A stretch of 64,000 nucleotides of DNA from an uncultured Gemmatimonadaceae bacterium (GCA_963716745.1 OY970320.1:768001-832000); one strand, 5' to 3'; counted from the first letter of the stretch, positions 1 to 64,000 are shown. The notes: a model not told the origin generated them from the sequence alone. Translations and numbers: made by a program.

Positions 1-41
1 ATAAAGTTGCGCTCGAACTCTGGAAGCGGGAGAATTGACGC

Positions 42-686
42 ATGAGGTGGAGGGGCGGTGCGCTGATCATCGTATCGAGTGTCCTGCTCACGGCAGCTCC
101 GGCCGCGGCGCAGGACTCCACGCGCGCCGGTCTGCCGGGCGGTTGGGTGGTGCGTCCCTCCGCACTCACCGAGGTCGATGACCGGATCAAGCAGCAGGCC
201 CGCGGCGTTTCCGCCACCGATCCGCCGCAGCGGTCCGCCTTCTGGGATGCCGCGTATCCGGCGACGCCGGCCGAATATGACTCGGTCGCGGGCAATGCGC
301 TGTTGCTCATCTCCGCGATCGCGCACGATTCGGTGAATTTCCCGATCTCGTCCATCTATCTCCAATCGGGCGGCAGACTGTACGAGCTGCAGATGGTCCG
401 GTCCGTCCTCACGCGCCGTGCGAAGAAGGACGACGCGATCGCGCGCACGTACGGCCGCTATCGCGAGGACGTGATCTGTCTGCTGCCGATGGCGATCAAT
501 CGCGACGGCGCGCGCCTCATCGTGATGTTCAACGGCGAAGGGACCGCGGCCGTGGGCACGATGGGTTCCGTGCTCCCACCCGCCGTCGCCGGCTTGCTCC
601 GGGCGCCGCCGAAGCGCACTGTTCCCAGCGAGCAGGCGCTCGCCGACATGATCGCGCGAGAGTATCCGGGCCTGCTCGACGAGTGA
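42..686 (+). CDS. Hypothetical secreted protein
   Basis: 214-aa ORF with signal peptide (...TAAPAAAQ). TTGCGC(7-12)-N17-GAGAAT(30-35) lies 6 nt before the ATG. Confidence 0.7.
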   Translation: MRWRGGALIIVSSVLLTAAPAAAQDSTRAGLPGGWVVRPSALTEVDDRIKQQARGVSATDPPQRSAFWDAAYPATPAEYDSVAGNALLLISAIAHDSVNFPISSIYLQSGGRLYELQMVRSVLTRRAKKDDAIARTYGRYREDVICLLPMAINRDGARLIVMFNGEGTAAVGTMGSVLPPAVAGLLRAPPKRTVPSEQALADMIAREYPGLLDE

Positions 687-724
687 GCTGACGCCGCTCG
701 CCCACTTCGACCAGCGGAGAGACA

Positions 725-988
725 ATGACAGGCTTTGCCATCAGCGTCACGGGCCTCATCTGGATGCTTCTGATCGGCGCCCTCGTCGGCTTTCTCGCGG
801 GCAAGATCATGAAGGGGAGTGGATTCGGCGCGCTCGGCAACATCCTCGTCGGCATCGTGGGGTCGATCCTCGGCGGGTTCGTCTTCGGACTGCTCGGCAT
901 CTACTCGGGCAGCCTCATCGGCAGCCTGATCATGTCCGTCATTGGCGCCTGCCTGCTGCTTTGGATCATCGCGATGATCAAGAAATAG
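725..988 (+). CDS. GlsB/YeaQ/YmgE (transglycosylase-associated) membrane protein
   Basis: 87 aa, Gly-rich TM pattern LIGALVGFLAGKIMKG..NILVGIVGSILGG; GGAGA RBS. Confidence 0.9.
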   Translation: MTGFAISVTGLIWMLLIGALVGFLAGKIMKGSGFGALGNILVGIVGSILGGFVFGLLGIYSGSLIGSLIMSVIGACLLLWIIAMIKK

Positions 989-995
989 CACGGCA

Positions 996-1482
996 ATGAC
1001 GACCCCCGATCCTGCGCGCCAGCTCCTTCGCCACACATTGGCGACGCTGGCGTATCGCGCCGCGAAACCGCTGCGCGATGCGCCGCCGGAATTCGCCGGC
1101 TTCCGTCCCAAAGGCTCGAGCCGAACGCCCGCCGAGATCCTCGCGCACATGTGCGATCTGATGGACTGGGCGCTCCATCTTGCGCACGGGCAGCATACGT
1201 GGAACGAGACGCCCGTTCAGGCGTGGGAGAGAGATGTGAAGCGATTCTTCGACGCGGTCGCGGCCTTCGACGCCGTGCTCGCGGGACCGGCGCCGTTGGG
1301 GCGGACGCCGGAAATATTATTCCAAGGCCCGATCGCGGATGCATTGCAGCATACGGGACAATTGACATATCTGCGCCGTTTGAGCGGTGCGCCGATGAAA
1401 GGGCGAGAGTTATGCGCGGGCGGAAATCGTGGCTGGAAGAGTCGGGATCGAGCAATCCAAGCCGAAGATCGAATTCGATTAG
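996..1482 (+). CDS. DinB/YfiT-like metal-binding protein (one frameshift near 1400)
   Basis: EILAHMCD and DALQHTGQL..LRRL motifs; natural C-terminus (ESYARAEIVAGRVG..IEFD*) in a shifted frame ending TAG 1480-1482. Confidence 0.8.
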
Positions 1483-1489
1483 CAGTTCC

Positions 1490-1667
1490 CTGTGAGCTGT
1501 TGACTGTGAACTGTCGACTGGCAGTCACTCGTGACTGTTTACTGGTGACTGCGAGTTCTCAAGCGGGCATGTGGCTCGAGCCACCTGCGCATTGAGAGTC
1601 GCAGTCACCAGCAAACAGTCACGAGTGACCGCCAGTCGACAGTTCACAGTCAACAGTTCACAGAAAA
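1490..1667. repeat. Family A heptamer-periodic inverted repeat, copy 1 (arms in swapped order)
   Basis: CTGTGAGCTGTTGACTG...GACTGCGA, spacer, TCGCAGTC...CACAGAAAA; same arms as the other copies. Confidence 0.9.
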
Positions 1668-1680
1668 ACAACAACTCCGC

Positions 1681-2649
1681 ATGCACGCGATCCAAGTCTC
1701 CACACTCGGCGGTCCCGAGGTCCTACAAGCAATCGACCTCCCCCGCCCCACGCCGAAATCCAACGAAGCGCTGATAGAACTCCGCGCGATCGGCGTGAAT
1801 TTCATTGACGTCTATTTTCGCGAAGGCCGCTATCCCACCTCCCTCCCCTTCATTCCCGGGCAAGAAGGCGCGGGCGTCATCGTCGAAGTGGGCGCCGACG
1901 TCAAGAACCTGAAGCCCGGCGACCGCGTGGCCTACACCGGCGCTTTCGGCGCATACGCGCAATTCCAGTCGGTCGCGGCGAATGCGCTCGTACGCATTCC
2001 CGACACGATCGATTTCCGCCACGCCGCCGGCGCGATGTTGCAGGGCATGACCGCGCATTATCTCACGCGCAACAGCTACGCGATCAGTGCGGGCGATATC
2101 GTGCTCGTGCATGCGGCGGCCGGCGGCGTCGGTTCGCTGTTGGTGCAAATGGCCAAGCGGCTCGGCGCGACCGTGATCGCCACCGCGGGCACGGAGGAGA
2201 AAGCCGCGCTCGCGCGCGCCGAAGGCGCCGACCACACGATCGTGTACGCGACGCACGATTTCGAAGTGGAGACCAAACGCATCACGGGCGGCCGCGGCGT
2301 CAACGCCGTGTACGATGGCGTCGGCAAGGCGACGTTCGACAAGGATCTCAATGTCCTGCGCCCGCGCGGGATGCTCGTGCTCTATGGCGGATCGAGCGGC
2401 GCGGTGCCGCCTTTCGATCCGATGATCCTCTCACGCAAGGGCTCGCTGTCGCTCACGCGACCCACGCTCGCGCACTTCATTGCCACACGTGATGAGCTCG
2501 AGATGCGCGCCGGCGAAGTGCTCGACGCCGTTTCGAAGGGCGACTTGAAACTGCGCCTCACGCACGACTACCCGCTGGCCGACGCGGCGCAAGCGCACCG
2601 CGATCTCGAAGCGCGGCGCACCACCGGCAAGGTGCTGCTCATACCCTAG
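1681..2649 (+). CDS. qor: NADPH:quinone oxidoreductase (zeta-crystallin/MDR family)
   Basis: GVNFIDVYFREG, HAAAGGVG, YDGVGK, TTGKVLLIP motifs. Confidence 0.93.
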   Translation: MHAIQVSTLGGPEVLQAIDLPRPTPKSNEALIELRAIGVNFIDVYFREGRYPTSLPFIPGQEGAGVIVEVGADVKNLKPGDRVAYTGAFGAYAQFQSVAANALVRIPDTIDFRHAAGAMLQGMTAHYLTRNSYAISAGDIVLVHAAAGGVGSLLVQMAKRLGATVIATAGTEEKAALARAEGADHTIVYATHDFEVETKRITGGRGVNAVYDGVGKATFDKDLNVLRPRGMLVLYGGSSGAVPPFDPMILSRKGSLSLTRPTLAHFIATRDELEMRAGEVLDAVSKGDLKLRLTHDYPLADAAQAHRDLEARRTTGKVLLIP

Positions 2650-5303
2650 CCGTTCCGCATCACGCCCACCGGATCGGCGCGGCTGGCCTTTCGCGCCGGC
2701 ACCCACGTGGCCACGAGCGCCGTCGTCACCAGGATCGCCGGCACCACGGTGAACGTGAGCGGATCCAGTGCCCCCACGCCGTACAGCAGCGCGCTCACCG
2801 CGCGCGTCGCGGCGATCGCGGCCGTGAGACCGATCGCCACCCCGATCGCCACGAGCCGCAGCCCGCGACGTACCACCAACCACTGCACCTGCCCCGCGCG
2901 CGCGCCCAGCGCGACTCGGATCCCCATCTCGCGCGCGCGGTCGGCCGCGAGCTGCGCCATCACGCCGTACACTCCCACCACCGAGAGCAGCAACCCCACG
3001 CCCGCGAACACGAGCAGCATCGTCGCGAGGAAACGCTGTTGCGCGACGGACTCAGCGCCGACATCGGCCATCGTACGCACGCTCGCGAGCGCGAGATTCG
3101 GATCCATTTCCCGGACGGCGCTTCGCAGCGCCGGCACGAGCGCGAACGGATCGCCGGAGGCGCGCATGATGAGCGTGGCCGTGCTCTGCGCCTCCTGCGC
3201 GAACGGCGCCAGGAATTCTTCCCGCGGTTCGGCGGCGAGTCCTTCCTGCCTCTCGCTGCCCACGACGCCCACGATCGTGCGCCATGTGGAGTTCGCATCC
3301 GGCACGCGGTCGAAGCAGACACGCACGCCGATCGGGTCGCGATCCTTGAAGTAACGCTTCGCCAGCGCCTCGTTGATGAGCAATACCAAGGGCGTGCCCT
3401 TCCGGTCCTGAGGAGTCAGCAGGCGTCCGCTCAGCAGCTTCACGCGCATCACACGTTGGTAATCCGGCGAGATCTCGCGATGCACCACGTTGGATCCGAA
3501 TCGCTCGCCGCCCGTTCCCTCCACTGAGAAATCGCTCGACCACGGCGGACTCGTCAGCGGCAACTGGGTGGTGTACGCCGTGCCCTGCACGCCCGGCATC
3601 GCGCCCATGCGCTCGCCCAGGCCATCGAGGAACCGGATCACCTTGGCCGCGCTGTCATATCGCACGCCGGGGAAATCGATCTGCGCCGTAAGCAGGCCCG
3701 CCGACTCGAAGCCCGGATCCACCTGATTCAAGTGCCAGAGACTGCGCACGAACAACCCGGCGCCCACGGTGAGCAGCAGCGCGAGCGCGACTTCGCCCGC
3801 CACGAGCACGCTCCCCCAGCGCCGCGCGCGCCCGCCGGCTGTCCCGCCGCGGCCACCCTCCTGCATCGCCTCCGCCGGCATGCGTCGCGCGCTCCACAGT
3901 GCGGGCGCGATGCCGAACAGCGCGCCGCTCACCGCGGTGATCGCGACCACGTATGCGAGCACGCCCCAACTCACCGTCACGTCGCTCACCGGCAGCAGTC
4001 CCGCTGGACGCAGTGCGAGCAGCGCGCCCGTCGCCCACCATCCGAGCACGAGCCCCGCCGCGCCGCCGAGCGCGGAGAGCACGAGACTCTCGGTGAGCGC
4101 CTGGCGAATGATTCGGCCGCGTCCCGCGCCGAGCGCAAGACGCACGGCGACTTCGCGATCGCGGCTCGCCGCGTGCGCCAGCAGGAGATTTCCCACGTTC
4201 GCGCACGCGATCAATAGGAGGAGTGCGACGGCACCCAGCAGCACCATGAGCGGCCGGCGCGTGGCGCCGATGAGCGCGTCGTGCAGCGGCGCCATGCCCG
4301 CGCCCATCTTCGCGTTGGTCGCGGGATACTCTTGCTGCAACTGTGAAACAACGGTCTGGAACGAAGCGTTCGCCGCGTCCTCGCTCACGCCGGGTTTAAG
4401 TCGCGCGACGACGTCCGCGAAATGCGCGCGCCGGAACCAAACCTGCGAGCGGTCGGGCTTGTCCCACATCATCGGACGCCACACGTCCACATTCAGGCCG
4501 GGGAACGCGAAATTCGCCGGCAGCACGCCGACGATCGTGTTCGGCCGCCCGTTGAGCATGATCGAGGTGCCCACGACGCTGGCGCGCGCGCCGAATTGTT
4601 CGCGCCACAACCGGTCGGTGATCACCGCGACGCGCGGGCCCGTGTCCCACGTCTCATCGTCGGTGAACGTACGCCCGAGCGCCGCGCGCACGCCGAGCAG
4701 CTGGAAGAAATTGCCGGTCACCGAGCCGGAGCGCAGGAGCTGCGGCGGCGCGTCGCCGGTGAGCGTGACCATCGGCGTGAACGAGAGATACGCCGCGACA
4801 TCCTGGAACGCCGTCACGCGCTCGCGCCAATCCAGATAGTTCGCGGGTGCGGTCTGCGCCTGGTGCCAGTGATACTCGTCGTTGTCCTCGCCGAGCTTCA
4901 TCAGGCGTGACGCGTCGGCGAAGGGGAGCGGGCGCAGGATCACCGCGCTCACGGCGGAGAAGATCGCGGTATTCGCGCCGATCCCGAGTGCGAGCGTGAT
5001 GATGGCCGTGGCCGCAAGCACCGGCGCTCGGCTCAGCGCGCGCAGCGCGTAGCGCGTGTCGCCGAGGAGATCCTCGACCCACCGCGCGCCGCGGCCATCG
5101 CGATGCTCTTCTTTCATCGCCTCCACGCCGCCGAAGGCGATGTGCGCGCGACGGCGCGCCTCTGCTGGCGGCAGACCTGACCTGATGTTCTTCTCCGTCT
5201 CGAACTCGAGGTGGGTGCGGATCTCCTGCTCGAGATCGCGGTCGGCGCGGCGCTTGCCGAACACCGCGCGCAGGCGCTTCCAGAATCCATTGATGGGATC
5301 CAT
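2646..5303 (-). CDS. ADOP-type duplicated MacB/FtsX ABC permease
   Basis: Permease prefix (DLEQEIRTHL..ARRRAHIAFGG), LALGIGANTAIFS, LLIACANVGNLLLA, REMGIRVALGA; start MDPING just after padR. Confidence 0.93.
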   Translation of the reverse strand: MDPINGFWKRLRAVFGKRRADRDLEQEIRTHLEFETEKNIRSGLPPAEARRRAHIAFGGVEAMKEEHRDGRGARWVEDLLGDTRYALRALSRAPVLAATAIITLALGIGANTAIFSAVSAVILRPLPFADASRLMKLGEDNDEYHWHQAQTAPANYLDWRERVTAFQDVAAYLSFTPMVTLTGDAPPQLLRSGSVTGNFFQLLGVRAALGRTFTDDETWDTGPRVAVITDRLWREQFGARASVVGTSIMLNGRPNTIVGVLPANFAFPGLNVDVWRPMMWDKPDRSQVWFRRAHFADVVARLKPGVSEDAANASFQTVVSQLQQEYPATNAKMGAGMAPLHDALIGATRRPLMVLLGAVALLLLIACANVGNLLLAHAASRDREVAVRLALGAGRGRIIRQALTESLVLSALGGAAGLVLGWWATGALLALRPAGLLPVSDVTVSWGVLAYVVAITAVSGALFGIAPALWSARRMPAEAMQEGGRGGTAGGRARRWGSVLVAGEVALALLLTVGAGLFVRSLWHLNQVDPGFESAGLLTAQIDFPGVRYDSAAKVIRFLDGLGERMGAMPGVQGTAYTTQLPLTSPPWSSDFSVEGTGGERFGSNVVHREISPDYQRVMRVKLLSGRLLTPQDRKGTPLVLLINEALAKRYFKDRDPIGVRVCFDRVPDANSTWRTIVGVVGSERQEGLAAEPREEFLAPFAQEAQSTATLIMRASGDPFALVPALRSAVREMDPNLALASVRTMADVGAESVAQQRFLATMLLVFAGVGLLLSVVGVYGVMAQLAADRAREMGIRVALGARAGQVQWLVVRRGLRLVAIGVAIGLTAAIAATRAVSALLYGVGALDPLTFTVVPAILVTTALVATWVPARKASRADPVGVMRNG

Positions 5304-5308
5304 GAGGC

Positions 5309-5641
5309 TCACGCGGTGCCGAGGATGTGATCCACGGCCAGGACATAGCGCCGCCAACTCTCCGTCTCGGCGCCCACCGCGCGCTTGCCGCTGGCGGTGA
5401 GGCGATAGTATTTCGCGCGCCGATTGTTCTCCGTCGTGCGCCAATCACTGTCGATCCAGCCGCGCTGTTCGAGCCGCTGCAGCGCCGGATAGAGCGATCC
5501 TTGATTGACGTCGAGCACGCCACGCGAGGTCTGTTGAATGCGCTGACTGATCCCCCACCCGTGCATGGGTTCGAGGGTGAGGGTTTTCAGGATCAGGAGA
5601 TCCAGTGTGCCGCGGAGGACGTCGGAGGGGATGGGGGGCAT
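5309..5641 (-). CDS. padR: PadR-family transcriptional regulator
   Basis: GTLDLLILKTL..MHGWGI..GSLYPALQRLE..RRAKYYRLT. Confidence 0.95.
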   Translation of the reverse strand: MPPIPSDVLRGTLDLLILKTLTLEPMHGWGISQRIQQTSRGVLDVNQGSLYPALQRLEQRGWIDSDWRTTENNRRAKYYRLTASGKRAVGAETESWRRYVLAVDHILGTA

Positions 5642-5649
5642 TCTGTTCA

Positions 5650-5699
5650 TCTTCTGTTGGGAGTCTACAGAAGAGTAATTCCTTCCTGTCGGAAAGCAA
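5650..5699 (-). promoter_or_regulatory. padR promoter with overlapping palindromic operator
   Basis: Minus strand TTGCTT-N16-TACTCT; inverted repeat TCTTCTGT-N9-ACAGAAGA at 5650-5674; same design as at 12703-12755. Confidence 0.65.
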
Positions 5700-5710
5700 G
5701 AGGAACTACT

Positions 5711-5939
5711 AACTACTGCCACCAGCGCCGTAGCGTTGCAGTCAACAGTAAACAGTCACGAGTGACTGCCAGTCTACAGTCTACAGTCAACAGCTCACAG
5801 AAAACGGCCGGAGTGCCGATCGGCTGTGCTCGCACATGGAGCGGCTTTCTGTGAACTGTTGACTGTAGACTGTAGACTGGCAGGTACTCGTGACTGTTTA
5901 CTGTTCACTGCAACGCTACCGGCACTGGTGGCAGTAGTT
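5711..5939. repeat. Family A inverted repeat, copy 2 (with outer arms AACTAC...GTAGTT)
   Basis: AACTACTGCCACCAG..TGCAGTCAACAGTAAACAGTCACGAGTGACTGCCAGTCTACAG...CAGAAAA followed by its reverse complement. Confidence 0.92.
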
Positions 5940-6005
5940 CCCACTCGCTAGCCCTACCCGATGCACGCGAATAAACTCATAGCACCTCTCCCTCCAACGG
6001 ACCCC

Positions 6006-8226
6006 ATGCGTCGACTCCTCGCCCCCGCTCTGGCACTCGCCACCTCCCTCTCCGCCCAGGGCACGCTCACAACAGACCGTATCTTCTCCTCCCGCGAATT
6101 CGCCGCCGAGCGCTTCGGCGAAACGCGGTGGCTGGATGACAGTACCTACACCACCCTCTCCGGCTCCGATCTCGTGCGCGTCTCCGCGGCCACCGGAGCA
6201 AAGAGCGTCCTTGTCAGCGCCGCCTTCCTCACCCCAGCCGGCGCGAGCGCGCCACTGGATGTCGAAGATTACGAATGGTCCGCCGATCACACGAAACTCC
6301 TGATCTTCACCAACAGCGCCCGCGTGTGGCGTGAGAATACGCGCGGCGATTTCTGGGTACTCGATCTCGCCTCGCACCGCCTCGCCCAGCTCGGCGGGGC
6401 CGCGGCGCGCGCGAATCCCAGCACGATGCAATTCGCCAAGTTCTCGCCGGATGGGAAGAGAGTCGGTTACGTGCGCGCGCACGATCTCTACGTCGAGTCC
6501 GCCGACTCGAGCGCGATCACGCGGCTCACGAACGACGGATCCGTCACGATCATCAATGGCACGTTCGACTGGGTATACGAAGAAGAACTCGGCATGCGCG
6601 ACGGCTTCCGCTGGAGCCCCGACGGCACGCACATCGCGTATTGGCAGCTCGACGCGAGCGGCGTCCGCGATTTCCTGCTGATCAACAACACCGATTCGCT
6701 CTACTCGTTCGTGAAGCCGATCCAGTATCCGAAGGCCGGGACCACGAATTCCTCCGCGAAGCTCGGCGTCGTGAGCGCCGCGGGCGGACCCACCACCTGG
6801 ATGCAGATCCCCGGCGATCCGCGCAATAACTACATCGCGCGCATGGATTGGGCGGCGAACTCCACCGAACTCACGGTGCAGCAGCTCAACCGCCGGCAGA
6901 ACGTGAACACGCTCTGGTTCGCGACCGCCGCCACCGGCGCCGTGCGCTCGGTGCTCGTCGAGCGCGACAGCGCATGGATCGACATCTGGTCGCCGACGGA
7001 CACTCCGCTCTCCTGGTACAACAACGCGAAGTCGTTCGTGTGGCTCAGCGAGCGCGACGGCTGGCAGCATGCGTATTCCGTGGGCCGCGACGGCGCGATG
7101 AAACTCATCACGAAAGGCGCGTATGATGTGATGGGTATCGATTACATCGACACCGCCGGCGGCTGGCTCTATTTCTACGCGTCGCCCACGAACGCGACGC
7201 AGCGATTCCTCTGGCGCGCGCGACTCGACGGCACCGGCGATGCGCAGCGCCTCACGCCCGCGGGTGAACGCGGTTATCACTCGTACAACGTTGGCCCCGG
7301 CGCGCACTATGCCATTCACAGCTGGAGTCAGTGGGGCGTGCCGCCGCGCACCGAGCTCGTGCAGCTGCCGTCGCACAAGACCGTGCGCATGCTCGTCACC
7401 AACGACGCGCTCGCCGCCAAGACTCGCCGCCGTCACGAAGGGCACGCAGGAATTCTTCCAGGTGGATATCGGCGGCGGCGTGAAGCTCGACGCGTGGATG
7501 ATGAAACCGCCCGGCTTCGATCCGTCCAAGAAATATCCAATTCTCTACACGATCTACGGCGAGCCCGCCGCCCAGACAGTGCTCGATGCGTACGGCGGCG
7601 CTCGCTGGCTCTGGGATGTCATGCTCACGCAAAAGGGCTACATCGTCGCGAGCGTAGACAATCGCGGCACCCCCGCGCCCAAGGGCCGCGCGTGGCGCAA
7701 GGCCGTACTCGGCCAGATCGGCGGCCTGCGCGTGCGCGAACAGAGTGCGGCCGCGAAGATCATCGGCCGCATGCCCGGCGTGGATTCCACGCGCGTCGCC
7801 GTGTGGGGATGGAGCGGCGGCGGCTCGAGCACGCTGCTCCTCATGTTCCGCGCACCCGATGTGTACAAGGTCGGCATGGCCGTCGCGCCGGTGGCTGACG
7901 TTCACGATTACGACACGATCTATCAGGAGCGGTATGTCGGACTCCCCTCGACCGATTCCGCCGCGTATTACGACGCATCGGGCGTGAATTTCGTGAGCGG
8001 ATTGAAGGGCGATCTACTCGTCGTGCACGGGTCTGGCGATGACAACGTGCACTATCAGGGCACGGAGCAGTTGATCAATGCCCTCGTCGCCGCGGGGAAA
8101 CCGTTCACGATGATGGAATATCCGAATCGCACGCACGGCATTTACGAGGGACGCGGGACGACGCTCCACGTATACAATCTGCTCACGCGATTCCTTGAGG
8201 AGCATCTTCCGGCGGGAGGGAGATAA
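6006..8226 (+). CDS. S9B dipeptidyl-peptidase IV-like protein (frameshift near 7420)
   Basis: DWVYEEE propeller motif in frame 1; GWSGGG, DDNVH and NRTH catalytic motifs in frame 2; signal peptide. Confidence 0.92.
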
Positions 8227-8254
8227 CTCCCTACTGTCGCTTGCACGCTTCACT

Positions 8255-8432
8255 CTGCAGTCAACAGTAAACAGTCACGAGTACCTGCCAGTCGACAGTC
8301 AACAGTCAACAGGTCACAGAAAGCGGATCGCGGCGCGGGGCAGGTGTCTCGCACAACGATCCGTTTTCTGTGACCTGTGAACTGTTGACTGTCGACTGGC
8401 AGTCACTCGTGACTGTGTACTGTTGACTGCAG
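8255..8432. repeat. Family A inverted repeat, copy 3
   Basis: CTGCAGTCAACAGTAAACAGTCACGAG...CAGAAAG / TTTTCTGTG...GACTGCAG. Confidence 0.92.
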
Positions 8433-8505
8433 CTCGAAGCGCAGACAATTCTTGACAGTATCAGTCGCACAAGTCAGACTGCAATCACACCCCGCAGGAG
8501 CCCCT

Positions 8506-9463
8506 ATGTCCTCGCGCCTCTCCCTCGCCGCCCTCGCGCTCCTCAGCGCCGGTCCCGCCGCGATCAAGGAATATCCCCTTCCCCGCGCCAACGCCTTCCC
8601 TCACGACGTCGCCGTCGCGACGCGATGGCTCCGTCTACTATTCCGATCAAAGCAATAGCTTCATCGGCCATCTCGATCCGGCCACCGGCGCCGTCACCGA
8701 TATCGCGACACCCACTCCCGGCTCCGGCCCGCACGGCATCATCGTCGCGCCCGATGGCATGATCTGGTACACGGGCAACGCGCACAGCAATATCGGCCGA
8801 CTCGATCCTGCCACCGGCACGATCAAGGAATTCGCGATCCCGAGCACCGCGCGGGATCCGCATACGCCCGTCTGGCACAACGACCATCTCTGGTTCACGT
8901 CGCAGCAGTCGAATTCGTATGGTCAACTCGACCCGGCAACGGGCAGTGTGAACGTCTTCCAAATGCCGGTCGCGCACGCGCTGCCCTACGGCCTCGTGAA
9001 CGCGCCCGACGGTTCCATCTTCATGGCTGAGTTCGGCACCAATGTCATCGGCCGCATCGATCCCAAGTCCGGCACGCTCACGCAATTCACGCTGCCCGAC
9101 GGCGCTCGCCCGCGCCGCCTCGCCGTTGATTCACACGGCATCGTTTGGTATACCGACTTCGCGCGCGGATTCCTCGGCCGGCTCGATCCGGCAACGAAGC
9201 TGGTTGAGCAATTCCGCAGCCCCGGCGGCGCGCGTTCGGGTCCCTACGGCATCGCACTCGGCCCCGACGGCCGCGTCTGGTACGATGAGTCCGGCACGAG
9301 CAGTATTGTCGCCTTCGACTACGCGACGAAAGGGATGACCACGATGCCGATCCCCACGAAGGGCGCGATCGTGCGGAATATGTCGGTGGATTCCACGCGA
9401 AGTCGCGTGTGGCTCGCGCTGAGTGGCACACAGCGGATTGGGGAGATTGTGATCGCACCGTAA
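8506..9463 (+). CDS. Secreted Vgb-like (virginiamycin B lyase fold) beta-propeller (frameshift near 8620)
   Basis: Repeated PxGIxxxPDGxIWYT..IGRLDPATG units; AGGAG RBS; TTGACA-N17-CAGACT at 8452-8480. Confidence 0.85.
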
Positions 9464-9501
9464 CCGCTAACTACACGGCTAGATCGCCTGCACGCTTACG
9501 A

Positions 9502-9681
9502 TCGCAGTCAACAGTAAACAGTCACGAGTGACTGCCAGTCGACAGTCAACAGTCAACAGCTCACAGAAAACGGATCGTGGCTCTGGGAAAGCTCCCGGCG
9601 CAATGATCCGTTTTCTGTGAGCTGTTGACTGTTGACTGTAGACTGCCCTGCCGTTCTTGTGACTGTTTACTGTTGACTGCA
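9502..9681. repeat. Family A inverted repeat, copy 4
   Basis: Canonical left arm; variant right arm GACTGCCCTGCCGTTCTTGTGACTG. Confidence 0.92.
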
Positions 9682-9725
9682 ATGTTAAGCATACTGGCGG
9701 CCCAGCAGTTGTTCGTAGCCGGCGT

Positions 9726-12359
9726 TCAATCCGTTCGCAGCGCCCCCACCGGATCAATCGCCGCCGCGCGCCGCGCCGGCAGCCACGCCGCGATCATCGC
9801 GACGCCGAGCAACACGACCGTCACCACCGCGAGCGACACGACCCCGTTCCCGCCGCTCGCGCCGAATATATTCCCCACCGCCCGCTGTCCGACGATCGCC
9901 ACCACGATCCCGATCGCCGCGCCGAGCATCGCATAGCGCATCCCCCGCACTACGATCTCGCGCACCACTTCTCCCCGCTGCGCGCCGAGCGCCATGCGCA
10001 CGCCGATCTCCTTGCGCCGCGCGCTCACGGTGTAGGAGAGCAGTCCGAAGATGCCGACGGCTGCGAGCACAACGGCGGCGCTGGAGAATCCGCCGAGCAA
10101 TTGCACGAGATGTCGCGGCTGCGCCACCGACCCGTACACGACGTCGCGCATCACCGCCTGCCCGTCGAGCGCCGCCGCCGGATCCAGCGCGTGCAGCACC
10201 GCGTGTGCATCCTTGATGACCGTCTGCGCATTCGCGCCCGGCTGTGCGCGCACGAATACGTTCATCACGCGGTCGACCCCCTGCGACGCCGGGTCGTACA
10301 TCGCGTCGCGCGTGTTGTCCAACCCGACGTACGGCACGTCGCCCACGATCCCGACGATCGTGGTATGCGGACACTGCACGCAACCGCCCACCACGAGCTG
10401 ACGCCCCAGCGCCGACCGTCCGGGAAAGAAGTGCTGCGCCCACGTTCGGCTCACGATCATCACCGGCGCGCCGTTGGCGCTGTCGGCCGGCCCGAAGTCG
10501 CGCCCCTCGAGGATCGTGAGGCCGAAGGTCTCCCAGTAGCCGTGCGATGCGGCGAGCTCCGGCGACGTCGGCTGCGACGTGCCCGCCGGCACGGGCGCAT
10601 CCACCAGGTCGAAATTGTCCTCATCAATGCCGTCTCCCTCCGGCGGGAGTCCGCTCGCGTAGCTCGCGTTCTCGACACCGGGGATCTCTCTCAGCGCCGG
10701 CAGCGCGCGCGCCCAGAAACGCTGGCGCGCGGAATCGTTCTGGTACGATGCCGCCGGCAGCGCGACGCGGATCGTCGCAATGCGATCGACATCGAAACCC
10801 GGCTCCATGCGCGAGAGCGAGAGGAATCCGCTCAATAACAGACCTGTGCCCGCGAGCAGCGGCAGCGCGAGCGCGAATTCCGCCACCACGAACGCGCCAC
10901 GCATTGCATGGGTACGCCGTCCGCCGCCGATCGCGCGCGCACCTCCGCCGAGCGATGCCGAGTCGCCGCGCAGCAGCATGACGATCGGATAGGCGCCGAT
11001 GATGATCCCGGCGACCACGGCCACCAACACCGCGAACAACACCGCCTGCGGATCGAGGCGCGCCTCGTTCAGCCGCGGCACGTTGGGTCCGATCCGCACC
11101 AAGAGATCCAGACCGAGCGCGCCGAGCACGATGCCGCCTGCCGCGCCGGCGAGCGCGAGCACCACACTCTCTACCACCACGAGTCGCACCAGCCGCGCCC
11201 GCGTCGCTCCCAGCACCGAGCGCAGCGAGAGTTCCGGCGCACGCGCCGTCGCGCGCACGAGCGTGAGGCTGGCGACGTTCGCCACCGCGATCAGGAGCAC
11301 CATGAGCGCCGCGCCGCCGAACAGCGCGAGCATGCGCGGCGCGTCGCGGAGCATCACCGTGCGCAGCGGAACGGGCGTGATCCTTGAGGTGTTGTCCTGA
11401 TAGCCGGCCGCCCAGATCGGGAAGATCCGCTCGCTCACCGCCGCGAAGTCGCGGCGCGCGGCGTCGAGCGTCACGCCCTCTTTGAGCCGCGCGTACACGA
11501 ACATCCCGAACGGCCCCCGCCGCTTCGGCGTCTCGAGCTGGAGCGCGGTCCACACCGGCACGGGAACGCCGGCCAACTGCAGCACATCAGCGGGCAGCAC
11601 GCCGACCACGGTGTGCGCGATGCCGTCGATCGTGACCGTGCGCCCCACCGCCGCGGCATTGCCGCCCAGTTTCTCCTGCGCGAACCTATGCGTCACGACC
11701 ACCACTGCCGGCGCGCCGACGATATCGTCACGCGGCTCGAGCGCTCGGCCGGTCGCCGTCCGCACTCCGAGGACGCGAAAGATCCCGCTCGTGGCGCGCC
11801 CGATCGTGAGATTCTTCGGCTCGTCCCCCGCCGACACTGGGGCGGAGTTCACGCGAAAGGCACCTACCGCCTGGATGGTCTGCGCCTGCGATTCGATCGC
11901 CTGATAATCCACTGTGGAGAGTCCCCAGCGGTGCTCCGGCGACGATTGCTCGAAGAGTCGCACGAGTTGTTCATCGTGCGCATACGGCAAGCCGTGGAGC
12001 ACGAGCGCGTTCACGCCGCTGAACACCGCCGTGGTCGCGCCGATCGCGAGCGCGAGAATGAGCGCAGCCGAGATCGTGTAGGCCGGGCTGCGGAGGAGCA
12101 CGCGGATCGCGTAGCGCACGTCGCGCAAGGAATCGTCGAACCAACGGGTGCCGCGCACATCGCGATGCTGCTCTTCGTATCGCGCGGTGCCGCCGAATGC
12201 GATCATCGCCTGGCGGCCGGCTTCCTCGCGCGAGAGGCCTCTCGTGCGCACGAGATCATCGGTCTCATGCTCGATGTGCGTGCGCATCTCTTGGCTCATC
12301 TCGCGATCGATCGCGCTCGCGAAGAACAGCGCACGAAGTTTCCGCAGCAACCCCCGCAT
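9726..12359 (-). CDS. ADOP-type duplicated MacB/FtsX ABC permease
   Basis: Prefix domain, LALAIGATTAVFS, LLIAVANVASL, KEIGVRMALGA; start overlaps the padR stop. Confidence 0.93.
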   Translation of the reverse strand: MRGLLRKLRALFFASAIDREMSQEMRTHIEHETDDLVRTRGLSREEAGRQAMIAFGGTARYEEQHRDVRGTRWFDDSLRDVRYAIRVLLRSPAYTISAALILALAIGATTAVFSGVNALVLHGLPYAHDEQLVRLFEQSSPEHRWGLSTVDYQAIESQAQTIQAVGAFRVNSAPVSAGDEPKNLTIGRATSGIFRVLGVRTATGRALEPRDDIVGAPAVVVVTHRFAQEKLGGNAAAVGRTVTIDGIAHTVVGVLPADVLQLAGVPVPVWTALQLETPKRRGPFGMFVYARLKEGVTLDAARRDFAAVSERIFPIWAAGYQDNTSRITPVPLRTVMLRDAPRMLALFGGAALMVLLIAVANVASLTLVRATARAPELSLRSVLGATRARLVRLVVVESVVLALAGAAGGIVLGALGLDLLVRIGPNVPRLNEARLDPQAVLFAVLVAVVAGIIIGAYPIVMLLRGDSASLGGGARAIGGGRRTHAMRGAFVVAEFALALPLLAGTGLLLSGFLSLSRMEPGFDVDRIATIRVALPAASYQNDSARQRFWARALPALREIPGVENASYASGLPPEGDGIDEDNFDLVDAPVPAGTSQPTSPELAASHGYWETFGLTILEGRDFGPADSANGAPVMIVSRTWAQHFFPGRSALGRQLVVGGCVQCPHTTIVGIVGDVPYVGLDNTRDAMYDPASQGVDRVMNVFVRAQPGANAQTVIKDAHAVLHALDPAAALDGQAVMRDVVYGSVAQPRHLVQLLGGFSSAAVVLAAVGIFGLLSYTVSARRKEIGVRMALGAQRGEVVREIVVRGMRYAMLGAAIGIVVAIVGQRAVGNIFGASGGNGVVSLAVVTVVLLGVAMIAAWLPARRAAAIDPVGALRTD

Positions 12360-12688
12360 CAGACGGCCTTCAGGATCTGTTCCACCGCCGCCGAGAACAG
12401 CTTCCATTCCGCGCGCTCGGCGGCGAGTTGTCTCTTACCCTTCGGCGTGAGGGTATAGAATTTCGCGCGGCGTCCTTCCAGCGAGATCCCCCACTCGGCG
12501 GCGATCCAGCCTTTGTCTTCCAGGCGATAGAGCGCGGGATAGAGACTGCCCTGCCCGACATCCAGCACATCACGGCTCAATTGCCGCAGCCGTTTTGAGA
12601 TCGCCCAGCCATGGAGGGGGCCGAGGGCGAGGGCTTTCAGGATCAGGAGATCGAGTGTGCCTTGGAGGAGGTCTGCGCGTGGGGGCAT
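12359..12688 (-). CDS. padR: PadR-family transcriptional regulator
   Basis: GTLDLLILKAL..LHGWAI..GSLYPALYRLE..RRAKFYTLT. Confidence 0.95.
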   Translation of the reverse strand: MPPRADLLQGTLDLLILKALALGPLHGWAISKRLRQLSRDVLDVGQGSLYPALYRLEDKGWIAAEWGISLEGRRAKFYTLTPKGKRQLAAERAEWKLFSAAVEQILKAV

Positions 12689-12702
12689 TTTGAATCCATG
12701 GG

Positions 12703-12755
12703 TCTATTGTTATGTCGTTCGACAATAGAGTACTTACCTTGTTGTCGGATGTCAA
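12703..12755 (-). promoter_or_regulatory. padR promoter and operator
   Basis: Minus strand TTGACA-N17-TACTCT; inverted repeat TCTATTGT...ACAATAGA (12703-12729); shares TCCGACA with the first padR promoter. Confidence 0.7.
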
Positions 12756-12793
12756 GGTAACGGCAACGGCACGGGCCACCAGCGCACTTACTA

Positions 12794-12973
12794 TCGCAGT
12801 CAACAGCAAACAGTCACGAGTGACTGCCAGTCTACAGTCAACAGTCAACAGGTCACAGAAAACGGATCGCTGCGCTGGGAAGGCTCCCAGCACATCGATC
12901 CGTTTTCTGTGAGCTGTTGACTGTTGACTGTAGACTGCCGTGCCGTTCTCGTGACTGTTTACTGTTTACTGCA
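12794..12973. repeat. Family A inverted repeat, copy 5
   Basis: Near-identical variant right arm and similar loop (CTGGGAAGGCTCCCAG) to copy 4. Confidence 0.92.
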
Positions 12974-13016
12974 ACTCGCCCGCCCGCATGTGGTGCAGGT
13001 CGCAGTTCAGCAGTGC

Positions 13017-13673
13017 CTAGGAAACGAATTCATACGCACACCCCCGTTGCTGCACAAGCCCAATCGCCTGCGTATGCGCCGGCACGATATGTACTCCCGG
13101 ATTCAACCCAGCCACCAACTCCGCCTTCACAACATCAATCGGCTGCTTCGTATCCCCCGCCAACATCGCCGTCACACCATTCAACGCATTATTGCACTGC
13201 CAAAATATGGCCCCCCGCGCCTGCAGTGGCTTCACTCCGATCAATTTCCCGCGCGTCGTGATCCCATCCAGCCAAATATTCCGCGTCGCCCACTCATCCG
13301 TTCCCGGCTCCTTCACCGAATAGCGCTTCCCGAGCTCGTACTTCTTCCATAACGCATCCCCCGCATTGATCGCAAATCCCTTCCCCGCGATCGCGACCAC
13401 ACAATTCACATCGGGATAAGAAAGATCGAACACTTCCTTATACGCATCGAAATTGTTCGTCACCACAAGCAACGCGATATCCAACGCGCCAATATCGAAC
13501 ACCTGCTTGTGCTTTCCCGTGAGCGTATCCATCCACGACAGATCCCACTTCCCGCCCCCCGGTGCCCGCGCCGCCGTCGCCTGCCCGAACGCCTCCACCG
13601 GCTTCAGCGTCGCCGCCGCCGCGATCGCCGAGAGCGTCGCCAGGAACGACCGCCGTCCAGATCTTTCCATCAT
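13017..13673 (-). CDS. Tat-exported DsrE-like hypothetical protein
   Basis: GRRSFL twin-arginine signal; KHKQVFD, LQARGAIFWQCNNAL, PGVHIVPA..QQRGCAY. Confidence 0.8.
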   Translation of the reverse strand: MMERSGRRSFLATLSAIAAAATLKPVEAFGQATAARAPGGGKWDLSWMDTLTGKHKQVFDIGALDIALLVVTNNFDAYKEVFDLSYPDVNCVVAIAGKGFAINAGDALWKKYELGKRYSVKEPGTDEWATRNIWLDGITTRGKLIGVKPLQARGAIFWQCNNALNGVTAMLAGDTKQPIDVVKAELVAGLNPGVHIVPAHTQAIGLVQQRGCAYEFVS

Positions 13674-13699
13674 GCCATGACCCTCGGATAGAAGACTCA

Positions 13700-13768
13700 C
13701 CGTTTTCTGTGACCCGTTGACTGTAGACTGTCGACTGGCAGTCACTCGTGACTGTTTGCTGTTTACCG
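13700..13768. repeat. Family A solo right arm (copy 6)
   Basis: CCGTTTTCTGTGACCCGTTGACTGTAGACTGTCGACTGGCAGTCACTCGTGACTGTTTG with no partner arm. Confidence 0.85.
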
Positions 13769-15608
13769 CCCTACCCGCTCAATGTCCTCCCCAAGAAGCC
13801 GCGCCGCCTCAATAGCACGAGTAACCCCCTCAGCCCCTCCCGCCCCCGCACTCAACCGCAGCAAATCCAATCGCAGATTTTCGAGCGCCGCAACAACCGA
13901 ACTCAATCTCGCCTCCGCAACAGTCCTCGCCGCCTTGAGATCCGTAACCAATTCCTCCCCCCTTCCACCCGCCCCGCGCGCCAGCCGAATTCTTCGCCTC
14001 CGCGATCGACGAATCCAACTGCTCGATCCTCGCCCGCGCCGCCTTCGCCTGCGCCTCCAATCCCCGCAACACCGCCGGCACGTCCCCGAGCTGCTTCTTG
14101 GTCTCCTTAGACAAACTCCCGAACATCGCCTCCGCCGAAGAACTGATCGCCATCTCCGTCGGACGGTTCGCCGTCGCCGCGACCGCGCGAGTGCCGAGCC
14201 TCCAGCCCGCGATCCGCGCGAGGATCCGCCCGCCGCGCCCCTCCCAGAATTGCAGCCAGCGCGATGTATTCTCCCGCAGCCGCTTCCAGCGCTTCGACAA
14301 CACGGTGAAGATCGTCCCCAGCCACAACGTACTAACCCCGATCCCCACGATCGCTGCTGTATGCAGCACGGCATTCGACGCGATCAATCCCGCGCCTCCG
14401 ACAAGTCCCAATAGGCCGATGAGGCGAATGATCTTCTCCTTCGCCCCGGTCGTCGGCCCGTTCTCGAAGATGAATTCATCTCGCCGGTGCGCGACGCTCA
14501 CGCGCAATCCCGCCGCGATATCGTCCGGTCCATAGCCGAGCCGCAACAACCGCCGCAACCTCGCGATCACCACGCCCAGTGGTACCGCGAACGCCACCGC
14601 CACCTCGGCCGCAATAATCAGCGGCACCCAACTCTCCCAGCGCGCAGCGAACATCACCGATGGTCCCACCGAGATGATCACGATCGGCGCTATCACCAAC
14701 TGCACCATCCGCCGACGGTCCAGGAACACCCTTATCGGCACCGGCACTTCTTCACTCTTCGCCAGCGATGGACTCAGCGCCTCCGCCAACGCCTCGCCAC
14801 GATCGAACCGGTCCGCCGGATCCTTCGCCAAACACTTGTCGATCGCCATAGCAATGTGTCGCGGTACCCCGCGCGCCGTCTCAGTCACACTTGGCGGGAT
14901 CTTCGTCACCTGCTGCGCGATGATCGCGTGCGCGGAATTCGCCGTGAACGGCAGCGCGCCGGTCATCATGTAGTAACCCACCACGCCAAGCGAATAGAGA
15001 TCGCTGCGCCCGTCCACCGGCTCGGCGGTCGCCTGCTCGGGACTCATGTACTCCGGCGTGCCGAGCACTTCGCCCACCGCCGTCTCGCCGCCCGCCTGCG
15101 CGAGCCGCGCGATGCCGAAGTCGGTCACGAGCGCGCGACCGCTCGCGCCATCGATGAGGATGTTCGCGGGCTTGATGTCGCGATGCACCACGCCCTGCCC
15201 GTGCGCATACGCGAGCGCCCACGCCACTTCGCGCAAAATGCGCGACCCTTCGTCCGGCTTCATCGCGCCGCGCTTCGCGATGAGCCCGCCGAGCGTCTCG
15301 CCCTCCACGTACGTCATCACGTAGAAGACGAATCCGCCGATCTCGTCGACCGAGTGGATGGGAACGATGTTCGGATGCGACAGCCGCGCCGCCATGCGCG
15401 CTTCGCGAATGAAGCGATCTTTCAGCCGCGCATCACTCGCGAATTCCGGCGGCAAGAGTTTGATCGCCACCGGCCGGTCAAGCCGCACTTCGCGCGCGAG
15501 ATACACGACTCCCATGCCACCACGGCCCAATTCGCGCTCGAGGGAATAACGACCCACAAGCGCCGCCTGAAAATCCACGAACAATTGGTCAAACTGGGAG
15601 TCCGGCAT
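13763..15608 (-). CDS. Membrane Hanks-type Ser/Thr protein kinase (frameshift near 13960)
   Basis: LGRGGMGVVY, VAIK, HRDIKPAN, DFG, GTPEYMSPE; four TM segments; coiled-coil tail continues in another frame (ARLSSVVAALENLRLDLLRL). Confidence 0.92.
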
Positions 15609-15627
15609 TACCTCCTCAGGAGCGCAC

Positions 15628-15771
15628 TCGAACCGCTGACGGCGGGGTTGGTACCGCGAGGGGCGCGCTTGGCGTTGGCGTTGGGAACTGCGAGCTCAAT
15701 GGAGGTCGCAGTTCCCAACGCCAACGCCACACACGCCGGCAGCGGTACCAACCCCGCCGTCAGCGGTTCGA
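15628..15771. repeat. Long intergenic nested hairpin
   Basis: TCGAACCGCTGACGGCGGGGTTGGTACCGC ... GCGGTACCAACCCCGCCGTCAGCGGTTCGA with inner stem GGCGTTGGCGTTGGGAACTGCGA / TCGCAGTTCCCAACGCCAACGCC. Confidence 0.88.
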
Positions 15772-15779
15772 CGCACGCC

Positions 15780-16835
15780 TTACGCAGTTTCCCCAGCCTT
15801 CACCCAATTCGTGAGTAGAGTGTAGGCCACCGCCAGCACCACCGGTCCCACGAACAACCCAATGAGCCCGAGCGAAAGCAACCCGCCGATCACGCCCGCG
15901 AATATCAGCAGCAACGGCAGATCCGCTCCCTTCTTGATCAACAATGGCTGCAAGAAATTATTGATCGACCCCGCCACCAACGCCCACACGAGCAGGAACG
16001 TCCCCCATCCCGATCCCTGCGCGTTGTAACTCCAGATCACCACCAAGGCCATCACCGGCAGCGGCCCGATCTGCGCCACGCACAGCACGAACATGATCGC
16101 CGTGAGCACGGCCGTGAACGAAACGCCCGCGATCCAAAGTCCGATGCCCGCGAACAACGCCTGCACGATCGACGTGACCACCACTCCCATCGCCACGCCA
16201 CGGATCGCGCCGCCCGCGAGCGCGACGGTCGACTCTCCCTGCTCGCCGCCAAGTCGCTTCGCGAATGCTTTGAGTCCCCGCACCGCCGTCTCGCCGCCCG
16301 CGAACATCACCGCCGCAATCGCCACGGTCAACAGGAATTGCACCAAAAACGCCCCCAGATCACCCGTTTCGGCGGCGAGCCATCGCGCGACGGTGGTGAC
16401 ATACGGCTGCATCTTCTCGATGAGCGCCGGCGCGCCGAGCGCGACGTTGGCATTCCATTCCTGCACCGCCTTCTCGCCGACGACAGGGATCTTCGCGACC
16501 CACGCCGGTGCGGGCGGCAGCTCGCTCGATGGCAGTTTGTCCACGAAGGCTTTGACTTCGTCGACATTGCTGGCCACTGCGAGCACGGTGAGCCCCACCG
16601 GGAGCACGACCACCGCGAGCAAGCCGAGCGTCATCAGGGTGACGGCGATCCACCGTTTCTTGAATGCCCATCGCTCGAGCGCTCGCATCATCGGCCACGT
16701 GGCGACCACGATCATCACCGCCCAAATGATGGCGCCGACGAACGGCCGCATGATCCAGAACGCACCCACCGTGAGCGCCGCAATGAATCCGACGCCGAGT
16801 ACGGTGCGGACGAGGTCGTAATCTTGTTTGGGCAT
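15780..16835 (-). CDS. ydiK: AI-2E family transporter YdiK
   Basis: IVVATWP, LAGGAIRGVAMGVVVT, DLPLLLIFAGVIGGL..GLIGLFVGPVVLAV. Confidence 0.9.
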   Translation of the reverse strand: MPKQDYDLVRTVLGVGFIAALTVGAFWIMRPFVGAIIWAVMIVVATWPMMRALERWAFKKRWIAVTLMTLGLLAVVVLPVGLTVLAVASNVDEVKAFVDKLPSSELPPAPAWVAKIPVVGEKAVQEWNANVALGAPALIEKMQPYVTTVARWLAAETGDLGAFLVQFLLTVAIAAVMFAGGETAVRGLKAFAKRLGGEQGESTVALAGGAIRGVAMGVVVTSIVQALFAGIGLWIAGVSFTAVLTAIMFVLCVAQIGPLPVMALVVIWSYNAQGSGWGTFLLVWALVAGSINNFLQPLLIKKGADLPLLLIFAGVIGGLLSLGLIGLFVGPVVLAVAYTLLTNWVKAGETA

Positions 16836-16954
16836 AGGGCGCTCGCGGGAGGGAGTTCGACGCGCGAGCAAAGGTAATGCGCCGTCGGCTTAACGGCTAA
16901 TAAGTGCATCGTGCATCGTGCATCGTGCCGCGTGCCTCGGCACTGCGCCGCCGT

Positions 16955-17707
16955 TCAGGGAGTCGTCTCCGCCTCCAACGCCGAGATCGTCCTCAGATCT
17001 CTCGATTGTTCCGCCACTGGCATGCTCATGACCGCGCGGTACATCGCGCGCTCCGCCCAGCATTTCTCCGCAGCCGACGCATTCTTTTGGTCCCCCACGA
17101 TCTTGCTCCATTTCCCGAACGCCGAATCGCCGAGCACTTCCATCAGATCGTTGCCGAGCTGCAGCTGGTCCTTATTCGTCGGCACCGCGGGCGCCGGCGC
17201 GTTGCGCAGCTGCGCTCCCGCCGCCTCCGCGTTGAGCCGCGTGAGCTTTTCGAGGCTCACCGAATCCAGTCCTTCCAGTCCCGTGCCGAGTGCGGGATCG
17301 CCGGGGGCGCCGGAATCCTTCACATTGCATGAGGCGGAATCCTGCTGGAACATGACGAGGAGCAATTTCGCGCGTTCGATCAATTGCGTGCTGTCGAGGC
17401 GAGCGACGCCGAGTGGGGTGAGCGAGGCCGTGAGCGATTCGGCTTGTTCGGGGGACATTCCGTTGGCGATCAGCGCGAGCGTATCAGAGATCCGCGCGTA
17501 GTCCAGCGCTCGCGCGGTGAAACGCTGGGTGCGGTTCGCGGGGAGCGTGGCGGATCTGATGTTCACCGTCTCGAAATTATGCGAATAGGTGCGAACGAAC
17601 GCGCGCGCGAGGAGCGAGGCGAGGATCGCGGTGAGCACGCCCAGCAGGATGAGACTGCGCTGGAGGGTGAGGAATTTGTCGGGGCGGAGCTGTTCGGAGA
17701 GTCGCAC
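16955..17707 (-). CDS. Hypothetical membrane-anchored protein
   Basis: 250-aa ORF with an N-terminal TM segment; fills the gap between neighbours. Confidence 0.55.
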   Translation of the reverse strand: MRLSEQLRPDKFLTLQRSLILLGVLTAILASLLARAFVRTYSHNFETVNIRSATLPANRTQRFTARALDYARISDTLALIANGMSPEQAESLTASLTPLGVARLDSTQLIERAKLLLVMFQQDSASCNVKDSGAPGDPALGTGLEGLDSVSLEKLTRLNAEAAGAQLRNAPAPAVPTNKDQLQLGNDLMEVLGDSAFGKWSKIVGDQKNASAAEKCWAERAMYRAVMSMPVAEQSRDLRTISALEAETTP

Positions 17708-17783
17708 GTACTACTGACTGGAGCGCGGAATCGGCCGTAACGGCGGCGAAATCGGGGGATGTACGGTTTCGGCAGATTGTGGG

Positions 17784-17908
17784 ACCGGCACTACGAATAC
17801 CGTCGTTTGCGAGTAGAAGCCGTCGGGACTCTTGAGTCGAGTGTAGATACCGCATTTAGAGAGTCCCGACGGCTTCTACTCGCAAAAGACGGCGTAGGTA
17901 GCGCCAGT
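17784..17908. repeat. Intergenic hairpin with CTAC...GTAG ends
   Basis: TTTGCGAGTAGAAGCCGTCGGGACTCT ... AGAGTCCCGACGGCTTCTACTCGCAAA. Confidence 0.85.
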
Positions 17909-17928
17909 ACCTGGTCCTACTCTCTCCG

Positions 17929-19242
17929 CTACGCCACTACTACCGTCTTTATGTTGACGAACTCGCGGATGCCGAACGCGCCGAGTTCTCGTCCGTAGCC
18001 CGATGATTTGATACCGCCAAATGGGAGGCGTTGGTCGGAGTGGACCGCATCGTTCACGAATACCGTGCCTGCTTCGATGAGTTCCGCGGCGATCCGCTCA
18101 CCGCGGTCGGAGTCGCGCGTAAGAATGGCGGCGCCCAGTCCGAATTCGGAGTCGTTGGCGAGTTCGATGGCGTGGGATTCATCGCGGGCGCTGATGATGG
18201 CGGCGACGGGGCCGAAGAGTTCTTCGGAGTAGGCGGGCATTCCGCGGGTGACGTTCGTGAGGACGGTGGCGGGATAGAATGCTCCTGGTCCGTCGGGGAT
18301 CTTGCCGCCCAGCAAGCATTTCGCTCCGCGCGCGATCGATTCCGTGACCTGGCGGTGCAATTCCGTGCGGAGATCGAGTCGCGCCATGGGGCCGAGTTCC
18401 GTGGCGGGGTCCATTGGATCCCCCATGCGCGCGGCCTTCATTCGCGCAATGAATAGCTCCGTGAATTTGTCCCGGATCGATTCCACGCAAATGAAACGCT
18501 TCGCCGCAATGCAGCTTTGCCCGTTGTTCACGAGGCGCCCTTTCGCGGAGATCCCGGCCGCCTGCTCGAGGTCCGCGTCGGCGAGCACGAGATACGCATC
18601 CGATCCGCCCAACTCGAGCACCGTTTTCTTGAGCATCGCCCCGGCCTTCGCCGCCACCGCGCGGCCCGCCCCCGCGCTCCCCGTGAGCGTCACCGCGCGC
18701 ACGAGCGGATGCTCGATCACCGCCGCGACTTCAGAATTCGAGATGAGCAGCGTGCGAAAGAGATCCTTCGGGAATCCCGCTCTCCGGAACAGTTCCTCCA
18801 GCGCCATCGCGCACTCGGGAACGTTCGCCGCGTGCTTGAGCACCGCGCCATTCCCCGCCATGAGCGCCGGCGCCGCGAAGCGGATCACCTGCCAGAAGGG
18901 GAAATTCCACGGCATGATCGCGAGCACCACGCCCAGCGGCTGGAACGTCACGAACGATTTCGATGCTTCGGTCGGAATGACCTCTCGCGCAAGGAATCGC
19001 TCCGCGTTCGTACTATAGTAGTCGCAGCAATTCGCGCATTTGATCGCTTCCGCGCGCCCGTCGCGCACCGGTTTGCCCATCTCGCGCGCCATGAGGCGGG
19101 CATACTCATCGGCCCCCTCGCGCAGCAACGCCCCCGCCCTTCGCATCGCCGCGCTACGCGTCGCGAAGGACGATCTCCTCCACTCGCGGAACGCTCCATC
19201 CGTCGCGTTGATGATCGTACCGGTGTTAACCGACTGCGCCAT
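17929..19242 (-). CDS. NAD(P)-dependent succinate-semialdehyde dehydrogenase (Sad/GabD1-like ALDH)
   Basis: IMPWNFPFWQ, TLTGS, LELGGSD, GQSCIAAKRF, EELFGP, PFGGIKSSGYGRE. Confidence 0.93.
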   Translation of the reverse strand: MAQSVNTGTIINATDGAFREWRRSSFATRSAAMRRAGALLREGADEYARLMAREMGKPVRDGRAEAIKCANCCDYYSTNAERFLAREVIPTEASKSFVTFQPLGVVLAIMPWNFPFWQVIRFAAPALMAGNGAVLKHAANVPECAMALEELFRRAGFPKDLFRTLLISNSEVAAVIEHPLVRAVTLTGSAGAGRAVAAKAGAMLKKTVLELGGSDAYLVLADADLEQAAGISAKGRLVNNGQSCIAAKRFICVESIRDKFTELFIARMKAARMGDPMDPATELGPMARLDLRTELHRQVTESIARGAKCLLGGKIPDGPGAFYPATVLTNVTRGMPAYSEELFGPVAAIISARDESHAIELANDSEFGLGAAILTRDSDRGERIAAELIEAGTVFVNDAVHSDQRLPFGGIKSSGYGRELGAFGIREFVNIKTVVVA

Positions 19243-19305
19243 TGAGTCCGATCCGCAGTTGAGTCCGCCCGCAACAGCCGACAGCCGACAGCCCGCCCTC
19301 CGCCT

Positions 19306-20442
19306 TTATTGTACCACGCGGTATCTCACCGCCATCCCTTCCTCATTGTGGAACGAGATGTGGCAATGGAACAGCCAGATTCCCACGTCGTCCGGCGTCA
19401 TGTTGGCGACCGTCATTTGCATGGGACCGAGGAAGGTGACGTCCGTGCGCATGCCCGCGATGAGCACCGTATTGCCGTGCCAATGCGGCGAATGGAAATC
19501 GAAATCGCTCGTACTCGCCATGAGGTACCACCGCACGCGCTCGCCTCTCTTGATCGTGAGCGCCTCGAGCGGCATGCTGCCGCGGATGAAGCCGTTGATC
19601 GTGAACTTCACGTACCATGGGTAGATCGTTTCCGGGTGCGATGGATTGGGCGCGGGCCCGCCGAGGCTGCGAATCGTGTCCTTCGGAAAGAAGTTCTCGT
19701 CAGCCAGCCAGCTCGCTTCTTCGTCGCTCTGCTCGAAATCGGTGACGATCTCGCGGTCCACGTCGGCCGGCGAGCCATCCGCGCGTGCTTTGCCGGGTGC
19801 GGTGATGATCATCGCGCCCATGAGTCCCGTGTTGATGTCGCGCACTTCATCCACGTGCGAGTGGTACATCCACATCACTGAACTGCCATCCATCGGCCCC
19901 GGCCCCGCGCGCTCGGGCACGAGCCACACGTAGGTGTACGTCGCGCCCGGCGCCACCGCGTCGTCGCGCTTGTCGGCCGCGCTCGTACTGTCGTTGTACG
20001 GCACGCCCTCGGAGTTCTTCGGGTAGAACACGCCGTGCGGATGCACGCTGTACGGCCGGTTCGCGTTGTTCCGGAAGACGACGCGGATCGTGTCGCCGAC
20101 CACCGCATGGATGAGCGGTCCGAGGAAGCCGAGGTGCTCCCACTGCGGCTTGCGCGGCCTGAGCGTTCGGAACGTGCTGTCGGTGTACTCGCGATAGAGC
20201 ACTTTCTTGTACGCCGTACTCACCGCGCGCGGCGGGCCCTTTCCGAAGAAAGCGGAATCGACGTACGGCACACCCGCGATCTCATCTCGGCCGCCGGGCA
20301 CGTAGTCCCACGTCACGTTATCGGCGGCGATGTAGAACGTGCGAGTCTGCGGGCGCGCGACGGCGTGCTGCGCCGCGCCGCTGGCGGCCGGAAGTCCGAA
20401 CAGCACTAATGCGGTGATCACCAAGAAGCTGGAACGGCGCAT
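19306..20442 (-). CDS. Secreted two-domain multicopper oxidase, ceruloplasmin/ferroxidase-like
   Basis: HPHG, WMYHSH, HSPHWHG, WLFHCHISFHNEEGM copper ligands; signal peptide MRRSSF. Confidence 0.9.
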   Translation of the reverse strand: MRRSSFLVITALVLFGLPAASGAAQHAVARPQTRTFYIAADNVTWDYVPGGRDEIAGVPYVDSAFFGKGPPRAVSTAYKKVLYREYTDSTFRTLRPRKPQWEHLGFLGPLIHAVVGDTIRVVFRNNANRPYSVHPHGVFYPKNSEGVPYNDSTSAADKRDDAVAPGATYTYVWLVPERAGPGPMDGSSVMWMYHSHVDEVRDINTGLMGAMIITAPGKARADGSPADVDREIVTDFEQSDEEASWLADENFFPKDTIRSLGGPAPNPSHPETIYPWYVKFTINGFIRGSMPLEALTIKRGERVRWYLMASTSDFDFHSPHWHGNTVLIAGMRTDVTFLGPMQMTVANMTPDDVGIWLFHCHISFHNEEGMAVRYRVVQ

Positions 20443-20496
20443 ATCGCGTCTCCAAAACAGAATTGAATGCCAATGTCCCACGAGGCCCCGCGGCAT

Positions 20497-21112
20497 TCAA
20501 CTTGAGCCGAGCCAGCCCTTGCGGCGTTGAATGTCCCAGCGCTTTCTCGAGCGCATCGATCGCCTGCAAAAGCTTGTTATGCTCGGCTTCCGCTTGCACG
20601 AGTGACTGTTGCTCATGCGTGATCTGGAGCTCGAGTGCGCTCTTCTGCTTGGCCGCTTCGCTCTTGGGGTCGGTTGACGGCGGAATCCCTTGCAGCTGGT
20701 TCGTGAGCGTCTTGATCTGCCCCTCGAGTGCCTGGATCACCGCGGCGTTCTCGCTGAGGCATGCGACCAGAACGCTCAGCTGGAGCGCGGCAGCGTCCGC
20801 TGGTTCCAGCTGCTGCCCGGTGAAGCGGCTCAGCACCGCGTTCTGCGCCGCGACCTCCTTCGCTTGTGCCGACTTCCCGCTCTTGGAAATGCTGGCCGAG
20901 GTCCGCGAGAGCCACGCGCTCACCGCGGGCGTAACCGACCGCAATACCTGGGAGCGCACCGCTTCCGCGTTCGTTGACGCCGTCCGCACCGTGGCTGACG
21001 CGACCGGGGGCGCCGCGGCGGTCGCGGCCCTGCTCTGCGCCTGGATCGAAGTCCCATGCACCACGACGAGGATCGCAATGAGCGTGCCGTCGAGCAATGG
21101 AGCGCATGACAT
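20497..21112 (-). CDS. Hypothetical secreted coiled-coil protein (both ends uncertain)
   Basis: Hydrophobic N-terminus, then Ala/Gln-rich coiled coil; read-through into the oxidase gene probably reflects an indel near 20497. Confidence 0.5.
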
Positions 21113-21181
21113 TGGAGCACCGCCTGCGAGAAAGTATGCGCTGAGCATTGGCCCCGATCTCACCTGCCGCAAGCTCCGCGG

Positions 21182-21735
21182 TCAGATCCTTGTCAGTCCT
21201 TCGAAGAACTCCGGCAACTCGATGATCAACGATCGATGCCCGCCGCCGGCGCCCACTCCAGCCGGCCATCGATCTCCTCGGGCCTCGTGTCATCCGGCCG
21301 CCACCGCGAGACCAGGCGCGCGTCAATGTCCACGATCCAGTACTCCGGCACGCGCTCACGCTGGAACAGGCGCCGCTTCACCGTGCGATCGGCGCGCTGG
21401 CTGCTCGGGCTCAGGATCTCCACGGCGAGCAGAAGCTTCACCTCGTTCCAGTCGCGTGGCCTCCGCCCTCGAACGGAAGCGACACGAAGACATCCGGCTG
21501 CACGAGCGTACGCGGTCCGAAGACGATATCGGCCGGCGAGAAGAGGGCGAAGCCTATCTGATGGGCGTGCACGTACTCGCTCAGGAGCGCGCCAGAGTTC
21601 TCCTACCGCGCTTGATGCAGGAAGCCGCGGCGCCGGATTCACGAACAGTTCGCCGTCGATGATCTCGTAGCGATTCCCGTCCTCCGGAAGCGCGTGGACC
21701 ATCTCCACGGTCCAATCCGTAGCTGCGTGCGGCAT
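21182..21735 (-). CDS. Uma2 family (DUF820) endonuclease (frameshifted)
   Basis: WTVEMVHALPEDGNRYEIIDGELFVNPAP, LAVEILSPSS..D..VKRRLF..VPEYWIVD; TTGCCC-N18-CATAGT ends 6 nt before ATG 21735. Confidence 0.88.
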
Positions 21736-21829
21736 GGCCATACTATGGTGACCTCGGCGCCGAGTGGGCAAGAGTGCATCGCACACTCTGGCGCCGGCTC
21801 GCGTCCGGTGCGTCATCGATCCGACGCTT

Positions 21830-22011
21830 GGAGTGGGGAATTCCTGCTGGACCAACGGAGGGCGACGTTGGACGTTGGCATTCGTGGATTCGTGTTGCGT
21901 GGTCGACTGGGTACTGGACCGCCGTGTCCCAATGGCCACGCAATCCACGGAATACACGCGCGCTAACGTCCAACGTCGCCCTCCGTTGGTCCAGCAGGAA
22001 TTCCCTACTCC
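21830..22011. repeat. REPIN-like long inverted repeat (GT[A/G]GGG...CCCTAC ends)
   Basis: GGGAATTCCTGCTGGACCAACGGAGGGCGACGTTGGACGTT ... AACGTCCAACGTCGCCCTCCGTTGGTCCAGCAGGAATTCCC. Confidence 0.88.
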
Positions 22012-22971
22012 GTGACCAGCGTCCGCACATGCGACAGCACCAGCCCCGGGTACGTCTCCAGATTGTACCCACCCGCCGGGAATGAAACGATCCGCCCGCC
22101 GCAGTGCTCGTTCGCGTAGTCCATCACGAGGCGCGTGAGCTCGGGGTAGATCTCCTCAGTGAGCCGCAGTCCGCCCACCGGATCATCGCGATGGCCGTCG
22201 AAGCCGGCGGTGATGAGCACGAGGTCGGGCTCGAAGCTTATGGACTGGAGCCCGCGGCGGAATTCGCGCAGGAACACATGGTCCACCGTGCCGGCCGGCA
22301 CGTTCACGTTGAGCGTTCGTCCCTGCCCCGCGCCGGTGCCGCGTTCGGTCTCGTGGCCGCTGTACGGATAGAACGCGCCGAACTGATGGATCGAGTAGTA
22401 GTACACCGACGGGTCGCTGCTGAAGATCGCCTGCGTCCCCTGGCCGTGATGCACGTCCCAATCGATGATGAGCACGCGCGCGAGACCGTGGCGCTCTTGC
22501 GCGTAGCGCGCGCCGATCGCGGTGTGATTGAACAGACAGAATCCGCCGCCGCGCGTGGCGTACGCATGGTGATCGCCGGGGCGCGCGATGAGGAAGGCGT
22601 TGCGCGCGCTGCCTGAGACCACCGCGTCGATCCCCTCGCACACGGCGCCCACCGCGAGCGCGGCCAAGTGATAACTGTTGGAGCGAATGGCGGTATCTGC
22701 GTTCACGATGCTGAAGTCATCACCACGCGCGCGCGTACCCTCGGCGTAGTCGCGAATCGTATCGACATACTCCGCCGGGTGCACCAATTCGATGATGTCG
22801 CGGCTCGCCGGCTTCGGCGCAATGAGATGGTACGGCAATCCCGGAGCCTTCGATCGCGCGCCAAGTCTCGGCCATGCGCGGCCCGGCCCACGGATCCTCG
22901 ATCTCGTCGCGCGGCTCGCCCGGCTCGGCGAAATCAGGGTGCCAGAGAGCGACCGTGGCGGCATCACTCAT
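22005..22971 (-). CDS. Histone deacetylase-family (AcuC/APAH-like) amidohydrolase (frameshift near 22840)
   Basis: RPGDHHA..GGFCLFN, DWDVHHGQGT, AGFDGHRDDP, GGY; N-terminus MSDAATVALWHP overlaps the upstream stop (ATGA). Confidence 0.9.
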
Positions 22972-23188
22972 CGAGCGCCGCCTTGATCCGCAGGAGAACC
23001 TGCTCGATCATCTCGCTCGTGTCATAAGATTTGTAGTGGTAGTCCCCTTGGTGACCGCGCAGCGCAATGCCCGCGCGCTCGAGCGCCTCGTGCGCTTCGA
23101 TCAGTGCGACGCGGAGAAGCTCCGCTTCAGCCTCGTCGCTCCGCTTCTTCGCATTCTTGGCGCCCAATGACCCGCTGGCCCGCTTCAT
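22964..23188 (-). CDS. Small hypothetical protein
   Basis: 74 aa; ATGA overlap with the upstream gene and short overlap with the deacetylase start. Confidence 0.6.
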   Translation of the reverse strand: MKRASGSLGAKNAKKRSDEAEAELLRVALIEAHEALERAGIALRGHQGDYHYKSYDTSEMIEQVLLRIKAALDE

Positions 23189-23394
23189 TCGGATCTCACC
23201 GGCAGTCCGCGCACGCGCACCTCCGCGCGTCGCGGCGCGAAGAGGTCTATGGTCAGGATGTTCCCGAGCGCGAGCCACTCCGCCTTATCATAGTTGGCTG
23301 CGTCGCACGCCTTGGTCCAAAGCCGGTGGAACAGATCGTGCGCATTTTCAGCGCGAACGCGCGGATCGTCGGAGATCCGGGAAATCGGTGTCAT
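23185..23394 (-). CDS. Small hypothetical protein
   Basis: 69 aa (AHDLFHRLWTKACDAANYDKAEWLALG); AGGA RBS; first gene after a TGTCAG-N10-TACTAT promoter. Confidence 0.6.
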   Translation of the reverse strand: MTPISRISDDPRVRAENAHDLFHRLWTKACDAANYDKAEWLALGNILTIDLFAPRRAEVRVRGLPVRSE

Positions 23395-23422
23395 CTCGGG
23401 TTTCCTGGTGAGGTTGATGACA

Positions 23423-23444
23423 ATAGTACTCGCCCCATCTGACA
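23423..23444 (-). promoter_or_regulatory. PafBC/RecA-NDp-type promoter
   Basis: TGTCAG-ATGGGGCGAG-TACTAT on the minus strand. Confidence 0.7.
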
Positions 23445-23579
23445 GCGCCCCGATGCGCCGATGGCCGATGCCCAATGGCCAGCTCTCCTCCTAGCGAAAC
23501 AGCTCGAAACGCGCTCCAACGTTTGACCGCGCATTTCCGTATTCTGGCGGCTTCGATCCTCCCCCGAACCGGGTTCCCA

Positions 23580-26129
23580 ATGCTCAGACGTTCCGCCGCA
23601 CTCATTACTGTCGTGCTCGCCACCCTCGCGACCGCCGCCACCGCGCAGAACCCGAAGCCCTCGCCCAACGCCCCGCCCGCCAACGGCGCTCCCGGCAAAG
23701 GCCCCGAGACGCCCGCGGCTCCCAAGCCCTACGCCGAGGTGATCACGTCGCACGCCGATCACCGACTCCGGCGTGTTCATCACCCACCAGCTCGGCGACA
23801 AGCTCTTCTACGAGATCCCGCACGCAATGTTCGGCAAGGAATTCCTGATGGTCGCCGCCCAGCGCGGCGCGGCGCACGGCGTGCGCTTCGCCGGCGAGGA
23901 AGTCTCGGACCAGGTCGTGAAGTGGGAGCGCCTCGGCAACAGGGTGTTCCTGCGCATCGTGCTGTTCGACATCCGCGCCGACAGCACCAATCCGGTCGCG
24001 CGCGCGGTGGACCTGTCGAACATCCCGCCCATCGTCGCGAGTTTCGACATCGCGGCCTTCAGCCCGAAGGACAGCAACGTCGTGGTGGACGTGACCAAGC
24101 TCTTCACCACCGACGTCTCCGAATTCAACATCAAGCAGCAGCGCGTCAAGGTGAAACGCCTCGACCCGTCACGCTCGGCCGTCGCGCGCGTGCGCAGCTT
24201 CCCGCGCAATGTGGAAGTGAGCGCGCTGCAAACGTTCGAGGTGGACTCCGTGCCGGGCCAGGGCGAGGCGATCAACTCGCTCACCGTGCTCATGAACTAC
24301 TCCATGGTGCTGCTGCCCGACGCGCCCATGATGCCGCGGCTCTGCGACAAGCGCGTCGGCTATTTCAATCTGAATTTCGAGGACTACGATCAGCTGCTCG
24401 TCCCGCGCGACCAGCGCTGCTACATCGCGCGCTTCCGTCTCGAGCCGAAGGATCCGACGGCGGCCGTGAGCGATCCGGTGAAGCCCATCATTTTCTATGT
24501 GGATCCGGCGACGCCGGCCAAGTGGGTGCCGTGGATCATCAAGGGCATCGAGCAGTGGCAGCCGATGTTCAGAGCGGCGGGCTTCAGCAACGCGATCATC
24601 GGCAAGCCCGCGCCCGCGAACGACAAGGATTTCGATCTCGACGACGTGCGCTACAACAACATCCGCTGGCTGCCGTCCACCATTGAGAACGCCTACGGCC
24701 CGCACATCAGCGACCCGCGCAGCGGCGAGATCCTGAACGCCGACATCATGGTCTATCACAACATCATGGACCTGGTGCAGACGTGGTATTTCACGCAGGC
24801 GGGCGCCACCGATCCGCGCGACAAGCGTGCTGCCGCTGCCCGATTCGCTCCTGGGGCAAATGCTCATGTACGTGGCCGCGCACGAAGTGGGCCACAGCCT
24901 GGGGCTCAGGCACAACATGATCGCGAGCACCTTCTATCCGGTGGACTCGCTGCGCAGCAAGGCGTTCACCTGCCGCATGGGCGGCACGAGTCCGAGCATC
25001 ATGGACTACGCGCGCTACAATTACATCGCGCAGCCGGGCGACAACGCGTGCCTCATGCAGGGCATGGGTCCGTACGACACCTTCGTGATCGACTGGGGCT
25101 ACCGCCGCATTCCGGGCGCGGCCACGCCGGACGCCGAGCGTCAGGTGCTCGATTCGCTGGCGCGCCAGCAGGATGCGAATCCGTATCTGCGCTACATTGG
25201 CGACGGCGATCCCACCGATCCGCGCAGCGTGACCGAGGAGCTGGGCGACGATCCGGTGATGGCGAGCACGTATGGATTCGCGAACATCAAGCGCATCGTG
25301 CCGATGCTCATTCCGGCGACCACCGCGAATCCGCTCGAGGACTATCAGCAGCTCGACGACATGTACGGCGGCTTGCTCGCGCAGTGGAGCCGCGAGGCGG
25401 GCCATGTGGCGGCCGTGGTGGGCGGCGTGTACTCACACCGAGCGGTATCCCAGCCAGTCGCAATCCATTTATGCGCCGGCGCCGCGCGCGAAGCAGGCGA
25501 AGGCCGTTCAGTGGCTCAACGCGAACGTATTCACGACGCCTACGTATTTCCTGGACACCGCGATCCTGCGGCGCATCGAGCCCACCGGCAGCGTCGAGCG
25601 GCTGCGGACGCGGCAGAGTCAGATCCTGAACACCGTGCTCAACGACGAGCGGCTCGGCCGGCTCGCCGAGGAGCAGGCATTCGCGACCAAGGCCGCGCCG
25701 GCGTACAGCATCGCGGAGTTGCTGAGCGATCTCTCGCAGGGATTGTTCGCCGAGGCGCGTGAAGCGAAGCCGGTGACCGACGTGTACCGGCGGAATCTGC
25801 AGCGGGCGTTCGTGGAGCAGATGAACCGGCTGATCAACACGCCGCTCGAGCCGCCGGTGCGGCCGGGCGTGCCGGCGCGGTTCGCGCCGAAGCCGAGGCC
25901 GGCGGACGCGCGGGCGTTGGCGCGGGCGCAGTTGGTGGTGCTGGACGCGCAGCTGCGGGGGGCGGAGAGCACGGGCGACCGACAAGGAGACCAAGGCGCA
26001 TTTCGCGGATCTGCGCGCGCGGATCAAGGTGATCCTGAAGCCGCCGGCGCAGATGCCGGAGGCGGCACCGGCGCGGACCGCGCTGACTGCGGTGAAGAAG
26101 GGAAAGGGGAAACGGGAGCGTGTAGTTAG
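23580..26129 (+). CDS. Secreted zinc metalloprotease (DUF5117/DUF5118 + met-zincin, EcxA-like); several frameshifts, 3' end uncertain
   Basis: [48 protein letters not shown] Met-turn, spread over successive frames. Confidence 0.88.
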
Positions 26130-26895
26130 TACTCGCTCCCGTTTTCCCGTTTCGCCCTTGCGTAGACAACGGCGGCCGCCGCGAGGTCCTCGATCGCCGT
26201 GCCCGTGCTATCGAAGATGAAGATCTCTTCGTCGTTGGTCCTCCCCGGCTTCGGCCCCGACTAACCACCTCCGCGAGCTCGGCGTAAACATCTTCCCTCC
26301 TCATGACGCCAGCCGCGATCGCATGGTGCAGATCCCCATCACCACACACTGCTCCAGGATATCCGCCACCACCTTGCCCTTGGCCATGAGCTCCGGCGCG
26401 ATCTCCTGCTTATCCGGATTATCCGCCCCTACCGCCGCCACGAACGCCCCTGGCGAAACATCCCCGGGCCCGAGTATCGCGCGCCGCGACGTAGTGCACG
26501 TGACGATGATGTCACTCCGCCGCGCCGCCGCGCCCAACTCCGTGCCGGCCGTCACCGGGATCCCCAACTCGGCTTGCATGTCCGTCGCGAACTGCTTGGC
26601 GAGCTCGCCGTCCAGGTCCACCGCGAACGCGGACCGCAGCGTGCGCACGAGCGCGAGCGCGCGCAGCTGACTGCGTCCCTGCTCGCCGCAGCCGCAGATG
26701 GTGACCGCCGGCGTCCGCGCGCGCGAGGAATTGGCCGCGACCGCCGTGGCCGCCGCCGTGCGCCGGCTCGTGATGACCGCCGAGTCCATCAGCGCGAGCA
26801 GCACCCCGCGATCGGCGTCGAAGAGCGCGATGACGCCTTGGATCGTCGGGAGCCCGTGCCGCGCGGGATTGCCCGGGAAGTTCGCGTTGATCCGC
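26126..26895 (-). pseudogene. Ornithine cyclodeaminase/mu-crystallin family gene lacking its 5' part
   Basis: [55 protein letters not shown]; family-like sequence stops abruptly at about 26895, where island DNA begins. Confidence 0.8.
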
Positions 26896-27231
26896 GCGGG
26901 ACAGAATCAGGGTCGGAAACAGGTGCACTTGGCACTACGCTCATGAGATCGGAATATGCACTACTACGCGGTAGTTGGGGCGCCATGGGCCGCGCGCTCG
27001 TAGGCTCGCCGCGCGGGCGAAAACGCTAGCAGCGCTGAAGTTGCCCAACCAAATCGCGGCGGCGTGCATTACTTCTCTACTGGGGAGCGGGCAGCCGGTG
27101 GCGTTGTGGAGAGGAATGGGATCTCTCTGACACGTGTGCATTCAGATTGGCGCGCCAGCGTCCGCTCCGTAACATTTTCTTAGCTCGCAGGCTTCTTCCT
27201 TCGTGAAAGCTCCGTCTTCAACCCCGCGCTA

Positions 27232-27652
27232 ATGGCTAGGCACGACCCGCTCGACGATTACGCCCGTTCGGTGCTAATGGCGAAGGTCAAGAGCGCCGGC
27301 AACGTTTCCACTGAGGTGACAGTGGCAAGGTCGCTCCGTCGCGCTAGGATCAGCGGGTGGCGGCGCCACGTCAATCGACTACCTGGTCGTCCGGATTTCT
27401 ATTTTCCCGATGAAGCGCTCGCCATGTTCGTGCACTTGGGTGTTTTTGGCATGGCTGCCCGCGATGCTATCGGCCACCCAAGAGCAACACGCGCTTTTGG
27501 CGGAAAAAGGTCGAAGGGAACCGCGAGCGTGATGCCCGCGTGCTGCGCCAGTTGCGCTCGCAAAGGGCGTACATGCATTCACGATTTGGGAGCATGAGCT
27601 TGCTGACGCCCGCTGGATTGCGAGACTCAAACTTCTGCTTGGAAGAGACTAG
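27232..27652 (+). CDS. vsr: Very-short-patch repair endonuclease Vsr (two frameshifts)
   Basis: RSVLMAKVKS..STE, LPGRPDF, FVH/GCFWHGC, N.ERD, IWEHEL motifs across frames. Confidence 0.88.
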
Positions 27653-27721
27653 GGCCCTGCCCTATTGTAGTCCACACCGCGCGAGTATTGTGAACATGAC
27701 TCCGAAACGTGAGTTTTCGGC

Positions 27722-28455
27722 ATGACGAAGGTCAATCCGTACAATCCTCTCGAGCTGGAGGCGCTCGGACTGTCGTTGCTTATGCAACTAGAGCGCGAGA
27801 CCGTACACTCTCTCGACTCCATTCGTCCCTTCCCCGGATCCAGCATCTATGCACTGTACTATTGCGGTGTGTCCGCGCCCTACAGTGAGCTCGGCGCGTA
27901 CAACAGTGCTCACAATTGCCGAATCCCTCTCTACGTAGGCAGGGCAAAGGAAACGGGCGCGCGCCAAGGCAACGACCCCTTTAAGCCGGTGGCGGGCGCA
28001 CCACTCTGGGAACGAATCCGGCAACATGGGGAAGCATCAAAAACTGCAGGCAACCTGAATTCATTGGACTTTACAGTACGCGCACTTGTTGTCATGCCGA
28101 TCTGACACCACTCGCCGAGGCCATGGCGATCTGTCAGTATCGGCCTATCTGGAACGTCGCACTTCCCGGGTTTGGGATACATGCGCCGGGTGGAGGCCGT
28201 GGCGGCCAAAAGCGATCTCATTGGGACGAGCTACACCCCGGCCGGGCATTTGCGATCAGATTGCGTCCGAATGAGCAAGCAAACCAGAAAGCTCTCCTTG
28301 CTCGTATGTCGGACTTAGGCCAGCGAGCGATCGCGGCCGACGCTGCGACGCGGCGGAACGAAGACAACTCCGAACGGATTGCGCCACGGCCGCGGAAAGC
28401 GCTACTGGGACAGCGTTCCCAATCTGGCGCATCGCCTCGCCCCAAGCGCCGGTAA
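27722..28455 (+). CDS. Eco29kI-family GIY-YIG type II restriction endonuclease (frameshift at about 28103)
   Basis: YNPL, SIYALYY, PLYVGRA, RIRQH, LAE..I..YRPIWN...GFGIHAPGGGRGGQKRSHWDELHPGR. Confidence 0.88.
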
Positions 28456-29510
28456 AAACATACTCGTCCGGAAACGTCTGGATTCGAGCCGCCTCCCGCA
28501 CCGTAAAATATCGGACAGTCCCGTTCGGGCGTCGAAGCATGTTTTCTCCTCCCGGGACGCCGTGCACGCCCGCCTTAATCGTCTTGGCCGGAGCGTCCAG
28601 AGCTGAGCCGGTATGTCCTGGATATGCGCGCGCCCCGGGCTGAGCGGTGTGATTCTGAACCTGCGCGGATCTCGATCGAGCATTGGGAGCCGGAAGGCCC
28701 CAATCCATCCCGCACGGTGCACCATGCGACTGTGGTACCGGCCTCCCGCAGCAGCTTACCGGGGAGGGAGTGCGTGGACTGCCTAGACACTCGGACTCCG
28801 TGGCGGTGCCAGTACTCCCGCGTCACCTCCTGCGCCAGCCGAAGCGCGGCCGCGCTATGGCTCGGTGGCGGGGGCTGCCATGGAACTTCTACGTCACGGC
28901 GGATTGCGACGAAGAAGGCCCGCTCTCGACGTTGTGGCACGCCAAAATCCGCAGCGTTCAGTAGCACGCGCCGCACAATGACTGAAGCTCTCGTCCGGCC
29001 GATGCCCCCGAATGGATCCTTCGCAGCTCCAGCAGGTGTTTTCGCCACGACCCCGCATCCAGAGGTGAATCGCCCAATGCGAAAGGGTATGCCAGCTGGA
29101 GCTCAATGAACTCGACAAACTCGGCAAGACTGACCGAGTAGACCCTTGACGTTCTCAATGATGATTGCACGCGGACGAACCTCGCGAACCGCTCGGAACA
29201 CCTGTGGGAAGAGATTACGTTCGTCTCGGTGCGCGGCGTGCTTCCCGCCAATGGAGAAAGGTTGGCATGGCGCGCCGGCGGCCAAGAGGTCTGTGCCATA
29301 GAAGGGCGTGAAATCGAAGTCTTTCACGTCACCTTCGTGAATCTGGCACTTCGAGCCCCCGAAGAACGAGCGATTGGTACGAAGAGTCTGACACGCATCG
29401 CCGTCGTACTCTAAGAGCAATCGATGCTCGAAACCTGCGGCAGCCAGGCCGAGGGCCAAGCCTCCGGCTCCGGTGAACAGTTCAACCGACGTTAGGCGCG
29501 TTCTTGGCAT
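28256..29510 (-). CDS. dcm: DNA (cytosine-5)-methyltransferase (about three frameshifts)
   Basis: ELFTGAGG (motif I), GAPCQPFS (IV), ENVKGL (VI), QRRER (VIII), REAARIQTFP (IX), IGNAVP (X). Confidence 0.9.
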
Positions 29511-29573
29511 GCATCGAATATAGCAGTCGTGAAACCCGATTGAACAAGCGCATTCGCGCGGGTAGTACCGGAA

Positions 29574-30481
29574 TTATGCGGCGTTACCCTTGAATACCTC
29601 CCTTCGATGCCAGCCGAGAAAGGTTGGATACGGCCGATCCTGAATGTCGGCGGGCAAGGTGCCTTACGCGATGGGAGCAGGAGTCGGAGTACCGCCTCAT
29701 CAAGGCCCCTCGTCACCGTCAGAATACCGCCGTCGTCCGTGAGTGCCACGAGGCCGCGATCGAATGCCCAATGCAGACTCTTCATGAGCGCGAGTCCATT
29801 CCGAACACTATCGGGACCGCCCGCCTCCACGGGAATAATGTGGGCAGCATCGGTCTCCGCACGACCGTTGCCGTTTGTCATCCGTACTCCGTGAGCGCGC
29901 ATCGTCCCGCGTACACTTGCTCGACGACCCTGAGTCGGAAGGAAGCGTCGCGAACGGCTCGACTGGAGACCACTTCCCTGATCGGCCTCTGAACCAAAGC
30001 GTCCGCGAGGTCAACATCGCGAGGCCTTCTCGCACCGCCGGTCCTCGTGTTGTCAGCACCGCGAAGCCAGAGCGTATGATCGATTCGGCAGACTGAATGG
30101 GGAGAGTGCCTACTGCGCGCTGGAGCGCTTTACCGTCGAGTGATGTGCCAGACACATTCACGGGAATCGGAAACTCGCAGTAGCTCGACAGCGGAACGAA
30201 GCGGTGGGTCGGATCATCTGCATCATCAACTGGTCGCCGAGAAAGGCAAACCCGGTGAAGGCGCTGCGACCGCCGCTCATGGATGTCTCCGAAGTGCCTC
30301 CGCGCCTCGGTTCATAGGTCAACACTAAACACCCTCGGAGAGACTGCACCACGCTTTCATATAATCGCTTAGGATAGTGGTAGAGTCTGCCAGGCTGATC
30401 CTTGTAGGTCGCGTAGCGGCGGGTTACGAGAATACCCGCGAGACTTTCGAGCGGGTAGGATGTCGCGAACGGCGATTCCAT
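29574..30481 (-). CDS. HNH (COG3440-like) putative modification-dependent restriction endonuclease (multiple frameshifts)
   Basis: N-terminal YKDQPGRLYHYPKR..YEPRR; RDASFR..Y..RC; AAHIIP..GGPDSVRNGLAL..HWAFDRGL; FLGWHRREVF. Confidence 0.82.
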
Positions 30482-30644
30482 GTGAGTAGGGTCAACGGGG
30501 GAGAGCCAATCGGTGCGCGGCAAGACTAACCACTAGAGCATTTTAGTACGACAGAACGAAGAGAATCTGCCGCAAAGCTTCTTGTAGATCGCCCGCCAAA
30601 TCGATCGCGGATGCGCTGCATCTTGCGCGCTCAGGAACAAGTCG

Positions 30645-31175
30645 CTAAACACCAAGCCAGACAATGTGCTCGATTCCAAGCCTCTGTCCCGCAGCTTCGA
30701 CCATGGTTCGCGCTTCAGGCCCCGCGTACCGCCCGGAAGCGCCCATGAGAACGACACCGAATGAGGTTGAGTTCTGGGCAATCCAGGCACGTTCGTAGGC
30801 AGCGAGCAGGATTGCCTTCCAGTCGTCTGCTCTGCCCCAGCAGACTACGCGTCCATCACTCAACCGGATCCCGTGAGGTTTAATGTATCGCTCGGCGATC
30901 CCTCGCGCCTCCTCGAGGCCAAGTACGCGGAGCGGCCTAGTGGCGTCAGCGAGCGTCTTTCTCGTAAAATCTTTGAGGAGAGTGTCCTTCAGGTACACGC
31001 GCACGCGGCCCCGATCCATATACCGCGCCAAGATTCCGCCTACTAGCGGATCCCGAGTCCACTCCTCGTAGTACTTGGCCTTGGAGGAGTCCGGCAGGCG
31101 CGTCCAATCGATGTCTTGGGCAATGCCCCAGAGTCGCTCTCGCACCTCCCGCTTCACTGTTGGAGTGATCCTCAC
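30645..31175 (-). CDS. Conserved-looking hypothetical protein, last gene of the MORC module
   Basis: 176-aa intact ORF, GTGA-coupled to the helicase. Confidence 0.8.
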   Translation of the reverse strand: MRITPTVKREVRERLWGIAQDIDWTRLPDSSKAKYYEEWTRDPLVGGILARYMDRGRVRVYLKDTLLKDFTRKTLADATRPLRVLGLEEARGIAERYIKPHGIRLSDGRVVCWGRADDWKAILLAAYERAWIAQNSTSFGVVLMGASGRYAGPEARTMVEAAGQRLGIEHIVWLGV

Positions 31176-32860
31176 TGCACACCGCCCGGTGGCATCGGCT
31201 TGGGGAATTCGAACTCGGGCAGTTCGAGCTTAGGGTCATCCTCGCGAAGGAACAACGACGCCTGATCGAGCATCCACTCGCGCAGGAAGGACCCGGCCGA
31301 TTGATCGCTAAAACTCACAAGTCTACTTCCGAGCCCGAGTCGCTCCACTGACTCGCCCTTTATTGACCGGTCGAGCTCGACGACCTCTGCGATGCGACTG
31401 AGGTCCGTGACGAAATCCAAGACTATTACCTTGTCTTTTCCCGGGCTTACACGCAGCCCCCTTCCGAGCTGTTGCACGAAGATCCTACGACTATGAGTCG
31501 TTCTCATGAACACAATGAGGTCGACATCTGGCACGTCGACGCCCTCATTGAATAGGTCAACGGTCACGACAATGTTTAGGTGTCCAGCTCTGAAGCGTGA
31601 CATCAGTACGTCACGCTCGCGAGCGGGAGTTTCCGACGACATCGATTCCGCCTTTACTCCATAGTGACGCAGCATGGCGGCGAAACTATTCGCGTGCTCA
31701 ATGGTTGGACTGAACACGATTCCGCCTCGTCTTCCCTCGGAATCGAAGACGCCCTTGATAATCCGAACAGCCTGTTCGTCCCTCGTGGGAAGGATGAGGC
31801 GTCGATTAAGTTGCCCCAAGGAGTATCGATTCTTCGAGGCGTCCTGTACGAACTTCCAGTCAATGTTGTCGGCAAGCAGGCGATAGTCCGTCTCAGCCAG
31901 AAAGCCGCGCTGCAGCCCCTCCGCAATACCGATACGAGCTACCGGCGGACCAAGTAGCTCATCGACGTCATACCCGTCGCCTCGCCACGGCGTCGCCGTC
32001 ACTCCTCCTCGCATCTTGGGCGCGAGCGCTTCGAGAGTCTTGCGAAATGTGGCGGCACCCGCATGATGCGCTTCGTCGATCAATACGAGGCCAAATTTCG
32101 GAACCGTGTCGAGTCGGGTCGACACACTTTGTATCGTCGCGAATGTGATACCATCCCAGAATGCCGGAGCCTCGCCTTCCGCGAGTCGGTGTGTCGGCAC
32201 CCACTTAGGCAGCTGATACCAGAATCCACGTAACAACTGATCGACAAGTTCCCGAGTGTGAGCGAGAACAAGGACGCGCCCATGCTCCACCAGGTCGTCC
32301 CGGAGAAGATCCGCGACCAATTCCGCCATCACCACCGTCTTGCCCAATCCCGTCGCCATAACCGCCTGCGCCCTCCCCGTATCAAGAAGCGCTTCGCGCA
32401 AGCGGCCCGCGACGTCGGTTTGATAGTCGAAGAGAGTCCGTCGCGACGGGGGATATTCAGGACTCTCGCTCATCAGACTTGTCAGCACTGCTGGATCGGC
32501 GACTTCAACCTTCAGACCGGTTCGCTCAAAGCGAAGTCTTTCCTCGTTAAAGGCGTCGCCAGGAGGACGCGAAGTCACGACCACCATTCGCTGAGCCCGA
32601 TAGTATCGCGCGGCCTCTACGACCTCGGACACCGCCGCGCTTGGGGGGCCCGTAGTAGTAGTATGCTTGCACTGCAATACCCATAGGTCCCCATCCTTTG
32701 CGCCGAGAACGTCGGCACCACGATCGCCGCTGCCACCGACCAGGCGCACATCATCGAAGCCGTTCGCCAACAGCAGTCGCGCAACGTCACGCTCGAAAGC
32801 CGGCCACGGACCCCTGAGCAACCGGCGTTCATCCAGAAAGCCGACCACAGCCGATTTCAC
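31172..32860 (-). CDS. Mrr-like PD-(D/E)xK nuclease fused to an SF2 (ResIII-like DEAH) helicase
   Basis: FE..VARLL..GF..GDRGADV..VLQCK; ATGLGKT, DEAHH, TATP, FNEGVDVP, QQLGRGLR. Confidence 0.92.
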   Translation of the reverse strand: MKSAVVGFLDERRLLRGPWPAFERDVARLLLANGFDDVRLVGGSGDRGADVLGAKDGDLWVLQCKHTTTTGPPSAAVSEVVEAARYYRAQRMVVVTSRPPGDAFNEERLRFERTGLKVEVADPAVLTSLMSESPEYPPSRRTLFDYQTDVAGRLREALLDTGRAQAVMATGLGKTVVMAELVADLLRDDLVEHGRVLVLAHTRELVDQLLRGFWYQLPKWVPTHRLAEGEAPAFWDGITFATIQSVSTRLDTVPKFGLVLIDEAHHAGAATFRKTLEALAPKMRGGVTATPWRGDGYDVDELLGPPVARIGIAEGLQRGFLAETDYRLLADNIDWKFVQDASKNRYSLGQLNRRLILPTRDEQAVRIIKGVFDSEGRRGGIVFSPTIEHANSFAAMLRHYGVKAESMSSETPARERDVLMSRFRAGHLNIVVTVDLFNEGVDVPDVDLIVFMRTTHSRRIFVQQLGRGLRVSPGKDKVIVLDFVTDLSRIAEVVELDRSIKGESVERLGLGSRLVSFSDQSAGSFLREWMLDQASLFLREDDPKLELPEFEFPKPMPPGGVQ

Positions 32861-35226
32861 GTCTCGGTGTCCTCGGCCGGCTCCCCTGATAGCAAGTCCA
32901 ACGCCAATGCCGCCCTAAGGAGGCGCGGCCTTGATGCAGCTTCAAGCTCGGCGCTATCCTGCTCTGCCAACCAGAGGACATCGCGCATAAGCCCCACGTG
33001 ATATTCCACCGTACGAGCCCTAGCGGCCTCAGTGGCAGCGGGACGCTCATAGTCAATGCTGGAATACGGCGCATCCCAATACCGACCATCGAAGAACAGT
33101 TCTGGATGGCGCTCAACAAAACGAAGAAGTGTCGCGCGCGGCGCGTAGTCTAGAAACCGCCCCTCAGCAATCTCCTTCTGTGAGCTCGAAACGGAACGCT
33201 CCGCCATCTTGCCAAATACGGCTTCCTGTTCGATCGGAGTGAGTTCGTTGAAGAGCGCACGCCCGTCTCCGGCCGCCGAGGAGGACTGCCCAACGCTGCG
33301 TGCAATCGCGCCAAGAAGCATCGAGGCCTCACCCGAGAGTGCAACATGGTCGAGTTTCTCGGTACCGGCATACTCGTCCCGCAACCCAGCCAAGACCGAA
33401 GCGAACGTGGCTGTTGTCTGGCGGTTCCTGAGAAAGTCCATTGCGGAATGCGCAAATTCTGCCAGCAAAGCATCAAGCGGCGTCAACGTTGCCGATCGAA
33501 ATGCGCCGTGCCCTGGATTCACAAAGAACTCATGAATGCCGGCCGGAGTCGCCTTAATGACCCACGGCACCGCTGTGGTACCAAGAACGGGGTCATCGGC
33601 CTGAACTCCATACGCCTTAGTCTCCCACCTCTGCCCGGAGGAGCTATCTCTGTACTCTCGGCTCAGCGACGGGATCGCAGTTCTTGGGGGCGGTGGCGGG
33701 CCGGCGGCGGGTGGCGGTACGGGGGCAGCGCCCGGAGGCGCGGTCGGTTTGCCGCCAAATCCCGGAATTGTTCCTCCGCCAGAATCGCCGCCAGTTGGCG
33801 GCGTTGACTTTGGAACGAGGAGCTCGCGATCGGCCTCCATCACAAGATCCCACCATTTCCGGTCCGTTTGAAATTCCGCCTCGCCCGCATAGAAACGCTT
33901 GGCCATTCGCGCCGCGTCATCGTTATCTCTAACGATCATCAACTTCTCATACGCACCCGCAACCTTGGACTTTGGACTATTCCGACGGAACACCTGGAAG
34001 AGGAGAAACAGCGGCGCGTCATTTTGGGGGAAGCCAAGCTCGGCAGCACGGTCCGGACGCAGCGGTCCCGCGCCGCGCACGAGGTGAACCATCTCCTCCC
34101 ACGCCGGATCGTTCCGATCAAATCGGTCCTTCGTGTAAGTCACTCGGCAGTGATCAATGTGAATCTCTCCCACCAGCCGGCCTCGACCGCGGGGATCGTC
34201 AACTGGATACTCAGGTTCGACTGAACCGCCAGCATCCCAAAAGAAGAGATCCTTGTTGGCAGACTCGATCTTTCGCCCGTTGCGTATGAAGTCAATGCCG
34301 TAGTCTACATCGCTCACGTAACGCTGCAGCCCAACCCATCCATAAACACGGCGCTGCCTGGCAACGACATTATCCGCCGAGTCGCAGGCTGGACACGTCG
34401 TCGCATCCGAAGGCAGCCACTGCCAACACTTCACGCAAAAGGATCTTGTCGGCAGCTCAACGTTGAGGGACTGATACGCCGATACGGTTCCAAACCTGGC
34501 AGTCAGGACCTCGCGGACGGGGTTCCCTTCGCCGCCCCAAATGCAATGGCTTCTTCCCCGCAGCGCCGTGCCATTTAGCAACAGGCGGAAGGAAATGGGG
34601 ACACCGTTCGGCCGGAGCATCGCCGCATACATGCTCTCAAACTCTCGAACAAGTCGCGATCGATTAGCGGTCTTCCCTAGCCATTGTCGCTGCTCTGGTT
34701 TCAATCGCTCGATCGTAAGCTCCGTACCCTGCTCAAGAGCATCGGCCTTCGGGCGCGTCAATCTCGGTGTTCGAAAGTGACGTTGTTGCACCAACTTGTC
34801 GAAGTCGATTTCCAACCCGCACCACTCGGTATCACCTCTCCGCGTGGTCCAAACCTGAGTCACACTTCCCAGACGAGCCGTAGCAATATTGAACCCCATC
34901 CCGAACATTCCGAGGTTGTTTATCGGGTCATTGCTCGTCCAGCCGGCCCGTACGGCCTTCTCGAGCGTTGCGACGTCCATGCCAGGCCCGTTATCCCTGA
35001 CCGCCACGCGTCCCCTGGCCGAGTCGGCTGTCGGCACAGTGATGTGAATCTCCGGCTCAGGAACCGGATGACCCGATCGCTTCGCCGAAAGGAAGGCGTC
35101 GACCGAGTTGTCGATGAATTCCGCCAGGCAACGCCACTGAGGAAGTGTGATCTCCCCAAGCATAGGCAGGATGCGAGGGTCCGGCTGCAGATCGAACTCG
35201 GTGGCAGCTGCGCGAGGTCCCGTCAT
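32857..35226 (-). CDS. MORC-like GHKL ATPase with Zn ribbon and long C-terminal domain
   Basis: EFIDNSVDA, DNGPGM, GMFGMGF, GTELTI; CVKC..CPAC; S5-like RNGRKI..GRLVGEIHID; Pro-rich linker. Confidence 0.9.
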   Translation of the reverse strand: MTGPRAAATEFDLQPDPRILPMLGEITLPQWRCLAEFIDNSVDAFLSAKRSGHPVPEPEIHITVPTADSARGRVAVRDNGPGMDVATLEKAVRAGWTSNDPINNLGMFGMGFNIATARLGSVTQVWTTRRGDTEWCGLEIDFDKLVQQRHFRTPRLTRPKADALEQGTELTIERLKPEQRQWLGKTANRSRLVREFESMYAAMLRPNGVPISFRLLLNGTALRGRSHCIWGGEGNPVREVLTARFGTVSAYQSLNVELPTRSFCVKCWQWLPSDATTCPACDSADNVVARQRRVYGWVGLQRYVSDVDYGIDFIRNGRKIESANKDLFFWDAGGSVEPEYPVDDPRGRGRLVGEIHIDHCRVTYTKDRFDRNDPAWEEMVHLVRGAGPLRPDRAAELGFPQNDAPLFLLFQVFRRNSPKSKVAGAYEKLMIVRDNDDAARMAKRFYAGEAEFQTDRKWWDLVMEADRELLVPKSTPPTGGDSGGGTIPGFGGKPTAPPGAAPVPPPAAGPPPPPRTAIPSLSREYRDSSSGQRWETKAYGVQADDPVLGTTAVPWVIKATPAGIHEFFVNPGHGAFRSATLTPLDALLAEFAHSAMDFLRNRQTTATFASVLAGLRDEYAGTEKLDHVALSGEASMLLGAIARSVGQSSSAAGDGRALFNELTPIEQEAVFGKMAERSVSSSQKEIAEGRFLDYAPRATLLRFVERHPELFFDGRYWDAPYSSIDYERPAATEAARARTVEYHVGLMRDVLWLAEQDSAELEAASRPRLLRAALALDLLSGEPAEDTET

Positions 35227-35266
35227 TCTCCCTATCCCTTTGCAGAATGTAAGAGGCGCGTCCTTC

Positions 35267-35734
35267 TCATCTCATTCCTCTCTCGAGTGCCGCGAGTCCC
35301 TTCTCCAATTCAGCGAGCAGCGCCAGGTTTAGCCGCAGGCCCTTCCGCGTCGGAGCGCGATCGTCCGAGTCCCCGGGTGCGAAATAGAGTCGGATATCGG
35401 CCTTCGCGGCGCCTTGCCAAAGTGCAATTCCGAATCTGATCTCCCGGCCGCCACTAAGCGGGATCTTGGCCACCGTGCACTCGCGATCGGTGCCCGCACT
35501 GCGCAGTTCCTGAATCGCGTCAATCGCGTCGGATATCCTCTCGATCGGTAGCGAAACTCCCTTGGGCGTTGCAACAAAGACATTCTCTCGCGTCAGCACA
35601 AATTCGCGGACATGCAAGAAGCACCTGCCTTGGTAGGCCTGAGACAAGACCCGTACTTCGAGCGCGGGCGTTATCAGGATTCTCGCCGCGAGGGTGTCGC
35701 AGCTCCGGTCGGTAGGACGATTTGACGTCATCAA
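35267..35734 (-). CDS. Tandem PC4/YdbC-like ssDNA-binding protein
   Basis: Two repeats: EVRV..YQGRCFLHVREF...TPKGVSL and EIRF..WQGAAKADIRLYF...PTRKGLRL. Confidence 0.8.
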   Translation of the reverse strand: MMTSNRPTDRSCDTLAARILITPALEVRVLSQAYQGRCFLHVREFVLTRENVFVATPKGVSLPIERISDAIDAIQELRSAGTDRECTVAKIPLSGGREIRFGIALWQGAAKADIRLYFAPGDSDDRAPTRKGLRLNLALLAELEKGLAALERGMR

Positions 35735-35753
35735 CCGATTACTAAGAGCGATC

Positions 35754-36776
35754 TCATAGCTCGATCCTGGCGTGCTGCGCCACGGATCCCAGCGCCGCCT
35801 GCAGGTTCCGGAGCTTCTCGATCTTCAATGCGTGCCCCTTTTTGAGGTCTTCGACCTCGACAAGCGGTACACTGAGCAACTCCTCGGCAGCTCGATCAAT
35901 GGTCGCCCAAAAATTCGAGATTAGCGACGGATTGCGGGCTTGAAGCACCCCGAACGCCGCCTGAGCTCCGCCGCTCTCAAATGCTTCCAGTGCAGCATCA
36001 TTCTCCAAGAAATCATTTAGCCCTCTTACATCTTTCGCATCAGGAAACCTGCCGTCATGTACCCACTGACGAAAATCACGCATGAAACCTGGATTGTCCT
36101 CGCGTTTCTCGCGCAACTCCTTCTTCTTCATAAACTCTTCGAAATGTGAAAACCTGTTGATTCCGTCCGAGTCGCCAAACTCTTCCATGTATGCTTTTGT
36201 CTCTTCGTATGCTCCGATCTTCTGCGCGATCTTAGCACGCGACCATCTGAGGTGGGCAGCGAGAAAGTCGTAGGTCTTGCCGTAGAGCGAGTTCATCTTC
36301 CATACATACTCTGCCTGCTCGAATGCGCGCCATTCGATCTTGCCCGCGATATGAAGCTCTCCGATGAGCATGGTCAGTTGTTCGTCCGTTACCTCCGCCG
36401 GTAGCTTCTGAACATAGACTTCTCGCCAGCGAGGGTCATCCGGATAGCGCTTCGCCAGCTCGCGAAGACATACCGTTCGACAGTTGCCCTCCACTACCAG
36501 GCCGTCGCGCTGCACAATTGGCTCTACTATCAGCCCGCCATTTTGGTAGATCGAGTTGTAGAGGTCCTTCACCGGATCCATTTCCCAGATCAGGGTGTGC
36601 AGATCGGCATCCGTGGCGTTCAAGCTCCGCTTCCGAATGAGGTAACTCACACGTTGATTGCCGGGATCAAGCTTGAGAAAGCTGATTGGAACTCTCGCGC
36701 GCTCCAGTTGAAAGTCTCGATTTCCTAGGCGAATCGTCTGCTGACTTTCTTCTGTACGCTGGTTAGGTCCAGTCAT
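35754..36776 (-). CDS. ParB/Srx N-terminal-domain protein
   Basis: LKLDPGNQR, L.NSI..NGG..EPIV...VVEGNCRTVCL, followed by an HTH-like YDFLAAHLRWSRAKI. Confidence 0.85.
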   Translation of the reverse strand: MTGPNQRTEESQQTIRLGNRDFQLERARVPISFLKLDPGNQRVSYLIRKRSLNATDADLHTLIWEMDPVKDLYNSIYQNGGLIVEPIVQRDGLVVEGNCRTVCLRELAKRYPDDPRWREVYVQKLPAEVTDEQLTMLIGELHIAGKIEWRAFEQAEYVWKMNSLYGKTYDFLAAHLRWSRAKIAQKIGAYEETKAYMEEFGDSDGINRFSHFEEFMKKKELREKREDNPGFMRDFRQWVHDGRFPDAKDVRGLNDFLENDAALEAFESGGAQAAFGVLQARNPSLISNFWATIDRAAEELLSVPLVEVEDLKKGHALKIEKLRNLQAALGSVAQHARIEL

Positions 36777-36834
36777 GTAGTGCCTCTGTAAGAGCGGACA
36801 TGGGTGCAATAGGCGCTGAGAAGTGCTTCTAACG

Positions 36835-37095
36835 TCATGAGGCCTTCGAAGGGTAAGTCAACTCCCATACTCCTTGCGGCGACAATGACGCGGAGCGGAG
36901 GACGCCGGCTAGCCGGAGCCAATGCGCGCTCCACCGGATATCGTACTGCCATGTAAAAAATAGCTCGCGCCTCAGGCGCAGCTCGTTCTCGTTCTGTTCC
37001 CAGACTGCCTCGCAAGCTTTCCCAATCGAAGCGGAACCGCCCGACGCCTTGAGAGCACTCACCAGCGCTCGGTCAAGGAATTCCTTGTCCGACAT
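36835..37095 (-). CDS. Stand-alone Mrr_N-like winged-helix protein
   Basis: ALKASGGSA...WQYDIRWSAHWLRLAGVL...GVWELT. Confidence 0.75.
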   Translation of the reverse strand: MSDKEFLDRALVSALKASGGSASIGKACEAVWEQNENELRLRRELFFTWQYDIRWSAHWLRLAGVLRSASLSPQGVWELTYPSKAS

Positions 37096-37156
37096 TGAGG
37101 AGCCCTGATTCACTTGGAGGGAACGGCTGAACGTCGCACCAGCGGCCGCCGAATAT

Positions 37157-38218
37157 TCATGTTACGCCAATGCTGCGAAGCTCCTGCATGAAGCGCACGA
37201 ATTTGCGGAGCGCTTCCAGATCGGATGGCTCAATGCCATCCGGATCAAAATGCATTACATCATTGCGAATCTTCTGGAGACGCCGAAGCTGGCCTACGAT
37301 CACGCCCCGGTCGACCTCCACACCCAAACGACTCCACCGTTCGGCATTGTCGAGTAGCCGAACATGCTCTCCAAAGGAAAGGTCAGCCGCCTTGCCAACC
37401 TCCCTTCTCTTGTCGGCGGGATCCTTTGCCGTCGCGAGTTCCGCAGGCGTGAACTTGCCTTGAACGAGGCGACGCATGTGACTCTCGATCTCACCCAACA
37501 GCAGAAACGGTTCCGTGAGTAGCTGGAATTGCAGGCTTAGATCACTCGTCGTAATGATTCCACAAATCCTATTCGTCGAATTCCGCACGAGCACATACTG
37601 ATGCGCGATAATGCTGTCGATTGCTGCGAAGAGAGATGCTTCCGAGGAGATCTCGGTGGCGTGTTCCATGCAATCCCGCACCACCTTGCACGGCCGCCCG
37701 AGAGCGACACGACCTCCAAGTGACTCCCAGCTAATTACTCCTTTCAGCTCTCTATCGCCCTGCATCACCGGCAGTTGCGAGTAGTCGTGAGAGAGCATTA
37801 GAGTGACAGCCTCGGCCAGTGGCGTGTCCTGGTGTACCGAGAGCGGTCGATGATTGGCCGAGGGAAGTCTCTTCACTCTGTAGGTCGGATCCGTCAGAAG
37901 ACCCGAACTCGCCTCCGCGGTTGTATCGGCCTGCTCATCCGCAATCGCAACTGTGACAGGCGAGCCTTCAACCGCCAATGTCGGCGCTAAGGAGACCGGT
38001 ACGAATGAAATAACGGAGTCAATGAAGACGCCTTCGAAGTCAGGCTCCGTTCGTACTCCGACCTTGTCCAGCGCGTTTCGGATGTTTTGGACGACATAGT
38101 ACCCGCGCCGCTCGGCGCCAAACCACTCCAGAAAGCCCTTCACCGTTGTCTGCTCTGGTGACCGTCCCGCTTGAAGATCCTTCGCGATCGCCTCCAATCT
38201 CGTAGGGAAATTCGTCAC
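37157..38218 (-). CDS. CBS-pair protein with C-terminal HEPN (Swt1-like) domain
   Basis: AVTLMLSHDYSQLPV..GVISW and GIITTSDL CBS motifs; EIESHMR and RNDVMH (Rx4H). Confidence 0.85.
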   Translation of the reverse strand: MTNFPTRLEAIAKDLQAGRSPEQTTVKGFLEWFGAERRGYYVVQNIRNALDKVGVRTEPDFEGVFIDSVISFVPVSLAPTLAVEGSPVTVAIADEQADTTAEASSGLLTDPTYRVKRLPSANHRPLSVHQDTPLAEAVTLMLSHDYSQLPVMQGDRELKGVISWESLGGRVALGRPCKVVRDCMEHATEISSEASLFAAIDSIIAHQYVLVRNSTNRICGIITTSDLSLQFQLLTEPFLLLGEIESHMRRLVQGKFTPAELATAKDPADKRREVGKAADLSFGEHVRLLDNAERWSRLGVEVDRGVIVGQLRRLQKIRNDVMHFDPDGIEPSDLEALRKFVRFMQELRSIGVT

Positions 38219-38395
38219 GACATCGGCCCCTGACTCATCGATACGAGATATGCCACTGACGCTCCGGCTGAGGGCGAATCCCCCAGCTGCAACGACCCCC
38301 GAAGTTGCCTCTTGTGGAGGGTCCGATCAAGTACGCGCCTTCCGCCGGAACGCAGGCACAAGATGAATGATGCGCTGTTCGAGAATCTGGCGCCG

Positions 38396-38620
38396 CTAGC
38401 CGTCCATCAACTTGGCGAATGCAGACCATGAGAATCGTCTGCCCTGCTTCCACTTGTTCCCAAACCACTTTAGCGACCCGCGTCCAATGACCAGCGTGCC
38501 TAGCTTCTCCTCGTCCGAAAATAGATCGATATCGATCGAGGTACCGGCTTTAGACAGGCCGAGTACCTGAACGCGCGCATTGGCGGAATGCCGGCGGTGG
38601 GCCTTCTTACGCTTCGCCAC
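38396..38620 (-). CDS. Small basic hypothetical protein
   Basis: GGAGG RBS plus GTG start; 74 aa, KLGTLVIGRGSLKW. Confidence 0.65.
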   Translation of the reverse strand: MAKRKKAHRRHSANARVQVLGLSKAGTSIDIDLFSDEEKLGTLVIGRGSLKWFGNKWKQGRRFSWSAFAKLMDG

Positions 38621-38945
38621 TTGATCGCCTCCGCTTAGGCCAGATTCGGACGCCAGGCGCCAACCTTTCATATCCGTCGTCGAGCTGCGCACGGATTCGC
38701 TCAATACGGAACGTGTTCGCGGCTGACACCGTGCGGCATCTATGGATTAGCCGGCTCGGAGAAGCCCACCAGTGGATTCGAAGCGGCCGTCGAACCTCCA
38801 CCGCACCCCATTCCACCATAACCCATGACCCGCGCCGGAATACGCGGTATCCTCGCGACTCGACACCGGAAACATTACCCGCACTCGCACCTACGCGAAC
38901 GAGATAAGCCACTGGACCTCGAAGATCAGTGTGTCGAATACTCAA
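38607..38945 (-). CDS. Hypothetical protein, weakly WGR-like
   Basis: VMVEWG...QLDDGYE pattern; short overlap with the next gene. Confidence 0.5.
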   Translation of the reverse strand: MSIRHTDLRGPVAYLVRVGASAGNVSGVESRGYRVFRRGSWVMVEWGAVEVRRPLRIHWWASPSRLIHRCRTVSAANTFRIERIRAQLDDGYERLAPGVRIWPKRRRSSGEA

Positions 38946-38998
38946 AAGCGTAAAGCGCTTCTGGTGCTGCGCTTGCCGGGCCGACTAGTTCGCCCTTC

Positions 38999-41900
38999 TC
39001 AGCATGTAGAGGTTCGCTCAGCATGTCGCGCCAATCTGCACATAAGATTGACCTGCCTCATCTCATCAACGCCCCTACATCGCCCTGCCATAAGCCCCGG
39101 TGATCCGAGCACCCCCGCTACCGCCTTCGCCCTACTCACCGCCACATTCATTCTGTTCGCACTCAGCAAGAACTCCGCCCCTCGAGGCGAGTCCTCGAGC
39201 GTCGATGAACACATCGACACGATGACCACCGGCGCCTCCTGACCCTGGAACTTGTCCACGGATCCCACTCGCACCGCCGGGTCCATCCGCCCGCGCAGAT
39301 TCCGCACCTGCATGTTGAACGGCGCAACGACTAATACGTCTTCCGTGGTCATTGCGCGAGCGGGTTTGTTTTCCACGGTCACGCTGCGCGCGAGCAGCTC
39401 CTTGACGAGCGGCACGATCGCGTCGGCCTCCTCGTCGCTGCTCTGGCTGTTTCCTTCGTGTTCCACCGGCATCCACACGATGCCGTGCTGGGTTCCAACG
39501 GCGTTCCCCTCGGTGCGCGTCGCGCTCTTGAGGCGGCCCTCATAAAATGCATCCGATATGAACGCGCACACGTCCGGGTGCATGCGGTAGCTCAGCCCCA
39601 GGAAGATCCCGAAGTCCGGCGGGATGGTCGCGTGACCGTTCAGCGCGTACTCCAGACAACTCATGCCGCTCTCGCCGGGGTGGGTGCCCTTGAGCGGCTG
39701 CGCGAGCTGCATCTGGTCGCCGATGAGCACGATGTTCTTCGCGCTCTGGCCCATCGCCACGGCGTTCGCGAGGCTCACCTGCCCCGCTTCGTCGATGAAC
39801 AGGTAGTCGAGCGAGCCAACGAGCGCTTCGCGGCTGAACAGCCACGCGGTGCCGCCGAGTACCCACGGCCCGGGGGTGCCGGCCAACTGGTCGGCGTCGC
39901 CGGACGCGGCGAGGTGGGTGATCCGCTCGTGAAGCTCTACGGTCTCGTCGCCGTCGCTGCCCACCTTGTAGAGCGCCGCGTTCCCGGGCGGGGCCGGATC
40001 GTTCTTCAGGATCGCGGCCATCACGTTGAGCACCACCTTGTGGCTGTTGGCGGCGATACCGACGCGCTTTCCGCGACGGAGCAGCTCGACGATCATGCTT
40101 GAAGCGGTGTAGGTCTTTCCAGTTCCTGGGGGGCCTTGAATGCAAAGTGTGCTGCCATCGAGTCTACAGACGATATCGATGGCGTCGCGTAGGAAGTTGG
40201 GACCGTCCTCAACGAGTGCTCCACCATCGTGGCCCTCTATCCGCGGCTTCCGGCGGAAGAGGAGATCATCAATGGCGGTGCATCGTTCATCGTGCGTCGT
40301 GCATTGTTGGGCGAACCGCACGAGGGATTCCTTGATCGGCTTCGCGCTCAGGTAGTCGTCGGGGATCAGGCTCAGGCGATCGGGGAGTTGCTTGTTCTTC
40401 GACAGCTTGAGCTCGAGCAGGCCGGCGTCCGCATCCAAGGTCACGATGCTGCACTTCGTGCGCCATTGGTCGGTCACGACCACCTTACAACCGGCGTGCA
40501 GCTTGGTATCGCTGTTGGGATCGAACGAGTATTCGTGCGCCAATGACTGTTTCTCGGGACGCGCCGCCTTCTTTGTGCGCACGAGGCCCGTGAGACAATC
40601 GAAATCTTCGCGCAGCTGCTCCTCGGTCTTCTCCAAACGGTCGAAATACTGCCACCACACCGGCTTCTCCTCGCGGCGGTGGTACTCCACGAGCCAGCCG
40701 ACGAGCGCGGTCACGCGCGCACGTTCTGGATCCTCTTCCTCCTCAGCCATCTCGGCGAGCTTGGCCGCAACCACGGCGCCCGGATCAGGCTCGCGCGGCG
40801 GACGGTCATCATCAGCGCCGGCAGGCTCAGTCGCCACCGGCGGCGCCGGATATTTCGCATCGAACTCCGCCTTCCGGTCCATGAGCCAGTCGCGCACGCC
40901 CACGGTGCTCTCGCAGTCCACGCGATTGTACTCGCGGATCTCGTTCAACCGCGCGCTCCCCGCCCAGCCCTGCGGCTCGCCGCTGTCGATCCACGCCTGG
41001 TAGGCCAGCACGGAATCGCCGGCGTTGGACACAGCCTGCTCGCGCGGCGGCATGTAGAGGCACTCGATGTCCTTCAGCGAATAACCGGTGGCCCCGATCG
41101 TCACGCCCTGACGCACGATGTTGTACAGGTCCACCAGCACTTCATTGCGCAGCAGATCGTCCACCTCGTTCTCGCGCGTGGCGTACTTGCCCATCAAACG
41201 GCGCAGCGCCGTTTTCTCGTACGCGGCGTAATGGTACACGTGCATCTCGGGATCCTGCTGCCAGCGCGCGTGCGCGAAATCGACGAAGCCCTCGAAGGCT
41301 TTTTTCTCCTGCTCGGGCGAATGCGCCCACCAGTCGTGGAATTTCGGTTTCCCGTCTTCGACAGTGACGGCGCCGAAGAGATACTCGAGGCCGCCGGGAT
41401 AGAACGGGAATCCTTCCATGTCGAAGAACACGTCCAGCGGCCGAGGCGGCGGCAGCAGCGCGAGCCCGCGCCCGGGGTCGTTGGGCGAGGGCGGGCGCAA
41501 TTCGAAGAGCGGTTTGTCGAGCTCGCGCGATGCCTGCTGCAGCGCCGCCTGCCGGCGGAGCTTCGTGAGCGTTTCGGGAGAGATTCGGGGAATGCCTACT
41601 ATTGTACTGTCGGCGAAGTCTTTGAGCGTGGTGATGCCCGCATCCTCGAGCCGGCGGATCTGCGTGCGCGTGATATTCGCGACGCGACTGAGATGGTCGC
41701 GCTCTTCCAGCAGCTGCTCGGCGAACGTGCTCCACTGGCCATAGCTGCGCTCGAGCCCGGGGTCGGGCATGTTGTCGCGGCGCCAATTCTTCTGGAACAC
41801 CAGGAACGCGTCGCGCTGCACCAGATAGTAGAAATAGAAATCGTCCGTCTTGAACGACTCTTCCGTGCTGTCGCCGAAGATGAACTTGATCTGCTTGGGC

Positions 41901-42415
41901 CGAACCCCCTGCATGGCCTCGAGCATGCCGGCGTAGCAGCAGAGCTGCACGATGAAGGCCGGCTTCGCCGAGCGCGCGAGTTTGACGTCGCGGGGCTCGT
42001 AGTGGTAGTCGCCGAGTTTCGAGGGGCCGGGGATTTTGTACAGGAGATCCGGATAGCCCTGCCAGTCGCCGTCGGTGAGGCAAGCTTGGTAGATCACATT
42101 CGCACCAGCGTGCATGGCGTCCAGCGTGTGGCGCGCGGCATGCTCGTCGTTGCGATCGATCTCCACGAGGTCCGGGATCTCGGCGCGCAGTTTGGCGAGG
42201 TGCCGCTTCTCGTGCTCATCGCCCATGCGCGCGGCGAGATCATCGCCGCCTTCGCGGACGTCGGGGGCGATCGAGATGCCGGCGGGGATTCCGGGAACGG
42301 CCGCGGCGCCGCCCTCGAACTTGGACCGCTCACACCAAGCCGAAAAATCGCCTTCGAGGAAAGCGAGAAGGTCCTTTGGCGAGAACTGCGTGCGGCCGTC
42401 GGGGAGTTTCTTCAC
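38999..42415 (-). CDS. TM0106-family RecB-like nuclease / RNase H-like / SF1 (Dna2/Nam7) helicase
   Basis: GYPDLL..DVKLA; FFDMEG..YNRVDC; GPPGTGKT, IDEAGQ, GDQMQL, YRMHP, VDKFQGQE, NVAVSRA; intact 1138 aa. Confidence 0.93.
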   Translation of the reverse strand: MKKLPDGRTQFSPKDLLAFLEGDFSAWCERSKFEGGAAAVPGIPAGISIAPDVREGGDDLAARMGDEHEKRHLAKLRAEIPDLVEIDRNDEHAARHTLDAMHAGANVIYQACLTDGDWQGYPDLLYKIPGPSKLGDYHYEPRDVKLARSAKPAFIVQLCCYAGMLEAMQGVRPKQIKFIFGDSTEESFKTDDFYFYYLVQRDAFLVFQKNWRRDNMPDPGLERSYGQWSTFAEQLLEERDHLSRVANITRTQIRRLEDAGITTLKDFADSTIVGIPRISPETLTKLRRQAALQQASRELDKPLFELRPPSPNDPGRGLALLPPPRPLDVFFDMEGFPFYPGGLEYLFGAVTVEDGKPKFHDWWAHSPEQEKKAFEGFVDFAHARWQQDPEMHVYHYAAYEKTALRRLMGKYATRENEVDDLLRNEVLVDLYNIVRQGVTIGATGYSLKDIECLYMPPREQAVSNAGDSVLAYQAWIDSGEPQGWAGSARLNEIREYNRVDCESTVGVRDWLMDRKAEFDAKYPAPPVATEPAGADDDRPPREPDPGAVVAAKLAEMAEEEEDPERARVTALVGWLVEYHRREEKPVWWQYFDRLEKTEEQLREDFDCLTGLVRTKKAARPEKQSLAHEYSFDPNSDTKLHAGCKVVVTDQWRTKCSIVTLDADAGLLELKLSKNKQLPDRLSLIPDDYLSAKPIKESLVRFAQQCTTHDERCTAIDDLLFRRKPRIEGHDGGALVEDGPNFLRDAIDIVCRLDGSTLCIQGPPGTGKTYTASSMIVELLRRGKRVGIAANSHKVVLNVMAAILKNDPAPPGNAALYKVGSDGDETVELHERITHLAASGDADQLAGTPGPWVLGGTAWLFSREALVGSLDYLFIDEAGQVSLANAVAMGQSAKNIVLIGDQMQLAQPLKGTHPGESGMSCLEYALNGHATIPPDFGIFLGLSYRMHPDVCAFISDAFYEGRLKSATRTEGNAVGTQHGIVWMPVEHEGNSQSSDEEADAIVPLVKELLARSVTVENKPARAMTTEDVLVVAPFNMQVRNLRGRMDPAVRVGSVDKFQGQEAPVVIVSMCSSTLEDSPRGAEFLLSANRMNVAVSRAKAVAGVLGSPGLMAGRCRGVDEMRQVNLMCRLARHAERTSTC

Positions 42416-43104
42416 TCGGATACGTCGTCCTCGCCATAAGGCCGCGGCTCAATGCGAACCCCCAGCTTGAGGAGGTCGCACGTCCACTGAAAGCAAGTGA
42501 CAGCGACAGGTGAGGAAAATACCTGCGTGTCGTCCGCCATTGGGCTGTCGAGGAGTCCGATGAACCCGACCTCCTCTCCGCTATCGGGATCGAGCCACGG
42601 CATGTACGGCTCGCATTCAGTCACGGCCGCGCGCGCTATAGCGTACGCGGGATTCAAACGGCGACAGATCGAAAGCACCTGCTCAGGATCGTCGATCTCG
42701 ATGATCTCATCGACGCTCCGCTTTTCACCAAGCCAGCGCTTCAGCACCTTGGCATCTCCCTTCACGGGGCCGCCGTAGATCCTCGCGAATGTTCGTTCCG
42801 TGAGCGCCGAGCCGCCGCGTTGGCTGACGCGATCGCGCAGCGCCTCAGTGGCTGCCTTTCCGAGCACGCGCTCCATTCGATCAATGTGCGCGCCCTCATT
42901 TCCGTCCGCGAGTTCCTCGCGCAGCCATTGGAGCATGCGGCCGCGTGTAAGCCGGGCGATCTCCATATCCGGGGCACTGAGGCGGTACTCGGCGCCCTCT
43001 TCGAGGTATGTGGCGGTCACGAAACTGTCGGACTTCTTCGCGGCCGTGAGTCTGCGGAGGAGCGGGCGCGCGTGCTCGTCGGCGTACGCGATCGCCTCAC
43101 GCAT
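42412..43104 (-). CDS. Hypothetical protein coupled to the TM0106 gene
   Basis: 230-aa ORF with GTGA overlap. Confidence 0.7.
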   Translation of the reverse strand: MREAIAYADEHARPLLRRLTAAKKSDSFVTATYLEEGAEYRLSAPDMEIARLTRGRMLQWLREELADGNEGAHIDRMERVLGKAATEALRDRVSQRGGSALTERTFARIYGGPVKGDAKVLKRWLGEKRSVDEIIEIDDPEQVLSICRRLNPAYAIARAAVTECEPYMPWLDPDSGEEVGFIGLLDSPMADDTQVFSSPVAVTCFQWTCDLLKLGVRIEPRPYGEDDVSE

Positions 43105-43179
43105 GCGAGCGGGAGGATGATCGGGGGCTCATAGTTCCACGGGCGAAACGTCTGCTCGTTCAAAGGCGCCTTCCGAAGA

Positions 43180-43374
43180 TCATGTGCCGTACGCCTCCCG
43201 CGGCGGCACGAGCCGCAAGATCGGCGCACCACAGAAAGTCTCCACCAGATTGTTCTCGGCGCGCGGAGGCGTCGGAACTTTCAGGTAGAACTTCTGCGGG
43301 CAGTAGGTCGGCTCCCGCCCGTTCACGTAGCGGCGGCCGCACTTTGGGCACTCCCACGAGAAGCGGTTCGACAT
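43180..43374 (-). CDS. Stand-alone Cys4 zinc-finger protein (paralogue 3)
   Basis: WECPKCGRRYVNGREPTYC-x22-CGAPIL, homologous to the N-termini of the next two genes. Confidence 0.8.
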   Translation of the reverse strand: MSNRFSWECPKCGRRYVNGREPTYCPQKFYLKVPTPPRAENNLVETFCGAPILRLVPPREAYGT

Positions 43375-43380
43375 GCAAGG

Positions 43381-43402
43381 AATCTGCACCCTGGGTCTGA
43401 CA
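43381..43402 (-). promoter_or_regulatory. PafBC-type leaderless promoter
   Basis: TGTCAG-ACCCAGGGTG-CAGATT-6 nt-ATG. Confidence 0.72.
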
Positions 43403-43446
43403 GTGGTGAGGTCTCGGCAATTGCTGCCGCCGGTAGTCGGGAACGC

Positions 43447-44136
43447 CTAAGTCTGCCTCACTCTTCCGTCTGCTCCAGCGCCGCCTTCGGGTCCATTCCT
43501 TCGTAGATCACCTTCATCAGTCGGTCGAACTCCAGAGTCGGCCAGACAGAAGCTCGCGTTGATCACGTTATTGACCATCTGCTCGGTGAGCACGCAGTCG
43601 TCGACATCGATCCCGGTGCGGTAACGCACGAGGCCTTCCTCGAAGTCGAAATCGAAGCCGCCGACGATCGCGGCCCAGTTCGCTCGCGTGACGTACTCCG
43701 CAACGGCCGGCCGCCGCACGGGCGGCACTTTGAGCGCCAGCATCGCGCGCGCAATGACCTGTCGCTCCTCTTCGCGCGCCGTGACAATGACGCGGAGCGT
43801 CGAGTGCCTTCCGTTCAGCGTGAACTCCACGCTCTCATACTCAGGCAAGACCAAATGAGGCCAACCGCGGCCCTGCACCGCGCTGACCGCTATCGCCAAC
43901 AGGGAGCCGTCGGGCGCTGTCCCGCCCCCGCTCGCTTTTTCCTCGAATGGCTCGGCTGGCCGCGCGAGGGGCAGGATCGGCGCGCCGCACCGCGTGGCGA
44001 GCAGCCCGGTGGCAGCGTCGGCCCGCGGATGCGCCGGCGCGTGCAGTGAGAGTTGCTCCTCGCAGTACGTCGGCTCCTCACCGTTCACGTACTTCTTGCC
44101 GCACTTGGGGCACTGCCAGCTGTAGACAGTTTGCAT
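43447..44136 (-). CDS. Cys4 zinc finger + YbjN domain protein (paralogue 2; 3' frameshift)
   Basis: WQCPKCGKKYVNGEEPTYC..RCGAPIL; KVPPVRRPAVAEYVTRANW..GGFDFDFEEGLVRYRTGID. Confidence 0.85.
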   Translation of the reverse strand: MQTVYSWQCPKCGKKYVNGEEPTYCEEQLSLHAPAHPRADAATGLLATRCGAPILPLARPAEPFEEKASGGGTAPDGSLLAIAVSAVQGRGWPHLVLPEYESVEFTLNGRHSTLRVIVTAREEERQVIARAMLALKVPPVRRPAVAEYVTRANWAAIVGGFDFDFEEGLVRYRTGIDVDDCVLTEQMVNNVINASFCLADSGVRPTDEGDLRRNGPEGGAGADGRVRQT

Positions 44137-44142
44137 GCTATG

Positions 44143-44163
44143 AGTGTGCAAAGGGTTGCGACA
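44143..44163 (-). promoter_or_regulatory. PafBC-type leaderless promoter (9-nt spacer)
   Basis: TGTCGC-AACCCTTTG-CACACT-6 nt-ATG. Confidence 0.6.
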
Positions 44164-44886
44164 TCACTTCTCCGGCCGCTCCAGAGCCGCCTTCGGCTCC
44201 TCGCCGCCGTAGATCACCTGCATCAAGCGGTCGTGGTAGATGTCCGCCATGTACGAGGTCATCCCGAACAGAGTGTCGACCATCTTCTCGGTGAGCGTGC
44301 CGCCCTCCACATCAATGCCGCAGCGGAAGCGCACACTGCCGTTCTCGAAGTCGAGATCGAAGGCGCCAGTGAAACACCTGTAGTTCACGCGCGCGATGAA
44401 CTCCGCGGCGGCCGGCCGGCGTTCTGGAGGCACCTTGAGCGCCAGATAAGAGGACACGATGACCTGTTGTTCGGGTTCGCGCGCGGTGACGACGACGCGG
44501 ACCGTCGTGCGCTTGCAGGCGAGCGAGAATTCCACTGCAGGGAATTCAGCGTACCGCGCGAAATTCCACTTGCACGCGCGAATGGTGCTGACCACCGTGG
44601 CCATGATCGGACCGTCGGGCGCTCTCTCCTCTTCGCTGATTCTCTCCTCGTTGGGATCGCAGGCGTCAATGCTATCGGACATGTCCGGCGACTCCTCCCG
44701 CGCCGCTTCCGGCGCCTCAAGCGGCAGGATCGGCGCGCCACAGCGCGTCTCCACGAGCCCGCTCTCGTCCGCGAGCGGATGCCCGGGCGTCTTCAGGAAG
44801 AACGACTGCTCGCAGTACGTGGGCTCTTTCCCGTTCACGTATTTCTTGCCGCACTTGGGGCACTGCCAGCTGTAGACGGTTTGCAT
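44164..44886 (-). CDS. Cys4 zinc finger + YbjN domain protein (paralogue 1)
   Basis: Same finger; KVPPERRPAAAEFIARVNY..GAFDLDFENGSVRFRCGID..LMQVIYGGEEP. Confidence 0.88.
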   Translation of the reverse strand: MQTVYSWQCPKCGKKYVNGKEPTYCEQSFFLKTPGHPLADESGLVETRCGAPILPLEAPEAAREESPDMSDSIDACDPNEERISEEERAPDGPIMATVVSTIRACKWNFARYAEFPAVEFSLACKRTTVRVVVTAREPEQQVIVSSYLALKVPPERRPAAAEFIARVNYRCFTGAFDLDFENGSVRFRCGIDVEGGTLTEKMVDTLFGMTSYMADIYHDRLMQVIYGGEEPKAALERPEK

Positions 44887-44892
44887 GAACTG

Positions 44893-44914
44893 AATGTGCG
44901 AGGGGGGTGTGACA
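44893..44914 (-). promoter_or_regulatory. PafBC-type leaderless promoter
   Basis: TGTCAC-ACCCCCCTCG-CACATT-6 nt-ATG. Confidence 0.72.
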
Positions 44915-44917
44915 TTG

Positions 44918-45025
44918 AACTACGCGGGAAGCGGGAAGCGCTGCGGGATGCGCCAACTGCGCGAGGGCCCCACGCGCCGTTCATGCTCAACGCGGCGCTT
45001 CCCGCTTCCCGCTTCCCGCGTAGTT
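44918..45025. repeat. Family B heptamer (CGGGAAG/CGGGACT) inverted repeat, copy 1
   Basis: AACTACGCGGGAAGCGGGAAGCG...CGCTTCCCGCTTCCCGCGTAGTT. Confidence 0.9.
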
Positions 45026-46173
45026 CAAGAAGCCTGCGCCTGGAATGACCGCCGCAGCGCCTCCTTCGCCCAAGTGATCTGCTGCGCCTTTTCAGTGAAG
45101 AGTTTCTGCAGCCGCGGATCCAGCCCCGCGCGATCCGGATGGCACGCCGCGATTATCGTGCGATATGCGCGCTCGATCTCGCCGTAGCTCGCGGTAGAAG
45201 AAACACCGAGCAGGATGCGCGCCTTCTCGAGATCCTCCCGAATCCGCTGCTGGCGGCGGGCGCGCGGGTCATCCTGATGCTGCTGACTCCCTTTCGCGCG
45301 CGCCTCGTTCGTTCGCGCCTCCCTCCGCGCCTCCTCGGCGCCACTCGTGCCGCGAGCGGCGTAGGCGATCTCCTTGAACAATTCCGTGATGTCATGCCCC
45401 GAGAAGTCGAGCGATTTCGCCACCAGGTGGACGGCCGCGGACATTTCCGCCGTGAGCGGGCCATCGGCGAGCGCGAGATTTCGGATGAGTCGCGCATACG
45501 GCGCGCGCTCGGCTGGCGACAACGAGCACACCGGATAGACAATGGTGCGCTTCACAAAGAGGATCTCGCGGATACGCTTCTCGCTGAGTTTCCCCTTGAA
45601 CGCGTCGCATAGGTAGACGACAGCGATCTCGTGGGCCTTGGGCGCGCAGCATGACTCGGCCCACACCAACGTCGCACAAACGAAGGCCGCAACGTCCAGC
45701 CATGCGCGCTCGCGAGGAACGAGACCGTCGGCGTCGAGCCGAACGGTGTTCGGATCCAGACCGGCCTGGTGGATGAGCGACTCCACGGTCTCCTGGCGAG
45801 CCGGCCGCGACAGCTCCCGGAGATCGCGTACGGCGTAATAGGGCGCCGCAAAGAGGCCGCCAATGCTGCCAAGTCCCGTGAACGCCGCGCGAGCGATGCC
45901 CCTCCTCGATGCGCGTCGCACGCACTTCGAGCAGCCGGCGACGACCCGGGAATCAAGGGAAGTGAACCACCCGCGCCCACGGATCACGCGCAGCACGCGC
46001 GCCTCCTGCATGTGCGCCTTGCCGCAGATGGGACACGGTACGTCGTAGCCGTACAGCGGCGGGGGCGGAGGTGCGGCGCGAGGCGCCGCGTTCCGCGACG
46101 CGGAACTCTCCTTCGCCACGCGGAACATGGCCCGGATGATCATGAATGCGATAACTGCGCCAGCATTACCCAT
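45025..46173 (-). CDS. Membrane protein: Zn ribbon + TerB-like + C-terminal J domain (DjlA-like)
   Basis: CPIC..CSKC, TM segment, LALADGPLT..E, ILLGVS..EIERAYR..CHPDR..KAQQITWAKEAL; GGAGG RBS. Confidence 0.82.
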   Translation of the reverse strand: MGNAGAVIAFMIIRAMFRVAKESSASRNAAPRAAPPPPPLYGYDVPCPICGKAHMQEARVLRVIRGRGWFTSLDSRVVAGCSKCVRRASRRGIARAAFTGLGSIGGLFAAPYYAVRDLRELSRPARQETVESLIHQAGLDPNTVRLDADGLVPRERAWLDVAAFVCATLVWAESCCAPKAHEIAVVYLCDAFKGKLSEKRIREILFVKRTIVYPVCSLSPAERAPYARLIRNLALADGPLTAEMSAAVHLVAKSLDFSGHDITELFKEIAYAARGTSGAEEARREARTNEARAKGSQQHQDDPRARRQQRIREDLEKARILLGVSSTASYGEIERAYRTIIAACHPDRAGLDPRLQKLFTEKAQQITWAKEALRRSFQAQAS

Positions 46174-46201
46174 GACTTGAGCCTCCCGGATTGTTGATCG
46201 C

Positions 46202-46223
46202 AATCTGGGAGGGGGGTGTGACA
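46202..46223 (-). promoter_or_regulatory. PafBC-type promoter
   Basis: TGTCAC-ACCCCCCTCC-CAGATT. Confidence 0.72.
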
Positions 46224-46320
46224 GCCTACTCTCGCCGGCTTCCCGGTGTTCGGTTATTCGCTGCTGACACCGGGATATTGCATATTCTGGCGGCCAACAA
46301 TTCGAGGAATCGCGAAGGGC

Positions 46321-47997
46321 ATGACTGAAAACGATCAGGAAAGCGAAACGGGCCCCGCATGGGAACTCGCACGCGCGCTCAAGTCGTTCGGCGAGGCTGA
46401 TGACTCGTCGGCACTCGAGGAGCTTCGCCCAGCATATGCCGCAGCCGAGGCGGCGACGACCGAGCGCGAGCGCCTCGACGTGCTGATTGCAGTCATTGGT
46501 GCGGCGGAACGCCAGCATATTCGCGGTGATGCCCTGCTCCCTTTCCTCCTCTTCGATGGCTCGCCTTCCGTTATCTCGACCGCCGCGCTCCACTCCGTCC
46601 CCGTGTGGCCGGGTGTCTCCGACGAATCACCGCTCCGCGGCGTCGAGGAGTTGCTTCGCCTCGCCGACATCGCGGTCGAGCAAGGCGACGAACCACGCGC
46701 AGTAGCCATTGTGAGCGGAATGCTCCTGCTGGGGGACCGGCGCGTTGCTCAAGCGCTCCGCAATGTGCAACGTCATTTCACCGCGGCCGGGCAGACACTG
46801 CTCGCACGGCTCGGCGGCGTCGCCGCATATGCAACGGTTATCGACTGGCTCATCGACTGGCTTGAAGACTGCGAGCGGAACGAGTTCGGATCGGTCGCCG
46901 GGGCATTGTCTCGTTTCTCGGATCAGGCGAGGAAGGACGGTGTGATCGAAACGAGACGTGCATTGCCCATCTGGTCGCGTCCGCTGGAGGAGGCATCGAT
47001 ACACGTCGGCGAGTGGACTTTCGAGGAGTTCGCGAAGCGCATTCGGCCGCGCCTCCTGCAGATCGCCGCCGATGAAGCCGCACCCCGCATCATGCACAAT
47101 GTGCTCAAGGCCTGGGGCATTTCGCACACGAATCGCTGGGTGACCGGCATCCATCGCCGGCCGGCTGTGAGCGACGCATCGCAGCGGCCCCTGTTGCCAC
47201 AACTGCCACCCGGGACATCCACGGGAGAATTATTCGAACCCATCGAGCTCAAGGATGCGGATTTCGTCGCGCGCGACGGCACGATCCTGATCGGCTGGGC
47301 GATCTTCAATCCCAACGGCCCGACGTTCAGTTGTGTCGGCCTACTGCCGACGGAGGACCCCGAAGTCGATCTGCTATTCTACCGCATGCTCAACCCATTC
47401 ATGCAGAGCTCGTGCACGTTCGCGGCGTTGCGTGGCAGCGAGCGCGACTCTGGCGAGATGCTCGAGCGACTTCTCGCTCCGTTGTTCGGCCGGAATCACA
47501 TTGGCGCTGAGAACTGGAGCTACCCGTTGTTCGGCGGCCTCCCCACCGTCGCCTTCGTCGTCGGCAGCGACGAGGCAAGAGACGCGATTGCAGGCTGGTT
47601 CTGGAGCAACGTCGCACTCGCGGAGGAAGACTTCGTGACGGCCTCCTGGCGGATGCGAGCATTTCCGCTAAGTCCCTGGGAGCGCGTGGGGGCCGAGCGC
47701 GACGAGGCATTGGCTTCGATGACCGATGATGGCCTTCTCGCGATCCCCCGCACCGGTGGCCCGGCGACGCCGGAGGAGTTCACCGACTGGTGGAGTCTCG
47801 TCACATCGGCGGACACCCTCTACTCGGAGTTCTACTGTATTCCTGGCGCGTGGTTTGGAGCGATCGACCATGCGCCGGGCGCGTTGGGGGCCAGCGACGA
47901 CTATACGTTCTGGCAGCTTGATGATTTCGTGGCGCGTTACGGGGTGACGTTGTTCCGGAACTTGGCAGCGACAGCGGACGGCGAGGCAGACTCTTAG
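46321..47997 (+). CDS. Large hypothetical protein (helical-repeat-like N-half)
   Basis: 558-aa intact ORF divergent from the J-domain gene; no family recognised. Confidence 0.75.
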   Translation: MTENDQESETGPAWELARALKSFGEADDSSALEELRPAYAAAEAATTERERLDVLIAVIGAAERQHIRGDALLPFLLFDGSPSVISTAALHSVPVWPGVSDESPLRGVEELLRLADIAVEQGDEPRAVAIVSGMLLLGDRRVAQALRNVQRHFTAAGQTLLARLGGVAAYATVIDWLIDWLEDCERNEFGSVAGALSRFSDQARKDGVIETRRALPIWSRPLEEASIHVGEWTFEEFAKRIRPRLLQIAADEAAPRIMHNVLKAWGISHTNRWVTGIHRRPAVSDASQRPLLPQLPPGTSTGELFEPIELKDADFVARDGTILIGWAIFNPNGPTFSCVGLLPTEDPEVDLLFYRMLNPFMQSSCTFAALRGSERDSGEMLERLLAPLFGRNHIGAENWSYPLFGGLPTVAFVVGSDEARDAIAGWFWSNVALAEEDFVTASWRMRAFPLSPWERVGAERDEALASMTDDGLLAIPRTGGPATPEEFTDWWSLVTSADTLYSEFYCIPGAWFGAIDHAPGALGASDDYTFWQLDDFVARYGVTLFRNLAATADGEADS

Positions 47998-48061
47998 CGA
48001 GGGTCAGAGGCTTCGAGCGGCGCCATCTGCGAACCGAACGAGAATCCTCGTCAGGCCGCGC

Positions 48062-48091
48062 TTGACGATGATATATACCTATCTGTATACT
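48062..48091 (+). promoter_or_regulatory. Sigma70-type promoter with TATAC-N6-GTATA operator
   Basis: TTGACG-N18-TATACT with a short palindrome in the spacer, upstream of the antitoxin gene. Confidence 0.6.
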
Positions 48092-48117
48092 GCGGGCACC
48101 ATGGTCTCGAGGCGCCA

Positions 48118-48516
48118 ATGGCACTGAAGGTAACGCACGGCAGCGGCAACATCTTCGTTGATGTCGGCTTTTCGCGGCCGCAGGCCGCGGTCATGCTGCT
48201 GCGCTTTGAGCTTGCGCTCGCGATTGAACAAATCATACAGTCTCGCGGATTGACGCAAGTACGCGCCGCCAGGCTGTTCGGCGTGAGTCAGCCCCGCGTC
48301 AGCAATGTGGTGCGCGGCAAGATCGATCGCTTCAGCATCGACACTCTGGTCGAAATGATCGGTCGCGCAGGAGCGCACGTCACGATCTCGGTGTGGCGGA
48401 CGCGGAGATTGCGCGTGACGATTCTGCCGCGCAGAACACCGCCTCGAGTGCGCGAGATGACTGAACTGCGCGGGAAGGGGGGCGCGGGACGCGCCCCGCG
48501 TACTAAGGAGCGCTGA
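48118..48516 (+). CDS. Orphan HigA-like XRE antitoxin (HTH_37)
   Basis: GSGNIFVDVGF..LTQVRAARLFGVSQPRVSNVVRGKIDRFSIDTL; no toxin gene upstream. Confidence 0.88.
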   Translation: MALKVTHGSGNIFVDVGFSRPQAAVMLLRFELALAIEQIIQSRGLTQVRAARLFGVSQPRVSNVVRGKIDRFSIDTLVEMIGRAGAHVTISVWRTRRLRVTILPRRTPPRVREMTELRGKGGAGRAPRTKER

Positions 48517-49464
48517 TCTCCCTCAGCCTCTTCGCGATCTCCCGGCGCACGGACTCCGGCTCCAGCACCACCGCATCCACGCCGTATTGAAGCACATGCC
48601 TCACAGCCCACCGCGCGTCCGCCAACGGATGCTCCATAATAAGCGAGCCGTCTCTTGCGAGCGGCAGCCCCTCTCGCTCCGCGATCCACCGCGCGATCTT
48701 CGCGCTGTAGCGCACCTTTAGCGTTTCGGGCTCCTCGGCGTGGAAGATCTTGCCGCCAGCGGCGATCGCGTCGAGTGAGAACTCAACTGGCACCTCGTAC
48801 GGCTCGTTGGTGGGAGACGCGCTCTCGATGCGGTCGAGCCGGAAGATCCTAATGGACGCACGCTCATAACAATGCGCGACGATATACCACGCCCCGTTCG
48901 CGGCGATTAGGCCATAAGGACCGATCAGGCGGGCTTTTGATTCCGTCGCGTCGGCACTGCGATACATGATCTTCACCTTCTTGTGCGCCCGCATCGCGCC
49001 GCGAACGGCGGCGAGATGACCGCCGTCGCCGGCGCCGCCGAGCTCGGCGTGGCGGCCCGCGTTCGAAAGCTCGCTCTGAGCGGCAATTTGCCCAGTGCCT
49101 GGCGCAATCGTTTGCGCGCCCCGTCTATTGCGCGATGCTGATTGGGTGGCCGTTCGCGCCGCAACATCGCCAGTCCAAGATCCAGCGCGCAAAGTTCCGG
49201 TGCGGTGAGACGCATGGGCCGGGCGAAATGACTGGCCCGCATCTGCACGCTTTCGGTTGAGCTCTCGATGAGCACGTGCAGGCCGGGGACGAATCCGCCG
49301 GGGTCGCCGAATCGCTCGCTGAGCGAATAGAGGTCGCCGAGTATCGTGTCCACGTCCGTGCCGGCGAGCTTGGCGACTCTCGTGAGTTGATGCGCTTTGC
49401 CGTCGGCCAGGCGCGGGATGAGCTGCAGCAGCCGCCGGAGCTGGACGGACGCCTCTTCGCTCAT
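48503..49464 (-). CDS. pafC: PafC-like HTH-WYL-WCX regulator (frameshift near 49070)
   Basis: QLRRLLQLIPRL..FARPMRLTAPE..L; YRSA..RLIGPYGL....WYIVAHC..RIFRLDRI; VLQYG..VLEPESVR. Confidence 0.85.
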
Positions 49465-50590
49465 CGCGCGCCCTCCATGGCGGCGAGCGTCTCGCGCGCG
49501 AGCGATACGGAATTTCGCGACGAACGGCTTCGGTTCCACCGGCACGGCGTCGCCGCCGAACGACAGCAACCAGCGCGCGAAGTGATCGGGCCGCCGCACA
49601 TGGAACACGCGCTTCCCCGCTCCGCCGCGCACCGGCGTGCCCAGCTTCGCCGCGGCGCGCACGGCGCCGGTATCGCCGCGGAAATCGACGGTCACCTGGA
49701 TCTCTTCTTCGTCGCCGAGATTCCATGACTCGCGCGAACGGCTCTCGGCGGCAAGGTCGAATGTGGAGGGGATCGCGTAGTCCGCGCTGCCGGCGCGCTT
49801 CTTGTTCACTTCCACGCTCGACATTCGGCTCAGCCGGAAATTGCGCATCTCCTCCTTGCCGCGGTCGCGCGCGACCAAGTACCAATGCGCGCCGAGGAAC
49901 ACGAGGCCGTACGGTTCCGCCTCGCGCGCGGCCGATTTGCCCGTTTGCATCGTGAGGTAGTTGAACGTCACGATCTTCTTGTCCAGCAGCGCGGCGCCGA
50001 GTTTCGCGAACACTTTCGCGTCCACGCGCTCGGCGACAACGTGCTCGCCGCTCCCAGCGGGCTGCGTGGCGTCCACCGGGAGATCGAACGCGAGTTTTCG
50101 CATGGCGCTCTCGGCGTCTGCGCCGAGCATGGGATCGCCGAGCGATCGCGACGCGGGCGGCGGCGCTGCCGACGGCCTCGAGCTCATCGGGCTCGAACGC
50201 GAGCGTCGCGAGCGAGCGATAGCCCGGGGGTCCGATGCGCGGGCGCGCGGAGTGCCCGCTCGCGACTACTTGAATGAAGGGGAGATAGAAATCGTCGTGG
50301 CGCAGGCGGTAGGCGTCCTTCTCATCTTCGCCTTTGCCTTTGATCGTCTCGATCGCGACGCCGAAGGCGCGCAACTCATCCTTGTCGCGCTCGAACATTC
50401 GCTCGAGCGTCGCGGCGTTGGCGCCGGCGCCGTAGCCGGGAACATCCCGTCGCAGTTCGGCAAAGGACACCGGCATTCGATGCGCCAGCAGCGCGGCAAG
50501 GAGATCGATCCAGCGTTGCAGCTTGGGCGTGCGCTCGGCTCCGCGGGTCGCGGCCTTCTTCTTGGCAGGCGGCTTCTTGCGTGGAGGCAT
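49461..50590 (-). CDS. pafB: PafB-like HTH-WYL-WCX regulator (frameshifts near 50150 and 49505)
   Basis: KLQRWIDLLAALL..VPGY..LERMFERDKDELRAFGV; REAEPYGL..HWYLVARDR..RNFRLSRM; ATGA-coupled to pafC. Confidence 0.87.
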
Positions 50591-50599
50591 GGTTCGCAG

Positions 50600-50628
50600 A
50601 GTGTGCCCCATCGTGGGGGTGAACGCAA
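50600..50628 (-). promoter_or_regulatory. Conventional -35/-10 promoter of the pafBC-like operon
   Basis: TTGCGT-N17-CACACT. Confidence 0.5.
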
Positions 50629-50658
50629 GGAGGCGCGATGAGCACGAGCTTGCTTAGT

Positions 50659-50765
50659 GCGCGGGAAGCGGGAAGCGGGAATCGCCGCGGGATGCGTGAA
50701 CAGCGCGAGGGGCCATCGCGCCCTTCTCGCATCCCGCGGCGCGTCCCGCTTCCCGCGTCCCGCGC
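50659..50765. repeat. Family B inverted repeat, copy 2
   Basis: GCGGGAAGCGGGAAGCGGGAATCGCCGCGGGATGCG...CGCATCCCGCGGCGCGTCCCGC. Confidence 0.9.
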
Positions 50766-50774
50766 CTGAAGTAG

Positions 50775-51258
50775 CTAGTGGTTCAGGATGAACGTCGTTG
50801 GATACGACAACACGACCGAACTGCAATTCGCAGCATAGACGTCCACTGGCCCCGTGATGGTCATGCGCTGGTTGGCCGTGTCGTAAGTGCCGGAGAATGT
50901 CTCCGAGAAACTCGGACACAGATCCTGAGTGCACGGTGATATTGACCGAGGGATTCGTTCCCGCGGCGATGTTTCCCGCGAGCGTCCCGGTGCCGGAGAT
51001 GGCGACCGTGTTGACGCCATCCGTAAGCTCTCCCGTGAGTGCGTAACTACCACTCAGCGTCGGGCCATTCTGTCCGACCGTCACCGTGAATTCCGCGATG
51101 ATGGCCACGCCCTGGTCCACGCCGGACATTGGCCCGCTGTACGAACCCGAAACGTCGTTGTAACTCGGCGGCGGAGCCGTGGTGCCCCCGCCTCCGCCGC
51201 TGCATGCGGACGCGAGGATGACGAGGAACGGAACGAAAGCTGCTGTTCTGACGCGCAT
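50775..51258 (-). CDS. Beta-rich lipoprotein (frameshift near 50925)
   Basis: Lipobox LASAC; C-terminus CPSFSETFSGTYD..FILNH in a second frame. Confidence 0.75.
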
Positions 51259-51290
51259 GATTCCCTCTCGAGTGTGAAGCGTGAGAGGGA

Positions 51291-51312
51291 ATCATTGAGC
51301 GGGGGTGTGACA
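51291..51312 (-). promoter_or_regulatory. PafBC-type promoter
   Basis: TGTCAC-ACCCCCGCTC-AATGAT. Confidence 0.6.
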
Positions 51313-51319
51313 CTCATTG

Positions 51320-51427
51320 AACGACGCGGGAAGCGGGAAGCGGGAAGCGCCGCGGGATGCGAGAAATGCGCGCTGGCCCCTCGCGCCCTACTCGCATCCC
51401 GCGGCGCTTCCCGCTTCCCGCTTCCCG
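51320..51427. repeat. Family B inverted repeat, copy 3
   Basis: (CGGGAAG)3 CGCCGCGGGATGCG ... CGCATCCCGCGGCG (CTTCCCG)3. Confidence 0.9.
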
Positions 51428-51512
51428 AGCCCTCCCCCCGGCTTGACCCGACTGGCACACGGAGCGGAACACTCACGATGGATCCGAGTAGTCCGCCACT
51501 AAGGGGCAATGA

Positions 51513-52173
51513 TCACTCAGCGCGCGCCAATCCCGATAGGCGCCGACGCGCACGCGAGCCGGCCGCCCCCAGTCGCGCGGCACGAAGCAGATAATCGATG
51601 TGATACGGCCGATGCTCGTGATGATAGAAATAGTGCGTGTGCCGGGTCTCTTTCCCGTGCTTCTCGCGAAAGTACGTGTGATATGCGCTCGCGAGTCCGT
51701 GCGCCGCGAGCTTCTCGATGAGATCGCCCTGACTCTGCCCCGGCGGATGCTCGGCGTCCCAGATCACGTTCGCGTTGAAATCGCCGAGCACCACAGAGTG
51801 CTCGTGCTGCGCGATCACGGGGCCATAGAGCTCGATCGCGCGATTGAGTCCGCGCACGTAGCGGAACTTGCGCTCGAAATTAGTGGTCCACACCGCGAGC
51901 ATGAGGAACGACCGCGGCCCCGAGACTCGCACCGGCACCGTCCACCGCGGCACGCTCGGCCGCTTCCGCACCGGCGCGAACTCGTAGCCGTTCCGCGCGA
52001 TGACGGTGATCCCCTTCTTCTTCGGATCGCCGCCGTACCAGCGGTACGTCGCGCTGTCGGGCGCCTCGCGACGCAGCTCTTGCAGCACGGCAATGTCGGG
52101 CTGCAATGCCTCGACTGCTGCAGCGCTTCTCGGCTGAACGGCCGAATGAGCAATTCCAGGTGAGGAGACGCAT
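51513..52173 (-). CDS. Endonuclease/exonuclease/phosphatase (EEP) family protein (frameshifted, 3' end uncertain)
   Basis: MRLLTWN, PDIAVLQE, VVLGDFNAN, YHIDY. Confidence 0.85.
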
Positions 52174-52179
52174 TCCCTA

Positions 52180-52291
52180 AACTACGCGGGAAGCGGGAAT
52201 CGGGACTCGCCGCGGGATGTGCGGGAAGCGATCGTGGAGCAACGCGCAGTTCTCGCATCCCGCGGCGAGTCCCGCGTCCCGCGTCCCGAAC
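52180..52291. repeat. Family B inverted repeat, copy 4
   Basis: AACTACGCGGGAAGCGGGAATCGGGACTCGCCGCGGG ... CCCGCGGCGAGTCCCG. Confidence 0.9.
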
Positions 52292-52358
52292 ATGACCAAG
52301 CACGTGCTCGTCAGGCCTCGTTGGTGCGGACGATCCGACGATCTCCGAGCAGTCCGCC

Positions 52359-52781
52359 TCAAGGCGGCGCGATCGCCGTCCCATCAATGAGCACCTGCAC
52401 GCCAATGTTGTCCGGTTGCGCAACGAAATCCAGGAACGCCGGCTTATCGCCAGCCGGCGTCCGCGGCACGAAGGTGATGATCATCGTGCACGCGCCGCCC
52501 GGCGGGATCGTCACGCCGTTCAGACAATCGGTGGAGCTGTTGACGGCATAGCTCGTGACGCCCGAGCCGCCGGAGAGCAGACTCAAGTTCTCCGCCGGGA
52601 AGGTGCCGATATTGCTGACGGTGAGGGTCTCGGGCGCGGACTGCTGGCCGATCGCGATGGATCCGAATGCGAGGTTGGCGGGAGTCGCCTGGAGTTGCGG
52701 GAGGCCGCCGCTCTGGGTGGTGCTGTTTCCGCATCCCACAGCCATAGCGGCGAGGAAGATGATCGCCAGATACTTTTTCAC
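52359..52781 (-). CDS. Lipoprotein with one ASH/choice-of-anchor D Ig-like domain
   Basis: Lipobox AVGC; LAFGSI..TLTVSNIG..C..IPPGGACTMIITFVP. Confidence 0.8.
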   Translation of the reverse strand: MKKYLAIIFLAAMAVGCGNSTTQSGGLPQLQATPANLAFGSIAIGQQSAPETLTVSNIGTFPAENLSLLSGGSGVTSYAVNSSTDCLNGVTIPPGGACTMIITFVPRTPAGDKPAFLDFVAQPDNIGVQVLIDGTAIAPP

Positions 52782-52833
52782 TCCATGAGGCTCCGAAGAT
52801 GGACGATGCGTTCTACACCCAAGCACATCCGTT

Positions 52834-52943
52834 GTTCGGGATTCGGGACTCGGGACTCGCCGCGGGATTCGGGATGCGCCATGGGCTCACCGCGCCTTTC
52901 TCGCTTCCCGCGGCGAGTCCCGAGTCCCGAGTCCCGCGTAGTT
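52834..52943. repeat. Family B inverted repeat, copy 5
   Basis: GTTCGGGATTCGGGACTCGGGACTCGCCGCGGG ... AGTCCCGCGTAGTT. Confidence 0.9.
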
Positions 52944-55090
52944 AGTGCGGCCCCGGCGTCCCGCCAGCTCTCTGGAATCCCCGCAGGATGTCCACCCGCA
53001 GTTCGGTCCACCCGTCCACCTGATAGTACTCGACACGCAGCTCATGCTTGCCGGGCGCGAGTGCGGCGGCTTCTACGGCGGATTCATGCGGACCCCAGTC
53101 GTCGATCGCGAGATTGCCGTCCACCCAGACGCGAACGCCTTCGTCGCTGATGGTGCGCAGGGTGTAGTCGCCGGGTGCGAGCTCAACGGTCGCGGTCGCG
53201 GCCAGTGCCCAGCGCTCATTCGGGATCGCGGGCATGCTGGGGCGATACCAGAGGAAATCGAGACGCGGCTGGTCCATCGTGAAGAGTGGCGGGGTTTTGA
53301 GCAGCGCCTCGAATGCATCGCTCTTGCTGCGTGGGTCGGTGTCCTCATCCCACGAGAACACGCTCACGTGCCAGTCGAGTATCGGCTCGAACGATCCATA
53401 GGAGAATCGAACGCCATTCGACTCGAGCGTCAGCTGCCAGTCGTTCGACGGCAGCAGGCTGATCGTGTCGTTCATCGTTCCGTTCATGTTGCTGATCTCG
53501 TCGACGCCGCGCTTCGCGACGAGGCGCCACGTGCCGGGCGGGCCGAGCACGGCGAGATGCAGCGGCAGCGCATGCGTGCTGTCCACGGGCCAGATCTTGG
53601 GCGTCGCCCAATCGTATGGGCCCCATTGGTCGACAATGATCGCCGAGCGATCGCGGCGGGAAAGCGGTGTCGACGGGATGTTGGTGGCGATGCCTTTCGC
53701 GACGGGCGCGAGCTTCGCGTATTCCGGCGGGAGCGGGAGCATCCAGAGACACGGATCATCGGGCATCACTGTGCTCGCGACGCCGGCGGCGTTGGAGTCG
53801 GCGCGCACAGCACTCGTGTCGCGCGCGACGAGCGTGGTGTCCACGCTCTGGAAGCTGTTGCCGAGCAGGCTCACGTCGCTCGTGTTCGCGAGATCCACCG
53901 CCACGCGATCGCGCGAGAAGAAATTCCATTCGATGCGCGCGTTCCGGCTCCGCGTGTCGCGATGCTTCGGATACGCCCAATCGCTCGGCGCGATGCTGTC
54001 CGCCCAGAGGCGAATGCCCACGTCGTTGCGATCGAACCGGTTCGCGACGATCGCGTTGTCCTGCCCGTGCTCGATCGCCGCGCCAATGCGATCGCGCAGG
54101 AAGCAATTGCCGGCGACGATCGACGAGTAACTGTATCCACCCCAGAGTCCGTAGTCGCTGCCGTTGCCGATATTCGCGACGAAGATGTTGCGGCTGAACG
54201 TCGCCTCGATCGCGTTCGCGGGCGCGTACGAGAAATCGTTCTTGATACACGAGATTGTCGTTCGCGCCGCCATCGCCCGTGTCCATCGTGCTCTGGCCGG
54301 CCCAGAGGAAGAACCCGTCGCCGCCGTGCGTCGCGGAATTGTATGCGACAATATTGCTGGAACTCTGCTCGAAGAAGAGGATGTCGGCCGAATCCTGCCC
54401 GCGCCAATAGAAGCCATTACTATATCCGCGCACGTTGAACTCGAGATCGTTGTGCAGGATGCGGTTGAAGCGGCTGCGGTAGAGACCGATACCGAGCCCG
54501 GAGTTGAACGAGAACGTGTTGTCGTGGATGAGCAGGCTGTCGCTGCGCACGAGCAGAAGTCCGTCCATCCCCTGCTCCGCCGTGACGCCGCTGATCGTGC
54601 CGCCGCGCACGCCGTCGAGATACGCGCCGGCGCCGTAGCGCAGCCACTCGTTCTTCTCGTTGTGATGGAAGGAGAGCCAATCGGCGATCGACTCGTGCTC
54701 CACGAGCGAGTAGAGCCGCGGCTTCCAGCTGTTGCCGAGGTCGAGTACCGCGAGCGTGAGATCCCGCGTGCCGCGCGCGAGGATGTTGAAGCGGTAGCCG
54801 TGGATGGTGCCGTTCTTGATCGTGACGTGCGGCGCCGCTGTCGACGCGAATGGCTACTCCCTCCGCCTGGTCGGGCTCGCCGGGATTTCCTTCGAGCGTC
54901 GCGCCGTTCAGGTCCACGACGATATTCGATCCGCGAATCGTGATCACGGCGGAGTCGAGGTCGAGAGCGGCGCGGGGAAGCGATAGGTCGCTCGTTTGAC
55001 GGTGATCGAGTGCGTGATCACCATGCCGGGGCGCAGCGGGACCTGCGGGGGCGCAACTGCGACGGCGAGTGCCAGGAGGGTCGGGATCAT
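52942..55090 (-). CDS. Secreted right-handed beta-helix (NosD-like) protein with C-terminal PA14 domain (frameshifted)
   Basis: N-rich coil repeats (HDNTFSFNSGLGIGLY, NSATHGGDG); PA14 TISDEGVRVWVDG..IDDW..HELRVEYYQ. Confidence 0.82.
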
Positions 55091-55121
55091 CGTGGTGCGA
55101 ATCTACACCAGATTGTGTAAG

Positions 55122-55226
55122 GCGCGGGACTCGGGGCTCGGGACTCGCCGCGGGATTCGGGAACTGCGCGATGATCCCCTCGCCTCTCGAATCCCGCGGC
55201 GAGTCCCGAGCCCCGAGTCCCGCGTC
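55122..55226. repeat. Family B inverted repeat, copy 6
   Basis: CGCGGGACTCGGGGCTCGGGACTCGCCGCGGGATTCG ... CGAATCCCGCGGCGAGTCCCGAGCCCCGAGTCCCGCG. Confidence 0.9.
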
Positions 55227-56219
<993 letters not shown>

Positions 56220-56249
56220 GGGATGGCGACTGAGGTTGGAGTCGAAACT

Positions 56250-56328
56250 GCAGACTTAGACTTTAGACCTGGACGCTAGAATACAACGGCTCCGCATTCT
56301 AAAGTCTCAGTCTAACGTCTCAGTCTGC
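56250..56328. repeat. Further heptamer-periodic hairpin (TAGACT/AGTCT units)
   Basis: GCAGACTTAGACTTTAGACC ... CTAAAGTCTCAGTCTAACGTCTCAGTCTGC. Confidence 0.7.
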
Positions 56329-56350
56329 TTTTGGAACGTGTTCCTCACTC

Positions 56351-56845
56351 TCACCAGCGCTGCCAATACAGCGCCCATGCCAGCGACCATGCGGCGGCGC
56401 GTAGCGTCGTCACGACCTCAGACTTCATGGTGCCCATCGGATCGTTGCTCATCGAGATGGCGCCGGTGGTGCCGGCGGTCTCGGAGGCGAGGATATAACC
56501 GCCGGCGACGTCCAGGATATTCATGAGCGCCATGAACACGAGGAATGCCGTCCAGAATCGCGGCGCCGAGGGGCTGCGTCTTGTACACGAGATAGAAACC
56601 GATACAGCGGCGCGAGCCCGCGCGTGAATTGCGCGACCGACTCGAGCATGGCGAGCGGCTTGAACATCGCGCCGCTGGGGATCGCGGGATCGGTGATGCA
56701 CGGCGAATGCGCCGAACGCGTCGGTGATCGTATAGAGGGAGTAGGCGCAGATGATAGCTTGGCCGACTAAGAACGACAGCAGCCAGCCGCCTATGCCCTT
56801 TGGCTGAGTGCTTTGGGGCGCACCGGATTCCGTGGGGGAGGTCAT
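56351..56845 (-). CDS. DUF2569-like membrane protein (frameshifted)
   Basis: KGIGGWLL N-terminal motif; C-terminal W..YW pattern. Confidence 0.7.
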   Translation of the reverse strand: MTSPTESGAPQSTQPKGIGGWLLSFLVGQAIICAYSLYTITDAFGAFAVHHRSRDPQRRDVQAARHARVGRAIHARARAAVSVSISCTRRSPSAPRFWTAFLVFMALMNILDVAGGYILASETAGTTGAISMSNDPMGTMKSEVVTTLRAAAWSLAWALYWQRW

Positions 56846-56907
56846 GACTCCAAAACTGTGCACCACGTGCACGCGTGGTAAGGAGCGGCGGCGCAGACTC
56901 TAAGAAT

Positions 56908-57019
56908 GTTCGGGTTCGGGAAGCGGGACGCGGGAAGCGCCGCGGGACGCGAGAACTGACGGGGAACTCCCGCGCAGCTGACGCTTCCCGCGGCGCTTGC
57001 CGCTTCCCGCTTCCCGCGT
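56908..57019. repeat. Family B inverted repeat, copy 7
   Basis: CGGGAAGCGGGACGCGGGAAGCGCCGCGGGA ... TCCCGCGGCGCTTGCCGCTTCCCGCTTCCCGC. Confidence 0.9.
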
Positions 57020-57026
57020 GTCGTTG

Positions 57027-58097
57027 CTACGGCACTGCGACTCCCACGAGGTTCTTCACCGCCGATCCGCCTAAGGTGGAGACCATCGTCACCGACGCGC
57101 GCTTGGTGCCGCTGGATAGAGCGGCAGGAGTGAACGTAACGGGAACCGTGCAACTGCCCATCGACACGAGTTCGCCCACGCATGTCGTGACGCCGAGCGA
57201 AAAACTCGCGGCGTCCGGGCCCATGATACTGATCGCCGGCTGAGTGGCAGCGACAGGGCCCGTGTTCGAGAGGATCACGTTGAGCGGGCCGCCTGTCGAG
57301 CCGCCGGTCACATTCCCAAAATTGAGCGTGTCGGCGGTGACAGAGAGTACTGGCGGCGCGTACGAGAAGCCGACCAGGGCGAGCGTCGGCGATCCACCGG
57401 GCGACGCGCTCGCGGTGAGCGTCGCGTTCTTGATGCCAGTGGTCACTGGATCGAAATCCAGGCGGATTGTGCAACTCGCGCCCACTGCCAACGACACCGG
57501 CACTGTTATGGAGCAACTTCCGGAAAAAAGAGAGAAACTGGACATGTCGGTGCCGCTGAGCGAAAAAGCGATAGGCCCGCTCGGCGAGGCGCCGACATTC
57601 GAGATCGTGATCGTGGCGTTCGAACCGACGAGTCCCGCAACTCCTTGAAGCGTGTCGGGCTGGAGCGCGCCGATGATCAACAGTGCTGGATTGGCCGCAA
57701 CGCCAATCACAGCGCTCGAGGCGGTACCGCCCGGCGACGCGGTGACATTGACGGTAGCGGATCTCTCCCCCGCGACCCCGGTGGGGGCCATCACCACGCG
57801 AATAGTGCAACTGGCATTCTGCGCAAGCTCGGTTGGGTCGCTGCATCTGTTGGTCATGAGCACGAAATCGGCCGCGCCCCCGCCGCCAAGGCTCAGCTGA
57901 AGCGCTCCGCTCGTCAGGACGCCGTTGTTCGTGATGGTGAAGAGCATTGGCGCCGAGCTGCCGCCGAGCGGCGCGCGCAGCGTGTCGCCCGTCGCCGGCG
58001 TGATCGTGAGCTCGCCGCCCGCGGAGCCCGTCGGATCGCCGCTGCACGCAGCTGCGGTGAGAACGAGCGCGACGCCAAGCGTGACATGCGTTTTCAT
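57027..58097 (-). CDS. Lipoprotein with three ASH/choice-of-anchor D Ig-like domains
   Basis: Lipobox AAAC; three TITN.G..F..C..SCT..F.P repeats. Confidence 0.85.
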   Translation of the reverse strand: MKTHVTLGVALVLTAAACSGDPTGSAGGELTITPATGDTLRAPLGGSSAPMLFTITNNGVLTSGALQLSLGGGGAADFVLMTNRCSDPTELAQNASCTIRVVMAPTGVAGERSATVNVTASPGGTASSAVIGVAANPALLIIGALQPDTLQGVAGLVGSNATITISNVGASPSGPIAFSLSGTDMSSFSLFSGSCSITVPVSLAVGASCTIRLDFDPVTTGIKNATLTASASPGGSPTLALVGFSYAPPVLSVTADTLNFGNVTGGSTGGPLNVILSNTGPVAATQPAISIMGPDAASFSLGVTTCVGELVSMGSCTVPVTFTPAALSSGTKRASVTMVSTLGGSAVKNLVGVAVP

Positions 58098-58154
58098 GGT
58101 GCTCCCTGCTGCCTGAGGAGCGAAACGAACACTTCTGTACCAAAGTCCCGGCGA

Positions 58155-58189
58155 TCGCGTCCCGCGGCGCTTCCCGCTTCCCGCTTCCC
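58155..58189. repeat. Family B solo arm (copy 8)
   Basis: TCGCGTCCCGCGGCGCTTCCCGCTTCCCGCTTCCC. Confidence 0.8.
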
Positions 58190-58199
58190 TTCAGTCTCG

Positions 58200-58618
58200 C
58201 TAGGCCTTCTTTCGACTCCGATCATCGCGTCAAGAGAGAACGATCCCGCCCCATACGCCGCATATGTAAAGAAGATGAACGCGTAGAGGTACGGCAGCTC
58301 CCCGTGATTCTGCCACCACCACATGTTGCCCGAGCCGCCCCAGTGCATCCAGAAGTACGTAACGGCCATCTCGCCGGAGGCGAGGAAGGCCATGGGACGC
58401 GTCAGAATGCCGAGCACGATGCACGCGCCGCAGACGGTCTCGATCACGCCGGCGGCGCCGAACTTGGTCATGAGGTCAACGGTGCCATGATTCGGACCCA
58501 TTCCGCCGAACCAGCCGAACAACTTCTGCGCGCCATGCGTGAAATACGACGCACCCGCGGCAATGCGCAGGGCGTTCACGGAAAGACTCTTGAATTTCGC
58601 GGTGAATTCGGGGGACAT
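58200..58618 (-). CDS. DoxX family membrane protein
   Basis: LRI..HGAQKLFG..E..G..LTRP.AFLASGEMAV.YF..H..GEL..GAGSFSLD; likely true stop at about 58200 (an indel causes read-through into the repeat). Confidence 0.9.
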
Positions 58619-58712
58619 GCGCGGGGAGCTCCGGGGTGGAGGTGAGATCCTCTGCGAACTCTACGCGCGGCCTACGCACAACGCTAGGCGACTGACCCCA
58701 AGCACGCCCGAC

Positions 58713-58818
58713 GTTCGGGACTCGGGCTCGGGACTCGCCGCGGGACGCGAGAAAGGCGCGTTGGGCCCGCGCGCAGTTCTCGCGTCCCGCGGCGAGTCCC
58801 GAGTCCCGAGTCCCGAAC
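58713..58818. repeat. Family B inverted repeat, copy 9
   Basis: GTTCGGGACTCGGGCTCGGGACTCGCCGCGGGACGCGAGAA ... TTCTCGCGTCCCGCGGCGAGTCCCGAGTCCCGAAC. Confidence 0.9.
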
Positions 58819-58889
58819 ACGACCTACCCTAGACTCCCCTCATACACGACGGCAAGTTACGTCGCATGGAACCCTATTCGAGGCCCCCG

Positions 58890-61800
58890 ATGAAGTCTCT
58901 TCGTACTCTCGCGTACGGCGTAACTCTCCTCGCCGCGACATCGCTCGCAGGCCAAGGAACCAGTCCGTCAACTCTGGCGCCCGCCATTAAGGTACCGAAT
59001 GATCGGCCCCTTCCGCGGCGGACGCACGAAGAGTGCGACGGGCGTGCCGAGCCAGCACGGCGTCTTCTATATCGGCGCGGTGAATGGCGGCGTGTGGCGG
59101 AGCAATGACTTCGGCCGCACCTGGGTGTCGCTCTTCGATGCGCAGTCGTCGAGCTCGATCGGTGCGCTCGAAGTTGCCCTCTCGGATCCGAATGTCATCT
59201 ACGTCGGCATCCGGCGAAGGGCTGCAGCGGCCCGATCTCTCCACGGGCGACGGGATGTACAAGTCAACCGACGCCGGAAAGACGTGGACGCATCTCGGAC
59301 TCCGCGACGGCTGGCAGATCGCGCGCATCGCGATCGATCCGCAGGACGCCAACCGGCTCTTCGTCGCGGTGCTCGGCCATCCGTACGGCGCGAACGCCGA
59401 GCGTGGCATCTATCGCAGCACGAACGGCGGACAGTCCTTCGAGAAAGTGCTGTTCAAGGACGAGAACACCGGCGGCGTCGACGTGCAATTCTCGGCGAAC
59501 GATCCCAACACGGTGTACGCGGTGCTCTGGGAGAATCGCCTCGCGCCGTGGGAGAACGGCGAATTCCACGGCCCCGGCAGCGGGCTCTACAAGAGCACGG
59601 ATGGCGGCACCACGTGGAAGCAGCTCACGAAAGGTCTGTTCACGCCCGCCGAAGGGCTCACGCGCATCCAGATCGCGCCGGCGCCGAGCGACCCCAATCG
59701 CCTCTACGCGAACATGAACGCCGACTCCGGTTCACTCGGCGGCGTGTATCGCAGCGACGACGCCGGCGAGTCGTGGACGCGCGCCACGGGCGACGAACGC
59801 ATCTGGGGACGCGGCGACGATTTCACGCCGCTCACCGTGGATCCGAAGAACGCCGACATCGTGCTACTCGACGAATGTCGTCACGTGGAAATCCACCGAC
59901 GGCGGCAAGACGTGGCATTCGCTGCGCGGCGCGCCGGGCGGCGATGACTATCAGCGCCTCTGGATCGATCCGAACGACACGAAGACGATGCTCCTCGTGA
60001 GCGACCAGGGCGGCGTCGTCACGGTGAATGGCGGCGAGACGTGGAGCTCGTGGTACAATCAGCCCACGGCGCAGTTCTATCACGTGACGGCCGACAATGC
60101 GTGGCCCTATCGCCTGTGCGGCGGACAGCAGGAGTCGGGCTCCGCGTGCGTGAAGAGCCGCGGCGATTTCGGCGCGATCGATTATCGCGACTGGACGCCG
60201 GTGGGCACGGAGGAATACGGCTACGTCGCGCCGGATCCGCTCGACCCCGACATCCTCTACGGCGACAAGGTGGAGAAGTTCGACCGTCGCACGGGCCAGA
60301 CGCGCGAGCGTCACGCCCAACGTGATCCGCCGCGGGCCCGCCGCGCCGGCGACGAAGGGCGAGGCGCCGTACCGCGTGATCCGCACCGAGCCGATCATGT
60401 TCAGCCCGACCAATCCGCACAAATTGTATTTCGCGAGCAACGTGGTGTGGCAGACGGTGAACGGCGGCCAGAGTTGGACTGCGATCAGCGGAGACCTCTC
60501 GCGCGAGAAGTGGGACGTGCCGGCGAACGTCGGCGTATACACGGGCTCGAAGGCGCGCGATGCCGACGCGCCGCGGCGTCGTCTATGCGCTCGCGCCGAG
60601 TCCGGTGGACAGCAATACCATCTGGGCGGGCACCGATGACGGGCTCATCTGGGTCACGCGCAACAATGGCAAGCTCGTGGAGCAACGTGACGCCGCCGCA
60701 GCTCGTGCCGTGGGCGAAGGTGAGCATCATCGACGCGAGCCACTTCGATGCGAACGAAGCGTACGCGGCGGTGAACACGATCCGGCTCAACGAACAGAAG
60801 CCGCACATCTATCGCACGAAGGATGGCGGCAGAAACTGGACGGAGATCGTGACCGGCATGGCCGATGACGCCAGCACGAACGTCGTGCGCGAGGACACCA
60901 AGCGCCGCGGGCTGCTCTTCGCCGGCACGGAGTCGCAGGTCTGGTATTCGCTGGACGACGGCGATCATTGGGCCGGCCTGCGGCTCAACATGCCGGCGCA
61001 ATCCGTTCGCGATCTGATCATCAAGGACAACGATCTCGCGATTGCGTCGCACGGACGCGGCTTCTGGATCCTGGACGACATCTCGCCGCTGCGGCAGTGG
61101 ACCACTCCACCGGCAACGATGCTCTTCAAGCCGGAGGCCGCCACGCGCGTGCGCTACTCGATGTACACCGACACGCCGATGCCGCCGGACGAGCCGAGCG
61201 CGGAGAATCCGCCGGACGGCGCGATCATCGATTACTACCTGGCCGACGGCGCGAAGGGCGAGGTCACGCTCGACATTGTGAACAGCGCCGGCCGCACGGT
61301 GCGGCACTATTCGTCGAACGACAAATTCCCCGCCCCGGCCGACGTCGGCAATTGGCCCTGGTATTGGTTCCGCCCGCTCTCGCCCCTCGGCACGTCGGCC
61401 GGACTCAACCGCTACGTGTGGGACCTGAAATTCGCGCCGCCGCCGCTCAAGGATTTCTCCCTCCCGATCTCGGCGATCCCGCGGAACACCCTGCGCGATC
61501 CGCAGGGACCGTGGGCGCTGCCGGGGGTCTACACCGCAGCGCTCACCGTGGACGGCCACAAGTATTCGCAGTCATTCACCGTGCGAATGGATCCGCGCGT
61601 GAAGACGCCGGCAGCGGGGATCAAGCAGCAGTACGACCTGTCGGTCGCGTTGTATGACAACGTGCGCTCGAGCGCGGAGATCATCGCGCAGATCGCCGAT
61701 CTGCGCGGTCAGCTCACCGACCGTCGAACGAAGGCGACCGGTGCGACCGCTACGGCGATCGATTCGCTGAACGCCAAGCTGGGCGCGTTGGTGACCGGGC

Positions 61801-62081
61801 GCGCGCCGACCATGACGAGCGTGCAAGGCGGAATGCTGGCGGTGTACGGCGTGTTGCAGCACGCGGATATCACACCCACGACGCAAGTCGTGGCGGCTGC
61901 GCGTGAACAGGCGACGGCGTTCGCGGGACTCAAGTCCAAGTGGATGGGAATGGCGTCGGCCGATCTTGTGGCGATCAATGCACAGCTGACGGCGGCGGGG
62001 CTAGAGGCGGTGAAAGTCTCGGCGGTGAATCTCGACAATGTCCCGCGTGAACCGGAAGGCGGGGACGACGACGAACCCTAA
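58890..62081 (+). CDS. Secreted VPS10/BNR-repeat (sialidase-like beta-propeller) protein; several frameshifts
   Basis: IGPFRGGR start, repeated SxDxGxTW BNR boxes, QFYHV, HGRGFWILDD, DPRV. Confidence 0.88.
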
Positions 62082-62114
62082 ACTACCGGGAACCGATCTC
62101 CGGGAACCGTTGAG

Positions 62115-62144
62115 GCGTGACAACAGATCGCGAACTGTTGTCAC
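62115..62144. terminator. Hairpin between convergent genes
   Basis: GCGTGACAACAG-ATCGCGAA-CTGTTGTCACGC. Confidence 0.45.
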
Positions 62145-62149
62145 GCGCC

Positions 62150-62727
62150 CTACGCGTCTCGTCGTACAGCGACGATCGCGCGCACGATCGTGATCTCCAT
62201 CGCCAGCGGCACCAGCACGGCGATGAGATAGAACTGTCCGTTCGCGGACACGGGCTTATCCACGAGATCCATGCCGACGAGCCAGAGAATCGAAGCGACC
62301 ATGAGCCCCAGCGCCCACAGCGCCGCTTCACTTCCCTCATAAATCTTCTTCACGATGAATCCCATGAATACGAAGAACACCAGCAGAATGACCCAGATCA
62401 TGATCTCGCGCGACATGAAACTAAACTCGTGCGACGATGAGATAGCCTGCGGCGCATGCGAGGAGCCCCACGACAGCACCGCACACGATCGCGGCTTCGC
62501 GGCAGCGCTTCACGGCGTCAGATCCCATCTCCTGCGCCGACGACATTGACGCGAGCGGCACGATCCCCACAGGAGCCCACGGAATGCCACGTCGCTCGCA
62601 TTCCGCACAGAGCGCGATCCAGGCATCGCGGGAGTAATCGAGCGGGCCGAGGGCGACGGCTTGGCGGAGTTCGTCGAGCTGGTAGCCTGCGTAGAGGCGG
62701 GTGAGTTCTTCGGGGGTAGAGTGGCAT
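62150..62727 (-). CDS. Membrane protein, frameshifted; N-terminal half missing from the ORF track
   Basis: Open frame TPEELTRLYAGYQLDELRQAV..ECERRGI..IVCGAVVGLLACAAGYLIV (about 62715-62422) leads into the TM ORF 62150-62416. Confidence 0.6.
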
Positions 62728-62767
62728 TGACTCGAGTGGCGAGAGACTCGTCACCAGGACGGGCAGG

Positions 62768-62948
62768 CTGCAGTGATCAGTAAACAGTCACGAGTGACTG
62801 CCAGTCGACAGTCTACAGTCAACAGGTCACAGAAAACTGATCCAGATCGGGCTCAGCTCTACTATCCGAATCATGATCCGTGTTCTGTTGACTGTAGACT
62901 GTTGACTGTAGACTGGCAGTCACTCGTGACTGTTTACTGTTGACTGCA
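62768..62948. repeat. Family A inverted repeat, copy 7
   Basis: CAGTAAACAGTCACGAGTGACTGCCAGTCGACAG ... CTGGCAGTCACTCGTGACTGTTTACTGTTGACTGCA. Confidence 0.92.
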
Positions 62949-62962
62949 ACGTTGAAATGCAC

Positions 62963-63565
62963 TTATAGCCCACGCCGTTCTTTATCCGCCTCCGTCCCAA
63001 GCTTGAGAAATATCCACGCATGCGTCGCCAACAATATCGGCACCAATACCGTCGGCACCAAACTCATCGGGAACACTAATAATCCCGCCATCGCATCCGG
63101 TGCCGCCATCGCCAATCGCGCGGCATTCGCGATCACGAATAACAGATCGATGAGCCCCACAAGATTCCACGCATGATACAGCTTGTGTCGCGCGCTCGAC
63201 GTCACGCCGCCGCCGAGCACGAGCCAGCCGGCGAAGATCCCGACCACGACATCACCCCAACCGGCCGGCACGCTGAACGCGGCGGGCAATCGTCCTTGCC
63301 GTCCCATCACGAGGAATACGACGCCCACCGCGAAGCGCGTGATGTGCAGCGCAACGAACGCGCGGGTATCCGTCGCGGCGACCCACTCGCGCAGCCATGT
63401 AGCCCACCGCTCCAGCGCGAGCAGGATCATCGCGAGTCCGATCACGATGAGTTGCGGCAGGGGCGGCTGCAGTGCGGCGACGCGTCCGCTCGCGCCGGCG
63501 GCGCCCGCCGCTACGAGCCAAATGAAGATCAGCGCGATCACACGCGTATTCGACGGTCTGTTCAT
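62963..63565 (-). CDS. Conserved multi-pass membrane protein
   Basis: LHITRF.VG..F..LP..F..PAGWGD..WNLVGLIDL..FPMSLVPT..VP; ATGA-coupled to the upstream gene. Confidence 0.8.
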   Translation of the reverse strand: MNRPSNTRVIALIFIWLVAAGAAGASGRVAALQPPLPQLIVIGLAMILLALERWATWLREWVAATDTRAFVALHITRFAVGVVFLVMGRQGRLPAAFSVPAGWGDVVVGIFAGWLVLGGGVTSSARHKLYHAWNLVGLIDLLFVIANAARLAMAAPDAMAGLLVFPMSLVPTVLVPILLATHAWIFLKLGTEADKERRGL

Positions 63566-64000
63566 GCGGCAACTCCATTCTTCTTGATGAATGCGGCAAG
63601 ACCTGCCGCCGCCTGCTGGCGGATCGCGCCCCGCACGAATGGCGTCCATCCGAGCAGCATGCCCTTGGCGCCGAGCGCCTGACGTGACCACCGGTAGAGA
63701 TCGAAACGGTCGACATGACGGATGATCCTGCCGCCGTTAAGAGCGAACTCGGCCTCGATCACATTGTGCACGGGGCGGCCGGTGGCGGTGAAGGTGTACC
63801 ACGCCTCCCAGTGCGCGGCGCCGGCAGTATCAGTGGCGGTGATCGCCGACGCCTCGATGCGCAGGTCCGCCGCGCGGCCGGCGAGCATGCGCCACATCGC
63901 GCCGATCCGCGCGCCCGAGAGATCCAGGAATACGGGATCGTAGAACGTGGCATCCGCCGCATACATCGCAGCCATCGCATTCGCATCTCGGCGCGCGAAG
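63562..64000 (-). CDS. SnoaL-like/NTF2 family protein (5' end outside the window)
   Basis: MAAMY..DATFYDPVF..MWRML..HWEA.YTF..TGRPVHNVI..IIRHVDRFD. Confidence 0.9.
   Translation of the reverse strand, partial: FARRDANAMAAMYAADATFYDPVFLDLSGARIGAMWRMLAGRAADLRIEASAITATDTAGAAHWEAWYTFTATGRPVHNVIEAEFALNGGRIIRHVDRFDLYRWSRQALGAKGMLLGWTPFVRGAIRQQAAAGLAAFIKKNGVAA

Follow-up and report, generated by a model that had tools for sequence, protein, structure and literature searches.

A PafB/PafC-like WYL protein pair and its candidate local promoters in a Gemmatimonadaceae bacterium

We describe a locus, within a 64,000-nt stretch of DNA (the window), that we consider with a probability of roughly 80% to encode a true counterpart of the actinobacterial heterodimeric WYL activator PafB/PafC, familiar from mycobacteria as a two-protein DNA-damage switch, and to contain the promoters it targets, a compact set that is for the most part local. 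The PafB and PafC products are orthologous at the sequence level to their actinobacterial namesakes, the promoters obey a common grammar with strict phasing, and across the Gemmatimonadota the motif co-occurs and co-locates with pafC and the same target gene families recur.

Results

The PafB/PafC-like pair

The WYL pair occupies positions 48503-50590 of the minus strand and is preceded by its own predicted promoter:

49462..50590, minus: pafB-like gene, wHTH-WYL-WCX (Pfam WYL and WCX; N-terminal structure matches)
48503..49464, minus: pafC-like gene, PafC-type HTH, WYL and WCX (Pfam HTH_PafC, WYL and WCX)
50600..50628, minus: predicted sigma-70-like pafBC promoter, TTGCGT-N17-CACACT (read by eye; the same in the close relative G002)

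The two genes are adjacent paralogues, each with WYL and WCX (Pfam). If apparent 1-nt insertions near 50149 and 49505 are set aside, the end of pafB and the beginning of pafC share the sequence ATGA. The HTH of the pafC product is HTH_PafC (PF19187; 47.1 bits in Pfam, cut-off 32); that of the pafB product has no Pfam match but can be aligned with the PafB HTH in 7p5x_AY and 9fnd_X. When the N-terminal 133 aa of PafB were compared with the PDB, the matches were Mycobacterium smegmatis PafB (9fnd_X and 7p5x_AY; E 5e-12) and Arthrobacter aurescens PafBC, with nothing besides PafB/PafBC, and thus no DriD, at E<0.01. R64 and R68 align without gaps with R46 and R50 of mycobacterial PafB, the HTH-B residues described as reading the GTC triplet (PMC8635444), and, of the six WYL residues reported as necessary for ssDNA binding (PMC11804915), R181, Y196, R208, R211 and R214 are kept in the alignment to 7p5x_AY and R204 is replaced by K. 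The pafC product matches residues 492-651 of 6sj9 (E 2e-21); its N-terminus and HTH align weakly with solved structures, the sole match being 6sj9 at E 0.039. In PafBC, the acidic residue D62 of HTH-C is the contact for sigma region 4. Judged by these sequence comparisons, the two proteins are PafB/PafC-like and not a WYL pair of generic type; an earlier note on this DNA had proposed as much, and the HTH_PafC domain, the structure matches and the conserved arginines bear it out. The ordinary promoter that the same note had assigned to the WYL operon is also found on reading the minus strand, with TTGCGT at 50628-50623 and CACACT at 50605-50600, 9 nt ahead of the ATG at 50590.

Box promoters

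Five minus-strand starts had been credited with one promoter geometry. Four of the sites (46223, 44914, 44163 and 43402) do share it, as TGTC(A/G)(C/G)-N9/10-CAnA(C/T)T; the fifth (51312) is weaker because its -10 hexamer begins with A:

46202..46223, minus: box 1, TGTCAC-ACCCCCCTCC-CAGATT, N10; 28-nt leader with GGGAGG, then ATG at 46173
44893..44914, minus: box 2, TGTCAC-ACCCCCCTCG-CACATT-cagttc-ATG, N10; ATG 6 nt on
44143..44163, minus: box 3, TGTCGC-AACCCTTTG-CACACT-catagc-ATG, N9; ATG 6 nt on
43381..43402, minus: box 4, TGTCAG-ACCCAGGGTG-CAGATT-ccttgc-ATG, N10; ATG 6 nt on
51291..51312, minus: box 5, TGTCAC-ACCCCCGCTC-AATGAT, weak -10; precedes the lipoprotein gene

The 22-mer of box 1 is identical in three other genomes (G002, G224 and G237), and box 2 is kept in G002. 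In the same relative, box 4 retains TGTCAG and CAGATT with 5 of the 10 spacer bases and 5 of the 6 downstream bases changed, and the spacing of box 5 is off by 1 nt. Boxes 2, 3 and 4 finish exactly 6 nt ahead of the ATG, as had been noticed earlier, and the caveat that three of the five sites derive from duplication was justified, in that paralogy links the three YbjN/ZnF promoters; even so, all that they have kept in common is the TGTC core and the -10, with differences in the spacer and in the 6 nt leading up to the ATG.

The target promoters have no -35 element, and a simple scan of the minus strand between 42900 and 51600 returned no sigma-70-like promoter. The -10 at the locus begins with C (CAGATT, CACATT, CACACT), not T. 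The published mycobacterial consensus is given as tGTCgg(N10)tA(N3)T (PMC8635444), and the grammar of the boxes, compared as sequence, equals it; the likening of these sites to RecA-NDp promoters was to this extent apt.

Genes behind the boxes

The genes downstream of the boxes, and the repeat that lies between transcription units, are as follows:

50775..51258, minus: lipoprotein gene, signal peptide and Cys; apparent 1-nt insertion at about 50921
45025..46173, minus: Zn-ribbon/membrane/J-domain protein with a DjlA-like C-terminus (Pfam DnaJ, E 7e-7)
44164..44886, minus: ZnF-YbjN protein copy 1, 240 aa (Pfam YbjN, E 9e-10)
43458..44136, minus: ZnF-YbjN protein copy 2 (Pfam YbjN); apparent frameshift near 43540
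38999..43374, minus: operon downstream of box 4, three ORFs
43180-43374, minus: ZnF-only ORF of this operon
42412-43104, minus: 230-aa protein of this operon, no family
38999-42415, minus: TM0106-type RecB-like nuclease fused to an SF1 helicase, same operon (NCBIfam TIGR03491, Pfam)
44915..45029, no strand assigned: palindromic REP-like element, about 110 nt, with more copies at 50660-50764 and 51317-51427

Homologues of two of these proteins are preceded by similar sites: that of the lipoprotein (59% identity, in L061) by TGTCACACGCCCCCCGTACCGT, and that of YbjN copy 1 (39% identity, in L059) by TGTCAG-N10-GATATT. The protein behind box 1 had been described as combining a Zn ribbon, TerB and a J domain; the J domain stands (Pfam DnaJ), with a match to NCBIfam DjlA of 56.8 bits that lies under the cut-off of 162, and no TerB domain was detected with Pfam or NCBIfam. 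The nuclease-helicase (TIGR03491, 228.6 bits against a cut-off of 97.45 in NCBIfam; RNase_H_2, AAA_11 and AAA_12 in Pfam) had been regarded as reached by read-through; it is instead a member of the box 4 operon, and in G002 and several other genomes it has a box of its own. The REP-like element is present in about 46 copies in the genome, six of them inside the window. A defence island adjoins the locus and holds a DS-11 CBS anti-phage protein (376 bits, cut-off 260), an Mrr+ResIII type IV restriction enzyme, PDC-M38A and a MORC-like ATPase.

Distribution of the motif

The host genome (G000) is a Gemmatimonadaceae metagenome-assembled genome of the phylum Gemmatimonadota, so the locus is not actinobacterial, in agreement with what had been thought probable from the DNA. 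The Gemmatimonadota are a little-studied phylum, and the host is a soil bacterium. The loose pattern TGTCRS-N9/10-YANNNT has 202 matches in this genome and is not enriched genome-wide over permuted cores. The sequence TGTCACACCCC occurs just four times in 3.29 Mb, three times at the locus; on a consensus score of 14 points, six sites reach at least 13, four of them at the locus, compared with one in the reversed genome that served as control; and the strict pattern has three matches, all at the locus, against none for the reversed pattern. The boxes of this genome are essentially confined to the locus, and the regulon is local. Ahead of recA, where it had been suggested that the motif be sought, there is no box, and an ordinary TTGACG-N17-TACTTT promoter stands instead; this is therefore not a master DNA-damage regulon of the mycobacterial kind. 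The genome contains lexA. The Pup ligase (PF03136) was not found in the genome (89.8% complete) or in the window, which indicates no proteasome linkage.

We then took 40 PafC-centred loci from other Gemmatimonadota, picked solely by their PafC-HTH match. TGTCA(C/G)ACCCC recurs in them, and a -10-like hexamer keeps strict register with it: in 39 of 124 instances the half-site TGTC[AG][CG]A[CG][CG] is followed by A (+18) and T (+22), against 0-6 when the register is shifted by 1-3 nt. In a phylogenetic profile of 301 genomes, which are related and hence not independent, so that p-values are too favourable, those with PafC (n=83) have a mean of 1.82 strict matches (reversed-pattern control, 0.34) and those without it (n=218) a mean of 0.46 (control, 0.33), with at least one strict match in 70 of the 218; the contrast persists within own-family, same-order and same-class blocks. 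Among the matches listed for 39 PafC-positive genomes, 41 of 100 lie within 20 kb of pafC. The grammar thus holds across the phylum and is tied to the presence and position of pafC, and on the matter of enrichment the outcome was divided, the strict pattern tracking PafC among the 301 genomes and the loose one showing no excess in G000.

Boxes at the PafC loci precede 22 proteins, comprising five WYL proteins (pafB itself), four vWA proteins, three AddB-like PDDEXK_1 nucleases, three without a family and one each of RecC, a RecD-like helicase, an RNase_T exonuclease, ARPP-1, an ADP-ribosylglycohydrolase, HD_4 and OMP; in all, pafB carries its own box in seven cases in other Gemmatimonadota. 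Outside the PafC loci of the same genomes, the 15 box proteins include HNH_2, PDDEXK_1, Cas4-Cas1, Cas_GSU0053, NUDIX, TY-Chap3 (YbjN-like), AAA and two Ig-like proteins, with six assigned to no family; boxes stand ahead of Cas4-Cas1 (G170) and of a partial Cas4-like ORF (G089). Eighteen homologues of the helicase were also examined for upstream boxes. Among the 12 in PafC-positive genomes, seven have a clear box, two a CGTC-core variant seen by eye, one a doubtful box and two none, and in G039 and G112 boxes precede helicase homologues though no WYL domain was found there.

Discussion

The regulon may be real in the lineage and dead in this strain, with genuine frameshifts, a regulator reduced to a pseudogene and boxes that persist as relics, and the apparent frame changes at about 50149 and 49505 (pafB), 49074-49077 (pafC), 50921 (lipoprotein gene) and 43540 (YbjN copy 2), together with a GC content of 64% at the locus against 67% for the genome, could be read in this way. 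We regard such decay as unlikely. The extra base at 50149 is absent in G002 and in contigs from all four independent sequencing runs, the 2-nt insertion at about 49074-49077 is absent in G002 and in contigs of the two runs that cover it (X1 and X4), and the insertion in the lipoprotein gene (50921 or 50923) is absent in contigs of all four runs, these contigs being 90-99% alike and belonging to relatives rather than to this strain. In G002 the same genes carry one-base indels at different places, about 50448 and 49467, and the low completeness of the one-contig genome G000 (89.8%) and of its few-contig relatives (63-83%) fits consensus indel errors. Assembly errors probably account for the apparent frameshifts of pafB, pafC and the lipoprotein gene.

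A WYL pair next to a defence island could also be a BrxR/CapW-type repressor, with TGTC as an operator over otherwise constitutive promoters; there are documented cases of WYL proteins that repress defence systems (PMC9122601, PMC11662680), and BrxR and CapW share the wHTH-WYL-WCX architecture and adjoining defence genes. They are, in contrast, homodimeric repressors encoded by a single gene and acting at inverted-repeat operators, whereas the locus described here specifies two distinct subunits and an asymmetric, non-palindromic element that is register-locked to the -10, offers no -35 element for basal transcription and keeps the GTC-reading arginines in PafB. BrxR/CapW-type chains are also far weaker PDB matches (E 1e-4 to 2e-3; 7qfz, 1.2e-4; 7tzv, 2.4e-3) than PafBC (4.8e-24), and membership of that group was rejected. 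Repression of this kind is quite improbable. We think it more improbable still that the motif serves an alternative, ECF-type sigma factor as its promoter, or marks where another regulator that merely travels with pafBC would bind, although it is bipartite and some boxes occur where no WYL protein or PafC was found (G039 and G112). The -35 and -10 elements of ECF-sigma promoters are about 16-17 nt apart, and the gap of 10 nt (once 9) between the hexamers here is too short for such a pair, so that assignment was rejected; the downstream half resembles a housekeeping -10 with its YAnnnT anchor, enrichment follows PafC, and the grammar is that of PafBC. Chance and gene duplication can be dismissed for practical purposes, since, for all that paralogues lie behind three of the five sites and the loose pattern shows no genome-wide enrichment, core and -10 were kept while spacers diverged, the motif recurs in distant genomes ahead of nonhomologous genes, and the register test gave 39 against 0-6.

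A PafBC-type activator remains our preferred reading. In each target promoter the -35 is missing, and its place would be taken by a PafBC-type element, TGTCA[C/G]ACCCC, which has GTC at about -26 and precedes the -10 hexamer (C/T)AnnnT by exactly 10 nt (once 9). By analogy with mycobacteria, ssDNA from damage or from the processing of foreign DNA would bind the WYL/WCX tunnel, the PafB HTH would read GTC and the PafC HTH would stand in for the contact that sigma region 4 makes with the -35, a process termed sigma adaptation, so that the pair may activate rather than repress these promoters. The ZnF-YbjN paralogues would be induced jointly with the membrane protein that has a J domain, the lipoprotein and the operon whose last gene encodes the TM0106 nuclease-helicase, and, with the -10 just 6 nt ahead of the ATG in three cases, those transcripts would be leaderless. 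Published PafBC assays, as described in PMC8635444 and PMC11804915, included the actinobacterial factors RbpA and CarD. We infer a physiological role in DNA-break processing, anti-phage defence or both, and the regulon may be LexA independent.

The closest system is actinobacterial PafBC (M. smegmatis PafB/PafC, 7P5X and 9FND; the fused PafBC of A. aurescens, 6SJ9; RecA-NDp or -26-element promoters). Both have two adjacent wHTH-WYL-WCX paralogues, the second with a PafC-type HTH, conserved GTC-reading arginines and ssDNA-binding residues (R204 being K here), a 22-nt TGTCnn-N10-(T/C)AnnnT grammar without a -35, and DNA-break-processing nucleases among the targets in the phylum. Apart from the phylum itself, they differ in that no Pup ligase was found here, linkage to pafA and the Pup-proteasome system being typical of actinobacteria and not mechanistically defining; in that the regulon is small and grouped around its regulator, whereas mycobacterial PafBC controls about 150 genes, including recA, which is not a target in G000, and the bulk of the DNA-repair genes; in the extended, C-rich upstream element (TGTCACACCCC) and the -10 that often begins with C; in targets that include YbjN/TY-Chap, vWA, the TM0106 nuclease-helicase and Cas4-Cas1; and in the box that pafB often bears in other Gemmatimonadota. 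Other WYL activators are less similar. SiwR of M. smegmatis activates adjacent genes and needs the -26 region of the promoter, but it is described as an actinobacterial homodimer on an imperfect palindrome with a GGA triplet, serving one operon of DinB-like genes (PMC10693628). DdaA of the Moraxellaceae joins the DNA damage response to anti-phage systems, including CRISPR-Cas, a likeness matched by the Gemmatimonadota boxes ahead of Cas4-Cas1 and the Cas4-like ORF; it differs in being a single protein with a motif about 50 bp upstream of the site where transcription starts, in probably not using sigma adaptation, according to its authors, and in having replaced SOS, whereas lexA and recA are present here (PMC12392091). 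DriD of Caulobacter is described as a WYL activator that ssDNA switches on in a response independent of SOS; it differs in being a homodimer with a different target site.

The occurrence in the Gemmatimonadota of a PafBC pair surrounded by PafBC-type promoters suggests that this mode of gene switching extends beyond the mycobacteria and related bacteria.

RESULTS

The regulator pair and its genome

The gene pair at 48503-50590 on the minus strand, taken in the earlier note for a PafB/PafC-like regulator, is recognized as one by Pfam: WYL and WCX domains are present in both genes, and a PafC-type HTH (47.1 bits against a cut-off of 32) is present in the second. The N-terminal 133 amino acids of the first gene product had M. 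smegmatis PafB and A. aurescens PafBC as their sole matches at E<0.01 (9fnd_X, 4.9e-12; 7p5x_AY, 8.3e-12; A. aurescens PafBC, 1.9e-5), and in a gap-free alignment R64 and R68 of the window PafB sit on R46 and R50, which, in the available text of PMC8635444, contact both guanines of the GTC triplet. The middle segment matched 6sj9 at 4.8e-24, from the PafB WYL domain into the PafC HTH; BrxR/CapW-type chains matched it at only 1e-4 to 2e-3. The ssDNA-binding WYL residues R181, Y196, R208, R211, and R214 are identical, with R204 changed to K; mutation of these residues abolishes ssDNA binding, according to the part of PMC11804915 at hand.

As had been suspected, the host is not an actinobacterium: the 3.29-Mb single-contig genome (67% GC) groups among Gemmatimonadota genomes, and a Gemmatimonadaceae relative has a locus that is 95% identical at the protein level. 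Reading of the window sequence revealed frame changes in pafB, pafC, the lipoprotein gene, and YbjN2, which could be taken as real decay in this strain. We consider that unlikely, and the comparisons point to consensus indel errors of the assembly as the probable source. When pafBC was aligned with that of a close relative, G002 (94.6% identical), both sequences carried single-base indels, at different places, and ours a 2-nt insertion at about 49077. In contigs of four independent public runs, 90 to 99% alike to the locus, the extra base at 50149 was absent from all four, the extra base at 50921 or 50923 was likewise absent from four of four, and the extra bases at 49074 were absent from both runs covering that position. 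With the indels repaired, the stop codon of pafB overlaps the start codon of pafC (ATGA). The genome is a single contig and 89.8% complete, and its few-contig congeners are 63 to 83% complete; the assemblies of both are apparently full of 1- to 2-nt indels, so ORF-based annotation of this genome will split many genes.

Promoters at the locus

The five minus-strand sites that the earlier note had grouped by a shared promoter geometry were borne out by reading of the sequence:

46223-46202, minus strand, box 1: TGTCAC-N10-CAGATT, followed by a 28-nt leader with GGGAGG and an ATG at 46173
44914-44893, minus strand, box 2: TGTCAC-N10-CACATT, ATG after 6 nt
44163-44143, minus strand, box 3: TGTCGC-N9-CACACT, ATG after 6 nt
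43402-43381, minus strand, box 4: TGTCAG-N10-CAGATT, ATG after 6 nt
51312-51291, minus strand, box 5: TGTCAC-N10-AATGAT, weaker, with the lipoprotein gene downstream

The promoter ascribed to pafBC itself, TTGCGT-N17-CACACT, likewise stands, 9 nt upstream of the ATG at 50590. A simple consensus scan of the minus strand from 42900 to 51600 gave no sigma-70-like promoter, which leaves the five genes without an obvious ordinary one. Box 4 has the same TGTCAG and CAGATT in our genome and in G002, while 5 of the 10 spacer bases and 5 of the 6 bases before the ATG are different. The lipoprotein leader (51262-51290) contains an inverted repeat, CCCTCTC-N13-GAGAGGG, that is conserved in G002; since the Shine-Dalgarno region, 5 nt upstream of the ATG, forms the 3' arm of the repeat, translation of the lipoprotein may be controlled by sequestration of the ribosome site.

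Genome-wide enrichment of the loose pattern (TGTCRS-N9/10-YANNNT) did not materialize: there were 202 matches, 51 of them in crude intergenic DNA (a rough mask from our own ORF-based gene caller, which erred in the lower-GC locus, for example by choosing antisense ORFs in the J-domain gene), with no excess over 11 permuted cores and thus no sign of a large regulon. A box before recA, where the earlier note had proposed looking, was not found, the upstream region reading TTGACG-N17-TACTTT; lexA is present, with no box in its upstream region. The specific form of the motif is essentially private to the pafBC locus within this genome. All three matches to the strict pattern (TGTCASACC-N7-YANNNT) lie there (reversed pattern, none), as do three of the four genomic copies of TGTCACACCCC and four of the six sites with a consensus score of at least 13 (one site in the reversed genome). 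The only other intergenic box-like sites are at 3185256 and 1424154, both on the plus strand (TGTCACACTCCTTTGATAGCGT and TGTCAGAGCCTTGCGATATGGT).

Gene neighborhood

Pfam and NCBIfam identify two paralogues of the ZnF-YbjN type at the locus, along with a third ORF that has the ZnF alone. In the 382-amino-acid product described earlier as a ZnR-TerB-J protein, the C-terminal J domain was upheld, with a DjlA match below threshold, but TerB was not confirmed. The operon after box 4 comprises the ZnF ORF, a 230-amino-acid protein without a family, and a 1138-amino-acid protein in which a TM0106-type RecB-like nuclease (228.6 bits; cut-off, 97.45) is fused to an SF1 helicase. A defense island of lower GC content (31172-38218; 55 to 60% GC) follows immediately after the helicase-nuclease, and palindromic elements are scattered around the pair:

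37157-38218: DS-11 CBS anti-phage protein (376 bits; cut-off, 260)
35754-36809: PDC-M38A-like protein
32857-35226: MORC-like ATPase (HATPase_c_3)
31172-32860: type IV restriction enzyme (Mrr_cat+ResIII)
46318-47997, plus strand: 559-amino-acid protein encoded between the J-domain gene and pafC and unmatched in Pfam, NCBIfam, and PADLOC
44915-45029, 50660-50764, 51317-51427, 52180-52288, 52844-52943, and from 56917: palindromic REP/MITE-like element of about 110 nt, TGAACTACGCGGGAAGCGGGAAGCG...CGCTTCCCGCTTCCCGCGTAGTTCA

The element has a predicted hairpin of -78 kcal/mol and about 46 genomic copies, 6 of them in the 64-kb window; it is frequent in G002 too. Its copies separate the transcription units around pafBC and may be bidirectional terminators or insulators. 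G002 lacks the whole of 46225-48495 and has a REP element immediately next to the box of its J-domain gene.

PADLOC gave only partial helicase-domain matches (MkoA/MkoC) for the helicase, matched the WYL genes to WYL models, and had no match for the YbjN, J-domain, 230-amino-acid, 559-amino-acid, or 197-amino-acid proteins. In tblastn searches of 60 fetched loci at 1e-5, the J-domain, 230-amino-acid, 559-amino-acid, 197-amino-acid, and DS-11 proteins and the ZnF-only ORF were unmatched. No Rfam family reached its gathering score in 42000-53000, and AddB-like PDDEXK_1 was not found in the genome.

The motif in other Gemmatimonadota

Of the 301 Gemmatimonadota genomes sampled, 83 have PF19187 (HTH_PafC), and up to 20 kb was collected around 40 of the 83 matches. 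In these 40 loci, TGTCA(C/G)ACCCC-N6-(T/C)AnnnT recurs; when only the upstream half-site was searched for, 39 of its 124 occurrences had both an A at +18 and a T at +22, against 0 to 6 when the register was moved by 1 to 3 nt. In counts over whole genomes, strict matches averaged 1.82 in the 83 genomes with PafC (reversed-pattern control, 0.34) and 0.46 in the 218 without it (control, 0.33), and at least two were present in 42/83 and 21/218, respectively. The contrast holds in each of the own-family, same-order, and same-class blocks, with p-values that are optimistic because of kinship among the genomes. Among the 100 strict matches listed, from 39 PafC-bearing genomes, 41 shared a contig with the PafC match and lay no more than 20 kb from it; these 41 came from 26 genomes. 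A 40-kb span is about 1% of genome size.

In six genomes of one genus, g23 (G027, G129, G091, G203, G083, and G075), a near-invariant 22-mer, TGTCAGACCT(G/A)TTAGATAT(T/C)(C/T)T, occurs once per genome regardless of the presence of PafC, and seems to be a promoter or other element conserved in its own right, matching the pattern by coincidence.

Genes behind the boxes

Twenty-two proteins behind boxes in PafC loci included five WYL proteins (that is, pafB), four vWA proteins, and three AddB-like PD-(D/E)XK nucleases, with single instances of RecC, a RecD-like helicase, an RNase_T exonuclease, ARPP-1, an ADP-ribosylglycohydrolase, HD_4, and an outer-membrane beta-barrel; three had no family, and two further pafB genes beyond these five also lay behind boxes. 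A second set, 15 proteins behind strict matches elsewhere in five PafC-bearing genomes, held HNH_2, an AddB-like nuclease, a leaderless Cas4-Cas1 fusion, Cas_GSU0053, NUDIX, TY-Chap3 (YbjN-like), an AAA ATPase, and two Ig-like lipoproteins, and six were without a family. The Cas4-Cas1 fusion and Cas_GSU0053, type I-U-like CRISPR genes, stand directly behind boxes on one contig (G170:C72; loci L085 and L086), and in a second genome (G089:C156; L090) a box precedes a partial Cas4-like ORF, an arrangement that suggests spacer acquisition induced by damage or ssDNA. Homologues of the lipoprotein (59% identity) and YbjN (39% identity) lie behind boxes in other families, which supports the weak fifth site.

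Homologues of the helicase-nuclease were found in 30 of the 301 genomes, 19 of them with PafC; this tally takes in G012, a genome flagged as unpublished, as the strict-pattern count takes in G086, likewise unpublished, and no single claim rests on either. We examined the 18 loci that cover the N terminus, leaving out G012. Among the 12 from PafC-bearing genomes, 7 had a clear box no more than 250 nt upstream, 2 had a CGTC-core variant recognized by eye, 1 was doubtful, and 2 had none; a box was present in 3 of the 6 from genomes without PafC. One of these three, G180, has a WYL gene next to the helicase, truncated where the contig stops. Good boxes precede TM0106 helicase homologues in G112 (C27, L118; TGTCAGACCCCCGCGCCATGTT) and G039 (C12, L106; TGTCGCAGGGGATCGGTACCTT), in which no WYL domain was detected, though both genomes are 98% complete. 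These boxes may be orphans, or their regulator may be unassembled; they tell against a perfect correlation between box and regulator.

DISCUSSION

The simplest reading, which is an inference, is that this PafBC would act as it does in mycobacteria. The heterodimer would be activated by ssDNA, PafB would read the GTC at about -26, and PafC would bridge to sigma region 4 at promoters with a -10 but without a -35 element. We put at about even odds (a probability of roughly 0.5) the broader proposal that PafBC-type sigma adaptation operates across phyla, with a Gram-negative-type RNA polymerase, and that in Gemmatimonadota ssDNA sensing is wired to a portable, self-contained island of repair and immunity. 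Such a module, often with positive autoregulation of pafB, would co-induce nucleases that process DNA ends (those of AddB/RecC type and the TM0106 nuclease-helicase) together with Cas4-Cas1, which serves CRISPR adaptation, and uncharacterized YbjN/TY-Chap, vWA, and J-domain proteins.

We regard the Gemmatimonadota system as PafBC with a distinct regulon. In contrast to actinobacterial PafBC, it has no link to Pup and the proteasome (a search of our 89.8%-complete genome for a Pup ligase gave no match), its element is longer and C-rich, and its outputs combine DNA-end processing with conflict-system genes; in our genome the regulon is small and local, recA lies outside it, and lexA is present. 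DdaA of the Moraxellaceae is the nearest functional parallel for the mix of repair and defense, but its binding position is about 50 bp upstream, and sigma adaptation is considered unlikely by the authors of PMC12392091. SiwR resembles the present system as a local, -26-dependent WYL activator but differs in being a homodimer on a palindrome, according to the excerpted text of PMC10693628.

PafBC sigma adaptation is described as a mycobacterial or actinobacterial mechanism in the sections available from PMC8635444 and PMC11804915. The protein family is already known outside Actinobacteria, since Müller et al. (2019), in the part of PMC6789036 at hand, reported PafBC-like HTH-WYL-WCX proteins in several phyla. 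Our literature search found no paper joining PafBC and Gemmatimonadota; the papers on sigma adaptation, WYL, and phyla dealt, in their available text, with mycobacteria, Moraxellaceae, bacterial DNA-damage responses in general, and a methylation switch. The promoter grammar and the conservation of a regulon in a second phylum appear to be unpublished.

With a conserved box following pafC across a distant phylum, the mechanism would reach beyond its known taxonomic range, a matter of relevance to the fields of WYL regulators and transcription initiation, and the divergent promoters and regulators would form a natural set for testing which contacts are essential. The rule TGTCA(C/G)ACCCC-N6-(C/T)AnnnT can serve the annotation of such regulons in metagenomes, and the new candidate target families (ZnF-YbjN, the TM0106 nuclease-helicase, vWA, and Cas4-Cas1) make induction by damage or phage testable.
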